A stretch of DNA of 64,000 nt from Candidatus Cloacimonadales bacterium. GTDB lineage: Bacteria > Cloacimonadota > Cloacimonadia > Cloacimonadales > DAONDQ01. The notes under the pieces were generated by a model. The model worked only from the letters and a program-made list of their open reading frames with translations. It did no database searches and was not told where the DNA came from. Of this stretch, positions 1-64,000 are shown in pieces (position 1 is the stretch's first letter; each line of letters opens with the position of its first letter). The translations under genes and the position numbers were made by a program. The stretch is taken from the NCBI GenBank assembly GCA_963662275.1, contig OY759316.1, positions 1,312,001 to 1,376,000 on the forward strand, read 5' to 3'.

Positions 1-432
1 AATACAGGGAGATTTGACAGTTGCATTCCAGATGGGTTTATAATTGGTATCTAGTTGTGGATTAACATATTTGATTCCTGGATTGCTCAATGGATTCACC
101 GTATAACCCACGATACTTGCTGAACCGCTTGCATTACGAAATATATTATAAGAAAGCTGAAGTTCAGAGGAAACGGGTGTGGAATAAAAAGAAAGTCCTT
201 CATGATGGTTATCAAAGATATTGTTATGAATATCAGTATAACATTGATGTCCGCTGTCTTTCTGAATATAAACACCTTTGTAATTATTGGCAAAGGTATT
301 ATTCCGCAATTTGATGGGGTTCAGTTCAGTTCCGCTGTTATGAAGACAAATACATGTGGAAGGGAAACCCTGGTTATTGTTTGGATTATACCAGTTATCC
401 GTCAGAACGTTATTTGTGATTTCGACATTGTT
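1..432 (-). pseudogene. 5'-truncated fragment of a paralog of the large hydrolase/beta-helix CTD protein (6342-11040); runs off the left edge
   Basis: Not in the ORF track. The minus frame is open from ~468 to 1 and reads NNVEITNNVLTDNW...CLHNSGTELNPIKLRNNTFANN...LSYNIF...NPGIKYVNPQLDTNYKPIWNATVKSPCI. This aligns by eye to ENVEICYN...LLNSGTTSHPVYVHNNT...MSYNDIF...NPGMIYTDPQLSSDFRPIWNATTKSICI of the 1547-aa ORF. The RBS-preceded ATG at 428 is out of frame and stops after 8 codons. Confidence 0.75.
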
Positions 433-449
433 TCTCCATATTTTATTAT

Positions 450-475
450 CATGTAGGGAGCAAGCTCCCTACATG
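450..475 (-). promoter_or_regulatory. Conserved 5' leader stem-loop (copy 1)
   Basis: Minus strand reads CATGTAGGGAG-CTTG-CTCCCTACATG, just upstream of GGAG and the ATG at 428. Confidence 0.6.
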
Positions 476-493
476 AATTACGATGTAACATTC

Positions 494-851
494 GGTAGTA
501 GTATCCTTCAGATTACTTTCAAATCATCACTAAAGACAGTGACTACCGCCAGGTAGTAGTATCCTTCAGGTTACTGTAAAATAGCACAAGCTAAAGACAG
601 TGACTACGGACCGGTAGTAGTATCCTTCAGGTTACTGTAAAATAGCACAAGCTGAAGACAGTGACTACGGACCGGTAGTAGTATCCTTCAGGTTACTGTA
701 AAATAGCACAAGCTAAAGACAGTGACTACGGACCGGTAGTAGTATCCTTCAGGTTACTGTAAAATAGCACAAGCTAAAGACAGTGACTACCGCCAGGTAG
801 TAGTATCCTTCAGGTTACTGTAAATTAACACAAGCTGAAGCAGTAGCCACC
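494..851. repeat. Tandem array of six ~61-bp units, each a pair of convergent GTAG-tagged REP-like palindromes
   Basis: Unit GGTAGTAGTATCCTTCAGGTTACTGTAAAATAGCACAAGCTAAAGACAGTGACTACGGACC starts at 494, 552, 613, 674, 735 and 796. First and last units are diverged. No unique spacers. Confidence 0.9.
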
Positions 852-912
852 CTTGTCCTCTACCACTTTTAATTTTTAATCTTTAATTTTTAATTGAAAT
901 GAAGCTGCTGCT

Positions 913-3324
913 TCATTTCACCACCATCATCTTATGAACAGCCTGGTACTTTCCTGCATTGAGCTTCACGATGTAAACACCTGAACTAATCTCACGATTC
1001 TGGTCATTCTTGAGATTCCAGGCTGTGGAGTAAGGTACTTCTGTTTGACTGAAGCCTGTCTTATCTTTGGTTAAAGAACGCATATCATTCATACTGCTGG
1101 AAACTTCAATGGATTTGACAAGTTGCCCTCTGATATTGAAGATTTCTATCATAGGTGATTTAGTTGACTTCTCGGGTAAGCTGAATTCCAGGAACACGGC
1201 ATGTGATCTTGTACCATTCAGATAGACCGGATTCGGATAAGTTGTAAAGGACACTTCAGGGTCATATATCCCTTGAACATCATCATGATTGCCCACAGGC
1301 ACCGAACCAAACTCATAACAGCCCATATCGATTCTGCCATCCCATACCCGGTGATTACCGGCTAAGTCCATAACCGAAATATTCAAGCCGGTTGTATCCT
1401 GGAGACCTGCATTGATACAGGGTGAGCTTGAACTTAATTGATAATACGCAGGATCAGATATAGGAAGAGAGTTATTGAGCATACCTGCAAATAAGGGATT
1501 GCTGTTCAGCAGCAGGTTATTCTGCTGCACATATTCCAAATGATCAGCAGCCACAGTCCGATGCAATAATGTATTGCTGATCGTAGGATGGTACTGAACC
1601 TCATCGAAGGTCATAAAACTTACATCCCAGTACATATCAGGATTATAGAAGATACTATTTCGGATATCCGCTTCTCCATTGATTTGAACCGGACATGTAT
1701 CACTGCCCCTGTTGTTGGCAATGGTGCAGTTACTGATCTGCATTCTCTGGAAATTATTGTGCAGGGAAACCAGGGAGCTCGCCCAGGGATCATTGATCTC
1801 GGAGTAGTTATTAACGATCAGCATATTGGACATATCCAGGCTGTACGCAGACTCTTCTTCATTCACATTCTGATAAAAGAAGACATAGGTATTATCTGTC
1901 GTGCAATTTGAAATAATACTGTTACGGATTGTAACATCTGATTCCCAGATTTCAAATCCCACATTATTCCCATTGTATCCGTTAATCTGCATGTTATCAG
2001 CGATACAATTATTCATGATTAGATTATCAACATAGAGCATACGGAATGCCGTGTTACCGTCATCATTCACAGTCGAGTTATGTACCAGGATATTTTCTAA
2101 TACTATATCGCGACTATCTGAACCATCAATTCCATCTGTATAACCAGCATTTCCATCGAACTCCAAATCTCTAAAAATAGCACTATAAGTATTACTAAAT
2201 CCCACTGGCGCACCAGATTCAGGATATCCAACAAATTTGAGATTTCTGACCTCAATATCGTTTTTGTTGGCAACACCAATATAATATCTCAGAGCATTAT
2301 TCTCATCTAAAATCGTTGTTTCTGAACTATCGCCAATCAGTTTCATATGTGATTTTAATCTTAAAGGGAAAAACTGCTCATTTCCAGTGATTGAATATAT
2401 ACCGGGTGACAGGTGGATGGTTTTTGGATTTAGGCTATCCGGTTGAATGACTTGAATCGCATGATAAATAGTTTTAAAGGGATTATTTGATGAAAGACCT
2501 GAATTCGTGTCATCCCCACCCGGAGAAACGTAAAGATCATGGTTAATTAAGCTATAATAAGGGTGCTGAACAGTAATATGAACATTTGATGAAGAACTAA
2601 AGAAATAGCTGTCAGGTTCCGTTAGTTCAATACTGAAGATATCGAAATCTACATGTAATGTGTCCGGAACGTCTCTCATAAACACATCTCGATTCTTATT
2701 GTTGTAAATGCTATTAGGATGAGCAGAATCGAATTGTATAATGGAATTGCTGTTAGCCTCAATTGTCAATCCCCCTGCAAGATTAGTTCCAATGCAATTA
2801 CGAATGGAAGTATTGGACATATTAAATCCTGTTCCGTGAAAATAGACTCCCCCCCCCGGTGCTATACAATTCTGGACGATACAGTTGAGTATTGAAACAC
2901 TTGAATGATTGGTAATTTCAATACCTCCTCCCCATACGCCATCATTATCCGCATCATAATAATCAGGGATCAGATTCACCGGATCGTTATTAGTAAAAGT
3001 AAAACCATTGATCGTGACAGTTTCACCATTATCTATCTCGATACAGGAAGATACTGTGGTAGGATGGATAACAGTGTTATCGATTGTTTCCTGGGAAAGT
3101 GTGGTTGGGAACAAACTTTGCAGTGTGATGGATTTTCCGTTTGTTTCTAGTGCTTCTGAATAGACACCCGGATACACTTGAATAATATCTCCATTAACAG
3201 ATGCATCTATGGCAGACTGGATAGAAGTGTATTGGGTTGTTCCATCCAGATTTACGGTAAGGGTTGCAGCACTCAGCATTCCAACCATAAACACAAGCAA
3301 GATAAAGGAAATCCATTTAAACAT
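913..3324 (-). CDS. Secreted right-handed beta-helix (pectin-lyase-like/DUF1565-like) protein with choice-of-anchor-Q-like segment and FlgD-Ig/T9SS-A-like CTD
   Basis: Signal peptide MFKWISFILLVFMVGMLSA; YTSIQSAID..GD.I.V.PG.Y; LYVSPGGDDTNSG...PFKTI; YQLSSSSPCINAG..DLAGNHRV..RIDMGCYEF; YPNP...IFNIRGQLVK...SSGVYIVKL; GGAG RBS. Confidence 0.85.
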   Translation of the reverse strand: MFKWISFILLVFMVGMLSAATLTVNLDGTTQYTSIQSAIDASVNGDIIQVYPGVYSEALETNGKSITLQSLFPTTLSQETIDNTVIHPTTVSSCIEIDNGETVTINGFTFTNNDPVNLIPDYYDADNDGVWGGGIEITNHSSVSILNCIVQNCIAPGGGVYFHGTGFNMSNTSIRNCIGTNLAGGLTIEANSNSIIQFDSAHPNSIYNNKNRDVFMRDVPDTLHVDFDIFSIELTEPDSYFFSSSSNVHITVQHPYYSLINHDLYVSPGGDDTNSGLSSNNPFKTIYHAIQVIQPDSLNPKTIHLSPGIYSITGNEQFFPLRLKSHMKLIGDSSETTILDENNALRYYIGVANKNDIEVRNLKFVGYPESGAPVGFSNTYSAIFRDLEFDGNAGYTDGIDGSDSRDIVLENILVHNSTVNDDGNTAFRMLYVDNLIMNNCIADNMQINGYNGNNVGFEIWESDVTIRNSIISNCTTDNTYVFFYQNVNEEESAYSLDMSNMLIVNNYSEINDPWASSLVSLHNNFQRMQISNCTIANNRGSDTCPVQINGEADIRNSIFYNPDMYWDVSFMTFDEVQYHPTISNTLLHRTVAADHLEYVQQNNLLLNSNPLFAGMLNNSLPISDPAYYQLSSSSPCINAGLQDTTGLNISVMDLAGNHRVWDGRIDMGCYEFGSVPVGNHDDVQGIYDPEVSFTTYPNPVYLNGTRSHAVFLEFSLPEKSTKSPMIEIFNIRGQLVKSIEVSSSMNDMRSLTKDKTGFSQTEVPYSTAWNLKNDQNREISSGVYIVKLNAGKYQAVHKMMVVK

Positions 3325-3343
3325 TGTTACTCCATTTTTTGAT

Positions 3344-3371
3344 TAGGCAGGGAGCTTTCGCTCCCCACCTG
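3344..3371 (-). promoter_or_regulatory. Conserved 5' leader stem-loop (copy 2)
   Basis: Minus strand reads AGGTGGGGAGC-GAAA-GCTCCCTGCCT. It has two G-U pairs, so it folds fully only on the mRNA strand. It lies just upstream of the RBS of 913-3324. Confidence 0.65.
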
Positions 3372-3389
3372 AATTACGATGTAACATTC

Positions 3390-3628
3390 GGTAGTAGTAT
3401 CCTTCAGGTTACTGTAAAATAGCACAAGCTAAAGACAGTGACTACGGACCGGTAGTAGTATCCTTCAGGTTACTGTAAAATAGCACAAGCTAAAGACAGT
3501 GACTACGGACCGGTAGTAGTATCCTTCAGGTTACTGTAAAATAGCACAAGCTAAAGACAGTGACTACCGCCAGGTAGTAGTATCCTTCAGGTTACTGTAA
3601 ATTAACACAAGCTGAAGCAGTAGCCACC
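3390..3628. repeat. Tandem array of four 61-bp REP-doublet units (same family as 494-851)
   Basis: Units start at 3390, 3451, 3512 and 3573. Confidence 0.9.
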
Positions 3629-3689
3629 CTTGTCCTCTACCACTTTTAATTTTTAATCTTTAATTTTTAATTGAAATGAAGCTGCTGCT

Positions 3690-6107
3690 TCATTTCACCA
3701 CCATCATCTTATGAACAGCCTGGTACTTTCCTGCATTGAGCTTCACGATGTAAACACCTGAACTAATCTCACGATTCTGGTCATTCTTGAGATTCCAGGC
3801 TGTGGAGTAAGGTACTTCTGTTTGACTGAAGCCTGTCTTATCTTTGGTTAAAGAACGCATATCATTCATACTGCTGGAAACTTCAATGGATTTGACAAGT
3901 TGCCCTCTGATATTGAAGATTTCTATCATAGGTGATTTAGTTGACTTCTCGGGTAAGCTGAATTCCAGGAACACGGCATGTGATCTTGTACCATTCAGAT
4001 AGACCGGATTCGGATAAGTGTATAGTGTAGCACCCACTTCAGCGGGTATTTCCTCTTCATCAATCCCCACAGGCATCGAACCAAATTCATAACAGCCCAT
4101 ATCGATTCTGCTATCCCATACCCGATGATTACCTGCTAAGTCCATAATCGGAATATTCAAGCCGGTTGTATCCTGGAGACCTGCATTGATGCAGGGAGAG
4201 CTTGAGCTTAATTGATAATAGGCAGGATCAGAGACAGTTAGAGTATCGCTGAATGCTCCTGCAAATAAGGGATTGCTGTTCAGGAGCAGGTTATTCTGCT
4301 GCACATATTCCAAATGATCAGCAGCCACAGTCCGATGCAATAATGTATTGCTGATCGTGGGATGGTACTGAACCTCATCGAAGGTCAAGAAACCTACATC
4401 CCAGTACATATCAGGATTATAGAAGATACTATTTCGGACATCTACTTCTCCATTAATTTCAATGGGGCATGTATCACTTCCCCTGTTGTTGGCAATCGTG
4501 CAGTTACTGATCTGCATTCTCTGGAAATTATTGTGCAGGGAAACCAGGGAGCTTGCCCAGGGGTCATTGATCTCGGAGAAGTTATTAACGATCAGCATAT
4601 TGGACATATCCAGGCTATATGCAGACTCTTCTTCATTCACATTCTGATAAAAAAGGACATAGGCATTATCTGTCGTGCAATTTGAGATAATACTATTGCG
4701 GATAGAAACATCTGATTCCCAGATTTCAAATCCCACATTATTCGCATTGTATCCGTTAATCTGCAAGTTATCAGCGATACAATTATTCATCACCAGATTA
4801 TCAACATACATCATGCGAAATGCCGTGTTACCGTCATCATTCACTGTCGAGTTATGTACCAGAATATTTTCCAATACAACATCGTGACTATCTGAACCAT
4901 CAATTCCATCTGTATTACCCGCATTCCCATCAAACTCCAGGTTTTTGAAGATTATATCATTAGATTCGTAAAAACCTGCAGGTGCTCCATATTCTGGATA
5001 GCCAACAAACCTTATATTACTTACTTCTACATTATTTTGATAACCAACTGTCAAATAATAGTATCTATTAGCATGATTCTCATCAAGTATAGTCGTTTGA
5101 GAACTATCTCCATTTAATCTTGTATTAGATTTTAAACGCAGCGGGAAAAACTGTTCATTCCCAAGAATTGAATAGATTCCTGCCGCCAAATGAATGGTTT
5201 TTGGATTCAGACTGTCAGACTGAATGATCTTTGTTGCATAGTGTATATTTCTTAATGGATCAGATTCAGTAAGTCCCGAATTGGCATCATTGCCATCGGG
5301 AGATACATAAAGGTCATGATTGACCAAGTTAAAATACGGATTATGTACATTGATATGAACATCTGGACAATCAATTACATAAAAGAAAAAATTGTCCGGT
5401 TGATTAAGAATGACACTGAATATGTTAAACGTGATTTGTAGAGTGTTCGGAACGTCTCTCATAAACACATCTCGATTCTTATTGTTGTATATACTATTAC
5501 GATGAACCGAGTCGAATTGTATAATGGAATTACTGTTAGCCTCGATTGTCAATCCCCCGGCAAGCTCAGTTCCAATGCAATTACGTATGGTAGTATTGGA
5601 CATATTAAATCCTGTCCCATCGAAATATATCCCACCACAAGGAGCTATACTGTTTTTAATCACGCAATTCAGTAAGAAAATACTGGATTGATCTGTTACT
5701 TCAACACACCCCCCAAAATAGCCATCCTGGTTCGCATCATAATATTCAGGGATCAGATTCACAGGATCGTTATTAGTGAAAGTAAAACCATTGATCGTGA
5801 CAGTTTCACCATGATCTATCTCGATACAGGAAGATACCGTTGAAGGATGGATAACAGTGTTGTCGATTGTTTCCTGGGAAAGTGTGGTTGGATACAAGCT
5901 TTGCAGAGTGATGGATTTCCCGTTTGTTTCAAGGGCTTCTGCATAGACTCCCGGATACACTTGTATAATATCTCCATTAACAGAAGCATCTATGGCAGAC
6001 TGGATCGTAGTATATGGAGCGCTTCCATCCAGATTTACGGTAAGGGTTGCAGCACTCAGCATACCAACCATACACACAAGCAAAATCAAGGAAATCCATT
6101 TAAACAT
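3690..6107 (-). CDS. Secreted beta-helix/CTD protein, tandem paralog of 913-3324
   Basis: Same architecture as 913-3324. The CTD is identical at DNA level (offset 2777) while the middle region is diverged. Confidence 0.85.
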   Translation of the reverse strand: MFKWISLILLVCMVGMLSAATLTVNLDGSAPYTTIQSAIDASVNGDIIQVYPGVYAEALETNGKSITLQSLYPTTLSQETIDNTVIHPSTVSSCIEIDHGETVTINGFTFTNNDPVNLIPEYYDANQDGYFGGCVEVTDQSSIFLLNCVIKNSIAPCGGIYFDGTGFNMSNTTIRNCIGTELAGGLTIEANSNSIIQFDSVHRNSIYNNKNRDVFMRDVPNTLQITFNIFSVILNQPDNFFFYVIDCPDVHINVHNPYFNLVNHDLYVSPDGNDANSGLTESDPLRNIHYATKIIQSDSLNPKTIHLAAGIYSILGNEQFFPLRLKSNTRLNGDSSQTTILDENHANRYYYLTVGYQNNVEVSNIRFVGYPEYGAPAGFYESNDIIFKNLEFDGNAGNTDGIDGSDSHDVVLENILVHNSTVNDDGNTAFRMMYVDNLVMNNCIADNLQINGYNANNVGFEIWESDVSIRNSIISNCTTDNAYVLFYQNVNEEESAYSLDMSNMLIVNNFSEINDPWASSLVSLHNNFQRMQISNCTIANNRGSDTCPIEINGEVDVRNSIFYNPDMYWDVGFLTFDEVQYHPTISNTLLHRTVAADHLEYVQQNNLLLNSNPLFAGAFSDTLTVSDPAYYQLSSSSPCINAGLQDTTGLNIPIMDLAGNHRVWDSRIDMGCYEFGSMPVGIDEEEIPAEVGATLYTYPNPVYLNGTRSHAVFLEFSLPEKSTKSPMIEIFNIRGQLVKSIEVSSSMNDMRSLTKDKTGFSQTEVPYSTAWNLKNDQNREISSGVYIVKLNAGKYQAVHKMMVVK

Positions 6108-6126
6108 TCTTACTCCATATTTTGAT

Positions 6127-6153
6127 TAGGCAGGGAGCTTTCGCTCCCCACCT
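6127..6153 (-). promoter_or_regulatory. Conserved 5' leader stem-loop (copy 3)
   Basis: Same hairpin as 3344-3371, upstream of the RBS of 3690-6107. Confidence 0.65.
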
Positions 6154-6341
6154 GGATTATAATCTGTACCCCCTTCTGATCTCCCTCCCTTTGGATAAAG
6201 GGAGGGGTCAGGGGAGAGTTTGATTCATTTATGAACCTATATATTATTTGGCATGGATTCTCGCATTCGCAAGAATGACAATAAGATGTACCGTATTGTC
6301 TGTCTAGAACCTAGCATCTAGCACCTTCTTCCATTTCTGCA

Positions 6342-9300
6342 TTACTTCATCAGTATCATTTTCTTCGTCAAGCTATTCTTATCAGCATTCAACCGGTAGA
6401 AGTAAACACCGGAGGAAACTTGATTACCGTTGTCATCTCTCCCATCCCATTTAGAGGAATAGAAGCCGGCAGCTTTTGTTTCATTTACCAATGTCCTGAC
6501 TTTTTGTCCTTTGATGTTAAACACATCTAATGTTACCTTAGATTCATTTACCAGAGAAAACCTGATAATAGTATCAGGATTGAAGGGATTGGGATAATTG
6601 CCCATCAAGGCAGTTACCATTGGTAACTGGGGATTATCTGCATCGGGATTATCCAATTTGATTTTGATGTAATTACCACTATGGTTTAACGATGCAAATT
6701 GCGTCGTATAGGTTCCGGTATGATTGTCCAATACCTGGTAGGTTGGATTAGCCTGGGAGCCGGATTTAATAGGAGACCAATACTTGAATTCGACAGTCTT
6801 GCCTTCCAAAACAGGATCATCCAGGATATAGGCTTTCAGTTGGATTTCCTCTCCTTTGATTTTTTCAGCGCCTTTGCACACACCATCGACATAAATAGCA
6901 ATTTCAGCGGGAGCTTTACCTTCTTCATAACCGGAAAGATCTAAATAGGCGAAGATAGGCAAGTAATCTATTTTTTCATTATAGACGAAATGCTCTGCTT
7001 TTTCTCGTTTGAAAATCGGAGAAATTGGGGGTTCAGGATTTTCTCCGCCCCAATGAAATTGCATATCAGAAGTTCCGATATATCTCACGGCAACCATTTC
7101 TCCGGGGTTGATTACAAATCCGCCTTCATGTCCTGCTGACATTGGTCCGATCCAAGTATCAGAGTATGTAAGCATGTTATTCGCATTTAAGACCAGCTCT
7201 CTTTCCATACACCATTCCTGGGATTTGATGGCAACGATATGGGGAAGAACAGATGTTAATGCAACAAAGGGATTCATGCTTTTATCGAGGAAATAGCCCA
7301 GCCAAACTTCCCGTTCCAGAACTCCTGTCTCCGGGTTAACTGTACATCCGTTTGCACCAGCTACCGGCGGCATTAATTCGAGAGAAGTTATAGGGTTTCC
7401 AGGATTACCTGGCTGGAAACCATCAAATTCTATTTGCTTTGTTTCCGGACCAGCATCCTGGCGTAATTTGATCTTATAGCCATATTGTGATCTGACGTGA
7501 TGATTGGGGTCAGAAAAATAAAATAAAGATGAGTTTAGTCCCCAAACAACTCTTCCACTTTCCGTATTATATAGCCATTGCAGATCTTCCATCGTACGAT
7601 ATTGATTACCAGATAGAAAGAGATCATTCTCTCTAAAGTTATTGAACACATTCGTGATATTATCAGCATATCGGGATGAATTTGGATAATCGATTGCTGG
7701 AATACTGACCCAATTCCAGACTTCACTTTTCTCCAGGGTGATCAAACCGTTTCTGTGACCTGTATTCCAGGGAGTGAGGGCACCGATATCGAAACGGGAA
7801 TGATCGGTATCTTCATCCCAGGGGAGATAATCCGAATGAAGGAGTGGATAAGGATCAGGGTCACCTGCATCGATGCAGATAGATTTTGTTGTGGCATTCC
7901 ATATGGGTCTAAAATCGGAGGAAAGTTGCGGATCGGTATAGATCATACCTGGATTGGCTGAAAGATTTGGTATATAGCCATTAACATCAATACCAGTCCC
8001 TCCTGCAGAGTAATGAAAAATATCATTATATGACATTTGAATTCTTTGCGAAGGAAAATTACTGAAGGAAATACCATAAGATAGGTTTTTTACTACATTA
8101 TTAGTAATTTTAACATATCCTTTAGGTTCATCGTTAGTAGTCCGCTCATTCTTTATTCCACATTGATTATGATCAATAGTATTGTTATGAACATATACAG
8201 GATGTGACGTTGTTCCACTATTCAGCAAATTTATGCTGTATACTGGATTTTCAGGATCCTCTTCATTTGAGTTTGAATAAATCAGATTGTAACAGATTTC
8301 CACATTTTCTGCGTTTACGCACTTGATTGTAGTAGACTGTTCAGAAAATTGTGCATGATTGTTATAAATAGTGCAGCCTGTGATTAATTTAGGAGATGAG
8401 CCTGTAATGTATATAGCTCCTTCATTACCTACATCGTTATCATGAATTTTACAATTTTGAATCGTTGTCATATCTGCCGCAACTGAATTAAGGAACAGGG
8501 CTCCCATATCGTCGGAAGTATGATTACCATATATTTCACAATCTCGTATAACTGAAGGGACATTAGAACTAAGAACAGTACCAACACCTGGAGAGCAGCA
8601 ATCAGTTAATATACAATTTTCTACAGTTGCCATTTCAATTGCACCAGATAGACTTATACCACGGTTGCAATTTTCATTAAAGCGAGTAACGGTTAGATTC
8701 CTAAGAGTGATATATGGAATATCAAAGCAATTAATGGCAGAATTGTTTAAGTCTCCGCCCTTAATTATAACACCATCTGATTCACCTTCCAAGGTAAGTG
8801 AAGGAATATGACCATCACTGTGTAAATACAATGTTCCCGGATATTCTCCCCGATAAACTTTAATTACAATTGGGCTGTTATCATAATCTGGTCCATTAAC
8901 AACTCCCCAAATGTAAGATAACGCATCATTAATTGTCTGAAAACTAACATTATTAGTTTGTCCTACTAATATGTTGCCATAAGAAAAAGGAAATAAAGAA
9001 ACATTCGCTGATGGAAATGAATTGATCGTTCCATGTGTTTCATTATAATCGAAATGGAAATGTTTAGTTGTTGGAATATAGCCGGATTTAATGAAAACAA
9101 GTTTTACATCTGCATCATTCATTAAAGTATAAGGAACTCTAAAGGTTCCATCAGATTGGACATGATCGCAATCAGATCCTAAGACTAATTCATAACTGCC
9201 AATATATGCTTTGATCGTAATGTTGCTATGATCAAAGTTCGATACACTTCCTGATATTATACTTGTTGCTCTGTTCATCGGGTTTGATGACCATTCTAAT

Positions 9301-11040
9301 ACTCTGGCAATAACATTACTCGCCGTAGCATTCGTATAATCATCATCTAAACCATGTTTCCAAAACCAGGAAGGATCGGATGAAGGTTGCTTGTACATTA
9401 CTTCATCAAAATAGGAGTGATCTTTTATGTATTCCTGTTTAGCTTCTGGAGTTGTGACATTAGAAGGGAAACTGAATGCATTATAATTGCTGATTAAAAA
9501 TTGGTTATCGATATTATTTGGATTTGAATTACTTGCCGGTTTTAAATAAAGAGCAGATCTTGTTGGAACGAGAACCGGATCATAATTGAGAGGAAATATG
9601 TCATCATCGGATTTGAAACCAAATGTTGAACCAGGCTGTTTATCATAATCTTCACCATGAGTAGTGTAAGAACCTACCATCAACCACCAGGAAATAATAT
9701 CATCATTACCATTTTCTACACCACTGAGTTCGAGACTTCCATTCGATATCGCAACACATTTAATATTATTTTGCTTGTAAGGAAATCCCGGTCTGGGGTT
9801 AGATAATGAATTTAAAACTACCGTTGAATGGTTTGACCAATGATCTTCCACGTTTATCTCAGAGAAAAATCTGTTACATTCATTAGTACCATCAATATAT
9901 GCTTGATTTGAATTTGAAGCTCCAGCATACTTATTTGTCCTGATCAACTGTTTAGCTGAATCTGAAGTTAGACCTTTTTTGAAAATATCAGTCGCTTTTA
10001 GTGCTTTATTTAAATCAGATCCAAGATGTGAGAAACCCGCATATCCGGCGGCTAATAAGTAACTATTCATATCTTCAACACTTTGTTGAAAATTAACATT
10101 CAGTGATGCTCCTCTTTGTGGACTATCGATCGCAATATATTCAGAACAAAAATGCTGGATATTATGTTCTTCAGCAAACGCTAAGGCGTATCTGGATAAA
10201 ATACCTCCTAATGAAAATCCGGCTACTATTGTGCCTTCAATCATCGCATTTGGGTAGCTATCAGTAATATGATTGTGGACATATTGTATTGCCTGAAGAG
10301 TTGACATTGCATTCAGTCTAGCGTCTCTACGGCTATCCCTAAACATGAGCATATATATATCTTTTGAGTTTAAATCAAGATTAGGATCTGCAGCAAGCAC
10401 GTCGTTTAAATGAGTTGTCCAATATTCAAAACGGCTGTGGTTATTAACGGGATCATCACCATCGACAAATAGAACAGGCTGATTAACCCCTATTGCTGTT
10501 ACTCTATTTTGAAAATGGTACAGCATATCTCCGTTTTGATTCTGAAAAACACACCAGGGAGGAAGAACAGTAAATTGAAGCCTTTCTTCTTCTGGAAAAT
10601 CCATTGTATCAACTAAAGTTGCTCCGCTAGCAGTTAACCAAACACCAAATTCAATAGTATGCTTTCCATAACTTAAATTGGTTAAAGTACAAATTTGATA
10701 AAGATCATCATGCCCAATAACAATACTATAGGTTTCAGTATCACCACCATCAACACGGATTTTTACAATAAAATGATTAGTTGCCCCTATCGAGGGTTTT
10801 CCGATTCTAAATGGCACATCAGTCGTCGAAGTCCAAGAATTAACATACTTATTATAACTACATATTCCTAAACAATCAGTTCCATCTAGATTTACGTCCA
10901 AGTTGTAATAATTAGTTGCATTATATGTTCCCTCAGGGGGATAAACGAGATCGACAAGATTTGGGGCTTTGATAATGTTCTGCAAATAAAGTTGAAAAGC
11001 AGATTAGATAAAAGACAAGGAATATGAATAGATATTTCAT
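6342..11040 (-). CDS. Large secreted protein: alpha/beta-hydrolase domain, beta-helix, conserved unknown module and FlgD-Ig/T9SS-A-like CTD; frameshifted just after the signal peptide
   Basis: GFSLGG nucleophile elbow and DSPQRGA; beta-helix repeats; C-terminal NYPNPFNP...VFNIKGQKVRTL...WDGRDDNG..VSSGVYFY. The likely true start is ATG 11040 (AGGAGTAAAA RBS; MKYLFIFLVFYLICFSTLFA signal peptide), which is in a different frame from the long ORF 6342-10985. Confidence 0.8.
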
Positions 11041-11582
11041 TTTTACTCCTACTGTTACGCATTAGGTTAGTAATCACAAGGTCATCTTTTAAATGATCGT
11101 TTACTATCGAAGTTCAGAATTTCAAGACACAATTTCCCTACTCATAATATAAGTGCAGGATAATCGGAAAGTTGGTGGACAGATTATAGATAACTGAATC
11201 ATTGGTGAGAAGATAAAGAGTTCAATTGGAAATTAACAACTGCAGCGATTACGATTTTAATTCATTATAGACATTCTTGCGCTGTAATTTATACAAACTT
11301 GATAACCGTGTCTGATTTATATAATTAGCTGCAATAAATCAGATAACAAATTCGATATGAAAAGTAATAGCAACAGCGTCCAAAATTATCTGAAAGAATA
11401 TATCATATGTTATATTTCTCTTGCCGATTTTCAGGTATAAAAACAAATGACATTTGGAATATGAATAATAATTTCAATAAAAACACGGTTAGAGACTTTT
11501 TTTCTTGCCTATTTTAGCAGAATAATCCATGTTTGAATCATAAATAAATCATGATATAAGAATTGAAATTCGAGGAGGAAAT

Positions 11583-12197
11583 ATGTTGAACAAATCTACT
11601 CTAGCAAGTCTATTGCTTCTACTGGTTATCCTGTTCCTTTGTGCCTGTGCCGGTAATACACGTACCGTACAAAGAACAGCAACCGATACTACAGTTGACC
11701 TTAGCGGTCGGTGGAATGATGTGGATTCTCGTTTAGTGGCTGAAGAAATGGTGAAAGATGTGACAATACGTCCCTGGTTAACAGATTTCGTAGCTAAAAA
11801 AGGTGCAAAGCCTGTGGTGATTGTAGGTACGATCAGGAATCTTTCAGAAGAGCATATTGAGACCGGAGCTTTCCAGAGCGATATTGAACGTGAATTGATT
11901 AATGGCGGGAATGTGAAGTTTGTGGCAAGTAAAGGAGATCGTGGAGAAGTTCGTTCCGAGAAAACGGATCAGCAATCCAATGCCTCAGAAGAAACCGCCA
12001 AGCGTCTTGCCCAGGAAGTGGGAGCAGATTTCATGTTGCAGGGATCAATTAAGACGATCACAGATGCTGTCGAAGGCAAACAGGTCAAATTTTACCAGGT
12101 AGATCTGCAACTCATCAACGTTGAATCCAGTGAAAAAGTATGGCTGGGAACGAAGAAGATCAAGAAGGTCATTACTCAATCCAATAAAAAGTGGTAA
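11583..12197 (+). CDS. LpoB-like lipoprotein (penicillin-binding protein activator LpoB/COG3417 family)
   Basis: Lipobox-like LCAC; DLSGRWNDVD...VGTIRNLSEEHI...GADFML.GSI...FYQVDLQLIN.ES.EKVW; GAGGAGG RBS. Confidence 0.75.
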   Translation: MLNKSTLASLLLLLVILFLCACAGNTRTVQRTATDTTVDLSGRWNDVDSRLVAEEMVKDVTIRPWLTDFVAKKGAKPVVIVGTIRNLSEEHIETGAFQSDIERELINGGNVKFVASKGDRGEVRSEKTDQQSNASEETAKRLAQEVGADFMLQGSIKTITDAVEGKQVKFYQVDLQLINVESSEKVWLGTKKIKKVITQSNKKW

Positions 12198-12270
12198 AAA
12201 GTCGATTTACGATTTCCAGATTTGAACTGACTCTAGAGTCTTCATAATAACGTCTCATGGGAGGATTTTC

Positions 12271-13656
12271 ATGCAGTTGAAACAGCGTCACATTGTCATT
12301 ATCTTCTTCATTATCATCAGTATGGGATTGGTTGGTTGTGCAAACATGATGACTTCAACTTCTCAATATAAAGGGACAGATCAGAAGCTTTCTTCTCAGG
12401 ATTATAATGCTGCAATCAGTCAAATTGAAGCAGCTAAGGATAAGCAATATAAGCAGAAGGACAGAGTTCTCTATTATCTTGATTTGGGAATGCTGTATCA
12501 TTATGCGCATCAATATGAAAAAAGCAATGAGTTATTGACCCTGGCAGAAAATGATATGCAGGATCTATATACGAAAAGCATATCAAAAGCAGCCCTATCT
12601 CTCTTACTGAACGATAATGCCATGGATTATTTTGGAGAGGATTATGAGGACATTTATGTCAATGTATTCAAGGCATTAAATTATCTTGAACTTGATAAAT
12701 ATGACGATTCGTTCGTAGAAATACGTCGGATTAATTTGAAGCTGGGTATGTTAGAGGATAAATATCAGAAATATGCTACAGAAATGAATAAATCATCTGA
12801 TAAGAAGTCCGAATTCAAGACGGGGCAGATCAAGTTCAATAATGATGCACTCGGTAGATATTTAAGTATGCTTCTCTATCGAACCGAAGGAAAACTGGAT
12901 GATGCGAGAATAGATTATGGTAAAATTCAGGATGCATTTGAATTGCAAAAGAATATCTATAATTTCCAGCAGCCTGATCTTTCCCAGGAATTAAGTAGTA
13001 CTAACGGACTCGTGAAAGTGGATGTTTTAAGTTTTGTTGGTAAGTCACCCAAAAAAGAAAAGTATGATCTATATATCACTACTCATAAAGATTATGTAAC
13101 GATTACCGGTGTAACGCGACCTGAATTCTTCCAGGCTTCTATTGCTATTCCAGTGGAAGAGGGATATCATTTTAAGTTTTCAGTACCCTATATATCACCA
13201 AATATATCAGTGATCGGTAAAGTAAAAATTGTTGTTGATGAGGGTGAATCCTTTGAACTGGCTAAGCTCGAAGATATTAACAATGTAGCTACAGAGACTT
13301 TCAAAGTGAAAGAACCTTTGATTTATCTGAAGAGTCTCACGCGTTCTGTTGTCAAAGGTGTAATAGCTGAGAAACAGAAAGCAAAGATGGAAGCCAATAA
13401 TCCTGGGATAAAAGGGAAATTGTTGAGTTTAGCCACCGATGTCGGTGTTGATTTAACAGAAAATGCTGATGTCAGAATTTCACGTTTCTTTCCTGGTAAA
13501 GCACTTATCGGAGAGTTGAACCTGACTCCCGGTAAACATATATTCAAAGTGAATTACTACGATCTGAACGGAGTTGTTCTTTATACTGAAAACCTGGGAG
13601 AGAAAGATATCCAGCCTAATGGATTGAATTTAATTGAAACCGTTTATCTGCGGTGA
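12271..13656 (+). CDS. COG3014-family TPR lipoprotein
   Basis: Lipobox LVGC; LYYLDLGML..; Y.GEDYE..YVN.FKALNYL...VEIRR; ENADVR. Typical neighbour of LpoB-like genes. Confidence 0.7.
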   Translation: MQLKQRHIVIIFFIIISMGLVGCANMMTSTSQYKGTDQKLSSQDYNAAISQIEAAKDKQYKQKDRVLYYLDLGMLYHYAHQYEKSNELLTLAENDMQDLYTKSISKAALSLLLNDNAMDYFGEDYEDIYVNVFKALNYLELDKYDDSFVEIRRINLKLGMLEDKYQKYATEMNKSSDKKSEFKTGQIKFNNDALGRYLSMLLYRTEGKLDDARIDYGKIQDAFELQKNIYNFQQPDLSQELSSTNGLVKVDVLSFVGKSPKKEKYDLYITTHKDYVTITGVTRPEFFQASIAIPVEEGYHFKFSVPYISPNISVIGKVKIVVDEGESFELAKLEDINNVATETFKVKEPLIYLKSLTRSVVKGVIAEKQKAKMEANNPGIKGKLLSLATDVGVDLTENADVRISRFFPGKALIGELNLTPGKHIFKVNYYDLNGVVLYTENLGEKDIQPNGLNLIETVYLR

Positions 13657-13664
13657 GGTGAATT

Positions 13665-14690
13665 ATGAAAAAAATACTGATTATCCTATTGATTTTATTA
13701 GCTCTTTCTGTTATCTGCCTGGCAAAGAAAAGCAATGTTATGCAAAAACCAGCTTGGGTAGATGATCCTAAATCTGAGTATCCTGAGACTGTTTATCTTT
13801 CTTCAGTCGGTTCAGGATCGGGACGCCAGGAAGCACAAAACACAGCGATGGGAAATCTTGCCCGTATCTTTGAAGCGAATGTTAAATCGACAAGTGAGTA
13901 TAATGAAAGATACAAGGAACTGATAACAGATCAGAAGTGTTCATCCGAATCAGCCACAGAACTCAATAAAAGTACGACAGTCAGTGCTGATCAGAAACTT
14001 TTGAATATGGAAATAGGACCTTCCTGGACTGATGATCTTGGTCAGGTCTATACCATTGCTTACATCAATCGGCAAAAGACAGCCGATATTTATTCTCAAA
14101 AAATCGATGAAAATGATAAACGCATCAAGTATTTTATGGATCAGCAACTTCTTACAAAAGATCCTAAAAGCATCTATGCTAATTTAAGCGCAGCAGCAGT
14201 GATTGGAGAGGCTAACCAAATCCTTTTAGATCAGCTTGCGATCATTTCTCCGGATGATAGAGAAATGACGAAGCTTAGTTATGGTTGTCCTGTCATTATG
14301 AAAAGCTTATCTGATGCTGCAAGTCTGATTCATTTCAATGTAAATATAGAAAATGATGATAGAAATAAAATCACGGCTCAGTTTACAAGCTTGCTCAGTG
14401 ATATGGGATTCGGTTTAAATCCTGAGAATGCTATTCAAATCAACGGTAATGTACTATTTGAGGAGGTTGATCTGCAAGCTTCCCAGAAATTCATACGTTA
14501 TACCTTGAATGTCGATGTGAAAGATGCGAACGGAATCTCACTCTTTACAATGACCGATATAGGAAGAGAAGGACATATTAATTACCCGGAAGCACGCGCA
14601 AGGGCTGTAAGAACGATAACAGGAAAGATTCAGAATGACTTCAAAAAAAGATTGGTAGGTTATTTTGATGGTCTTGTTCAAAAAAAATAG
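13665..14690 (+). CDS. LPP20-family exported protein
   Basis: Signal peptide; KPAWV...YLSSVGSG...A...AMGNLARIF.A.V motif typical of LPP20-like proteins. Confidence 0.65.
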   Translation: MKKILIILLILLALSVICLAKKSNVMQKPAWVDDPKSEYPETVYLSSVGSGSGRQEAQNTAMGNLARIFEANVKSTSEYNERYKELITDQKCSSESATELNKSTTVSADQKLLNMEIGPSWTDDLGQVYTIAYINRQKTADIYSQKIDENDKRIKYFMDQQLLTKDPKSIYANLSAAAVIGEANQILLDQLAIISPDDREMTKLSYGCPVIMKSLSDAASLIHFNVNIENDDRNKITAQFTSLLSDMGFGLNPENAIQINGNVLFEEVDLQASQKFIRYTLNVDVKDANGISLFTMTDIGREGHINYPEARARAVRTITGKIQNDFKKRLVGYFDGLVQKK

Positions 14691-14805
14691 TGTTACTACA
14701 GCATTCTATTTTTTACAGCTTTTATGAATAGATTTATGTGTGCATTTAGTAAGATAGAAATATACTTTAGTATAAGAAACTAACCACTAACGTCAAGAGG
14801 GAAAA

Positions 14806-16830
14806 ATGGCTGACTATTTTCTTGAAACTCATCACCATGAATGGATATTAACCAATACAAAAGGTGGCTATGCACTTGGAACTGGCAATTTGGTAAACCA
14901 GAGAAAGTATCACGGATTACTGATAGCAAGTGATTACAATTTCCAGCGAAGACATTTGGTCTCAGGGATCGAAGAATTGGTTGAATGGCGGGGTGATTCA
15001 TTCTACTTGGATAGCAATAACTACAGTAATTGCATCTTTCCAGAAGGTTTCCTGCATCTTGTCAAATCCTGGCTAAGACCATATCCGGTCTTTTTGTATT
15101 CATCTTTACCGCATAATGATGATATCCTGGTTCGTAAGGAAATCATGATGAGTGAGAAATCCAATACAGTCATGATTAAATATACGAATCTGGGCAGTCA
15201 TAAATTGCATCTTTGCTTGCGTCCGAAATTCACGATGTGTAATCATCATCAAATTAACTCACCCGGAACCTTACAGGTTGATGACTTTGAGCATAATTCT
15301 CTTCCAGCATTGCGGGGTACACATTTTAAAACATTACGAAGATCTAACTTCATCGAAGTCTATGGAGCAATTTCTCAGGGTGAAGTGACGCAGAATACCG
15401 TTCATTATCGTAATGTATTCTATCCCTGGGAAGTGATGTCAGGTTATGCCGGTGAAGGTGATCAGATTGCATTTTGGGAAATAGGTTTTGATTTGGGAGT
15501 AAATGAAACGAATTATATTCTTTTCTCTGATGAACCGATCACTGATCTGACAAATACTATTAAATCAATCCGTAATCGATATCTGACGCTTCCCCTACCG
15601 ATAGACTATCCTGAGAAATCCCTAGAGGGACTTTTGATGGATCAGCTTGATTATTATGATAACCAGATGTTCGATTATGATCAGTATATGAAAGTGTTGA
15701 AGTTTACTTTAAGTGATTTTCTAGTGAATGATGACATCGTTGCTGGATATCCCTGGTTTGGAGCTTGGGGTCGAGATACGATGGTTACGATCAACGCATT
15801 TCTTCACTCACCTGATATGATCGACTTTTGTGAACAGATTCTCATAAAGTACAGCCAGCATATCCAGGATGGCAGAATTCCTAATATGTTCCCGGAATCA
15901 GGTTTGGAAGGAAATTACGATTCAATCGATGCCACATTTTGGTATGTTATTCTCTTAAACAAACTTGGTAAATATAAAAAGAACGATGAATTGTGGAAAA
16001 AACTGATTCAAATAGCTGAAGAAATATTCACTGGAATTATGAATCATACAGGAGAACTATTTGTGATTCGAACTGATGGCTTAATATCCTTGAATCATAA
16101 TTTTGCTTATGCAACCTGGATGGATGCTCGTAAGAATAATATCTGCATTACTCCTCGTGATGGGGCACCTGTGGAAATCAATGCTTTATGGTATAATGCA
16201 ATTTGCAGTTATGAGGAAATGTTAAACGTTCATAATCAAACTTCAAAGAAAAAGCACAAAGCTCTTCCAGGCTTACTAGAAATTCGTGATAAAATCCCAA
16301 CTTCTTTCCAAAAATTCTGGGTTGAGGATTATCTGGCTGATCGTCTGATTGGAGATGAACCAATACTGGAATTCAGACCGAATTCCTTAATTGCAGTTGC
16401 ATTACCAAAAATGCTAATCACTCAGAAGCAGGCACAACAGCTATTTGAAAAAGCAAAAAATGAATTGTATACTCCTTATGGAATCCGTACTTTAACTCCG
16501 AAAGATTTCAGGTTTCATAAAAAATACTACGGAAATCAAACTGAACGCGATCTGGCATATCATCAAGGGTCAGTATGGGCTTGGTTGCTTGGACCTTATT
16601 GCGGTGTCTATCTGAAAGCTTACAAAAGTATTAAATCAGATGCAGAGATGAAATTAGAAATCAATTCTATGATTGCAACCTTTAGAACGAGTTTCATGAA
16701 AGGACATATTGCATCCATTGCTGAAGTATGGGATGGTGAAGCACCTCATTTTCCTAAAGGTGCTCCAGCCCAGGCATGGAGTGTTGCTGCCCTGTACAAT
16801 ATAGAAACGTATCTCCAGACATTGGAGTAA
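14806..16830 (+). CDS. Amylo-alpha-1,6-glucosidase / glycogen debranching enzyme (GH133-like)
   Basis: EWILTN.KGGYA..RKYHGLL; VAGYPWFGAWGRDT; TWMDA...TPRDG.PVEINALWYNA; YHQGSVW.WLLG; QAWSVA. Confidence 0.92.
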   Translation: MADYFLETHHHEWILTNTKGGYALGTGNLVNQRKYHGLLIASDYNFQRRHLVSGIEELVEWRGDSFYLDSNNYSNCIFPEGFLHLVKSWLRPYPVFLYSSLPHNDDILVRKEIMMSEKSNTVMIKYTNLGSHKLHLCLRPKFTMCNHHQINSPGTLQVDDFEHNSLPALRGTHFKTLRRSNFIEVYGAISQGEVTQNTVHYRNVFYPWEVMSGYAGEGDQIAFWEIGFDLGVNETNYILFSDEPITDLTNTIKSIRNRYLTLPLPIDYPEKSLEGLLMDQLDYYDNQMFDYDQYMKVLKFTLSDFLVNDDIVAGYPWFGAWGRDTMVTINAFLHSPDMIDFCEQILIKYSQHIQDGRIPNMFPESGLEGNYDSIDATFWYVILLNKLGKYKKNDELWKKLIQIAEEIFTGIMNHTGELFVIRTDGLISLNHNFAYATWMDARKNNICITPRDGAPVEINALWYNAICSYEEMLNVHNQTSKKKHKALPGLLEIRDKIPTSFQKFWVEDYLADRLIGDEPILEFRPNSLIAVALPKMLITQKQAQQLFEKAKNELYTPYGIRTLTPKDFRFHKKYYGNQTERDLAYHQGSVWAWLLGPYCGVYLKAYKSIKSDAEMKLEINSMIATFRTSFMKGHIASIAEVWDGEAPHFPKGAPAQAWSVAALYNIETYLQTLE

Positions 16831-16838
16831 GAGGAAAA

Positions 16839-18155
16839 ATGAAAATATTAATGTTCACATGGGAATTTCCGCCACTAATCTCTGGCGGTATGGGAATGGC
16901 ATGTTATGGTATGATAAAATCCCTTCTGAAATTGGGTGTGGAAGTTGATCTTGTTCTTCCAACAAAGGAATTGGTTTATTTTCCTTTAGTTCAAGTTGAA
17001 GATGTCGATCTTCTACCTGTAGTTTACATTGACCCGGTTAGGCAAAAGGAATTTTCACAGATTCAATTTGTCACAATCCAGGAAAAAATGGAATACATGG
17101 GTATGACTGTTCATCCGGAAACCTATCTCCAAATGGCAGAGATCCAGAATTTCCGTGCAATGAAAACCTTCACTACTGAAGAGCATATTGAGACTGTGGA
17201 AAAGGAGAAAGTGTGGCAAGATGTAGCACTGCATTTAATTGGAGATGAAGACCTTTTTCAGAAAGTACAAGAATTTACCTTTAGAGCAGAAAAGATCGCG
17301 AAAGCACTTAAATATGATGTGATTCACTGTCACGACTGGTTGACCTATCCTGCAGGTATGATTGCCAAAAATATTAGTGAAAAACCTCTTGTTGTTCATA
17401 TTCATGCAACCGAATTCGATCGTTCCGGAGGTACCGGAGATGAACGTATTCATAAAATTGAACATGCAGGTATGCTATATGCTGATCGGGTGATAGCAGT
17501 ATCAAAATATACTTCCCAGATGATCATGTCTCGTTATCGCGTCGATACATTGAAGATACGTATCATACATAATGCTTATACCATAGATGATGAAGTTGAC
17601 TACAAGCGGAGGAGATTATTCACAGGACCTACAATCCTGTTCCTGGGACGTATAACATTGCAAAAGGGTCCAGATTATTTTCTCGAGGTGGCGGAACGAG
17701 TTTTACAATCACATCCCGAAGCCAGGTTCATTATGGCTGGTTCAGGTGATATGGCGCGTAAGATGCTCCGTAAATCTGCATCCATGCGCTTAAAGAACAG
17801 ATTTCTTTTTGCTGGTTTCCTGAATCGTGAACAAGTAGAAAAGATACTGAGCGCTTCAGATATCTATATGTTACCCTCTGTATCAGAACCTTTTGGTATT
17901 GCTCCCCTGGAAGCAATGGCTTATGAAGTGACAGCCATTATCTCCAGGCAAGCAGGTGTTGCTGAAGTAGTGAATAACGCCTTTAAAATAGATTTTTGGG
18001 ATATTGACCGCATGACAGAAACTCTTAATTATCTATTGGATAATCCCGATGTTTGTGAAGAGATGGGACGAAAGGGTAAAATCGAAGTACATCAGATCGA
18101 ATGGGATGCAGCAGCCGTGAAAATCAATAAAGTGTATTCGGAATTAGTAAAATAA
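16839..18155 (+). CDS. GT4-family glycosyltransferase (glycogen-synthase-like)
   Basis: MKILMFTWEFPP..SGG.G; HCHDWLT; HATEFDRSG; SVSEPFGIAPLEAM. Start moved to ATG 16839 after the GAGG RBS. Confidence 0.9.
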   Translation: MKILMFTWEFPPLISGGMGMACYGMIKSLLKLGVEVDLVLPTKELVYFPLVQVEDVDLLPVVYIDPVRQKEFSQIQFVTIQEKMEYMGMTVHPETYLQMAEIQNFRAMKTFTTEEHIETVEKEKVWQDVALHLIGDEDLFQKVQEFTFRAEKIAKALKYDVIHCHDWLTYPAGMIAKNISEKPLVVHIHATEFDRSGGTGDERIHKIEHAGMLYADRVIAVSKYTSQMIMSRYRVDTLKIRIIHNAYTIDDEVDYKRRRLFTGPTILFLGRITLQKGPDYFLEVAERVLQSHPEARFIMAGSGDMARKMLRKSASMRLKNRFLFAGFLNREQVEKILSASDIYMLPSVSEPFGIAPLEAMAYEVTAIISRQAGVAEVVNNAFKIDFWDIDRMTETLNYLLDNPDVCEEMGRKGKIEVHQIEWDAAAVKINKVYSELVK

Positions 18156-18176
18156 CTAAACCATTGGAGTGTTTCA

Positions 18177-19373
18177 ATGCTTAATTTTGTGTTCTATTTC
18201 CAGGTTCATCAGCCTTATCGATTAAGGCATATTAATGTACTTGATATTGGTTCGGGTCAGGATTATTTCAATGATGATCTGAATAAAATGGTGATGAAGA
18301 AAGTTGCTGAAAAATGTTATCTACCAACAAACGCTTTAATGCTGAAACTAATCGAACGCTATTATCCTCATTTTAAGATATCTTATTCCATTACAGGTGT
18401 GGCTATCGAACAGTTTAAAAAGTATACTCCTGAAGTATTGGATTCTTTTAAAAGATTAGCCGAGACAGGATGTGTGGAATTTCTTGGAGAAACATATTTC
18501 CATTCCCTGGCATATCTCTATGATACCAATGAATTCCTGGATCAGGTTAATATGCATCGTGATCTCATGAAATCTGAATTTAATATGGATACGGTAACTT
18601 TCAGAAATACGGAACTGATCTACCAAGATAGGTTATCTGATCTAATCTATGAAGTCGAAGGATATAAAACGATCCTCACTGAAGGTGTGGATCGGATCAT
18701 GAAGTGGAGAAAACCACTTTATGCATATAAGAACTATACGAAAACGCTGAATCTTCTCTGTAAATATTATAAAATGGCTGATGACATAGCTTTTAGGTTT
18801 TCCAACAAAGGCTGGGAAGAATTTCCTCTTACCGTTGATAAATATGTGAATTGGGTAAATCAATTAACCTTAAGTGAAGAGAAAGATAGAAATCTGTTTC
18901 TAAATCTCTTCATGGATTATGAAACTTTTGGTGAGCATCAATGGGCAGAAACCGGGATATTTCAGTTTATGGAAAAACTGCCAGAAATGGTATTGGAACT
19001 CCCACATTTAGGCTTCATCTTCCCCAAACAAGTATCTGAATTTGCAAATTATCAGCAGGAAGCTTTATCTATTCCTGATCCGATTTCCTGGGCAGATGAA
19101 CAACGTGACCTTTCTGCCTGGCTGGAAAATGATATGCAGAAAAATGCCATAGAAACTTTATACGAGTTATTCTTGAAAATCAAACAGAAGGGTGATGAGA
19201 GTTTGTTACGGCAAGCTCGATTATTAAGTACATCTGACCATTTCTATTATATGTGTACAAAATACTTCCAGGATGGAGATGTACACAAGTATTTCTCACC
19301 CTATGATTCCCCTGATCAGGCATATATTTATTTCGTCAATGCCTTGGCGGATTTGGAAGAAAGGCTCAAATAG
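18177..19373 (+). CDS. Glycoside hydrolase family 57 (alpha-amylase-like)
   Basis: YFQVHQP; ETYFHSL; FRNTEL; FMDYETFGEHQW; STSDHFYYM. Confidence 0.92.
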   Translation: MLNFVFYFQVHQPYRLRHINVLDIGSGQDYFNDDLNKMVMKKVAEKCYLPTNALMLKLIERYYPHFKISYSITGVAIEQFKKYTPEVLDSFKRLAETGCVEFLGETYFHSLAYLYDTNEFLDQVNMHRDLMKSEFNMDTVTFRNTELIYQDRLSDLIYEVEGYKTILTEGVDRIMKWRKPLYAYKNYTKTLNLLCKYYKMADDIAFRFSNKGWEEFPLTVDKYVNWVNQLTLSEEKDRNLFLNLFMDYETFGEHQWAETGIFQFMEKLPEMVLELPHLGFIFPKQVSEFANYQQEALSIPDPISWADEQRDLSAWLENDMQKNAIETLYELFLKIKQKGDESLLRQARLLSTSDHFYYMCTKYFQDGDVHKYFSPYDSPDQAYIYFVNALADLEERLK

Positions 19374-20810
19374 ATGCAAAGAAACTCGCATGCAAGAGTC
19401 ATGATCCTGGAAGACGATCGTTATCTATCTGCTCAATTAAGACAGATCATTGAAAGTAACGGTTATATGGTTAAAGTCTACTTTGAAAGTGAAGGATTCA
19501 TCAATGACTATCCGGAGTTTAATCCTGAGGTGATCCTGCTTGATATCAATTTAGCCAATAGTGTTCATGATGGTATCTGGGTAATGAGATACTTGCGTGC
19601 AGAGTATGAAACAACTTCCAAGATCATCGTGATTTCAGGTGAGGCAAGTTCATTACAAGTGAATGAAATTCGCAGACTTGGTGCATATACTTTTATGGAG
19701 AAAGGGGCAAATTTTAACTTAAATCAATTACTCTTGAATGTAGAGAATGGGGTTCAACTTAGGGGAAAGGAAAATGAAAACCTGAATCTACAATTCGAAA
19801 ATCTGAATCTGAAGAAACAGCTCATTAAACGTTATCCTTTCATCGGTGAATGTGACCTGATTCAAGAGGCTCGTGAAAAGATGGAGAAATTTGCCAAAGC
19901 GGATGAAGATATTCTCATTTTTGGAGAAACAGGTACGGGAAAGGAAATAGCAGCTCATTATTATTATCAGAATTCACCAAGGTTTGCAAAAACATTCCAT
20001 ACAGTGAACTGCAGTGCTTTGACTGAAACGCTGATCGAATCTGAATTATTCGGACATGTGAAAGGATCGTTTACCGGTGCTGATCGTAACAAGATAGGCT
20101 TTTTTGAAAGATGTGATAATGGAATTCTATTTCTGGATGAAATTAGCAATTTGAGCGTACTTTCCCAATCCAAAATCTTACGTGCGATTGAGTATAATGA
20201 AATCCAAGTCGTAGGCGGACCAACCAGGAAAGTAGATACAAGACTAATCTTTGCCTCTAACCAAAAGCTTGAAACAATGATTAGTGAAGGAAATTTCAGA
20301 CAGGATCTATACTACAGGGTTGAGGGGAATGTCATCAATTTACCTGCTCTTCGTGATAGGGGAGATGATGTAATTGTATTAATGCAATTCTTCATTGATA
20401 TGTATGCCCAAAAATATCCGATTCCAATTCGGCTAGATCTTCATGCAATAAAAAATGAATTACTGAAATACCCGTGGCCTGGTAATATCAGAGAATTGAG
20501 AAACTTCTGCAAGCATATTATGATTAATGAAAACCAATTAGACAATAAGATCATAGCAAAATACCTGGTATTAAAAAATCTTAACTACCGTGCCAGTTCA
20601 ACAGACCAATTTCAAAAGTATCTGGATATGGAAACAATCAGGGATGGTGTTGCAGCATTTGAAAAAGATTACCTGATTTATCATCTGCAACGTAACGAAT
20701 GGAAGATCAATGAGACTGCCTCCAGTGTTGGTCTTGAAAGAACGACACTCTATAAAAAAATGAAGCAGTATCAGATATCAAAAGAAGATTCCAGTAACCT
20801 ATACAAATGA
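19374..20810 (+). CDS. NtrC-family sigma54-dependent response regulator (REC-AAA+-Fis HTH)
   Basis: LEDD..ILLDI receiver; GETGTGKE; ESELFGH.KGSFTGA; LFLDEI; WPGNIREL; C-terminal HTH. Confidence 0.92.
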   Translation: MQRNSHARVMILEDDRYLSAQLRQIIESNGYMVKVYFESEGFINDYPEFNPEVILLDINLANSVHDGIWVMRYLRAEYETTSKIIVISGEASSLQVNEIRRLGAYTFMEKGANFNLNQLLLNVENGVQLRGKENENLNLQFENLNLKKQLIKRYPFIGECDLIQEAREKMEKFAKADEDILIFGETGTGKEIAAHYYYQNSPRFAKTFHTVNCSALTETLIESELFGHVKGSFTGADRNKIGFFERCDNGILFLDEISNLSVLSQSKILRAIEYNEIQVVGGPTRKVDTRLIFASNQKLETMISEGNFRQDLYYRVEGNVINLPALRDRGDDVIVLMQFFIDMYAQKYPIPIRLDLHAIKNELLKYPWPGNIRELRNFCKHIMINENQLDNKIIAKYLVLKNLNYRASSTDQFQKYLDMETIRDGVAAFEKDYLIYHLQRNEWKINETASSVGLERTTLYKKMKQYQISKEDSSNLYK

Positions 20811-21697
20811 AAAACAATCTAACACTCAAGATACTTGCGGTTATCCTGACGATTTTTATTTGGATTCAAGCGATGTTACTTAAGCATCAGAGTACGGATA
20901 TCAATCTTCCTGTCAAATTAACGAATGTTCCTGAACAGATAGCTTTCAAACATCCCATCATTCAATCTGTACGCTTTCATGTTGCGGGTAGGGGAATCGA
21001 TATTCTTTTGTTAAAACTTTCTCACACCTACTTGGAAATAGATGCACAAGATCTCAAATCCAAAAATAATATTATTCCTTTGAACAAATACAAGATCAAT
21101 CTCCCAAGATATATCTCTCTTACTGAGATAAGACCTGTTAGCAATGATCTTATCCAATTTGAAACGGATATTCTAGCAAAGAAAACGGTTCCTATCGTTC
21201 TTCAATTTTCATCTTTGGAAGTGGAAAATAAGTTTAGGCAAATTTCTTTAGAGCAGAATACCAGTTTTGCTGAAATATCTGGTCCACAAAGCAGTATTGA
21301 TAAAATCAGGGAAATACAGACCAAGCCAATATTAATGGATATGCTAACAGGCTCAGCATTCAAAATCGACCTGATCAGTCCTTCTAAATCAGTTGTGCTA
21401 ACCCAGCGTTCGCTTCAGTTATTACCTGGAAAAATGGAGTATACGACTCGAACTATTTCCATGATTCCTATCCAGTCTTCAAATAGCCAAGTCACAATGA
21501 TACCTGCCTGGGTCTCGGTTAAACTCCAGGGAGCAAAATCTGATATTGATCAGGTTATGGTTAGTGATATTCATGCAAGTATTAAAACGGATGGAGTTAA
21601 GAATAATCAAAGGGTTCCCGTAGAGGTTACGCTGACGAAGCCTGTACACCTGGTTGAATTTACTCCTCAAGAAGTTCGAATACAAAAGAATGACTGA
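20807..21697 (+). CDS. YbbR/CdaR-like membrane-anchored protein
   Basis: N-terminal TM (KILAVILTIFIW); repeated beta modules with K.VPI, ISGP.S.I..I, P..V.V.L.G, F.PQEV.I. Confidence 0.7.
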   Translation: MKNNLTLKILAVILTIFIWIQAMLLKHQSTDINLPVKLTNVPEQIAFKHPIIQSVRFHVAGRGIDILLLKLSHTYLEIDAQDLKSKNNIIPLNKYKINLPRYISLTEIRPVSNDLIQFETDILAKKTVPIVLQFSSLEVENKFRQISLEQNTSFAEISGPQSSIDKIREIQTKPILMDMLTGSAFKIDLISPSKSVVLTQRSLQLLPGKMEYTTRTISMIPIQSSNSQVTMIPAWVSVKLQGAKSDIDQVMVSDIHASIKTDGVKNNQRVPVEVTLTKPVHLVEFTPQEVRIQKND

Positions 21698-22709
21698 TCC
21701 AATCAAGATTTTAGCAATTGAAACATCCTGTGATGATACTTCTATTGCCATCGTAAATACTGATTATAAAGTCTATGTTAATTTGGTTTCTTCTCAAGTG
21801 GAACATAATCTCTATGGTGGGGTGGTTCCTGAACTAGCATCTAGGCTGCATATGAAAAATGTAATGACCTTGACTCAGTCTGCATTAATCAAATCCGGCT
21901 GTACTTTCCAAGATATCTCTGCGATTGCTGTTTCTGTGAATCCAGGGCTGATTGGGAGCTTGTTAGTTGGTCTATCTTTTGCCAAGAGTCTTGCTTATTC
22001 ATTAGGAATCCCTTTGATAACAGTGAATCACATGCTGGGTCATGTCTTTGCTGCTAAATTGGAAAATCCTCACTTAAAACCTCCTTATCTTGCATTAGTT
22101 GTCTCCGGTGGACATACTGAACTGGTTCATTTCACTACAGAAGCCGATTTTAAAATCATTAGTAAAACAAAGGACGATGCAGCCGGAGAAGCTTTTGATA
22201 AGGCAGCGAAACTCTTAAGGTTAGGTTATCCCGGTGGACCTGTAATTGATAAACTATCCTTAACCGGTGATCCTGATTTTATTCGGTTCCCTCGAGGATT
22301 AAATCAGAAAAAAGATTATAATTTTAGTTTTAGTGGTTTGAAAACTTCAATCATGACCTACATTTCGAAGCAGGAGTTAAGTTTTATAGATCAACATAAA
22401 GCTGATATAGCAGCTTCGGTTCAAATGGCAATCATCGATGTCCTGGTCAGGAAAACCATTGGCTATGCCAGGGAATCAGGACTAAAACAAATCATAGTTG
22501 TGGGTGGTGTATCTGCAAACACGACGCTGCGTAGGCTAATGTCTCAACATGCTGATAGATTTCATATTCGTACAGTCTATCCTCGTTTTGAATATTGTAT
22601 GGATAATGCAGCAATGATAGCGGCTGCTGCTGTTGGAAAATGGGAGAGAAATGAATTTGCAGATTTAACTGCAAATGCCTTTTCAACAAAAGGACTTCGG
22701 TATTTATAA
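21690..22709 (+). CDS. tsaD: tRNA threonylcarbamoyladenosine transferase subunit TsaD
   Basis: ILAIETSCDDT; GGVVPELASR.H; VNHMLGH; VSGGHT; DDAAGEAFDK; FSFSGLKT; DNAAMI. Confidence 0.96.
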   Translation: MTDPIKILAIETSCDDTSIAIVNTDYKVYVNLVSSQVEHNLYGGVVPELASRLHMKNVMTLTQSALIKSGCTFQDISAIAVSVNPGLIGSLLVGLSFAKSLAYSLGIPLITVNHMLGHVFAAKLENPHLKPPYLALVVSGGHTELVHFTTEADFKIISKTKDDAAGEAFDKAAKLLRLGYPGGPVIDKLSLTGDPDFIRFPRGLNQKKDYNFSFSGLKTSIMTYISKQELSFIDQHKADIAASVQMAIIDVLVRKTIGYARESGLKQIIVVGGVSANTTLRRLMSQHADRFHIRTVYPRFEYCMDNAAMIAAAAVGKWERNEFADLTANAFSTKGLRYL

Positions 22710-22834
22710 AAAAGCATGTTTAATCGTATTATTTCTAATAAATTATGACCAAATTGAGTATATTGTCTTTAAGATAATTCTTGACGATAATAACTGTCAG
22801 CGAATACAAGCTCATGTTTAAAGGTTGGTGGTCC

Positions 22835-23551
22835 ATGAAAAAAGTATCTATCTTGGTCATCATCATGCTTGTTCTTATTTTGCTTTGCGGGTGTAGTCTC
22901 GTTAAACGTATTAAGAACGGTAGTGATAAAGAAGTAAAACGAACGGAAGTATATATGCTTCCAAATTGTGATCATCATTTAACAATGATCTTTAATGAGT
23001 TATTGAAGAATTTTGTCTGTAGAGATGATATCTACATTAATCTGAAAGATATCAAAGGCAGAGAACGTGGATCATTTGCCATGGATAAACATATATATAT
23101 GGAATCCCTGGAAATAAATGGTATTTCTACAGCTCTTAATGAAGTGTTTTATTTTGAACCTAAGGATTTTGGTGCCAGTGTTAGACCTTTCCGTCTGACC
23201 CAGGTGAAAAGGGACTGCAAAGTCTATGAATTCGAATATGGTAAGAAAGATATCACGTCTGATTCAGTTGCATTAACGATTAGATATACAATCAATCCCT
23301 TAGATGATTTTGATTTTTGTAAAATTTCAAAAGGATCTTTTAAACTAAATGGTAATTATGTGTGGTTTCCGAATAATCTTGCTGATTCTGTGAATGTGAA
23401 CCTGGAAGTCATTACATCAGCATCTTATACCGTGATGATGAATAATAAATTGCTGCCTTTTGTTTCGAATTCTTCTTATTTAAAGATATACCAGGCAGTT
23501 ATTAAAGATAATTTTAAACCTCTCACTCTTATCGGTGAGAAGAGACGCTAA
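22835..23551 (+). CDS. Hypothetical lipoprotein
   Basis: MKKVSILVIIMLVLILLCGC lipobox. The beta-rich body ends in a WFPN motif loosely resembling M1-peptidase N-terminal domains, but no HEXXH is present. Confidence 0.6.
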   Translation: MKKVSILVIIMLVLILLCGCSLVKRIKNGSDKEVKRTEVYMLPNCDHHLTMIFNELLKNFVCRDDIYINLKDIKGRERGSFAMDKHIYMESLEINGISTALNEVFYFEPKDFGASVRPFRLTQVKRDCKVYEFEYGKKDITSDSVALTIRYTINPLDDFDFCKISKGSFKLNGNYVWFPNNLADSVNVNLEVITSASYTVMMNNKLLPFVSNSSYLKIYQAVIKDNFKPLTLIGEKRR

Positions 23552-23621
23552 AGTAGCTCAGTGGTAGAGCAGCTGATTCGTAATCAGCAGGTCGGGGGTT
23601 CAAATCCCCCCTTTAGCTCCA
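23547..23621 (+). tRNA. tRNA-Thr (anticodon CGT), CCA encoded
   Basis: GCTAAAG/CTTTAGC acceptor stem; D-arm GCTCAGTGGTAGAGC; anticodon arm GCTGA-TTCGTAA-TCAGC; T-arm GGGGG-TTCAAAT-CCCCC; TCCA end. Confidence 0.95.
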
Positions 23622-23629
23622 TTGAAATT

Positions 23630-23655
23630 ACCCATAGCTTGCCTATGGGTTTTTT
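23630..23655 (+). terminator. Intrinsic terminator after the tRNA
   Basis: ACCCATAG-CTTGC-CTATGGGT followed by a T run. Confidence 0.7.
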
Positions 23656-23672
23656 AGTATGAGGAGATACAA

Positions 23673-24659
23673 TTGAAAGAATATAGTGCCATTGCCCTCT
23701 TTTCAGGCGGTTTGGACAGCATGTTATGTGTGTTATATATGCGCAAACTGGGGTACAAAGTGACTCCCATCTTCTTCAAATCACTTTTCTTTTCAGAAGC
23801 CAGGGCAACTGCCTCAGCAAAGTCAGCCGGATTTGATATAGAAGTAATCGATATCAGTGATGAACATCTGGAAATGCTGAAGTATCCAAAATATGGCTAC
23901 GGTAAACAATTGAATCCTTGTGTGGATTGTCATGGACTGATGTTTAAGAAAGCCGGAGAAATGCTTAAAAAGTATAATGCTGACTTCATCATTTCCGGAG
24001 AAGTGTTGGGTCAAAGACCCATGTCCCAGAGAATGGACTCTATGAATGCTGTCCGTAAGCTTAGCGAAGTAAAGGACGTGATCATCAGACCTCTCTGCCA
24101 GCAACTCTTACCCGATACTCTCCCCATTAAGGAAGGCTGGGTCAATAAAAATGAAATGCTATGCTTTTCTGGACGTGGTAGAAAGAATCAGATCAAGCTC
24201 GCTGCAGAATTAGGTCTTGAAGAATGGCAGGCACCCGCGGGTGGCTGTTCTTTGACTGACAAGAACATGGTGAAAAGACTCTTGGATTTGATTCATCATG
24301 ATCAATTGGAAAGGAATCACATCAAGTATCTGCAAATTGGGCGTCATTTCCGCCTGACACCGAAAACAACCATGATCATGGGGCGTGATGAAGGGGAGAA
24401 TACAATCTTATTTGAAATGCTGGGTGATGATATTTATCTCTGGAACACTGAAATTGCCGGACCTCTCTCTGTCATTGTAGCTAATGAAGAAATTACCCAA
24501 GAGCTATTGAAGTTAGCTGCTTCCCTTACGCTAGGCTATAACAAGCACTTGGATGATGAAAATGGAACGATACAGTATGGAAACAAGGACAGTATGATCG
24601 GTTCCCTGGATGTCACTGCACTCAGTCCTGATATGATAAAGCAATATCGGATTCAATGA
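23673..24659 (+). CDS. PP-loop tRNA sulfurtransferase-like protein (ThiI/MnmA-related)
   Basis: LFSGGLDS; NPCVDCH; SGEVLGQRPMSQ; PAGGCSLTD; GRHFR; TTG start with AGGAG RBS. Confidence 0.8.
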   Translation: MKEYSAIALFSGGLDSMLCVLYMRKLGYKVTPIFFKSLFFSEARATASAKSAGFDIEVIDISDEHLEMLKYPKYGYGKQLNPCVDCHGLMFKKAGEMLKKYNADFIISGEVLGQRPMSQRMDSMNAVRKLSEVKDVIIRPLCQQLLPDTLPIKEGWVNKNEMLCFSGRGRKNQIKLAAELGLEEWQAPAGGCSLTDKNMVKRLLDLIHHDQLERNHIKYLQIGRHFRLTPKTTMIMGRDEGENTILFEMLGDDIYLWNTEIAGPLSVIVANEEITQELLKLAASLTLGYNKHLDDENGTIQYGNKDSMIGSLDVTALSPDMIKQYRIQ

Positions 24660-25309
24660 AGGAGTTCACGATGAAGTATGAAACGCATATATTATTAAAA
24701 GATTATGAAACGAACACTTATCTGTGCTGGGATGAAGTATCTCTTGAAGCTTTTCTTATTGATCCTGCTGCCCCTTCACAGCCTCTTTGGAACGAGATTA
24801 TGAAAAAAGGACTCACATTGAAATATATCATTACTACCCATGGACATGCTGATCATATTGGTGGTAATGAATTCTTTCGTGATCAGTCTGGTGCGATCCT
24901 GGCGATTCATTCAGAGGAAGCGGATCACTTTGTTAATGCGGATAAGAATTTGTCGGCATATGCAGGTCTAAGTATCATATCTCCCAAGGCTGACCTGATT
25001 TTATTGGCTGGAGATGTTCTCAAATTAGGTGAGAAAACATTCGAGGTCATTCATACACCTGGACATACTGAAGGTGGTATCTGTTTATTTGGGGAAGGAC
25101 TTCTATTCAGCGGAGACACTTTATTCCAGGAGGATGTTGGAAGAACAGATTTACCCGGTGGAAGCAGTTCAAAATTACGAAATTCGATTCAAAATGTTCT
25201 TTTCCTTCTCCCTGAAGAAACTATCGTTTTACCCGGTCATGGTCCTTCAACCACAATTGGTGAGGAAAAAGTAGGTAATTTATACTTCGGACTTGCAGCT
25301 CGCTTATAG
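24656..25309 (+). CDS. Metallo-beta-lactamase-fold hydrolase (glyoxalase II/YcbL-like)
   Basis: THGHADHIG; HTPGHT; FSGDTLF..VGRTDLPGG; PGHG..TTIG.E. Confidence 0.9.
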   Translation: MKEFTMKYETHILLKDYETNTYLCWDEVSLEAFLIDPAAPSQPLWNEIMKKGLTLKYIITTHGHADHIGGNEFFRDQSGAILAIHSEEADHFVNADKNLSAYAGLSIISPKADLILLAGDVLKLGEKTFEVIHTPGHTEGGICLFGEGLLFSGDTLFQEDVGRTDLPGGSSSKLRNSIQNVLFLLPEETIVLPGHGPSTTIGEEKVGNLYFGLAARL

Positions 25310-25390
25310 CTTGTAGGGGTCAGCATCAGCAGACCCATTCCTCCCTTCAGATGAAGGCAGGGTACGGTTACTGAGCGTAGTCGAAGTATT

Positions 25391-26060
25391 AGCTTGCGCT
25401 GTATGTCTGTCGGTAGTCGCTGTCTTTAGCTTGCGCTGTTTGTTTGTCGGTGGGCGCTGTCTTTAGCTTGCGCTGTTTGTCTGTCGGTAGGCGCTGTCTT
25501 TAGCTTGCGCTGTTTGTCTGTCGGTAGGCGCTGTCTTTAGCTTGCGCTATTTGTCAGTCGGTAGTCGCTGTCTTTAGCTTGCGCTATTTGTCAGTCGGTA
25601 GTCGCTGTCTTTAGCTTGCGCTATTTGTCAGTCGGTAGTCGCTGTCTTTAGCTTGCGCTGTTTGTCTGTCGGTAGGCGCTGTCTTTAGCTTGCGCTATTT
25701 GTCTGTCGGTAGTCGCTGTCTTTAGCTTGCGCTGTTTGTTTGTCGGTGGGCGCTGTCTTTAGCTTGCGCTGTTTGTCTGTCGGTAGGCGCTGTCTTTAGC
25801 TTGCGCTGTTTGTCTGTCGGTAGGCGCTGTCTTTAGCTTGCGCTATTTGTCAGTCGGTAGTCGCTGTCTTTAGCTTGCGCTATTTGTCAGTCGGTAGTCG
25901 CTGTCTTTAGCTTGCGCTATTTGTCAGTCGGTAGTCGCTGTCTTTAGCTTGCGCTGTTTGTCTGTCGGTAGGCGCTGTCTTTAGCTTGCGCTGTTTGTCA
26001 GTCGGTAGGCGCTGTCTTTAGCTTGCGCTTTTACGATAACCTGAAGGATACCACTACCGC
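25391..26060. repeat. Tandem array of 17 complete 37-bp REP-like units plus one terminal partner REP
   Basis: Unit AGCTTGCGCT(G/A)TTTGTC(T/A)GTCGGTAG(G/T)CGCTGTCTTT at 25391+37n up to 25983, with a partial unit at 26020. It is followed by AACCTGAAGGATACCACTACC, the other half of the 61-bp unit. Confidence 0.92.
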
Positions 26061-26083
26061 AACCCCTACAATGGAGGAAAAGG

Positions 26084-27625
26084 ATGTTTCATCATGAATT
26101 GATCCTGATCTTGGATTTCGGGTCACAATACACGCAACTGATAGCCAAGACCATTCGCAGCCTGCATATTTACTGTGAGATCGTTCCCTATAATATCAGT
26201 TATGAATCTACTCTGGAAAAGAACCCATATGCTTTGATTCTTTCAGGCAGTCCCTCTAGTGTGACGCATCAAGATGCTCCCATACCAGATATCAATATCC
26301 TGAAACTCCCTATCCCTATCCTGGGTATCTGTTATGGAATGCAGCTCTTATCTCATTTGGGTGGAGCAAAGGTAGAATCTGCTGACAAGAAGGAATATGG
26401 CTTTGCTGAATTCCATCCGGATATGGCGAATCCCTTATTTGATAACTTATCTGAAAAAGAGATAGTCTGGATGAGTCACGGTGACAGTGTAATTGAACTG
26501 GCAGAAGGTTATAGACTAATTGGGGAAAGCGAAAATACCCCTATTGCTGCAATCGCACATATTGAAAAACCAATCTTCGGCTTGCAGTTTCATCCTGAAG
26601 TTGTCCATACAAGGAATGGAAAGCAAATCATATCCAATTTCTTTATCAATATTGCAAAATGTTCCTGCGATTGGACTTCAATTTCTTTTATCGATAGCTC
26701 AGTGCAAAAAATACGTGAGCAGGTAGGGGAGAAGAAGGTTATTCTTGGTCTCAGCGGAGGAGTGGATTCTTCCGTTGCAGCCAGTTTGTTATATAAAGCC
26801 ATAGGGAATCAACTGATCCCCGTCTTTGTTGATACTGGTCTTTTAAGGAAAAATGAAGCACAGGATGTGATAGATATCTTCATGCATGGATTTGGACTAC
26901 CCCTGGATGTTGTGTATGCCGGAAATATGTTTTTGGAGCGTTTGAAGGGAATTACTGATCCGGAGTTGAAAAGAAAGATCATTGGACAGACATTCATAGA
27001 AATCTTCGAACGGGAAGCAGGCAAATACCAGGACATCTCTTTCCTGGCTCAGGGTACTCTTTACCCTGATGTGATTGAGAGTGTTTCCTTCAAAGGACCG
27101 TCTGCCACGATCAAAACCCATCATAATGTAGGCGGATTACCGGATATTATGAAACTTCAGCTTGTCGAACCGCTTCGCGAATTATTCAAGGATGAAGTCC
27201 GTGCTGTAGGCAGGGAGTTAGGTTTACCGGAACTATTGATCAAACGCCACCCTTTCCCCGGACCGGGTTTAGCCGTGAGAATCCTCAGTGATATTACACC
27301 TGAGAAAGTCACCTTACTCCAGGAAATAGATTATATCTTTATCTCTGAATTATTAGAACAAAACCTCTACGATTCCATCTGGCAGGCATTTGCCGTATTA
27401 CTCCCTGTGCAATCGGTCGGTGTCATGGGGGATGAACGCACCTACGAATATGTGTGCGGTTTACGTGCTGTGAACAGTTCCGACGGTATGACAGCCGATT
27501 GGACAGAACTGCCGTATTCTTTCCTCAAACGCGTTTCCAATCGTATCATCAATGAAGTGAAAGGTGTGAATCGGGTCGTTTATGATATCAGCTCCAAACC
27601 TCCGGCTACCATCGAATGGGAGTAA
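26084..27625 (+). CDS. guaA: GMP synthase (glutamine-hydrolysing)
   Basis: [66 protein letters not shown]. Confidence 0.98.
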
Positions 27626-27750
27626 GCAGAGAATCAAAAATTATGAATTGCAGAGTAGGGGTTTGCGGTAGTAAACCCGTCTGATTAATAAGTCCGAACC
27701 AAGATAAGAACATGATATAAGATATGTACCAGCCACAATCAATTTCTTCG

Positions 27751-30093
27751 CTATTTCACTTTTATCATCTTTTTAGTATAGCTGTGCCCCGGTTTATCCA
27801 CTTTGCAGAAATAGACACCCGAGGCGGTCGATTTGCCGTTATCATCCAAACCATTCCAGGTGAGTTGAATCGTACCGGCACACATTTTACCCGCTGCGAG
27901 TGTTTTGACCTGCTGCCCGCGGATATTATAGATATTGATTACGATATCATCAGGTGCAGGTAAATCAAATTCTATCTTTGTGCTTTCCCGGAAAGGGTTA
28001 GGATAAATCCTGATATTGGATACATCCGCAATAGGTGTTGTATCATCATGAACATCTACAGAACCGTATTCATAACAGCCCATATCTACACCATTCCCAT
28101 GAACCCGCGGAGCGCCGTTCAGATCATAGGGATACAACCCGCCCGGTACATCAGTTGTCCCTGCATCGATACAGGGAGAACCGAAGGCTAGTTCATATGG
28201 TTTTTCAGTATTATCTGAATTGAATAAAGGCAATTCATTAATATTCCCTTCCTGCCAATAAATAGTTCCCCACCAGTCTTCATTGAAAACTCCATCAATT
28301 CCATCTTTCACATTACAGTGATTAAAAGCCACGTGATTAACAGGGGGATTTGGTTCAAACGGATGCAGCAGAAATACCTGGTGAGATGTATCATTAGCAA
28401 AAATACAGTTCCAGAAGTTCACAGAGTCCGCACAAATCTGCACTGCTGCACTGGGGCTTTCGTTATCAGCAAATGTACAATTAATGATATCATAAGGTCC
28501 TTTTCCAGAGAAAATAATTGGTCTGCCTTTATATAGTGCATCCGAATATGTACTTTGGTTATCTGTGAAAAGGCAGTTTTCGATGCGATATCTAGGAAAA
28601 TCAAACTGAGTACTTGTTAAAACAACAGAAGCCCCTCCGTATTGTGTGTTATCAGAATTGTTCTGAAAAATGCAATTTCTAATCTGAGCGTTACGTGAAG
28701 CATCAATTCGCAAAGCGCCTCCCTGATCCCAATCGACCTGGAATGCCTGGTTATTCCTGAAAGTAGAGTTTTCAAGATTGGCTTCAGCAACTTCGTTTAG
28801 CATTATGCCTGAAATTCCTTCCAAACCATTATTATTTGAAATAGTTATACTTTTGAATTTGCATACTTCTATACAACCCAATGAAATTGCAGGGACCATT
28901 TTTGAAGTGCAGTTTTCTATTTTTATGTTCTCAAAATAGATATCTGTTGAAAATGCACCACTAATTGCTGCTCTATAGCTTTCGTGTTCAAAATTAGCGA
29001 AACTTAAGTTTTTGAAAACAAAATTGACTATGCCTCTTGGAATGCAGAGCATAGGATAATGGCTATTACCATTGATAATTGTGTTTTCTAGCGACTGTCC
29101 TATCACTTTAACATATGATTTTGCGCTTAATGGTAATTTCTGGTTGTTTGTTACCATGGAATACATCCCATTTGCGATATGTACAGTTTTGGGATTAAGG
29201 CTATCACTGGCTATATTATGCAATGCCCACGCTATAGTTTTCAATGGAGATGCTGAAGTAAGTCCATCGTTATGATCATCACCATCAGTTGCCACGTAGA
29301 AATCATGATTGACAGGTGTTAATAGGGCATGATGGATGTCAAAATTATACAAATAGATATCTTCGATGAAGTTGACTTGTGTTTCCGCATAGTATCTATC
29401 CGGATTTATGACTGTGAAAGTATCCACTATCACATTAACAGTCATTGGTAAATCACAGCTTAAAATGTCAGTTCCCTGCCCTGAATAATTGTTATAGATA
29501 CTGCATCGCTCATTCGCATCCATTGTAAAACCAATTTCATCACCTTGAAGACAAATACCACCGCCACCTGCTGTGGCGAGATTATTAAAAAGTGAAGTCC
29601 CTTTCAGACTTACACTTCCACGCCAAACAAATAATCCGCCTCCAAACTCTGTTTCATTAGCGAATATTCGACAATCTTCAATTGATAACGTGCTATAATA
29701 TCCAATAAGAATGCCTCCTCCGTCATCGAAGTAATAGCAATGTTCCCCTGACCCATTGGTAATGGAGAAGCCGATTATTCTCGCGGAAGTTTCTCCGCTC
29801 ATCACACGTACACAACAGCCCATTCGTTGACCGTCAATAATTGTAGTCCCGATATAGACACGATCATTTGTCGTGAACTTCAGACTGGCAACTGTAATGT
29901 TTTTGCCGTTAAAATCAATGTTCTCCAAATACCTGCCCGGATGGACAAGTACCAAGTCACCATTATTAGAGGCATTGATGGCTGCCTGGATGGTTGGATA
30001 ATTCCCCAGCCCATCCTGTCTGACTGTGATCGTAATTGCACTTAGTGATACTATTGAGAGCGTAACAATGATCAGCAGCATGAATTTTAACAT
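27751..30093 (-). CDS. Secreted beta-helix/DUF1565-like protein with FlgD-Ig/T9SS-A-like CTD
   Basis: Signal peptide; YPTIQAAIN...GD.VLV.PG.Y.ENI; FYVATDGDDHNDG...PLKTI; SPCIDAG..DLNG.PRV.G..VDMGCYE; IYPNPF...IYNIRGQQVKTL...WNG.DDNG...ASGVYF. Confidence 0.87.
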   Translation of the reverse strand: MLKFMLLIIVTLSIVSLSAITITVRQDGLGNYPTIQAAINASNNGDLVLVHPGRYLENIDFNGKNITVASLKFTTNDRVYIGTTIIDGQRMGCCVRVMSGETSARIIGFSITNGSGEHCYYFDDGGGILIGYYSTLSIEDCRIFANETEFGGGLFVWRGSVSLKGTSLFNNLATAGGGGICLQGDEIGFTMDANERCSIYNNYSGQGTDILSCDLPMTVNVIVDTFTVINPDRYYAETQVNFIEDIYLYNFDIHHALLTPVNHDFYVATDGDDHNDGLTSASPLKTIAWALHNIASDSLNPKTVHIANGMYSMVTNNQKLPLSAKSYVKVIGQSLENTIINGNSHYPMLCIPRGIVNFVFKNLSFANFEHESYRAAISGAFSTDIYFENIKIENCTSKMVPAISLGCIEVCKFKSITISNNNGLEGISGIMLNEVAEANLENSTFRNNQAFQVDWDQGGALRIDASRNAQIRNCIFQNNSDNTQYGGASVVLTSTQFDFPRYRIENCLFTDNQSTYSDALYKGRPIIFSGKGPYDIINCTFADNESPSAAVQICADSVNFWNCIFANDTSHQVFLLHPFEPNPPVNHVAFNHCNVKDGIDGVFNEDWWGTIYWQEGNINELPLFNSDNTEKPYELAFGSPCIDAGTTDVPGGLYPYDLNGAPRVHGNGVDMGCYEYGSVDVHDDTTPIADVSNIRIYPNPFRESTKIEFDLPAPDDIVINIYNIRGQQVKTLAAGKMCAGTIQLTWNGLDDNGKSTASGVYFCKVDKPGHSYTKKMIKVK

Positions 30094-30110
30094 CTTTTCT
30101 CCAGGATTAT

Positions 30111-30137
30111 CAGGCAGAGAGTCCAGCTCTCTGCCTG
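30111..30137 (-). promoter_or_regulatory. Conserved 5' leader stem-loop (copy 4)
   Basis: CAGGCAGAGAG-loop-CTCTCTGCCTG just upstream of the GGAG RBS of 27751-30093. Confidence 0.6.
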
Positions 30138-30270
30138 CATCATGTTTTGTCTCTTTACTTCTGTTTATATTGATACACGTTTTAGGATATTAAGTAACTT
30201 TTATCAGGTGTTAGAGATGAATCATCGCCTTCGCAAGGATGACAGTGCTGTTATTCTGATCTTCTGCCCC

Positions 30271-30613
30271 AGCACCTGGCACCTAGCACCTAGCACCTAG
30301 CACCTAACACCTAACACCTAGCACCTAGCACCTGGCACCTAGCACCTGGCACCTAACACCTAACACCTAGCACCTAACACCTAACACCTAGCACCTAACA
30401 CCTAACACCTAGCACCTAACACCTAACACCTAGCACCTAACACCTAACACCTAGCACCTAACACCTAACACCTAACACCTAACACCTAGCACCTAACACC
30501 TAGCACCTAGCACCTAACACCTAGCACCTAGCACCTAACACCTAACACCTAGCACCTAACACCTGGCACCTAGCACCTAGCACCTGGCACCTAGCACCTG
30601 ACACCTAGCACCT
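30271..30613. repeat. Heptamer tandem repeat (R)CACCT(R), about 49 units
   Basis: GCACCTA/ACACCTA/GCACCTG repeated contiguously just downstream of the stop of 30622-33114. Confidence 0.95.
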
Positions 30614-30621
30614 TCTGCAAC

Positions 30622-33114
30622 CTATTTCAGCAGCATCAGCTTTTCCATGACCTGGTGTTCAGCAGTCTGCAAGCGGGCAAAATAAATACTGCTGCTCACT
30701 GCTTCACCATTTTCATTATTGCCGTCCCATTTGATTTTGTGAGAACCTTCAGTTTGCCAGCCATCCCACAAATTTTTTACCAGTTGTCCCTTCACATTAT
30801 AAATCTGCAGGGAAGACGAACCGGCTTTAACAGTATTGTACTCAATGACAGTACTGGGATTGAAAGGATTGGGATAACAGGTCATTCGTATCGGTACTTC
30901 TGTAGCAGGTGTCATGAATGATAGCTCGGTGCTGGCATAGAGGTAATCATCACCCTTATGAAGCTTCAGAGGCGACTGTGTAATGACCCTGGTTTGAGGA
31001 TCATAGACGTAGGCTGTGGAAATGTGCTGCAGTCCGGCTTTCGATTCATAGTATTTGACAATTTCCAGTTCCGTGTCTTCCGGAAGATCAAGGACATAAG
31101 CATTGATTTCCATCAGCGTATCATCAACAACCGAAGCTCCTTTGCAGACACCGTCCGCATAGACAGCGACCTCTTTCAAGCCGGTTTCTGCTCCGAGAGC
31201 GATAAAGACCGGCAGATAATCCGCTTTCTCATCGAAGGTGAAATATTCCGGTATTTCCCTGACTACATGAGGTATTGGTCTAATCCGATTCCAGATAAAA
31301 CTCGGAACTTCATTATAGCATTTAATGATTGCCATATCACCATAATTGAACTGTCTTTTTCCGCTGGAAATCATCCAGCCGTCTTTAGTTCTTGCCATAA
31401 ACCAGGTTTGGGTTTGAATCGAATACACATTTGCCCAGATGGAAGCCAGGGCTTTTTCCGGGGACTGGGATTCCGGCAGAAAATAGCCAACCCAGTTTTC
31501 AATGCGGTTGCCATACAGGTGAAGCGGTGTATCCGGTGAACATCTCGGTGCTGTGATCGAAAGCTCAGAATAATCTGCGGGTGTTGTAATCAGAGCTTTG
31601 TATCCCTGGGGAGAAGTGAGTATATGTAACTGATTTGTCCATTGAGAACCATCCCAATAGTAATAGTTCTGGGTTCCCACTACACTCCATTCTTCATGAC
31701 CAAGAACACTTGTGTTGGCAAGATGTTCCATGACATTTCCAATCTGAGGATTCGTGTCATAGACATCCAGGACGGGATAACAGAGCCAGGTCCAGCCATG
31801 ATGGATGGAATCAGTACCGTAGAACTTGTAGTTGCGTGTTTCCTGGGATACAGGTAATGCTCCCATATCACTACGGGTATTATCAGCATCAGGAAGTTCA
31901 GGATCACCCGCATCAATGCATGGGCTTTTACAGTTTGGTTCCCAGGTTAGCGAGAAGTCATCAGCCTCCAGGTTCTTAAACCCGGGATCAAGATTAATAG
32001 TGCCTGTGTTAATCGTCGGATACACGGTATTACCAATATCGCAATAGGTAATTGTCTGGGGATATTCATTGCTGGAACCAAACGCGCCATTAGTTGCCAG
32101 TTGTATGGGCAGGTCATTATGCATCGCATCCTGGTTATGATAAATAATGCAATTGCTTAAAACTGCCTGTCCGCCCAGATTGCCGGAAGCTCTCTCAAAA
32201 TAAACGCCGACAGCATTGGTAGATGATATGTGATTATGAGCAACTGTGCAATAATCCATGATAAATCTCACCTTGTCGGGACCTAAAAAGTTGAATGCAT
32301 CCGCTGCATAGATGGCACAGGAATGGGAGAAGTTATCGTATACCTGGCAACTGCCGAATAGTACATTGAAGGCATTTGACTGATTTGCTGCAGCATGATT
32401 TACTTCAAATGCCCCGGCATATCCTGCAGGAGCAGAATTTGTATAAATCCCGCACGCCTGGATTGTATGCGTACCTTCTTCAATATACAAGCCCCCTCCG
32501 GAACTGTCATACCCTCCGTCATCTGCAACTGAATTGCTGTATATTTTACAATTTGTAATGCTGCTGCTTCCCCGCATGAGGGCAATGCCTCCGCCATGAA
32601 GAGCAGTATTATTCCTGATATCGCAATGATCAATATTTACATTTATGGCATTTTTACAGAATACTCCGCCGCCTCTGCGCTCATTATGCCCATTTGCCGA
32701 AATTAATGTACCACCGCCATTTTTCAGTGTGAAACCTTTCAGATAAATGCTTACACCCGGAGTGACACAATTAATGATCTCACAGGCGGAATCAGTGAAT
32801 TGAGTTCCCGTGTTTCCGTGGATCATGGTGGAGCCGATAAAATTGGTAATATACGCTTCACAGTAACGGCTCTCAATCGTCAGGTTAGATGTCCTTCCTG
32901 AAATGATAATCGGTCCATAGTCACCGGGATAAACAATGATCCTGACAGCCTCGTTAGGATTCATACACGAAATTGCCGTATAAATTTGCTGGAATGGAGA
33001 GGCAAGCGTACCTATCCCGCCGGTTGAAGATGTGATGTTGACATAAAGTGTTTGAAGTGAGAATAAGATAGAAGTGAGCGTGAGCAGCGTTCCCAAGAAA
33101 ATGACTCGTTTCAT
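30622..33114 (-). CDS. Secreted beta-helix protein with conserved unknown module and FlgD-Ig/T9SS-A-like CTD
   Basis: Signal peptide; G.GTLASPFQQI; GGG-rich beta-helix repeats; SPCIDAGDP..D.DNTRSDMGA; module shared with the 1547-aa protein; CYPNPFNP...IYNVKGQLVK; GGAGG RBS. Confidence 0.87.
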   Translation of the reverse strand: MKRVIFLGTLLTLTSILFSLQTLYVNITSSTGGIGTLASPFQQIYTAISCMNPNEAVRIIVYPGDYGPIIISGRTSNLTIESRYCEAYITNFIGSTMIHGNTGTQFTDSACEIINCVTPGVSIYLKGFTLKNGGGTLISANGHNERRGGGVFCKNAINVNIDHCDIRNNTALHGGGIALMRGSSSITNCKIYSNSVADDGGYDSSGGGLYIEEGTHTIQACGIYTNSAPAGYAGAFEVNHAAANQSNAFNVLFGSCQVYDNFSHSCAIYAADAFNFLGPDKVRFIMDYCTVAHNHISSTNAVGVYFERASGNLGGQAVLSNCIIYHNQDAMHNDLPIQLATNGAFGSSNEYPQTITYCDIGNTVYPTINTGTINLDPGFKNLEADDFSLTWEPNCKSPCIDAGDPELPDADNTRSDMGALPVSQETRNYKFYGTDSIHHGWTWLCYPVLDVYDTNPQIGNVMEHLANTSVLGHEEWSVVGTQNYYYWDGSQWTNQLHILTSPQGYKALITTPADYSELSITAPRCSPDTPLHLYGNRIENWVGYFLPESQSPEKALASIWANVYSIQTQTWFMARTKDGWMISSGKRQFNYGDMAIIKCYNEVPSFIWNRIRPIPHVVREIPEYFTFDEKADYLPVFIALGAETGLKEVAVYADGVCKGASVVDDTLMEINAYVLDLPEDTELEIVKYYESKAGLQHISTAYVYDPQTRVITQSPLKLHKGDDYLYASTELSFMTPATEVPIRMTCYPNPFNPSTVIEYNTVKAGSSSLQIYNVKGQLVKNLWDGWQTEGSHKIKWDGNNENGEAVSSSIYFARLQTAEHQVMEKLMLLK

Positions 33115-33266
33115 TTTTTTCCTCCGTGGATTTTCCTAAAACGTGTATGCCTTAATAGTAATCATTATAATTATATGTCAAGAAAAAGATGAAAATAAAT
33201 TAATAATTAAATACAAATTGAATAAGATGTTTATTATCACAAGATGGATCATTTGCACCCTATAGC

Positions 33267-33514
33267 GGAACGCTGTTTTCAAAAGACTATACTTAACTTG
33301 GAACGCTGTTTTCAAACGGCTGTGCTTCTTGGAACGCTGTTTTCAAACGGCTATGCTTCTTGGAACACTGTTTTCAAACGGCTGTGCTTCTTGGAACGCT
33401 GTTTTCAAACGGCTATGCTTCTTGGAACACTGTTTTCAAACGGCAATGCTTCTTGGAACGCTGTTTTCAAACGGCTATGCTTCTTGGAACGCTGTTTTCA
33501 AACGGCAATGCTTC
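33267..33514. repeat. Tandem array of eight ~31-bp units
   Basis: GGAACGCTGTTTTCAAACGGCTATGCTTCTT at 33267 (diverged), 33300, 33331, 33362, 33393, 33424, 33455 and 33486. Confidence 0.92.
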
Positions 33515-33551
33515 CAGATAAACTACTATCATTCCACTTAATTGATACCAA

Positions 33552-33610
33552 GTTCATACCTGTTTCATACCTGTTTCATACCTGTTTCAATCCTGTTTCA
33601 TTCCTGTTTC
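33552..33610. repeat. 11-bp tandem repeat TTCATACCTGT, about 5 copies
   Basis: ttcatacctgt x3, then ttcaatcctgt and ttcattcctgt. Confidence 0.85.
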
Positions 33611-33964
33611 GAGAAATTGGTATGAGATAGGATTAATATTTGTTTGAACTTGCTATATATCAAGTATACACTTTGAGGAAAGATGTCGGTGTATGGTGGA
33701 GATTAGGATGATTATATGGTTATATTATGGATGATCATATTATGGAATTGTCGAGGAACGAGTCCGAATGACGTTACTCTATCAGCCCAGGAAGTCCCTA
33801 CTGGGAAAAGTAGGGGTCCGCGTCAGCAGACACATTCTGGTTCGGAGTCCGGTAGGACGGAACAAGACGGTAGCGCTTACTTTAGGAGGTTTTTTCTTTG
33901 TGGTCACTGCTTCAGCATGCGGGTAATGTTCTTTAGGTCATTGTCTGCCGTCCTGTGAGCTACC

Positions 33965-34163
33965 GGAACGCCTGACCCCGTCAGGTGGCATAACGCACCC
34001 CGTGCGTTTCAATATTCCAACAGAAGCAGGATCGGCATCCTGCTCTACAACCGCGTGAATGCGGAGCTACGTAACAGCAGGATCGGCATCCTGCTCTACA
34101 AAGAAGGCAACCTGAAGGATGCCACTACCAAAGAAAGACAGTAAGAACGGCATCTTACTTTAC
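33965..34163. repeat. Composite REP mosaic (BIME-like), left flank of the CARF/HK/REC trio
   Basis: GGAACGCCTGACCCCGTCAGGTGGCA...GCACCCCGTGCGTTTC; AGCAGGATCGGCATCCTGCTCTAC x2; ACCGCGTGAATGCGGAGCTAC; AACCTGAAGGATGCCACTACC. The same modules recur at 39733-40175. Confidence 0.8.
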
Positions 34164-35260
34164 TGAATAATCTCCATCGCCTTATCATACCATACTATCA
34201 CTTCGCAGATCTGAGCTAAAAGAGATTGCATTGTATAGATGCTTATGTTTGCAATATTAGCATTTGAAATATTTACGCCTTTACTGAGACTATGAACACC
34301 ACATTCACTTGTAATATCATATATTGAAGCAAGTGCATTGCGAATGATAGAATTATAACTGATATTCTTTTTTAGATTATAAGCAGGAAGTCCAGATCCT
34401 TCAACGACTTTACCTTGATAATATCTTCCATTGATAAATTGCATAATCTTCAGCAATTGTGTTTTCTCTGAATTCCAATAATCAGCATTATATTCCCCCA
34501 TTCCAAAAGCAAGGGAATGTAAAATGTTTTCACATAGATTACGCAATAGGAATAAAAATTCGCTTCTTTTATCAGATGAATGATATCTTATCATATCAAT
34601 GAATTTATCAACCATCTCTTCACCTAATTCAAATCTAAGTATTGAACATTGTAAAAGATATTGATTTTCTATATTCATTGATTCAGAATCATTAATAGCT
34701 TTTATGATTTTACCTTCAGCTTCTGAACCTTTTATAATTACCCGTTCTATGCTGAATTGCTTAGTATCTATAAAGTGATCCAGTTTATGAATTCCTTCCG
34801 GAATATATGGATGAGCTGTGAGAAAGAATATTTTACATAAATTATCATGGTTTTTAATAAATAATAAAAATGCAAGAATGTCACCTTCTCTTTCCATATG
34901 TCCATCGACTATACTCTGAGCATCTCCAATTCCACTTTCTTTGAGAATTTCTAGGATATTTGGAATTTCAGCATGATATTTCCTACTATAGAGATTTCGA
35001 TCAATAATGAAAAGCTCATATTTATGACTTTCGTTTGTGATTTTTTTTATTGCTTCAGGGAATGAATAGCAAATTTCTAACTTACTAATTTCCTTACAGG
35101 CATCTATTATGTTATCTGCATTATTAAGGGCATTATTTTCTTCGATTTCGGTTAAGCGCTTCAATACCTTTTCGTTGCCTTTCATTAGTGTTTTAAAAAA
35201 TGTCTTAATTGTTGCTATATTTTTCGTAATTTCATCTTCTATATAAAGAATTTTACTCAT
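34160..35260 (-). CDS. Atypical receiver-domain protein with unknown C-terminal effector (DUF4145/HEPN-like pattern, tentative)
   Basis: Start reassigned to ATG 35260 (GGAGG RBS, overlaps the upstream stop). Receiver motifs MSKILYIEDE..LFIIDRNL..FFLTAH..IIKG with insertions. C-terminal LRNLCENIL...RNALASIYDITSECGVH. Confidence 0.65.
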   Translation of the reverse strand: MSKILYIEDEITKNIATIKTFFKTLMKGNEKVLKRLTEIEENNALNNADNIIDACKEISKLEICYSFPEAIKKITNESHKYELFIIDRNLYSRKYHAEIPNILEILKESGIGDAQSIVDGHMEREGDILAFLLFIKNHDNLCKIFFLTAHPYIPEGIHKLDHFIDTKQFSIERVIIKGSEAEGKIIKAINDSESMNIENQYLLQCSILRFELGEEMVDKFIDMIRYHSSDKRSEFLFLLRNLCENILHSLAFGMGEYNADYWNSEKTQLLKIMQFINGRYYQGKVVEGSGLPAYNLKKNISYNSIIRNALASIYDITSECGVHSLSKGVNISNANIANISIYTMQSLLAQICEVIVWYDKAMEIIQ

Positions 35261-37844
35261 TTGACCTCCAATAATCTTGAAATGTAATCGTAAAAGAATA
35301 CAAATTATTATTTTCACTAATGATTGGTTTGCAGTCGAGAACCTTCGTAAAATTCTCAATGACGACTTGCCCAATTCCAGTAGTTTTTGCTTTAATTTCC
35401 GGATTGTAAGAATTTAGAATATTTAGAGTTAATAAACCATCATGTTCAATCAATTCAATATGCAGTTTTCTTTGTTTGAAAAGGACATATGAACAGTACT
35501 TAACAGCATTAAATATGATTTCTTGGAACAAGATTAACAATTTAATAGCAGAACTTTTTACATTCCCTATTTTGTAGCTATCAATTCCCACAAGTGTAAT
35601 TCGTAAATCAAAGAAAAATCGACGAATAAAAGTCGTTATTTTCTCTATATCATCTGTTTGCGACACAGCATGCCACTCATGAGCTATGCTTTGAGTTAGA
35701 TTTTCTTCTGGAAAATAATTCTCATTAAATTCTGAGAAGTACATTTTATCAAACATATTTCCAATCGAATAGATAAGACTATTGATAATCATGGATTTTA
35801 AGGATATAGCACTTTTCCCAGGATTATTAATGTCAAAGATCAAATCGTCAATTGCAATCGAAAAAGATGAATTAATTGAATTTACAATCTCATATATCAG
35901 ATTAGTTCCTCGCAAGGCATTTTCAATAATGTTAACCTTCCCAGGTACTTCTTCTTTCAAATTGCTCAAGGGACGGCTTACTGAGACTAATAAATTTTTA
36001 ATACTATGTGATAGATTTGACATAATACGGTTGCGTTCCTTTTCTTTAGCAGTGTGGATTTGCTGATTTAACTCATTAGTTAGTTGTTTTTGAATTTGAA
36101 ATACTAGCTTAAGAAAAAATACAAGCTCAACTTCAGATAATTTATGACTTAATCCAATACACCATTCCAACAATTCGCTTTTTATCGAGATTTCTTTATA
36201 GATCTTACCATATTCGGAGGTTTTCACGATCTTTGTTTTATCAGTATCCCATTTTTTCTGTATTTTTAAAAATTCCGGATAGATATTATCTTTGAAATTG
36301 TCATCACTAAGCAACTTTTGTGAATCGGTGGGTTGTTTAGTTTCGAAATCTGCATTGATAAAAAGCTTAGATAACAACATTATATATGGTTCTATCGTCA
36401 TTTTATCGTAAGGAATTTCGCACGAAAAAAAAGAATTTATGTCATACTTTCCCTCAGGAGGTAACGCACTTAAAATGTAGTCATCAAGAGTACGAATGTC
36501 AAGATGTGGTGATTTTTTGTTAGTTGATCTTTTTTTAAGAGAAAACATGACAGAATTGTACAACTTCTCAGACGAGAATGATTGTAAAATTCCTGTTGCT
36601 TCGGTCATTTTTCCTATATTAATACAAGCTCCCATATACAACCAATCGATATATGCGTTTGTAGTTTTGATGAACTCTTGGTAAAAGGAAATAATTGCTT
36701 CAAAGAATTTCTCACTATATAGTTCAATAAATAGTTGATCTATATCTTGATACTCTTCATCTATGATTTTTGTTAATTCTACCCTTGCTTGGGCAAAGTT
36801 TCCAGTTCTTAAAAAAAATAGCACTTTCTCCCAAACAGGTGTATGTCCATTTCGTTCATAAGATATATTCAAGGCTTCATAAGCTTCATCATTGCGTTTG
36901 AGCGACAAAAGAATATAATATTTATCTAAATAGACATCGCCGATATCTTCATATTCCTGGAATTTAGCAAGCAATGTATTCATTGCACTTAAAGCATCAT
37001 CAAATTCATTAAATCGTTCACATAATTTGTATTTATGCTCAAGCATTTTATAACTGTCAGGATTCAGCGATATTGCTATGTCACATGCATTGATGGCTTC
37101 TTGTATTCGATTCAAAACCTCCAGGATAGAGCTTTTTGTAAAATATAAGTCACCATTTTCCGATTGAATAGTGATGGCTTTTTCAATAGAAACCAAAGCA
37201 TTATCATATTTTCTGAGTCTTCGTAGGATTAGACACTGCTGTTTATATAATTCAATGTCGTTTGGGATTAAAGCAATCGCATCGTTGATAATATCAAGGG
37301 CTTCCTGCTCTTTATTTTCATATAAGAGGATATTAGAGTGTAAAATATAATAATTTGGTTTTGATTGATCTAATAAAATTGCCTGCTTAATTTCTGCTAA
37401 AGAATTTAGTAAGAATTGGTTTTTGTCGAGCATATAATCGGATTTTGTTTCACTTACCTGACCGGTCATTTCTTTAAAATCCAGTTCAAACTCGATTTTG
37501 CCGGAACTATCTTTTGCTAGTTCTAAACAAATCTCTGCTTTACAGGAGTGATAGATTGCAAGAGATTCGCAGTCCAATGCAATGTTGATATTTTCAAGAG
37601 CTTGATGCAGAAGATCATTCTTTGCCAATGATCTCATCTTCATTCCATACTTTTCATACTCTTTATAATTATGTTTGCCTAATAAAAACACAGCCTTGGC
37701 ATAATAACAACCAGATAGCGGGCAGAGTTTAATCGCTTCATCAATAGTATCCAAAGCTAAATCTATATCCCCTTTTCTATATATTTCAAAGGCTTTGAGA
37801 CTCAGATCAAAACTCTGTTTATGGGTATCTATTGTTTTTTTCAT
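35253..37844 (-). CDS. Cytoplasmic TPR-repeat protein with C-terminal atypical histidine-kinase (HisKA/GHKL-like) domain
   Basis: Many TPR-like helices (ALD.I..AI.L.P). H-box LSHSIKNLL; N-box QEIIFNAVKY; ILNS..KTTGIG in place of canonical G1/G2. No signal peptide or TM segment seen. Confidence 0.7.
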   Translation of the reverse strand: MKKTIDTHKQSFDLSLKAFEIYRKGDIDLALDTIDEAIKLCPLSGCYYAKAVFLLGKHNYKEYEKYGMKMRSLAKNDLLHQALENINIALDCESLAIYHSCKAEICLELAKDSSGKIEFELDFKEMTGQVSETKSDYMLDKNQFLLNSLAEIKQAILLDQSKPNYYILHSNILLYENKEQEALDIINDAIALIPNDIELYKQQCLILRRLRKYDNALVSIEKAITIQSENGDLYFTKSSILEVLNRIQEAINACDIAISLNPDSYKMLEHKYKLCERFNEFDDALSAMNTLLAKFQEYEDIGDVYLDKYYILLSLKRNDEAYEALNISYERNGHTPVWEKVLFFLRTGNFAQARVELTKIIDEEYQDIDQLFIELYSEKFFEAIISFYQEFIKTTNAYIDWLYMGACINIGKMTEATGILQSFSSEKLYNSVMFSLKKRSTNKKSPHLDIRTLDDYILSALPPEGKYDINSFFSCEIPYDKMTIEPYIMLLSKLFINADFETKQPTDSQKLLSDDNFKDNIYPEFLKIQKKWDTDKTKIVKTSEYGKIYKEISIKSELLEWCIGLSHKLSEVELVFFLKLVFQIQKQLTNELNQQIHTAKEKERNRIMSNLSHSIKNLLVSVSRPLSNLKEEVPGKVNIIENALRGTNLIYEIVNSINSSFSIAIDDLIFDINNPGKSAISLKSMIINSLIYSIGNMFDKMYFSEFNENYFPEENLTQSIAHEWHAVSQTDDIEKITTFIRRFFFDLRITLVGIDSYKIGNVKSSAIKLLILFQEIIFNAVKYCSYVLFKQRKLHIELIEHDGLLTLNILNSYNPEIKAKTTGIGQVVIENFTKVLDCKPIISENNNLYSFTITFQDYWRSNE

Positions 37845-38002
37845 AACAACCTCTTTATATTACTTTGTTAATTGCCATACAGACTGATAACAAGTAATTT
37901 ATGTTCCAGTGAAGTCATTAAAGCCTAAAACTTACATTATCAATGGAATAGCAAAGTAAACAGGTAATCCTAATTTATTATTACGTAAATATCTTTACCA
38001 TC

Positions 38003-39472
38003 CTACGTAACATCTTTTACTTTCTTCAGCCTTGCTCGGAATGTATGCGGTTCCAATCCAAGTAATTTGGCAGCTTGGGTGGCATTTCCATTAGCTTTCT
38101 TTAAGGCTGACTGGTAGATGGAGGGAAGTATGATATTTTCTAGGTCTATTCCTTCAATGGGTATTTCAATGTTGAATTTATCGGAATGAGTCTCTTGAAT
38201 CAGGATATCTTTCGCTTCGACGGTATCGTTCAGGCTGTTGATGTAGGAAAGACGCACAACGCTCTTCAATTCACGGATATTACCAGTCCAGCGGTGTTTG
38301 AGTATTTTCTTTTCAGCAGCGGAGGAGAAATGCTTCTGTTCATGATTCTGCTGGCTGTATTCGGAAAGGAAATGATTTGCCAGCAGGATGATATCAGTGG
38401 CTCTATCACGTAGCGGGGGAATATACAATTCAGCCTGCACAATACGGTAGTACAGATCTTCCCTGAATGTCTTTTCTTTTATCATTTCAGATAGATTCCT
38501 GTTGCTTGCTGAGATGAGACGCACATCGATCTTCTTCGATTTACCGCCGACAGGCTGGATGGTTTGCGTTTCCAGGACTCTCAGCAGTTTGGTCTGCATG
38601 GATAAAGGCAGATCACCAATTTCATCGAGGAAGAGTGTGCCTCCGTCTGCTACAGAGAAATGACCTTCATGATCTGCAATGGCACTGGTGAAAGAGCCTT
38701 TCTTATGTCCGAAGAATTCGCTTTCAAAGAGACTTTCACTGATTGATCCGCAGTTTACAGCCACAAACGGCTTTTCCTTGCGTGCTGAATTGTAATGCAG
38801 GCACCTGGCAGCAAGCTCTTTACCTGTTCCGCTTTCACCGCCAATGAAGACTGGAATATCATACCTGGCATAGCGTGATATCCTTTCCTTCAATTCAATG
38901 ATGGAAGGATGTTCGCCAATGATCTCGTCATATTCGAGAAGCAGTTTATTCTTGAGAATGACATTTTCACGAGATAGCCTGGTCATCTCAGTCTTGATAG
39001 ATTTATCGTCAGCTATTTTGGGGAAGTCATCCAAACTGAAGGCTATTTCCTTAATTCCGATCTCCCTGGAGCTTTGAATCAGCTTTGCCTTAATTACACC
39101 GCCCTGCACAATAAAAAGCCAACAGGCATGCATCGTTGGCGTTCCAGAGGTAACAGAAATCGTGTATTCGACTTCGTTCGTCCCTTCATTCTTCAATATG
39201 GATTTCACTGCCAGGACCATAGCCGGATAGACGGTATTATAATCTGTGGGATCGATGGAAAGAGCGGGTTCGTAATGTACTTTCAGAGCAGGATGGTTCT
39301 TTTTGCAGTACACCAGGATTTCGGAGGCATAAGGAAGGTATTTGTCGCTGTTATAGAGAATATACAGATCATCGTAAGACATACTCTCCAATATGCTGAG
39401 AATTGCGCCTTTCTTGTTATCGCTTAAGAAGCAGTCATTATTTCCGATGAAACTAAGGAGTATCTTTTTCAT
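38003..39472 (-). CDS. RtcR-like sigma54 activator: CARF-like sensor, AAA+ and HTH
   Basis: N-terminal ILLSFIGNND...DPTDY...ISVTSGTPTMHACW (CARF/RtcR-like); GESGTGKE; ESEFFGHKKGSFTSA; LFLDEIGD; WTGNIREL; NATQAAKLLGL HTH. Confidence 0.85.
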   Translation of the reverse strand: MKKILLSFIGNNDCFLSDNKKGAILSILESMSYDDLYILYNSDKYLPYASEILVYCKKNHPALKVHYEPALSIDPTDYNTVYPAMVLAVKSILKNEGTNEVEYTISVTSGTPTMHACWLFIVQGGVIKAKLIQSSREIGIKEIAFSLDDFPKIADDKSIKTEMTRLSRENVILKNKLLLEYDEIIGEHPSIIELKERISRYARYDIPVFIGGESGTGKELAARCLHYNSARKEKPFVAVNCGSISESLFESEFFGHKKGSFTSAIADHEGHFSVADGGTLFLDEIGDLPLSMQTKLLRVLETQTIQPVGGKSKKIDVRLISASNRNLSEMIKEKTFREDLYYRIVQAELYIPPLRDRATDIILLANHFLSEYSQQNHEQKHFSSAAEKKILKHRWTGNIRELKSVVRLSYINSLNDTVEAKDILIQETHSDKFNIEIPIEGIDLENIILPSIYQSALKKANGNATQAAKLLGLEPHTFRARLKKVKDVT

Positions 39473-39732
39473 TATCCTCCCAAAAACTAATTTCGAAGTG
39501 CGAAGTAAAAGAACAAACTCATCCGTCAGATGACCTCCCTACCCTCCTTCCCAAGGAGGGAAGTGCCACCACTTCGACTACGCTCATTGCAGCGCTTCCC
39601 TTTAACCAAAGGGAAGGACTAAATAGGTGTATGATGATAGCAGGGCGGGAAGGGCATTTGTTTGTCAAGAAGTTTGAGGAAGACACCAATACAACCCCCC
39701 TTTAATCCCCCCTCGGGGAGGGGGGTATTTAA

Positions 39733-40175
39733 CGGAACGCCTGACCCCGTCAGGTGGCAAAAAGCACCCCGTGCGTTTCTATCTCCAAGCTGAAGCAGGC
39801 TCAACAAAGAAGCAACCTGAAGGATGCCACTACCAAAGAAAGACAGTAGGATCGGCATCCTACTCAACAAAGAAGCAACCTGAAGGATGCCACTACCAAA
39901 GAAAGACAGTAGGATCGGCATCCTACTCAACAAAGAAGCAACCTGAAGGATGCCACTACCAAAGAAAGACAGTAGGATCGGCATCCTGCACACAACCGTC
40001 TAAAGGCGGAGCTACGAAGACCAACCGCGTGAATGCGGAGCTACGAATCAGCAAGAACGGCGTCTTGCTTTACAACCGCGTGAATGCGGAGCTACGAATC
40101 AGCAAGAACGGCGTCTTGCTTTACAACCGCGTGAATGCGGAGCTACTCTTCAGCAGGAACGGTGTCCTGCTCTAC
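39733..40175. repeat. Composite REP mosaic with 3x63-bp and 3x51-bp tandem units, right flank of the CARF/HK/REC trio
   Basis: Header GGAACGCCTGACCCCGTCAGGTGGCA as at 33965; 63-bp units at 39801, 39864 and 39927; 51-bp units at 40022, 40073 and 40124. Confidence 0.85.
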
Positions 40176-40206
40176 TCAAATTATCTCCAGAAGTAAGTGC
40201 TACAGA

Positions 40207-42067
40207 GAGACTGTTCAGGCAGTTATTCATAAGATACAACAATTTAGGAAGTATCAAGTTGAAAAAAGTGGTCGAAACGGTCATAATTTAACATACCTTC
40301 CAGAATTGACAGATAAGCTCTGCTAAGGACACCAAATCACAAGTTAAGCTTTTTGACTAAAAATATCAAACACGCGAGTATAAGTAATTTCTCGAAGTCG
40401 TTTCTGACTATAAGTGTATCTAAAATCATATAAAATAGTTCTTTACATGTTTATTGCTATAGCTTCAATGGCATTTGTTACCTGGTAACAAAAGGGAGGA
40501 TATTATGACAAAAAAACACTCCAATTCAAGAAGCTGTAAGTGTCAGTCATGAAAGTAACCAATACTATGTAAGTATTAACGTACCATGTTCATTTTGTTT
40601 GCCTGAAACGACATCCAACCACAAGTTCTTAATAGCGTTTCTACGCTTATTAGTAGGAATAGGCGGAGACAACCTCCTTACACTTCAGCAAATAGCTGAT
40701 CTGTTTAACTACGCAGACCGCAGGAATGTACATAATTTCTGGCAAGAGTTTGAGCAGCATGGTCATGATATCCTGGCATATTTAAGCCGGAAAGTTGACC
40801 TGCTGGAGTGTATTCCTCAGATCGAGAATTTTGTTATCAATAACCTGCTTTTACCTTTAAATGTCATGTATCAGGAGTTCATCAGCCATCATGATTTTAA
40901 AATGTCCTATACCACTTTCTGCAAATATGCTTCTCAGGTCAATTCTCTGTCTGTAGTTAAGCAAGCTCAGAAGCTTCTTCTGAAAAAGACAGTAGGCGGT
41001 GATGCTGTACATCTGCTGAAACTGCTTGCCGGTCAGCAGAATACACCTGTTATCTGTGACAGACTCCTGGAACAAATGAAGACTGCTAAAGGCAATACAT
41101 CCCATAGAACCGCCGATGCAAAGCCGTTCCATAGTCTGGAACGCAAGAACCTGTGTCTGCTGGTACATTACCTGGTTGGAAGCGGTATGAACTTCGAGAC
41201 GATAGCTTTGCTGCTCAACACCTGTAAAGCTACAGTCTCAAATCTCTGGCATGAAATCGCTGACCTGCAGAGCCTGATTCTGAACTCAATCGGTAAGTGG
41301 AGCGGAAAGATCAGCATTGATGAGAAATATGTGAAGATCAAAGGTATTCCGTACTATGTCATCAGTATTGTTGATTTTGTGACTCACATCCCTCTGTTTT
41401 GTGAGTTGTATCCTGACACAAAGAAAGAATCATTCGAAGCATGTTTCAGAACCTTCAGACAGCTCTACAGGAAAGATCCAACCCTGATTGTCAGTGATGG
41501 CAGTAAATCGTTAGCAGTTGCAAGAAAAACAGTGTTTCCAAAAGTCCATTACCAACTCTGTAAGTTCCATAAGATACGAAATCTCTTCAAAAGAATCAGT
41601 CAATGTCATCTCCCTGAAGACAGGGACAAGTTCTTTAAGAAGAGGATTATGAAAGCTTTCCGAAGAGAAACGGCGGGCGGAAGGAAAAAGGGTATCGCAA
41701 GCCTGACAGCTATTACTCCCCCAACCGCCGCCGAATACATCAAAAGCAATATCATTAGTGATTGGAGACACCTCAGCAAAGGTTTGACTTCCAATGTCTC
41801 TGAACGCTGGAACCGCAAAATCAAGAAGGTGACATCCGGTAGATTTGGACTAAAATCTGAAGAAACCACCCGCAACCTTGTGTTTTCGCTTTGGTTCAAA
41901 GAACTGGTCGATAAAGGTCAACCAATCATGCGTCAGGAATCACTTTTAGCCAGTTTAAATATCTCCCGCATATGTCAAGAAAATGTGGATTGGTCGCACT
42001 TAGACCACTTTTTCTCTGTCACTACCAATAAGGCTGCGTAAAATGGAGGTTAATTTTGAACAGTCTC
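40207..42067 (+). mobile_element. Complete insertion sequence (1861 bp) with terminal inverted repeats and 8-bp target-site duplication
   Basis: IRL GAGACTGTTCA at 40207; IRR TGAACAGTCTC ending at 42067; direct repeat GCTACAGA at 40199-40206 and 42068-42075; encodes a DDE transposase. Confidence 0.93.
40505..42041 (+). CDS. DDE transposase (IS6/ISH6/IS256-like motifs); RBS-linked start is out of frame across an A7 run
   Basis: SIDEKYVKIKG..YVISIVD; IVSDG; HYQLCKFH; TSNVSERWN. GGGAGG-ATG at 40505 is followed by A7; the long frame opens at 40509 (the ORF track starts it at TTG 40599). Confidence 0.85.
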
Positions 42068-42239
42068 GCTACAGATTAACAATTTGCCGGTCAAAAAAGT
42101 CATTGACAACTTCAATTCTCATTCTGATTTGTTACCCTTAAAATAATTATCTTGGAATGAGAAACATAAGTGTTTGGCTATAGTGCTTTTGTGAATGAGA
42201 ATTACTGACTCGACATAAATGAAAAGAAGGGAGTAATGT

Positions 42240-45074
42240 ATGAAGTGTAAAAGGAAGAGAAGCCTTTTCATTTTAGTGGCTTTGATCTCCTTACTGGGTT
42301 TTACCATCGCTGTCAAGGCAAGCAGCGATGATAGCAGTTACGTGGTAAAAAACTTTAAGGTAGTCGATGTTCCCTATGATGATGGCACGGGTCTCCAACT
42401 CAGTTGGAATCCATTACCAAAAGAGAAGCGAATCATTGAATACCGCGTTTATCGTGGTGTTACTCCAGACAGTCTTTTCTTGCTGGGTACAATACCAATT
42501 AATGTGAAAACAGGTGTTGCCGGTGATTCAGTATATTATACTGATAAAGATTTGAATGTCCTGGTGGATATCAGTGCTCCCGGAAGATTAAAGAAAGAGA
42601 AGCAGCAAGGAGCTAAAAGTCCTTTGTACGGAGATGTCCCACGTGATGTTAAAGTACTAAACTCTATCTTCTCTAAGTATAGCTTTTTAAGTATCATTCC
42701 CAAAAAAGACTTCTATTACCGTACGACAAAAACAAATGCACCTGATAAGGCAGATTCAACTACATACGCCGGTTTGAAGATGAGACAGGTAACTTTGCTT
42801 GCCAGTTTAAATCCAAATACGAAGTATTATTATACAGTTGTTGCTTTAGATGAACGACGTGCTTTTCATAAGCATGCCCCTGTTCAATCAGGTATCCCTG
42901 TAGAAAATGCACCGGAACCAGTTCCCAAATTTAGTTCAGTGTATGTGAAAGATACGAATAAGATGCAGTTTGAGTGGGAATTACCCTTGTTCAAGGGTGA
43001 TCTGGCACAATATCAGATTTATGCTGTTCCTGCTTCATCACAAGCAGCCTTCGATGATTTCCGCCTTCATCCCATTCCCCAAACTCAATCTCCAGGTTTG
43101 CCAATTGCTGCCGGACAGATCGACATTGCCAGTTCAGATTCCTATAATATGGCTATTGTTGATATGAATGGAAGATCCCTCAATCCAGATACAATAGATC
43201 AACTTCGATTTGCTATTGGAATCATGGATTATGCTGGGAATGAAGTATTATCTTCGCTGGTTGCCCCAAAAGTCATCCTTTCTTCCCAACTACCTCCCAG
43301 ACCAACTTTTCTAGTGAAAGATAAACCGAATGATAAAGGTGAAATTCTTACACTCACTTGGAATAAACCGGTTGTATATGTGAACCAGACAAATTTCATC
43401 AGTGCTGATCGCAAGAAACTGATGGTTAATTACATGGAAAATGTGAATTCTGAGTTTAAGATAAAAAAACTGGCTTTCGATTTCTATAAGATCAATGATA
43501 CGAAGCCATTTAAGACACATCACGAATATTACCAGGATAACAAGATCATTGTAACACTACCTAAAGATTATAATCCTGAACTCGGATTGAATGTCAGGAT
43601 TAGGATTACATCCGTGCCTGCAGTATCTGATAAGTATGTCTTCACACAAAATCTTGTTTTCAATAAACAGACAAAATCCATGATTCCAGATAAATTGATG
43701 TCGGACGGAAAAGACGTGAACGAATTTTCCTATGTGATTTATAAAAAATTACGCAATTCCCAATCCTACACTCTTTCTAAAAAGCTCAACGGTAATCAAA
43801 ACTCGTTTGATGATAATATCCGTTTTGAAAAGGATATTTACAAACCTGTGGCTTACATGGATAAGAAAACAAACCAGGTATTGGTGAATTCAGATATTGA
43901 CATCACTTATGATAAAAAGGCAAAAGCTGTTGTTCAAACCAGTATTTATGCAAATGAAGCAAAAAAGCTGATGGCTAAACAGAAGAAAAGCTTGGATGAT
44001 AAACTCATTCAATTACGTGCCCAGATTCCCCAGGTCAATGATCCACAGCAATTAGCACAACTACAGGACCAGATTAATAAAACAACCGCCAGGCTGGAAA
44101 TGTTTAATAATCCTATCCTGAAGCAATCACTTACATTTACAGGTGATAGAAGCCGTATGCATTTCGTTTCTGCTAACAGGGAAAGTAATAAGCGCCAGGC
44201 ATCTTATCGGATGATTGTCAGTAATGGTGAAGGCATTTTTACCGAGTCTGATATCACGAAGGACAAAGACGACGAGACAGTTTATTATACACCTGTCGGA
44301 AATTGGTTTGATAAATCGAAAATTCCGATGCTGATAGCTTCAATCGTGTTCGGTTTACTGGTTGCCTTCATGATTCGCAAGGCGAAATTGGGACACGATC
44401 TCTTCATTCGTCCTATTGCCGGTATCCAGGAAATTGATAATGCTATAGGTAGAGCCACGGAAATGGGTAAACCAATCCTGTATTGTCCAGGTCTCGGTGG
44501 TCTTTCTGATGTAGCTACCATAGCTTCATTAGGTATTCTGGGTCAGGTTGCGAAGAAGACTGCTGAATATGATACGAAATTGATCGTTCCATGTTATGAC
44601 TTTATCATGATGCCTGTTGCCCAGGAAATCGTGAGAGAAGCTCATTATGAAGCAGGTCGTCCTGATTCATATGATAAGAACAATGTGTTTTATCTAACGA
44701 ATGTGCAATTTGCGTATGTTGCAGGTGTAAATGGTATTATGATTCGTGAAAACTGTGCTACAAACTTCTATATGGGTATGTTCTATGCAGAGGCTTTGTT
44801 GATGACAGAAACTGGTAATACGATCGGTTCAATTCAAATTGCCGGAACAGATGCTGTTACCCAGATTCCTTTCTTCATAACAACATGCGATTATACACTT
44901 ATTGGAGAAGAATTATATGCTGCTTCAGCGTATTTAGTTAAAGAACCCATGATGTTGGGAACCCTGAAAGCTCAGGATTATTTTAAATTCCTGATTCTGT
45001 TCTTTGTGATTCTTGGAACAGTGCTGACAACTAGTCACATAACTTTTTTAATTAATGTATTTCCTGAGAAGTAG
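42240..45074 (+). CDS. Membrane protein with exported FN3-like domains, coiled coil and C-terminal DUF6754-like domain
   Basis: Signal peptide; FN3-like motifs DVPYDDG.GL.LSW...EYRVYRG, YYYTVVA, DKPNDKG..L.LTW; TM segment; then IRPIAGI.EID.AIGRATEMG...QFAYVAGV...GMFYAEALL..ETG...IQIAGT...PFF...CDYTLIGEELYAASAYL...LKAQD. DUF6754 name is from memory. Confidence 0.75.
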   Translation: MKCKRKRSLFILVALISLLGFTIAVKASSDDSSYVVKNFKVVDVPYDDGTGLQLSWNPLPKEKRIIEYRVYRGVTPDSLFLLGTIPINVKTGVAGDSVYYTDKDLNVLVDISAPGRLKKEKQQGAKSPLYGDVPRDVKVLNSIFSKYSFLSIIPKKDFYYRTTKTNAPDKADSTTYAGLKMRQVTLLASLNPNTKYYYTVVALDERRAFHKHAPVQSGIPVENAPEPVPKFSSVYVKDTNKMQFEWELPLFKGDLAQYQIYAVPASSQAAFDDFRLHPIPQTQSPGLPIAAGQIDIASSDSYNMAIVDMNGRSLNPDTIDQLRFAIGIMDYAGNEVLSSLVAPKVILSSQLPPRPTFLVKDKPNDKGEILTLTWNKPVVYVNQTNFISADRKKLMVNYMENVNSEFKIKKLAFDFYKINDTKPFKTHHEYYQDNKIIVTLPKDYNPELGLNVRIRITSVPAVSDKYVFTQNLVFNKQTKSMIPDKLMSDGKDVNEFSYVIYKKLRNSQSYTLSKKLNGNQNSFDDNIRFEKDIYKPVAYMDKKTNQVLVNSDIDITYDKKAKAVVQTSIYANEAKKLMAKQKKSLDDKLIQLRAQIPQVNDPQQLAQLQDQINKTTARLEMFNNPILKQSLTFTGDRSRMHFVSANRESNKRQASYRMIVSNGEGIFTESDITKDKDDETVYYTPVGNWFDKSKIPMLIASIVFGLLVAFMIRKAKLGHDLFIRPIAGIQEIDNAIGRATEMGKPILYCPGLGGLSDVATIASLGILGQVAKKTAEYDTKLIVPCYDFIMMPVAQEIVREAHYEAGRPDSYDKNNVFYLTNVQFAYVAGVNGIMIRENCATNFYMGMFYAEALLMTETGNTIGSIQIAGTDAVTQIPFFITTCDYTLIGEELYAASAYLVKEPMMLGTLKAQDYFKFLILFFVILGTVLTTSHITFLINVFPEK

Positions 45075-45082
45075 GAGGATAG

Positions 45083-45709
45083 ATGAAAAGACAAATACCT
45101 CTAGCAATAGTCATCGTACTCGGTTTTATATTTGTGTTATATACCTTTATTCCACACAAGATACTGGCAGATGACTTTTTTAACTGGTATCAGAATTGGA
45201 GTTATGCAATGGCTCCTTTCGGTATGTTACTGGGCGTTATCAGTTTAGTCATGATGCACAGTGTCAAGATTTCCCGTAAGCTTCCGAAATGGCAATTTAG
45301 TTTTGTCACATTAGGCGGTTTGCTTATCACGACAATCGCGGGAATAGCATGGGGAATTCAAGATGGAACACCGTTCATGTGGATTTTCCAAAATATGCAA
45401 ATGCCTATGAGTTCAACGATGTTTTCTCTCTTAGCCTTTTATATCGCTTCTGCTGCCTATAAAGCATTCAGAGCAAGATCACCTGAAGCAACTGTTTTAC
45501 TGGGATCTGCAATCGTGGTGATGCTTGCCCAGGTACCGATCGGAATCATGATCAGCAAGCACTTACCCGATATATCAATGTGGATACTGAACGTTCCCAA
45601 CCTGGCTGCCAAACGCGGCATTCTCTTGGGAGTAGGTTTAGGTAGTGTGGCAACGTCGCTAAAGATACTGCTGGGGATTGAAAGATCCTACCTCGGCGGC
45701 GGGGATTAA
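45083..45709 (+). CDS. Conserved polytopic membrane protein of unknown function
   Basis: About 5-6 hydrophobic helices; TMFSLLAFYIASAAYKAFRARS..A.VLL; VPNLAAKRGILLGVGLG...LKILLGIERSYL; AGGAGG RBS. Confidence 0.75.
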   Translation: MKRQIPLAIVIVLGFIFVLYTFIPHKILADDFFNWYQNWSYAMAPFGMLLGVISLVMMHSVKISRKLPKWQFSFVTLGGLLITTIAGIAWGIQDGTPFMWIFQNMQMPMSSTMFSLLAFYIASAAYKAFRARSPEATVLLGSAIVVMLAQVPIGIMISKHLPDISMWILNVPNLAAKRGILLGVGLGSVATSLKILLGIERSYLGGGD

Positions 45710-45717
45710 AGGGGGAT

Positions 45718-46866
45718 ATGATGAGCTTCTTTGAAAAATTACAGGCATTAGACAGACATTGGATCTATCTGATTGTTGCATTGGCAATCATCATTCCTCT
45801 GATGGTACCGTTTAACTCGAAAACCTACACAACTGAACCGACCGAGAAAATGTATCAGTTGATTGACTCCTATGCAGGTCGTTCAGATCGTGCCATACTA
45901 ATTTCCTTTGCCCATGACGCCTCCGTGATGCCTGAACTTTATCCGATGGAAATTGCCATTCTGCGTCATTGCTTTGAACGTAAAGTAAAGGTATTCACTC
46001 TGACATTTACTCCCTCCGGAGCACCGATTATTGATCTTGCAATCAACCGTGTGAAGGAAGAATATCCGGATATCAGATCCGGTGTGGATTATTGCAACTT
46101 TGGTTACAAACCATTAGCATTACCGGCTATTCTCGGTATGGGTGAAAATATTGCTACAGCCATCGATACCGATGCTGAAGGAAGAAAGATTGCTACCCTG
46201 CCGATTATGAAGGATATCACTAATTATAATGAAATGAATCTTGTCGTGGAAACTTCCGGCGCTTCCGCTGGTGGGGCATGGATTTTTTATGCTCGTGTTA
46301 AGTTCGGTGTAAATGTTGCCATTGGTGTGACTGCGGTTATGGCTGCTGATGAATTTCCTTATCTGCAGACTGGACAATTAACGGGTATGCTGACAGGCTT
46401 GAAGGGAGCTGCTGAATATGAGAAGCTGGTTGATGTTTTTGCAGCCTATAGAGATGAAACTCATCCGCATGGACGTCCATTCAGTACAGAAATCCTTCGC
46501 GAGAAGGAAACGGATAAACTTGTGAATATTACCACCCAGGAGAATGCAGTATTTTCTAAAGAGGAATATCAGAACTTCCTGAGACTATATCCTTCTGCAA
46601 TGTCCGTACTTGAGAATATCAAGAAAGAGGACGATAATAATGTTACAATTAAAGTCATCGATCTTGATGACAGTCAAAAAGAACAGATAGGTTTTGAAGC
46701 AATGGCTGCTTTAAAATACCAGACACATAATGTAATTTATAAATTCAAAACAGCCCGCATTGGAATGAATGCTCAATCTGTAGCACATGTAATGATTATC
46801 GTATTTATCATTATCGGGAACATTGGGTATTTTCTAACACGTAAAAAACAGAACGTGGCGAAGTAG
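45718..46866 (+). CDS. Membrane protein with N- and C-terminal TM helices around a soluble alpha/beta domain; unknown function
   Basis: DRHWIYLIV..TM; ELYPM..A...H; GVDYCNFGYKP; GVTAVMA...PYLQTGQL.GML.GLKGAAEYE; MNAQSVAH-TM-GNIGY-RKK. Confidence 0.75.
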   Translation: MMSFFEKLQALDRHWIYLIVALAIIIPLMVPFNSKTYTTEPTEKMYQLIDSYAGRSDRAILISFAHDASVMPELYPMEIAILRHCFERKVKVFTLTFTPSGAPIIDLAINRVKEEYPDIRSGVDYCNFGYKPLALPAILGMGENIATAIDTDAEGRKIATLPIMKDITNYNEMNLVVETSGASAGGAWIFYARVKFGVNVAIGVTAVMAADEFPYLQTGQLTGMLTGLKGAAEYEKLVDVFAAYRDETHPHGRPFSTEILREKETDKLVNITTQENAVFSKEEYQNFLRLYPSAMSVLENIKKEDDNNVTIKVIDLDDSQKEQIGFEAMAALKYQTHNVIYKFKTARIGMNAQSVAHVMIIVFIIIGNIGYFLTRKKQNVAK

Positions 46867-46875
46867 GGAGGATAC

Positions 46876-47481
46876 ATGATTAGTTTTGAAACTTTCAGTA
46901 ACTTAGTTGCAGCATTCTTTACACTATGCATCTTCTCATTCTTATACAAGGATAATCCTTTCTATCAGTTTGCTGAACAACTACTAGTTGGTGTTTCTGT
47001 TGGATATGGTGTTGTTTATACATACTTCCGTACTTTCATACCTTATGTATGGCAACCTATTGTGCTGAAGCATCAGTATATTTTAGTTTTCCCAGTGATT
47101 ATCGGTTTGCTCTATCTATTCCGTTTTAGTAAGAATCTTAGTTGGCTATCCCGTTATCCAATCGCCTGGTCTATGGTTATGGTTGGTATGGGAGTACCCT
47201 TAGGTATGCATGCTTCTGTTCTAGTACAGATGAGAAGTGCAATGCTTCCATTAGACAATATCAACACGATTCTCATCTTTATCGGAACGATTGCAGTTTT
47301 GACATATTTCTACTTTTCCAAAGCACATACTGGCTTATATGGCAAGTTCACTAAGATCGGTGTGTGGTATATGATGATAGGATTCGGTGCTTCATTCGGT
47401 CTTACCGTTATGGCGCGTATTTCTTTACTGATCGGGAGAATTCAGTTCCTGGTTGGTGATGTACTGCATCTTATCAAATAA
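46876..47481 (+). CDS. Conserved polytopic membrane protein of unknown function
   Basis: About 6 hydrophobic helices; TLCIFSFLYKDNPFY.FAE.LLVGVSVG; LTYFYFS...IGVWYMMIGFGASFG.TVMARISLLIGR. Confidence 0.75.
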   Translation: MISFETFSNLVAAFFTLCIFSFLYKDNPFYQFAEQLLVGVSVGYGVVYTYFRTFIPYVWQPIVLKHQYILVFPVIIGLLYLFRFSKNLSWLSRYPIAWSMVMVGMGVPLGMHASVLVQMRSAMLPLDNINTILIFIGTIAVLTYFYFSKAHTGLYGKFTKIGVWYMMIGFGASFGLTVMARISLLIGRIQFLVGDVLHLIK

Positions 47482-47495
47482 AACAAAAGATTTCG

Positions 47496-47518
47496 AAGCC
47501 CGGTAAAAGACCGGGCTT
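47496..47518 (+). terminator. Intra-operon hairpin (weak terminator or mRNA stabiliser)
   Basis: AAGCCCGGT-AAAAG-ACCGGGCTT with only a short T run. Confidence 0.5.
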
Positions 47519-47542
47519 TCGATTTATGGAAAAGGTGGAAAT

Positions 47543-50428
47543 ATGAAAATCTTAAGTTTTAAAATAATTACACTCCTCTTATTATGCCTCATTGTACTTA
47601 CTTTATCAGCACAACAAACCGGTAGTAGAATGGTCAAAAATCTGAGTGTTTATGATAATCCTAATGATGACGGTTCAGGACTGGTTATAAAATGGACTCC
47701 TTTACCCAACTCAAATCGTACTTTGGAGTATCGTGTATATCGTGGTATTTCACCAGATACTCTTTTCCTCTTGGGAAGCATACCTGTTGATCCCGTAGCC
47801 GGATTTGCAGGTAAAGAAATGTTCTTTTATGATAAAGATTATCATGATTTTGTATCAATTCTATCTCCGGCAAAACTGAAAAAAGAAGAACAGCAAACAT
47901 CGAAAAGCCCTTTATACAAAGCCATACCCAAAGATCCCAAAATCTACGGTCCTTTGATTAATCACTATTCACTACTATCGATCATCCCTAAAAAATCGAT
48001 TTATAATCATACAAAATTGATCAGGATTGAAGATGATAAGGCATTGGGTGGTTTGGAATTGAGACGTTTTGAATCCATCCTGGCAAATGTGATCCCTGGT
48101 AAGAAATACTATTACACAGTCGTTGCTGTTGATGAGAAGAGAGTACTATCATCCTATGCACCCATTGTATCTGCCATTCCCTATGATAATCCCCCTGAAA
48201 CTGCGATAACATTAACGCCAAGATTCTTCCAAGAAAAAAGACAACTTAATTTCGAATGGACGCTGCCATTAAACAAATCTGATGTAGCAGAATATCGAAT
48301 TTATGCTTTAGAAAAGGCAAGAATACCCCAATTTCAAACATATTTAGAGGAACAGAATCACATTAATTCAATCCTGGAACAACAACAGGTTTATCCTGAA
48401 CAATATAAGACAGTTCCAGACCCTAAATTCACAAATCCCGCTTTCTTGATTGCTAGTAGTCCAAATCCACTTAATCCTATGGCAAATCTGATCATACAAT
48501 TTGACCAGGATGGTAAAATCATTGATGCAGCAAATAAATCCAATGCCTCATTGGATATGAATCGGATGCAGGATTATGTATTTATTTTGAGCTTGCCTGA
48601 TTATTATGGGTTTGAATCCTTTTCTCCATTGTTTCCAGCAAAAATAGGCATTGTTTCAGACCTTCCAACGCTTCCCACTTTTTCTGTAAGAGATAAACCA
48701 AATGATAAGGGTGACATGAATGAATTATCATTTGGAAGACCTATAGCCCTTATTTCCCAGGCTTTTTACAATGCAAAAAAAACAAAAATGACTTTTAATT
48801 ATGATTTTGCTACAAATGCTAATTATAAAATTATCAATGTATTCTTCAAAATATACGACAAAAAAGGCAATTTCCTAGGTTCAGTGAAAGAGTATTATCC
48901 TGATAATATCTTCAAATTCACACTTCCTAAAGGATCACCGGTATCTGATGAATATTTTCTGAAGATCGGGTTCAAATTAAAGGGACCTGAATTGAAGGAG
49001 AATTTCTATATTACGCAGAAGATAATGCTCGATTCTGCCACGAAGAGATTTGCCAATCGTGGATTGTACTTTGATAGAGAAAACCTGAACAGGTTCAATT
49101 ACCTGATTCTTAACAAATCAAAATCTGATCCTGGTTTTCAGCAGGTCAAAAAGCTTTCTACCATCTCACGTGGTTTTGATGACAATATTCCATTCGAAAC
49201 AATCGTGTATAAAGGAATTAACCGTTACGATCCAAAATCGAATACTCTCCTCTTTGATCCTACTTTGGATATTGGATATGATGTGAAACGGGAAATGCCT
49301 GTTTCTGTAAATTTATTTGCTGCTGAGATGAAGAAGTCTCTTCAGAAATGGAATAAACAGGTTGATACTCTCAAAGTAAAATATGCTAAAGCCACAACTG
49401 CTGAAAAGGCTTCCATACAAGATGAGATGGATTATTATCAGAAAATGATTGATTTGGTCACGAATGATCCTGATATCAAGAAATTGAATGCTATCACCGA
49501 CCCAAAAGAAAGGATGAAACTCTTAGCAATTATTCGTGAAACAAATCTTCGTACGTTTTCTTATAGATTGATCAAATCTGATGGAGATGGGAATTTCCTG
49601 ATTTCTGACATCTACAAGAATTCTGCCAGCAATGATTTTTTCTTTCCTATAGCCAACTGGTTTGATAAGACAAAAATTCCTATGATCATAGCTTCCCTGT
49701 TATTTACACTGTTGGTTGTCATCATGGGAATTCGCACGAAGCAGGGAAAGGATCTCTTTATCAGACCTATTGCCGGAATTGATGAAATTGATAATGCCGT
49801 AGGCAGAGCAACTGAAATGGGACGCCCAATCCTTTATGTGCCTGGTCTAAATACGATTGGTGAAATTGCCACGATCGCTTCTATGATCATTCTTGGTCGT
49901 ATTGCCAAAAAAACAGCAGAATACGATACCAGACTATTGGTGCCCAATTGCGACTACTATGTTTTACCTTTAGCGCAGGAAATCGTGAAGGAAGGTCATT
50001 ACGAAGCAGGTCGTCCGGATAGTTATGATCAGAATAATATCTTCTTCATATCAACAGATCAATTTCCTTATGTTGCCGGTGTGAATGGAACTATGATTCG
50101 TGAAAAGACAGCTACCAATTTCTACATGGGTACTTTTTATGCGGAAGCGTTGCTGATGACAGAAACTGGTAATGCAACAGGCGCTATTCAAATCGCAGGT
50201 ACAGATGCTGTAACCCAGATTCCTTTCTTCATTACTACTTGTGATTATACTCTCATTGGTGAAGAATTCTATGCTGCATCTGCTTATTTATCTAAAGATC
50301 CTGAGATTTTAGGTACTTTAAAAGCTCAAGATTATTTCAAATTCGTTATTGTTTTCTTCATTATCCTGGGAACGATACTAACTTCATTACATCTGAATAG
50401 CTTAATCTATTCGTTCCCAACGGAATAA
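47543..50428 (+). CDS. Paralog of 42240-45074 (FN3-like plus DUF6754-like)
   Basis: Same motif order. The C-terminal ~250 aa are highly similar; the exported N-terminal region is more diverged. Confidence 0.75.
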   Translation: MKILSFKIITLLLLCLIVLTLSAQQTGSRMVKNLSVYDNPNDDGSGLVIKWTPLPNSNRTLEYRVYRGISPDTLFLLGSIPVDPVAGFAGKEMFFYDKDYHDFVSILSPAKLKKEEQQTSKSPLYKAIPKDPKIYGPLINHYSLLSIIPKKSIYNHTKLIRIEDDKALGGLELRRFESILANVIPGKKYYYTVVAVDEKRVLSSYAPIVSAIPYDNPPETAITLTPRFFQEKRQLNFEWTLPLNKSDVAEYRIYALEKARIPQFQTYLEEQNHINSILEQQQVYPEQYKTVPDPKFTNPAFLIASSPNPLNPMANLIIQFDQDGKIIDAANKSNASLDMNRMQDYVFILSLPDYYGFESFSPLFPAKIGIVSDLPTLPTFSVRDKPNDKGDMNELSFGRPIALISQAFYNAKKTKMTFNYDFATNANYKIINVFFKIYDKKGNFLGSVKEYYPDNIFKFTLPKGSPVSDEYFLKIGFKLKGPELKENFYITQKIMLDSATKRFANRGLYFDRENLNRFNYLILNKSKSDPGFQQVKKLSTISRGFDDNIPFETIVYKGINRYDPKSNTLLFDPTLDIGYDVKREMPVSVNLFAAEMKKSLQKWNKQVDTLKVKYAKATTAEKASIQDEMDYYQKMIDLVTNDPDIKKLNAITDPKERMKLLAIIRETNLRTFSYRLIKSDGDGNFLISDIYKNSASNDFFFPIANWFDKTKIPMIIASLLFTLLVVIMGIRTKQGKDLFIRPIAGIDEIDNAVGRATEMGRPILYVPGLNTIGEIATIASMIILGRIAKKTAEYDTRLLVPNCDYYVLPLAQEIVKEGHYEAGRPDSYDQNNIFFISTDQFPYVAGVNGTMIREKTATNFYMGTFYAEALLMTETGNATGAIQIAGTDAVTQIPFFITTCDYTLIGEEFYAASAYLSKDPEILGTLKAQDYFKFVIVFFIILGTILTSLHLNSLIYSFPTE

Positions 50429-50448
50429 ATAACATACTTACATGCAAC

Positions 50449-50478
50449 AAAGGTCATCCGCAAGGATGACCTTTTGTT
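50449..50478 (+). terminator. Intrinsic, possibly bidirectional terminator between the membrane operon and uvrA
   Basis: AAAGGTCATCC-GCAA-GGATGACCTTTTGTT. Confidence 0.75.
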
Positions 50479-50629
50479 ATGTGGAGTAGGATTCCGATCC
50501 TACTGATTAGAGGTTGAAGTCCAAACTTCCCACAAGATCGCATGTAGATCAAGATTCGAAGGAAGTTTGAACTCCAACGCTCGAGGAATCTGTTTTAGTT
50601 ACTCAGCAAGAACGGCGTCTTGCTTTACG

Positions 50630-53470
50630 CTACATCTTCAAGTGTTTCTTCAGATATTCTCCGGTGAATGACTTGGGATTCATAGCAACTTCTTCAGGTG
50701 TTCCTTCTGCACAAATTTGACCACCTTCATCTCCACCTTCAGGACCCAGGTCTATTACATAATCAGCACATTTTATCACATCCAGGTTATGTTCAATAAC
50801 GATTACTGTATTACCCATTGAAACAAGACGCTTCAAAACGAGCAGTAACTTCTGGATATCATCGAAATGCAGACCTGTCGTAGGTTCATCAAGAAGATAG
50901 AGAGTATTGCCTGTACTTGGTCTGCTTAATTCACGTGATAGCTTAATACGTTGCGCTTCACCACCGGATAGCGTTGTGGATGACTGTCCAAGTTTGATAT
51001 AATCCAAACCCACTTCTATTAGAGTTTTCAGCTTTGAGGCGATAGAAGGGATATTACTGAAATAATCCATCGCTTCCTGGACATCCATATCTAACACATC
51101 TGCTATGCTTTTGCTCTTAAATTTCACACCAAGAGTCTCACTATTATATCTCTTTCCCTTACATACTTCACAAGTCACGTAAATATCCGGCATGAAGTGC
51201 ATCTCGATCTGTTTCAAACCGGCACCCTCACATGCTTCGCACCGACCACCCTTGACATTGAAGGAAAAGCGTCCTGCCTTATAGCCCCGAATCTTGGATT
51301 GAGGCAGTTCTGCAAAGAGATTACGGATAGGATCGAATAGCTTGATATAGGTACAAGGATTGGAACGTGGTGTTCTTCCAATGGGTTGTTGATCGATAGC
51401 AATCACTTTATCGAAATGCTGGAAGCCTTTAATTTCTTTATATTCACCTATCTTGTTTAGTGATTTAAAGAAATGCTTAAACAGAGCCGGATAAAGAGTT
51501 TGGTTGATCAATGAGCTTTTCCCTGAACCGGATACTCCGGTAACGCAAACGAATAACCCGACAGGTATTCGTACATCTATGTTCTTCAGGTTATTATGCC
51601 TGGCACCGATAATTTCTATATAGCGCTTATCAGGCTGAATTCGACGTATTGGTGTTTCTATCTCAAGTTCACCGGATAGGTATTTACCAGTCAGGGATTT
51701 CTTGTTTTTAATGATATCTTTCATCGTTCCCTGGGCAACTACTTCACCGCCAAAGATACCGGCACGTGGACCGAAATCAAGGATCATATCAGCGGTGCGC
51801 ATCATCTCTTCATCATGTTCAACAACAATGACTGTGTTCCCCAAATCTCTCAGTTGCAGAAGCATCTGGGTAAGTTTGCTATTATCCCGCTGGTGCAGAC
51901 CGATACTGGGTTCATCGAGAATGTACATAACACCGACAAGAGAAGAGCCGATCTGGCTGGCGAGACGAATCCGCTGTGTTTCTCCTCCTGATAGGGAAGG
52001 AGATCTGCGGGCAAGGGTCAGGTAATGTAATCCGACACTAGTAAGAAAGCCCAGCCGATTGATGATTTCCTTCAATGATTCCTCTGCAATCTGGAATTGA
52101 TTCCCTTTTAGTTTTAATGTGGAAAAGAAATGATGTGCTTCCCGAATATTCATTGTCGTTACGTCATAGATATTCTTATTACCGATCTTCACGGAGAGAC
52201 TTGCCGGCTTGAGTTTCCTGCCTTCACATTCGGGACAGGGTTTATCACTGATGAATTGCAGATAATGACGTCGGCTATCTTCGGAAGTAGTGTCCTTCAA
52301 ACGGCGATTCAATTGATGAATGATGCCTTCCCACTTGGACATGAATTGCCCTTGTGAATTGGCATTCTTCCATTCGACTTTGAAACGTTTCCCTTTTGCA
52401 CCATAAAGTATGAGATGCTGTATTTCAGGTGTTAGTTCTTCCCAAGGTGTACTTAACGAAAAATCGAATTCCCGAGCCATATTTTTTAGCATGTGAAGTG
52501 TCCAGCTATGCTGTTTCTCTTCCAGGATACCCCAAGCTACAACAGCTCCTTCCATGATGGATAAAGATGTATCAGGAACCACAAGTTCTGTGTCAAATTC
52601 AAGCTTATAACCCAGTCCATTGCAGGTTGTGCAGGCACCGATAGGACTGTTGAATGAAAAAGATTGTGGACTTAATTCTTCATATCCGATACCGCAACTC
52701 GTACAGGAATTTCTTTGCGAGAGTATTTCTGATTGGTTTTCATCTGTGAAGTCTAGTTTCACAAAGCCTTCTGTCAGTCGTAAAGCAACTTCCAAGGAAT
52801 CAGACAAACGTGAACGTATGGAATCCTTAACAACAAGACGATCAACAACAACATCGATGTTATGCTTACTCTTTTTATCGAGTAGAATTTCCTCTTCCAG
52901 ATTGCGAAGCTGACCATTGATCATCACACGGACAAAGCCCTCTTTCCTGATTTCATCCAATTCTTCCTTATGTTCGCCTTTACGGTTTTGGACGATAGGA
53001 GCCAGTATTTGTACTTTTGTTCCACTAGGTACAGAAAGAATGTAATCTGCCATCTGATCAACAGTCTGCGAACCCACTTCAGCACCGCAGTTGTAGCAGT
53101 ATTGCTTTCCAATACGGGCATAGAGCACACGTAAATAATCATAGATTTCAGTCACAGTCCCAACAGTAGAACGCGGATTCTTGCTGGCAGCCTTTTGTTC
53201 AATGGAAATGGCGGGGGAGAGTCCTTCAATGAAATCAACTTTTGGCTTTTCCATCTGACCCAAGAATTGACGTGCATACGCTGATAGTGATTCCACATAA
53301 CGACGCTGCCCTTCTGCGTATAATGTATCAAAAGCAAGTGACGATTTTCCTGAACCGGATACACCGGTGAATACGACGAGTTTATTTCGGGGAATGGTCA
53401 CATTAATATTCTTCAGATTATGTTCTGATGCACCTTTTACAATGATTTGTGTCTTCAAAATTACTCCCAT
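50630..53470 (-). CDS. uvrA: Excinuclease ABC subunit A
   Basis: [38 protein letters not shown]; two ABC domains with LSGGE; Zn fingers. Start is ATG 53470 or TTG 53458 (GGGAG RBS); the ORF-track extension to 53644 is unlikely. Confidence 0.98.
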
Positions 53471-53764
53471 ATAATCTCTTTCTAATTTGAAAAAAAAGGT
53501 AGGGGATAGGATGTCAATTAAATAATAACCTCTAAATAAGAAATATGACAGAAAGGAAACATGAGTTGCATATACAATACTACAGGTTGTATCTATGTAA
53601 TATCGCAAACCCAGGAAGAACTTACCGGGCAAACAGAGTTGCATCCTGCGTATTGCTTATCAGAAGGACAGCAGAGGGGAAGGCAGCGCTACATTATTAT
53701 AAGATCGGAATCTTATGCCACAATGGAGTCTTCTCAGCAACTTTAAGTTTTTAGTTATAAGCTT

Positions 53765-54790
53765 TTAGTTTTCTTCTTTAAGACTCCTCGTCATGAGTTG
53801 AATCATTGCCTCAAAGGGAGATTTATCCTGGAAAAGCACTTCATAGATTTGCTCAGTGATGGGCATATCAATATTGAATTTGGATTTTATTTCATATATG
53901 GATTTAGTTGTGGCAACACCTTCAGCAACTGCTTTCATGGAATCTAGTATTTCCTTAAGCTTTCTTCCTTTTCCAATTTCAAAACCAACATAACGATTAC
54001 GGCTATGCGGACTGATAGCAGTAGTAATCAAATCTCCCATACCGGATAATCCAAGGAATGTTTCAGCATGTGCGCCAAGGGCAACACCAAGCCTCTGTAT
54101 TTCAACAATACCCCTTGTTAATAGAGCACCTTTCGTGTTATCTCCATAACCGATACCATCGATGATACCGGCAGCGATTGAGATGATATTCTTCACGGCT
54201 CCACCAATTTCCACTCCAATCAAATCATGAGAACGATATACGCGAAAATAGGAATTACTGAACAACCGTTGAACTTCACTCAATAAAGGATCATTGCTGC
54301 CCGCAATTACCACAGCTGTTGGTATTTTTCGAGCTACTTCCTCAGCATGGGAAGGACCGGATAAAGTCATGATTTTTGCACTCAAAACAGAGGGAAGCTC
54401 TTCTGCCAGTACTTCTGACATTCTCTTCAAAGTATGTTCTTCCACACCTTTAGCCACATTGATAATCGCTTTGATTTCCTGGAGTGACGAGATAGAGCTT
54501 ATGGCATTTCGTAAGGAGGAACGTAAGAACTGGGATGGTATCGCAAAAATGATATATTCCGGATTGTTTGAGAGAGCTTCCTCAATCTGATTCGTTACGA
54601 TGATTGATCCTGGTATCTCAATGTCCTTTAGCAGATAGGGATTGCTATGGGTTGTTTTGATCAACTCAACATAAGCAGGATTGAATTCCCATAACGAAAC
54701 TTGGTTCCCATTTTCTGCAAGTAATTTACTGATGGCAAGTCCCCAGGCACCTCCACCCATGATAGTAATTTGTTTTCCAATCTGATTCAT
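53765..54790 (-). CDS. gpsA: NAD(P)H-dependent glycerol-3-phosphate dehydrogenase
   Basis: GGGAWG.A; KGVE; LSGPSHAEEV; GVEIGGAVKN..SIAAG; GLSGMGDL..T..S.HSRN; AEGV.T. Confidence 0.96.
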   Translation of the reverse strand: MNQIGKQITIMGGGAWGLAISKLLAENGNQVSLWEFNPAYVELIKTTHSNPYLLKDIEIPGSIIVTNQIEEALSNNPEYIIFAIPSQFLRSSLRNAISSISSLQEIKAIINVAKGVEEHTLKRMSEVLAEELPSVLSAKIMTLSGPSHAEEVARKIPTAVVIAGSNDPLLSEVQRLFSNSYFRVYRSHDLIGVEIGGAVKNIISIAAGIIDGIGYGDNTKGALLTRGIVEIQRLGVALGAHAETFLGLSGMGDLITTAISPHSRNRYVGFEIGKGRKLKEILDSMKAVAEGVATTKSIYEIKSKFNIDMPITEQIYEVLFQDKSPFEAMIQLMTRSLKEEN

Positions 54791-55041
54791 GTATTCCTTC
54801 TTTTTACAATCTGTTTGACAATAATAAACTAAATGGAAACGAAGTCAATCCCAATAGTAATGATGTGGATACATAAAATTAATTTTAGGCTTATGTCATT
54901 GAACCTATTTTATAATGAGTTGTTGATTTTTTGTAAAATTATCATCCTTAACAGCTTATATTATAGGTTGTATGAATGGAGCTTATAGGTTCGAGCTTAG
55001 AAAAAATAATTTTCCTTGACGTGATTTAACCTATCTTATTA

Positions 55042-55068
55042 TTAGCAATCATATAATGTGACTGCTAA
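55042..55068 (+). promoter_or_regulatory. CIRCE element (HrcA operator)
   Basis: TTAGCAATC-N9-GACTGCTAA versus consensus TTAGCACTC-N9-GAGTGCTAA, directly upstream of groEL. A TTGACG -35-like hexamer lies at 55016. Confidence 0.88.
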
Positions 55069-55084
55069 TAATAAACAATAATAA

Positions 55085-56743
<1,659 letters not shown>

Positions 56744-56763
56744 TCAATAAGAAAATATCTTAG

Positions 56764-56793
56764 AAAATAGCTCCCGAAAATGGGAGCTATTTT
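56764..56793 (+). terminator. Intrinsic terminator after groEL
   Basis: AAAATAGCTCCC-GAAAAT-GGGAGCTATTTT. Confidence 0.8.
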
Positions 56794-56929
56794 ACTATAT
56801 ACCATTGTTTTTGAAAAATATCTGAATGAAACTCATATTTAATTTGACATGATTAATGCTCTACAGAATCTTCTTAAAAATAAGTGAATTGATATCGTAT
56901 TAAAATAAATCTCACAAAGGAGTGAAGAA

Positions 56930-59134
56930 ATGAAGAAGAGCATTATTGTCCTCATGGTTTTCATTTTTATGATGAGCTGTCTTATGGCAGCAAATGACAA
57001 ACCCATTATCAATCAATCCAAACCGCTCATCGAAACGAATTATGTTTCTGAATCTCTCAACTCAAAAACAACCATGCCAACCGGACCTAACAGACAGAGC
57101 TTCCTGGACCTGGATTTTACCGGTTTAAACTCCCTTCCTGCCGGCTGGACTGCTGAAGTTGATACAACCATAGCACATTGGTCAATCAGGCAAACAAATC
57201 TTGCAGGTGGTACGGCTCCAGAACTATGTTTTGCAGATCAGCCATATTTTACCGGAATCTCCCGTTATATTTCACCGGAGATTGATTTAACTGGTATTAG
57301 TTCGCTCAACCTGATGTTTTTACATTCTGTAGATCATTACACTTCACCCTATACTTTGGGAGTGGCTACACGATCAAATCATGGGGCGTGGACAAATGTA
57401 TGGACGCTAGATCCCACTGCAACCGTCATCAGCCAGGTCGTAGATCTTCTGGTTGGAACTGCTGACGTGGGAAGTTCAACTTTCCAGGTTTGTTTCTATT
57501 TCAGTGGATATTCATATAATATCAATAAATGGCTGATTGATGATATCAACCTCTTCATATGGCCTCATGATATCAAAACTTTATCCCTTACTACAGAACA
57601 GAATTATTCTGTAGGGGCAAGCTTTGTTCCATCTGTTGTTGTTGGTAATATCGGACAGAATTCTGAATCTTTCTCCGTGACCTGTGAAATTTCTCAATTC
57701 GAAACCGTTGTTTATTCACAGACCGTTGATATGACACTTGGACAGGGGCGTACAGGTTCTCCGCAATTTCCGTCTTTTACGATTCCGGCAGCCAACGAAA
57801 TCTACAAAATTACTGTCACTGCCAATCTTGCGAATGACCAGAATACAGCCAATAATTCCAAGACGAATTATTTCTATTCTTATGTCACTGAAAGACAGAA
57901 AATGATGCTGGAGATTGCCACTGGTACATGGTGTCAATTCTGTCCCGGCGCTGCTATGGGCGCTGAAGACCTGGTAGCCAATGGCAAGGATGTTGCTGTT
58001 GTCGAATATCATAACCAGGATCCTTATGTGAACGCAGCTTCTAATGCGCGTAATGAATATTATATGGTTCCCGGGTATCCCACTGCAACTTTTGATGGAC
58101 AGCGCCAGATAGATTATGGTAATCATTCAAATAGCCTGTATTCAACATATCTGCCCATCTACGAAGATGCCATCACTAAAATGAGTCCATTCTATATTTC
58201 TATGACTGGTGCCATATCGGATACAGATACCAGCATCCTCAATGTAAATGTAAATGTAATCAGGTTTGGTCGTATTTTACCGGATGAACCCCTGGTTCTC
58301 CATTTTGCGGTCACGGAATCGGATATTGCTTGTATATGGCAAGGACAAACGGAAGTGAGTTTTGTGGAACGTGCGATGACACCGGATGAAAATGGAACTG
58401 ACCTTAATATTGCTAATGTTGAGTCACAGTCTATTCCTTTGACCACTACGCTTGGAGCAGCCTGGAATGTCGGGAACCTGGAAGTTGTCGCCTTTATCCA
58501 GAATCCGATTACGAAAGTGATTTACCAGGGATATGTTAAACCTTTATTAGATCTGTCTGTCATGGATAGAGCTTATCCTCCCAGGACGCTAGCAGCAGTT
58601 CATAGCGGAGACGAAGTGACTCTAACGTGGTTAGCGCCTTCCAGTACAATGGGATTATCTGCTTATGTAATTTATCGGGATGGAGCAATTCTCTATACAA
58701 AGACACGTGATTTGGCGACAAGACAATTTGTTGATCCGGCAATTCCGGGTGATCATGTTTATCTTGTGAAAGCTCTCTTCGGAGGAGTTTATTCAACACC
58801 TTCAAACCAGGTGAATGTGAACATTGTAGCTAATGATGATGCCGTTGCCACCCCTGTTTTATCTCGAATGATCAGTAACTATCCCAGTCCATATAATCGA
58901 AGCACCCGTATTCGCTATGAAATGGTCAAGGATGCGAAAGTCTCCCTGGCTGTTTATAATGTGAGAGGTCAGCTTGTCAGGTCTCTCGTAAATGAAGTGA
59001 TACCTACCGGAATCCATGAAATTGTCTGGAACGGTAAAGATAACGATGGCAACTCAATAGCTTCAGGTGTTTACTTCTATCATTTCAGCACTGGAAGCGT
59101 GAAACAGGTTCGTAAAACAATCCTGCTGAAATAA
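56930..59134 (+). CDS. Secreted Omp28-related protein (thioredoxin-like CxxC) with adhesin/CARDB/FN3-like domains and FlgD-Ig/T9SS-A-like CTD
   Basis: Signal peptide; LEIATGTWCQFCP; VEYH..D; Y.VPGYPT..FDG; LHFAVTESDI; VVAFIQ; NYPSPYN...VYNVRGQLVRSL...WNGKDNDG..IASGVYFY. Confidence 0.82.
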   Translation: MKKSIIVLMVFIFMMSCLMAANDKPIINQSKPLIETNYVSESLNSKTTMPTGPNRQSFLDLDFTGLNSLPAGWTAEVDTTIAHWSIRQTNLAGGTAPELCFADQPYFTGISRYISPEIDLTGISSLNLMFLHSVDHYTSPYTLGVATRSNHGAWTNVWTLDPTATVISQVVDLLVGTADVGSSTFQVCFYFSGYSYNINKWLIDDINLFIWPHDIKTLSLTTEQNYSVGASFVPSVVVGNIGQNSESFSVTCEISQFETVVYSQTVDMTLGQGRTGSPQFPSFTIPAANEIYKITVTANLANDQNTANNSKTNYFYSYVTERQKMMLEIATGTWCQFCPGAAMGAEDLVANGKDVAVVEYHNQDPYVNAASNARNEYYMVPGYPTATFDGQRQIDYGNHSNSLYSTYLPIYEDAITKMSPFYISMTGAISDTDTSILNVNVNVIRFGRILPDEPLVLHFAVTESDIACIWQGQTEVSFVERAMTPDENGTDLNIANVESQSIPLTTTLGAAWNVGNLEVVAFIQNPITKVIYQGYVKPLLDLSVMDRAYPPRTLAAVHSGDEVTLTWLAPSSTMGLSAYVIYRDGAILYTKTRDLATRQFVDPAIPGDHVYLVKALFGGVYSTPSNQVNVNIVANDDAVATPVLSRMISNYPSPYNRSTRIRYEMVKDAKVSLAVYNVRGQLVRSLVNEVIPTGIHEIVWNGKDNDGNSIASGVYFYHFSTGSVKQVRKTILLK

Positions 59135-59149
59135 CAATCCAAATCTTCT

Positions 59150-59277
59150 GTAGAGACGCCCAACTTGGGCGTCTCTACTTTATCCAACTTGGGCGTCTCT
59201 ACTTTATCCAAGTTGGGCGTCTCTACTTTATCCAAGTTGGGCGTCTCTACTTTATCCAAGTTGGGCGTCTCTACTTT
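59150..59277. repeat. Near-perfect GTAG...CTAC palindrome with tandem 24-bp amplification of its right arm (5 copies)
   Basis: GTAGAGACGCCCAA-C-TTGGGCGTCTCTAC, then TTGGGCGTCTCTACTTTATCCAA(C/G) at 59165, 59189, 59213, 59237 and 59261. Confidence 0.9.
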
Positions 59278-59311
59278 AATACCCCGGACAAATACATATT
59301 CCAGGAATGCA

Positions 59312-60700
59312 ATGGATAAGAATCGAATCTACCTCCTCGAGTCAATGCCTATCCGGAAAGCTATTTACAAACTGGCACTTCCGACTGTCTTCAGCATGAT
59401 AGTCCAGATTTTCTATAATATCACGGATACTTTCTTTGTAGGTAAATTGAACGATCCCTATCAGTTGGCTGCTGTCAGCATTGCCATGCCTATCTTTATG
59501 ATGCAAATGGCAATTTCCGGTATCTTCGGCAATGGCGCTGCATCATACCTATCCCGCCAATTAGGCAGGAAAGACTACTCCGGAGCGAGAGAAACAGCCA
59601 CAATCTCAATTTTTTCCTGCCTGGTAACATCCTTTGCCGTAGCTGTTATTGGAATTTACTATATGCCTCAAATACTCAGCATGGCAGGGGCAAGTCCGCA
59701 CACCATCGGTTATGCTTCAGCATATCTGAAGATCATCTTTCTCGGCTCTGCAATTATGATGCTTGGTTTCACGATTTCCCAGTTATTGAGAGCGGAGGGA
59801 GCAGCGAAAGCTGTCATGATTGGCAATCTAATTGGCACGGGAGTCAATATTGTCCTGGATCCTTTATTCATTTTTGTCTTTCACCAGGGAGTTGCCGGTG
59901 CTGCCATAGCAACGGTAATTGGCAGCGGCTGCAGCTTACTTTATTTTCTTTCCTTCTATTGGCGGAAGAAAAGTCATGCTATGCCATCCTGGCAATATCT
60001 CAAATTCCGTTGGGAAACGTATAAAGAGATCTTCAAAATCGGTGTTCCCTCCTCCATCAGCCAGGTTATGATGAGTGTTGGCAATGCCATTTCCTACAGC
60101 GTTGCTTCCGGTTATGGAGATGCCTCTGTGGCTGCCTTAGGGATTGTCTGGCGCGTGATGACAATACCCATATTCATCATCATAGGGATCGCTATTTCCA
60201 TCCAGCCGCTGGTTGGTTACAACTATGGCGCAAATAATCCCCAAAGACTGAAGAGCACTGTTAAAACTGCCTTAGGAATATCCGGCGCTCTAGCTGCGTT
60301 CTTTACACTCTGTTTTTTCCTCTTTCCCAGGGCTTTTATCCTGGTCTTTATTGCAGATCCCCAAGTTGTAGAAATAGGGGAGATGGTGCTGAGAGCTTTT
60401 ACTTTTGCAATCCCCTTTGCTGCCATTCAAATGCCGCTTATGACCTCCCTGCAAGCTATGGGAAAAGGGATTCCCTCCTTAATCATCGCATTATCCAGGA
60501 ATGGACTGGTCTATATTCCTGCTGTCTATCTGCTGAATTATCTTTTTGGCTTCGAAGGCTTGGTCTATGCTCTGCCACTCTCTGATATGATCACTGCCGT
60601 CATGTCTTTCTTCTTTATCCTGAATATCGTACAAAAACTGAAGTACCATAAAGTTGAAATAGAACCCCAGGAAGTGCTGGTTAAAGAAGCAATTTATTAA
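59312..60700 (+). CDS. MATE-family efflux transporter (MepA-like)
   Basis: LALP...QIFYNITDTFFVG; LRAEG; NIVLDPLFIF..GVAGAAIAT; QPLVGYNYGA. Start moved past the repeat to ATG 59312. Confidence 0.93.
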   Translation: MDKNRIYLLESMPIRKAIYKLALPTVFSMIVQIFYNITDTFFVGKLNDPYQLAAVSIAMPIFMMQMAISGIFGNGAASYLSRQLGRKDYSGARETATISIFSCLVTSFAVAVIGIYYMPQILSMAGASPHTIGYASAYLKIIFLGSAIMMLGFTISQLLRAEGAAKAVMIGNLIGTGVNIVLDPLFIFVFHQGVAGAAIATVIGSGCSLLYFLSFYWRKKSHAMPSWQYLKFRWETYKEIFKIGVPSSISQVMMSVGNAISYSVASGYGDASVAALGIVWRVMTIPIFIIIGIAISIQPLVGYNYGANNPQRLKSTVKTALGISGALAAFFTLCFFLFPRAFILVFIADPQVVEIGEMVLRAFTFAIPFAAIQMPLMTSLQAMGKGIPSLIIALSRNGLVYIPAVYLLNYLFGFEGLVYALPLSDMITAVMSFFFILNIVQKLKYHKVEIEPQEVLVKEAIY

Positions 60701-60761
60701 ATGTATTCCGGATATGCAAAAAAAGCAGACTCCTTTGTGCTCCCCTGAATTGAACAGGCTG

Positions 60762-63104
60762 CTATTTCACTTTTATCATCTTCTTAGTATAGCTGTACCC
60801 CGGTTTATCCACTTTGCAGAAATAAACACCGGACGCTGTTGATTTGCCGTTATCATCCAAACCATTCCAGGTGAGTTGGATCGTACCCGCACACATCTTA
60901 CCCGCTGCCAGTGTTTTAACCTGCTGCCCGCGGATATTATAAATATTGATAACGATGTCATCAGGTGCAGGTAAATTGAATTCTATCTTTGTGCTTTCCC
61001 GAAAAGGGTTAGGGTAAATCCTGATATTCGACACATCTGCAATGGGTATCGTATCATCATGAACATCTACAGAACCGTATTCATAACAGCCCATGTCAAC
61101 ACTATTCCCATGAATACGGGGAGCGCCATTCAGATCATAGGGATACAACCCGCCCGGTACATCTGATGTACCAGTATCGATACAGGGAGAACCGGAGGCT
61201 AGTTCATATGGTTTTTCAGTATTATCTGAATTGAATAAAGGTAATTCATTTATATTCCCTTCCTGCCAATAAATGGTTCCCCACCAGTCTTCATTAAAAA
61301 CACCATCAATTCCATCTTTCACATTACAGTGATTAAAAGCCACGTGATTAACAGGGGGATTTGGTTCAAACGGATGAAGCAGAAATACCTGGTGGGATGT
61401 ATCATTAGCAAATATACAGTTCCAGAAGTTCACCGAGTCGGCACAAATTCCAACCGCTGCTCCAGGGCTTAGATTATCAGCAAATGTACAATTAATAATA
61501 TCATAAGGACCACGTCCTGTAAAGAGCATTGGTATTCCTTTATAAATTGCATTTGAAAATGTGCTTTGATTATCTGTGAAAAGACAGTTTTCGATACGGT
61601 ATGCAGGAAAATCAAACTGCATGCTTGTTAAAACAATAGAAGCCCCACCGCCTTCAGTGTTATCGAAATTGTTCTGAAAAATGCAATTTCGAATCTGCAC
61701 ATTGCTTGAAGCATCTATTCGCAAGGCGCCTCCCTGATCCCAATCGACCTGGAATGCATGGTTGTTCCTGAAAGTAGAGTTTTCAATATAGGCTTCAGCA
61801 ATTTCACTTAGCATCATGCCTGAAATTCCTTCCAAACCAGTATTATTGGAAACTGTTATATTTTTAAAATTACATACTTCCATATTTCCCAGTGAAATAG
61901 CAGGTACCATTTTTGATGTACAGCTTTCAACTTTTATGTTCTCAAGATAGATATCGGTCGAATATGCGCCACTAATTGCTGATCCATAGCTTTCGTGTTC
62001 AAAATCAGCGAAACTAAAGTTCTTGAAAGCAAAATTGACGGTTCCTCTTGGAACGCTAAGCATGGGATAATGATTATTACCATTGATAATTGTGTTTTCT
62101 AGCGACTGTCCAATCACTTTGACGTATGATTTTGCGCTCAAGGGCAATTTCTGACTATTAGTTTCCATTGAATATATACCATTTGCGATATGCACAGTTT
62201 TCGGATTCAAGCTATCACTGGCAATGTTATGCAATGCCCATGCAATCGTTTTGAATGGTGAAGCTGAAGAAAGACCATCGTTGTGATCATCTCCATTAAC
62301 CGCAACATATAGATCATGATTAACCTGTGTCAAAAAGGTATGATGGATGTCAAAGTTGTATAAATAGATGTCTTCGATGAAGTTAACTTGTGTTTCCGCA
62401 TAGTATCTATCCGGGTTTATTACTGTAAATGTATCTACTATCACATTAACTGTCATAGGTAAATCACAGCTTAAAATGTCAGTTCCCTGCCCGGAATAAT
62501 TATTATAGATACTGCATCGGTTATCTGCATCCATGGTAAAACTAATCTCATCACCTTGAAGACAAATACCACCGCCTCCTGCTGTTGCGAGATTATTAAA
62601 AAATGAAGTCCCTTTCAGACTTACACTTCCACGCCAAACAAATAATCCGCCTCCAAACTCTGTTTCATTAGCGAATATTCGACAATCTTCAATTGATAAC
62701 GTGCTATAATATCCAATAAGAATGCCTCCTCCGTCATCGAAGTAATAGCAATGTTCCCCTGACCCATTGGTAATGGAGAAGCCGATTATTCTCGCGGAAG
62801 TTTCTCCGCTCATCACACGTACACAACAGCCCATTCGTTGACCGTCAATAATTGTAGTCCCGATATAGACACGATCATTTGTCGTGAACTTCAGACTGGC
62901 AACTGTAATGTTTTTGCCGTTAAAATCAATGTTCTCCAAATACCTGCCCGGATGGACAAGTACCAAGTCACCATTATTAGAGGCATTGATGGCTGCCTGG
63001 ATGGTTGGATAATTCCCCAGCCCATCCTGTCTGACTGTGATCGTAATTGCACTTAGTGATACTATTGAGAGCGTAACAATGATCAGCAGCATGAATTTTA
63101 ACAT
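60762..63104 (-). CDS. Secreted beta-helix/CTD protein, paralog of 27751-30093
   Basis: Same length (780 aa), offset 33011. The 5' ~500 nt are identical; the rest carries many mostly synonymous differences. Confidence 0.87.
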   Translation of the reverse strand: MLKFMLLIIVTLSIVSLSAITITVRQDGLGNYPTIQAAINASNNGDLVLVHPGRYLENIDFNGKNITVASLKFTTNDRVYIGTTIIDGQRMGCCVRVMSGETSARIIGFSITNGSGEHCYYFDDGGGILIGYYSTLSIEDCRIFANETEFGGGLFVWRGSVSLKGTSFFNNLATAGGGGICLQGDEISFTMDADNRCSIYNNYSGQGTDILSCDLPMTVNVIVDTFTVINPDRYYAETQVNFIEDIYLYNFDIHHTFLTQVNHDLYVAVNGDDHNDGLSSASPFKTIAWALHNIASDSLNPKTVHIANGIYSMETNSQKLPLSAKSYVKVIGQSLENTIINGNNHYPMLSVPRGTVNFAFKNFSFADFEHESYGSAISGAYSTDIYLENIKVESCTSKMVPAISLGNMEVCNFKNITVSNNTGLEGISGMMLSEIAEAYIENSTFRNNHAFQVDWDQGGALRIDASSNVQIRNCIFQNNFDNTEGGGASIVLTSMQFDFPAYRIENCLFTDNQSTFSNAIYKGIPMLFTGRGPYDIINCTFADNLSPGAAVGICADSVNFWNCIFANDTSHQVFLLHPFEPNPPVNHVAFNHCNVKDGIDGVFNEDWWGTIYWQEGNINELPLFNSDNTEKPYELASGSPCIDTGTSDVPGGLYPYDLNGAPRIHGNSVDMGCYEYGSVDVHDDTIPIADVSNIRIYPNPFRESTKIEFNLPAPDDIVINIYNIRGQQVKTLAAGKMCAGTIQLTWNGLDDNGKSTASGVYFCKVDKPGYSYTKKMIKVK

Positions 63105-63121
63105 CTTTTCTCCAGGATTAT

Positions 63122-63148
63122 CAGGCAGAGAGACCGGCTCTCTGCCTG
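63122..63148 (-). promoter_or_regulatory. Conserved 5' leader stem-loop (copy 5)
   Basis: Stem identical to 30111-30137, loop different (GACCGG vs GTCCAG on the + strand). Confidence 0.6.
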
Positions 63149-63281
63149 AATCATGTTTTGTCTCTTTACTTCTGTTTATATTGATACACGTTTTAGGATA
63201 TTAAGTAACTTTTATCAGGTGTTAGAGATGAATCATCGCCTTCGCAAGGATGACAGTGCTGTTATTCTGATCTTCTGCCCC

Positions 63282-63442
63282 AGCACCTGGCACCTAGCAC
63301 CTAGCACCTAACACCTAACACCTAGCACCTAGCACCTAGCACCTAACACCTGGCACCTAACACCTAGCACCTAGCACCTAACACCTGGCACCTAACACCT
63401 GGCACCTAACACCTGGCACCTAACACCTAACACCTAGCACCT
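63282..63442. repeat. Heptamer tandem repeat, about 23 units (paralogous to 30271-30613)
   Basis: GCACCTA/ACACCTA/GCACCTG units in the same position relative to the flanking genes. Confidence 0.95.
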
Positions 63443-63450
63443 TCTGCAAT

Positions 63451-64000
63451 CTATTTCAGCAGCATCATTTTTTTCATGACCTGGTGTTCAGCAGTCTGCA
63501 AGCGGGCAAAATATATACCGCTGCTCACTGCTTCACCATTTTCATTATTGCCGTCCCATTTGATTTTGTGAGAACCTTCCGTTTGCCAGCCATCCCACAG
63601 AGTTTTTACCAGTTGTCCCTTCACATTATAAATCTGCAGGGAAGACGAACCGGCTTTAACCGTATTGTACTCAATGACAGTGCTGGGATTGAAAGGATTG
63701 GGATAACAGGTCATTCGTATCGGTACTTCTGCAGCAGGTGTCATATATGATAGCCTGGTACCTGCATAAAGGTAATCATCTCCCTTATGCAGTTTCAAAG
63801 GCGACTGTGTAATGACCCTGGTTTGAGGATCATAGACGTAGGCTGTGGAAATGTGCTGCAGACCGGCTTTCGATTCATAGTATTTGACGATTTCCAGTTC
63901 CGTGTCTTCCGGAAGATCAAGGACATAAGCATTGATTTCCATCAGCGTATCATCAACAACAGAAGCTCCTTTGCAGACACCGTCCGCATAAACAGCGACC
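63451..64000 (-). CDS. 3' part of a paralog of 30622-33114 (gene starts beyond the right edge)
   Basis: VAVYADGVCKGASVVDDTLMEINAYVLDLPED...CYPNPFNP...KKMMLLK, nearly identical to the end of 30622-33114. Confidence 0.88.
   Translation of the reverse strand, partial: VAVYADGVCKGASVVDDTLMEINAYVLDLPEDTELEIVKYYESKAGLQHISTAYVYDPQTRVITQSPLKLHKGDDYLYAGTRLSYMTPAAEVPIRMTCYPNPFNPSTVIEYNTVKAGSSSLQIYNVKGQLVKTLWDGWQTEGSHKIKWDGNNENGEAVSSGIYFARLQTAEHQVMKKMMLLK

What the first reader, a model, noticed from the sequence alone, without database searches (positions are those of the whole stretch)
34160..39472. CARF-sigma54 activator + TPR histidine kinase + receiver-effector trio: candidate stress or anti-phage signalling system
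Seen: three co-oriented genes, the last two overlapping by 8 nt and visibly AT-richer than their neighbours. The kinase is soluble with a long TPR sensor and atypical ATP-lid motifs. The receiver keeps EDE/D/T/K residues but has no HTH; its C-terminal domain has an LRxxxExxL...H pattern reminiscent of DUF4145/HEPN-like folds without a clean RxxxxH. Established: RtcR-type CARF domains sense damaged RNA ends or nucleotides, and CARF proteins commonly accompany defence loci. No rtcA/rtcB or cas gene is in the window. Inference: a ligand-activated sigma54 regulon driving a phosphorylation-gated effector, with TPRs possibly sensing a foreign protein.
Basis: partly seen in the sequence, partly recalled or inferred. 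Interest (0 to 1): 0.7.

Follow-up and report, generated by a model that had tools for sequence, protein, structure and literature searches.

The report
CARF-controlled kinase and receiver-HEPN effector cassette
Three neighbouring genes form a conserved, mobile signalling cassette in which a nucleotide-sensing transcription activator, a soluble sensor kinase and a receiver protein carrying an RNase-like domain appear wired together, probably as an untested kind of anti-phage or stress switch related to CRISPR signalling.

Summary
Three minus-strand genes encode: a CARF-AAA+-HTH sigma54 activator (38003-39472); a soluble TPR histidine kinase whose C-terminus folds as DHp+CA (35253-37844); and a receiver protein whose C-terminal half folds like HEPN (34160-35260). 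The HEPN-like half has Ser-x4-His in place of Arg-x4-His, plus an invariant distal Arg.

No Pfam, NCBIfam or PADLOC model recognises the kinase core or the receiver protein.

Linkage holds both ways. The kinase sits directly upstream of the receiver in 20 of 22 evaluable loci. The CARF activator is present in 8 of 10 loci with enough flank. 16 of 20 activator-centred loci carry the receiver downstream.

In one metagenomic contig, a Csx1-type CARF domain is fused to this kinase, next to the receiver-HEPN gene, inside a type III-D CRISPR-Cas operon. In another genome the activator heads Cas10/RAMP genes.

The cassette is patchy (35 of 232 genomes of the phylum), AT-richer than its surroundings, and often lies beside transposons or defence genes.

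Most likely it is a phosphorylation-gated RNase module under CARF control, acting in defence or stress. RNase activity, the ligand and any phenotype are untested. The window's sigma54 site lacks the -12 GC.

The parts
38003..39472 (-). CARF-AAA+-HTH sigma54 enhancer-binding protein (489 aa). CARF is about residues 1-170 (38963-39472), the sigma54 AAA+ domain residues 184-348 (38429-38923), and the Fis-type HTH residues 456-484 (38021-38107).
   Evidence: PADLOC PDLC01995 RtcR_PspF2--CARF_AAA_HTH 4.6e-131 over residues 2-485. Pfam Sigma54_activat 4.5e-65, AAA_lid_14, HTH_8, RtcR 1.2e-5. NCBIfam RtcR equivalog 288 bits, below its 650-bit cut-off.
37845..38002 (-). Intergenic control region. It holds AT-rich GTAAT..ATTAC-type palindromes just after the activator's stop codon, and a sigma54-like site at 37893-37908 (TGGAACATAAATTACT) about 50 nt before the kinase start.
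   Evidence: Sequence and pattern hit with 2 mismatches. The same position in relatives carries GG-N10-GC sites: L002 TGGCACGACACTTGCC, L012 TGGTATAACTATTGCA, L006 TGGAACATTGAATGCA, L013 TGGAACACGGCATGCA, L011 TGGAACAACTATGGCA. The window site has AC at -12. The palindromes were seen by eye only.
36285..37844 (-). Kinase sensor region (residues 1-520): TPR repeats, soluble.
   Evidence: TPR_14/TPR_2/TPR_1/TPR_8/TPR_19 matches and hydropathy maximum 1.35. This part varies in length and content among relatives: kinases of 440-1070 aa, and a CARF domain in its place in L026.
35253..36284 (-). Kinase transmitter core (residues 521-863): a coiled-coil linker, a DHp helix pair with H613, and a GHKL catalytic domain with N779, G823 and G825 but no DxGxG.
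   Evidence: AlphaFold model pLDDT 80.9. Foldseek against the PDB gave 226 matches at E<=0.001, and the top rows are mostly histidine-kinase transmitter modules (ZraS 1.4e-7, BceS, HK853, AgrC, phytochrome kinase modules). Invariant columns in 35 sequences. No HisKA or HATPase_c Pfam match at E<=1.
34670..35260 (-). Receiver (REC) domain of the effector protein (residues 1-197), with two inserted helical segments. Key residues are E8 D9 E10, D87, T148 and K177; R88 and E125-G126-D127 are also conserved.
   Evidence: Model pLDDT 85.4. VIA-align Z 9-10 to many REC structures, e.g. ComE 4cbv Z 10.0, rmsd 3.4, 126 aligned; PorX 7pv7 Z 9.9. Foldseek probability about 1 for DesR and others, but E about 0.1. 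Conservation.
34160..34669 (-). HEPN-like helical effector domain (residues 198-366) with invariant or near-invariant R240, E244, S318-x4-H323 and W357.
   Evidence: VIA-align: Roquin HEPN 4txa Z 10.7 (rmsd 3.2, 126 aligned), AF_0298 HEPN 2hsb Z 10.3, 2jpu 9.6, sacsin HEPN 3o10 9.2, TT1696 1ufb 8.8, RnlA 7aex 8.8, AbiA 8oz7 8.7. H323 aligns with the His of RNCVAH in a paralogous REC protein of L026. Conservation in 150 representatives.

Best explanation
This is a horizontally mobile, three-gene signalling-effector cassette of the biological-conflict (defence or stress) type. It has two inputs in series.

Step 1 (architecture shown, ligand inferred). The CARF domain of the sigma54 activator binds a nucleotide signal. 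That signal could be a cyclic oligoadenylate from the genome's own type III-D CRISPR-Cas system, or RNA ends with 2',3'-cyclic phosphate as reported for RtcR. Binding switches on a sigma54 promoter in front of the kinase/receiver operon.

Step 2 (fold and residues shown, activity inferred). The soluble kinase uses its variable TPR region as a second sensor. It autophosphorylates on H613 and transfers the phosphoryl group to D87 of the receiver protein.

Step 3 (inferred). Phosphorylation of the REC domain releases or dimerises the C-terminal HEPN-like domain. That domain then cleaves or binds RNA and causes growth arrest or abortive infection. Its products could feed back on the CARF sensor.

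The active site is non-canonical: Ser318-x4-His323 with an invariant Arg240 on another helix.
For: Domain identities.

Phosphorelay residues across 150 family representatives: D9 132/132, D87 137/137, K177 141/142. Kinase His, Asn and Gly boxes are invariant in 35 sequences.

Linkage.
- The kinase lies directly upstream of the receiver, usually overlapping it, in 20 of 22 evaluable distinct loci. L004 and L024 lack it; L018 and L027 are too short to judge.
- The activator is present in 8 of 10 loci that have the pair and at least 2 kb of upstream sequence.
- From the activator's side, 16 of 20 fetched loci carry the receiver family downstream: 11 behind a kinase of this family, 3 behind a divergent large protein, 1 alone. 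In one further locus (L072) the contig ends inside the kinase.

Sigma54 elements. GG-N10-GC sites follow the activator gene in L001, L002, L006, L011, L012 and L013. rpoN is present in the genome.

Links to CRISPR-Cas.
- In L026, two CARF-kinase fusions, each followed by a REC-effector gene, lie between the III-D effector genes and cas6-cas1-cas2. The first kinase has PADLOC CARF2 1.9e-43 plus the kinase HMM at 3e-72. The second REC protein has a canonical RNCVAH.
- In L083 the activator is followed by Cas10 palm and RAMP genes.
- The window's genome has a III-D locus with a Cas10 carrying GGDD and a Csx1.
- 17 of 35 activator-positive genomes have a full-length Cas10 palm match, against 38 of 197 activator-negative ones (naive odds ratio 3.95; kin are not independent).

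Accessory and mobile character.
- The activator occurs in 35 of 232 genomes of the phylum and is absent from the one other genome of the same genus.
- Neighbours include Mu/TniB transposon genes, a NERD-UvrD helicase, an SNF2 helicase of HmaA/DrmD type, an AAA_15/21 ATPase, a Rep3 initiator, ArdC and a MULE transposase.
- The kinase and receiver genes have low GC.
- The activator is 52-61% identical across Cloacimonadota/Cytophagia loci, while the kinase and receiver are 26-51% identical.

Alternative outputs. The same REC type is fused elsewhere to Schlafen AlbA_2, an AAA_15/21 ATPase and EAD8.

Literature. A published proposal that RtcR-like CARF activators head defence operons containing HEPN RNases, with a cyclic-phosphate feedback: PMC11090510, passages read.
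Against: - The canonical HEPN Arg is replaced by Ser in 102 of 123 aligned representatives, and none of the best 150 has Arg or Lys there. RNase activity is therefore not assured.
- HEPN fold Z-scores of 8.7-10.7 fall in the range that the tool warns can arise from common helical arrangements. No sequence profile links the domain to a HEPN family.
- The window's sigma54 site has AC at -12. Such 2-mismatch sites are no commoner in the window than in shuffles: 29 found against 28.5 expected.
- 18 of 35 activator-positive genomes show no Cas10, so a type III messenger cannot be the general ligand.
- The CARF-kinase fusion rests on one 16-kb metagenomic contig. Only the query's own cluster among the best 120 hits of that search had both parts.
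- PADLOC has no model for the kinase or the receiver.
- No relatives were found in the plasmid or phage collections.
- Several loci have housekeeping neighbours.
- No defence-island enrichment statistic was computed.
Confidence: 0.55

Rival explanations
1. This is a housekeeping RNA-stress regulatory circuit rather than a defence system. As with RtcR, the CARF activator would respond to damaged RNA. The kinase and REC-HEPN-like protein would then adjust RNA turnover or translation, for example as an RNA-binding regulator, to help recovery. Any link to phages would be incidental.
For: The activator resembles RtcR (NCBIfam 1.2e-85, Pfam RtcR 1.2e-5). Published work ties RtcR CARF to tRNA fragments and RtcAB (abstracts of PMC7790460 and PMC9650030 seen in the listing). 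Some loci have only housekeeping neighbours such as UvrC, chorismate synthase and RND pumps. The non-canonical HEPN site could indicate binding rather than cleavage.
Against: No RtcA or RtcB exists in the genome. The cassette is patchy: 35 of 232 genomes, and absent from the one other genome of the same genus. Its GC content is atypical. It sits by transposons, a plasmid Rep gene and defence-type genes. One version is embedded in a CRISPR-Cas operon. The same REC is fused to Schlafen, an OLD-like ATPase and EAD8.
Confidence: 0.2
2. The HEPN-like domain is catalytically dead. It would act as a phosphorylation-controlled adaptor or ligand-binding module: it would sequester or activate another protein (for example the small HNH nuclease encoded between activator and kinase in several relatives) rather than cutting RNA itself.
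For: Ser replaces the catalytic Arg. HEPN folds without nuclease activity are among the best structural matches (Roquin, sacsin). A small HNH_3 gene sits between activator and kinase in L067, L074 and L076, and similar ORFs occur in L006 and L013.
Against: R240, E244, S318, H323 and W357 are strongly conserved polar or aromatic positions, as expected of an active or binding site. The window itself has no HNH gene in the 158-nt spacer. A paralogous REC protein in L026 keeps a canonical RNxxxH at the aligned place.
Confidence: 0.15
3. The cassette in this genome is a decaying passenger of a mobile element and no longer functions as a unit.
For: The sigma54 site has a -12 mismatch. A MULE-type transposase and tandem repeats flank the cassette. 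GC is low. Orphan receiver genes without a kinase exist elsewhere (L004, L024, L081).
Against: All three reading frames are intact and full length and keep every family-invariant residue. The translationally coupled 8-nt overlap is preserved.
Confidence: 0.1

Closest known systems
Csx1/Csm6 (CARF-HEPN ancillary RNases of type III CRISPR-Cas)
   Same: A CARF sensor controls a HEPN-type output. In L026 the CARF part of the kinase is of the Csx1/TM1812 'DxTHG' type. There the kinase and REC-HEPN genes follow the large Cas7 gene, the position that Csx1 holds in the window genome's own III-D locus.
   Different: Sensor and effector are on separate proteins, joined by a His-Asp phosphorelay. In the window they are joined additionally by sigma54 transcription. 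The HEPN motif is Sx4H instead of Rx4-6H.
RtcR (CARF-AAA+-HTH activator of the rtcBA RNA-repair operon) and the RtcR-like activators that head CoCoNuT defence superoperons (PMC11090510, passages read)
   Same: Same three-domain architecture and sigma54 dependence. The position is the same: at the 5' end of a co-oriented operon that includes a HEPN-type protein.
   Different: The score is below the RtcR equivalog cut-off (288 against 650 bits). No rtcA or rtcB exists in the genome. The cargo is a two-component pair, not Rtc enzymes or McrBC-type CoCoNuT genes.
HEF_HK (PF19191) / Response_reg_2 (PF19192) two-component-like pairs linked to restriction-modification and paraMORC (PMC8011034; abstract and section 7 read)
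   Same: A soluble, divergent kinase and a divergent receiver with loop insertions are encoded side by side in conflict-type neighbourhoods, and standard HisKA/Response_reg models do not recognise them.
   Different: Neither Pfam model matches anywhere in this genome at E<=1. The sensor is TPR or CARF rather than HATPase_c_3. The association is with CARF activators and type III CRISPR-Cas rather than C5 methylases. One relative (L079) does have an N6_Mtase-containing protein in the kinase position.
Classical two-component systems with enzymatic response regulators (e.g. PorX, RssB)
   Same: His-Asp phosphotransfer to a REC domain that gates a non-DNA-binding output. PorX and ComE REC domains are among the best structural matches.
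   Different: The output domain is HEPN-like, which I did not find described fused to REC. The term 'REC-HEPN' is in 0 papers, and the passages of the HEPN census PMC3710099 that I read show no such fusion.

Membership tests
CARF_AAA_HTH group 'RtcR_PspF2' (PADLOC PDLC01995) | Full-length match to the family HMM (CARF + sigma54 AAA+ + HTH) | tested here: met
   4.6e-131, residues 2-485 against profile positions 1-478 of 481. Pfam domains in the same order.
RtcR proper | Score above the NCBIfam equivalog cut-off | tested here: not met
   NF038308 288.3 bits against a cut-off of 650.
RtcR proper | Controls an adjacent rtcBA operon | tested here: not met
   No RtcB (PF01139) or RtcA (PF01137) match in the 99.97%-complete genome.
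Sigma54-dependent operon | GG-N10-GC (-24/-12) promoter upstream of the regulated gene | tested here: inconclusive
   The window site TGGAACATAAATTACT has AC at -12. Relatives at the same place have GG-N10-GC. rpoN is present.
Histidine kinase (DHp + GHKL CA) | DHp/CA fold | tested here: met
   Foldseek: 226 PDB matches at E<=0.001; the top rows are mostly histidine-kinase transmitter modules. Model pLDDT 80.9.
Histidine kinase (DHp + GHKL CA) | Conserved phospho-accepting His, N box, G1 (DxGxG) and G2 boxes | tested here: inconclusive
   The His (H613), N box (N779) and G2 (G823, G825) are invariant in 35 sequences. G1 is absent, with N811 in place of the Asp.
Histidine kinase (DHp + GHKL CA) | Match to Pfam HisKA/HATPase_c models | tested here: not met
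   None at E<=1 for the window protein. A few relatives carry precomputed PF00512 or PF14501.
Receiver (REC/CheY-like) domain | (beta-alpha)5 fold with an acidic pocket, phospho-Asp, Thr/Ser and Lys | tested here: met
   VIA-align Z 9-10 to many REC structures. E8/D9/E10, D87, T148 and K177 are conserved. The Pfam Response_reg model does not match.
HEPN superfamily | Four-helix HEPN fold | tested here: inconclusive
   Seven listed C-terminal matches are annotated HEPN structures, Z 8.7-10.7. The tool warns that helical bundles below about Z 13 can be generic. There is no sequence-profile support.
HEPN superfamily | Rx4-6H catalytic motif before the last helix | tested here: not met
   Sx4H in 93 of 150 representatives and R/K at that place in 0 of 150. 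A paralogue in L026 has RNCVAH aligned there.
HEPN superfamily | Dimerisation and RNase activity | not testable with these tools
HEF_HK / Response_reg_2 pairs | Match to PF19191 / PF19192 | tested here: not met
   No match at E<=1 in the whole genome.
Known anti-phage defence systems (PADLOC-DB v2) | Kinase or receiver protein matches a defence-system model | tested here: not met
   0 families for P0001 and P0002 at E<=1.

The most novel reading that the evidence does not exclude
Cyclic-oligonucleotide (CARF) signalling can be passed through a His-Asp phosphorelay. A CARF sensor is either fused to a histidine kinase, as in the type III-D locus L026, or acts one step earlier as a sigma54 activator, as in this window. 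Either way it drives phosphorylation of a REC-HEPN effector. In effect this is a 'split Csx1' with a kinase inserted between sensor and nuclease. It would add gating by a second input (TPR) to CRISPR-type immunity, and it would define a previously unannotated effector family of at least 353 clusters at 50% identity.
Probability: 0.3. Interest if true: 0.85.

Novelty: new variant of a known kind. Interest (0 to 1): 0.72.

Why it matters
If the reading holds, it links two signalling systems usually studied separately: CARF/second-messenger immunity and two-component phosphorelays. It would also name a sizeable protein family that currently has no annotation, the REC-HEPN-like proteins, together with their dedicated kinases.

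It would give a testable example of a nuclease effector gated by phosphorylation. It would also be an example of a defence cassette that needs two independent cues, one transcriptional through CARF and one post-translational through TPR. That arrangement bears on how cells avoid self-damage from abortive-infection effectors.

The host phylum (Cloacimonadota, by the names on related records) is uncultivated and common in anaerobic digesters, so little is known about its immunity.

Tried and rejected
- Pfam, NCBIfam and PADLOC scans of the receiver protein and of all 17 first-round homologues gave nothing meaningful.
- A profile search of PDB sequences gave only chance-level rows, best E 0.019 to PMS1.
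- The ESM Atlas look-up of the C-terminal half gave scores of 0.83 and 0.76 to unnamed clusters, below the level the tool treats as informative.
- Rfam found no RNA family in 33000-40700 at E<=0.1.
- Sigma70-promoter and terminator scans were near shuffle expectation and were not used.
- tblastn of the receiver protein found nothing in the plasmid and phage collections.
- Model coordinates are not exposed to scripts, so the distance between R240 and H323 could not be measured.
- The CARF classification paper (Makarova et al. 2020, recalled) was not held under the id I tried. Whether it or its supplements already note kinase/receiver neighbours of the RtcR_PspF2 group is unknown to me.
- The DefensePredictor paper's figure legend lists TPR, HATPase and REC among the domains of predicted but unvalidated systems. 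The figure is not visible, so I cannot tell whether it shows this architecture.
- I considered and rejected three identifications: RtcR proper, an ordinary DNA-binding response regulator, and membership of HEF_HK/Response_reg_2. Reasons are in the membership tests.
Full report
**What is in the sequence.** Three genes lie head to tail on the minus strand: 38003-39472 (489 aa), 35253-37844 (863 aa) and 34160-35260 (366 aa). The last two overlap by 8 nt. A 158-nt spacer separates the first two.

The kinase and receiver genes are clearly AT-richer than the rest. Their GC is 0.316 and 0.300 (GC3 0.29 and 0.22), against 0.434 (GC3 0.48) for the activator and 0.395 for the whole window. None of the three proteins has a hydrophobic stretch long enough for a membrane helix. 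Each gene is single-copy in the 4.38-Mb, 99.97%-complete genome.

**The activator.** The first protein matches the PADLOC model RtcR_PspF2--CARF_AAA_HTH over its whole length (4.6e-131). Pfam finds Sigma54_activat (4.5e-65), the AAA lid, a Fis-type HTH and a weak RtcR/CARF N-terminus.

It is not RtcR proper. The NCBIfam equivalog scores 288 bits against a 650-bit cut-off, and the genome has neither RtcB nor RtcA. rpoN is present.

**The kinase.** Sequence libraries see only TPR repeats in the N-terminal half. I aligned residues 520-863 with 34 relatives and folded them (pLDDT 80.9). Foldseek gave 226 PDB matches at E<=0.001, and the top rows are mostly histidine-kinase transmitter modules: ZraS, BceS, HK853, AgrC and phytochrome kinase modules.

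- The H-box His (H613), the N-box Asn (N779) and the G2 glycines (G823, G825) are invariant in 35 sequences.
- The transmitter core has at least 122 relatives at 90% clustering.
- The N-terminal sensor regions differ widely in length and content.

**The receiver-effector.** No library recognises it or any of its 17 first-round homologues. The model built from their alignment is confident (pLDDT 85.4, pTM 0.73).

- Residues 1-200 superpose on many receiver domains at Z 9-10, for example ComE 4cbv (Z 10.0, rmsd 3.4 over 126 residues) and PorX (Z 9.9).
- Foldseek gives probabilities near 1 but E about 0.1.
- Residues about 197-366 superpose on HEPN structures: Roquin 4txa Z 10.7, AF_0298 2hsb Z 10.3, 2jpu 9.6, sacsin 3o10 9.2, TT1696 8.8, RnlA 8.8, AbiA 8.7.

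These Z values fall in a range the tool says can arise from generic helical bundles. I therefore treat the fold as likely, not proven.

A profile search of 1.84 billion representatives found 353 relatives (E<=0.001), 115 of them at E<=1e-30. In the best 150 the phosphorelay residues are essentially invariant: D9 132/132, D87 137/137, K177 141/142. The C-terminal positions are also highly conserved: R240 (129/134), S318 (102/123), H323 (111/123) and W357 (113/114).

H323 lies where the His of the HEPN Rx4-6H motif lies. A paralogous REC protein in locus L026 has RNCVAH aligned exactly there. In the main family the Arg is a Ser, and none of the 150 has Arg or Lys at that place.

**Do the genes travel together?** I fetched 8 loci from species genomes and 18 from metagenomes around receiver homologues. 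Two are duplicates (L015=L001, L025=L006), leaving 24.

- A kinase of this family lies directly upstream of the receiver gene in 20 loci. It is absent in 2 (L004, L024), and 2 loci are too short to judge.
- Of the 10 loci that have the pair and at least 2 kb of upstream sequence, 8 also carry the CARF activator. In L021 it is downstream on the other strand. L003 and L026 lack it.

Going the other way, the activator's CARF domain is found in 35 of 232 genomes of the phylum (20 of 66 genera). It is not in the one other genome of the same genus. I fetched 20 of these places, choosing strong matches from different genera rather than a random sample. Downstream of the activator I found:

| Downstream of the activator | Loci |
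|---|---|
| Kinase of this family plus receiver | 11 |
| Kinase of this family, contig ends inside it (L072) | 1 |
| Divergent large protein plus receiver (L075 with TPR, L077, L079 with an N6-methylase domain) | 3 |
| Receiver alone (L081) | 1 |
| Cas10 palm and RAMP genes (L083) | 1 |
| None of these (L078, L080, L082) | 3 |

In L084 the regulator is a short CARF-HTH protein without the AAA+ domain; L085 and L086 have regulators of similar short length. Several loci have a small HNH_3 gene between activator and kinase.

**Promoter.** Just downstream of the activator gene, relatives carry GG-N10-GC sites. L002 has a perfect TGGCAC-N5-TTGC, and L001, L006, L011, L012 and L013 have close variants.

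The window has TGGAACATAAATTACT at 37893-37908, in the equivalent place, but with AC instead of GC at -12. Sites of that quality are not enriched in the window (29 found against 28.5 expected). Only the position and the homology to the relatives' sites speak for it. AT-rich GTAAT..ATTAC palindromes follow the activator's stop codon in the window and several relatives. I saw these by eye and did not test them.

**Links to CRISPR-Cas and other conflict genes.** Locus L026 is a 16-kb metagenomic contig carrying type III-D effector genes (Cas7/Cas5 IIId, Csx19). These are followed in order by:

1. a protein joining a Csx1-type CARF domain (PADLOC CARF2 1.9e-43) to this kinase core (family HMM 3e-72);
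2. a receiver-HEPN gene of the family;
3. a second CARF-kinase-like protein;
4. a second REC protein with RNCVAH;
5. cas6, cas1, cas2 and csx20.

The window genome's own III-D locus (about 1.75 Mb away) has the same gene order, with an ordinary Csx1 (CARF-HEPN) after the large Cas7. Its Cas10 keeps GGDD.

The fusion is rare. Among the best 120 of 224 hits to it, only its own cluster had both parts; the rest shared either the CARF or the kinase half.

Across the phylum, 17 of 35 activator-positive genomes have a full-length Cas10 palm match, against 38 of 197 others. The naive odds ratio is 3.95 with Fisher p 4e-4. Related genomes are not independent and assemblies are incomplete. Half of the carriers show no Cas10.

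Other neighbours of the cassette:

- Mu/TniB transposon genes (L001, L013)
- a NERD-UvrD helicase (PADLOC C3a187, 1.7e-54)
- an SNF2 helicase of HmaA/DrmD type (1e-151)
- an AAA_15/21 ATPase of NsnB/AriA/GajA type
- a Rep3 plasmid initiator
- a DDE transposase with ArdC
- a MULE-type transposase at 40599-42041 in the window itself

The same REC type is fused in other proteins to Schlafen AlbA_2, an AAA_15/21 ATPase and the conflict-system adaptor EAD8. The activator is 52-61% identical across Cloacimonadota/Cytophagia loci. The kinase and receiver are only 26-51% identical.

**Interpretation.** The architecture is firmly supported: a CARF-gated transcription activator, then a soluble sensor kinase, then a receiver with a HEPN-like output.

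Four observations make a conflict (defence or abortive-infection) role the best reading: patchy and mobile distribution, fast-evolving sensor and effector, swappable effector domains, and physical embedding in or next to type III CRISPR-Cas. This reading matches a published proposal for RtcR-like activators heading HEPN-containing defence operons, including feedback through cyclic-phosphate RNA ends (PMC11090510, passages read).

The following are not shown:

- the CARF ligand;
- whether phosphorylation activates or silences the effector;
- what the TPR region senses;
- whether a Ser-x4-His site with a distal Arg cuts RNA.

A housekeeping RNA-stress circuit, a non-catalytic adaptor role for the HEPN-like domain, and decay of this particular copy remain possible.

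**Novelty.** I found no description of a REC-HEPN fusion or of CARF-kinase fusions.

- 'REC-HEPN' occurs in 0 papers.
- Searches combining CARF, histidine kinase, HEPN, receiver, type III CRISPR and two-component returned only papers about other systems.
- The passages I read of the HEPN census (PMC3710099) and of Kaur et al. 2020 (PMC7159879) do not describe it.
- A review of type III CARF/SAVED effectors has no occurrence of 'kinase', 'sigma' or 'RtcR' (PMC9704534).

The closest published analogue is the HEF_HK/Response_reg_2 pair linked to restriction-modification (PMC8011034). Its Pfam models do not match this genome.

Two sources I could not inspect may contain prior hints. One is the 2020 CARF census and its supplements (not held). 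The other is a figure of predicted, unvalidated systems in the DefensePredictor paper, whose legend lists TPR, HATPase and REC.

I rate this a new variant of known kinds of system: two-component signalling and CARF-controlled HEPN effectors.

Noticed in passing
window 33267-33514; 39800-39987; 40022-40175: Tandem repeat arrays flank the cassette on both sides: 31 bp x 7.9 copies (92% matches), 63 bp x 3 (100% identical) and 51 bp x 3 (93%). The 63-bp units each contain a hairpin followed by a T-run that the terminator scan picked up. No Rfam family matches.
   Followed up: partly
window 40599-42041 (+): A 480-aa ORF with MULE/Mutator-family and DDE transposase domains lies about 1.1 kb beyond the activator gene. 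This is consistent with a mobile context.
   Followed up: partly
window 27751-30093 (-), 30622-33114 (-): Two large proteins with C-terminal type IX secretion sorting domains (Por_Secre_tail, FlgD_ig); one also has beta-helix and pectinesterase-like parts. Many more long ORFs of similar size occur across the window.
   Followed up: no
window 42240-45074 (+): A 944-aa protein whose C-terminal 250 residues match DUF6754 at 7.7e-118.
   Followed up: no
L026 (metagenome contig), 6389-11961: Two consecutive CARF-kinase plus REC-effector pairs lie inside a type III-D CRISPR-Cas operon. The second REC protein (494 aa) has a canonical RNxxxH and no library match.
   Followed up: partly
L067 1644-1865, L074 and L076 (and ORFs in L006, L013): A small (about 70-130 aa) HNH_3 endonuclease gene sits between the activator gene and the kinase gene, downstream of the sigma54-type site, in several relatives but not in the window.
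   Followed up: partly
L003 389-3738: A second, divergent pair in the same locus: a 641-aa TPR protein followed by a 475-aa protein that matches the receiver family HMM at 9.8e-9. An AAA_15/21 ATPase of NsnB/AriA/GajA type follows.
   Followed up: no
own genome G000:C1 about 3,092,700-3,105,100 (L035): A type III-D CRISPR-Cas locus with Cas10 (GGDD), Csx19, Csx1 and a reverse-transcriptase-Cas1 fusion of 893 aa.
   Followed up: partly
G225 contig C44: A second CARF-activator-like match (16793-17290) and a Cas10 palm match (7431-7895) lie about 9 kb apart on one contig.
   Followed up: no
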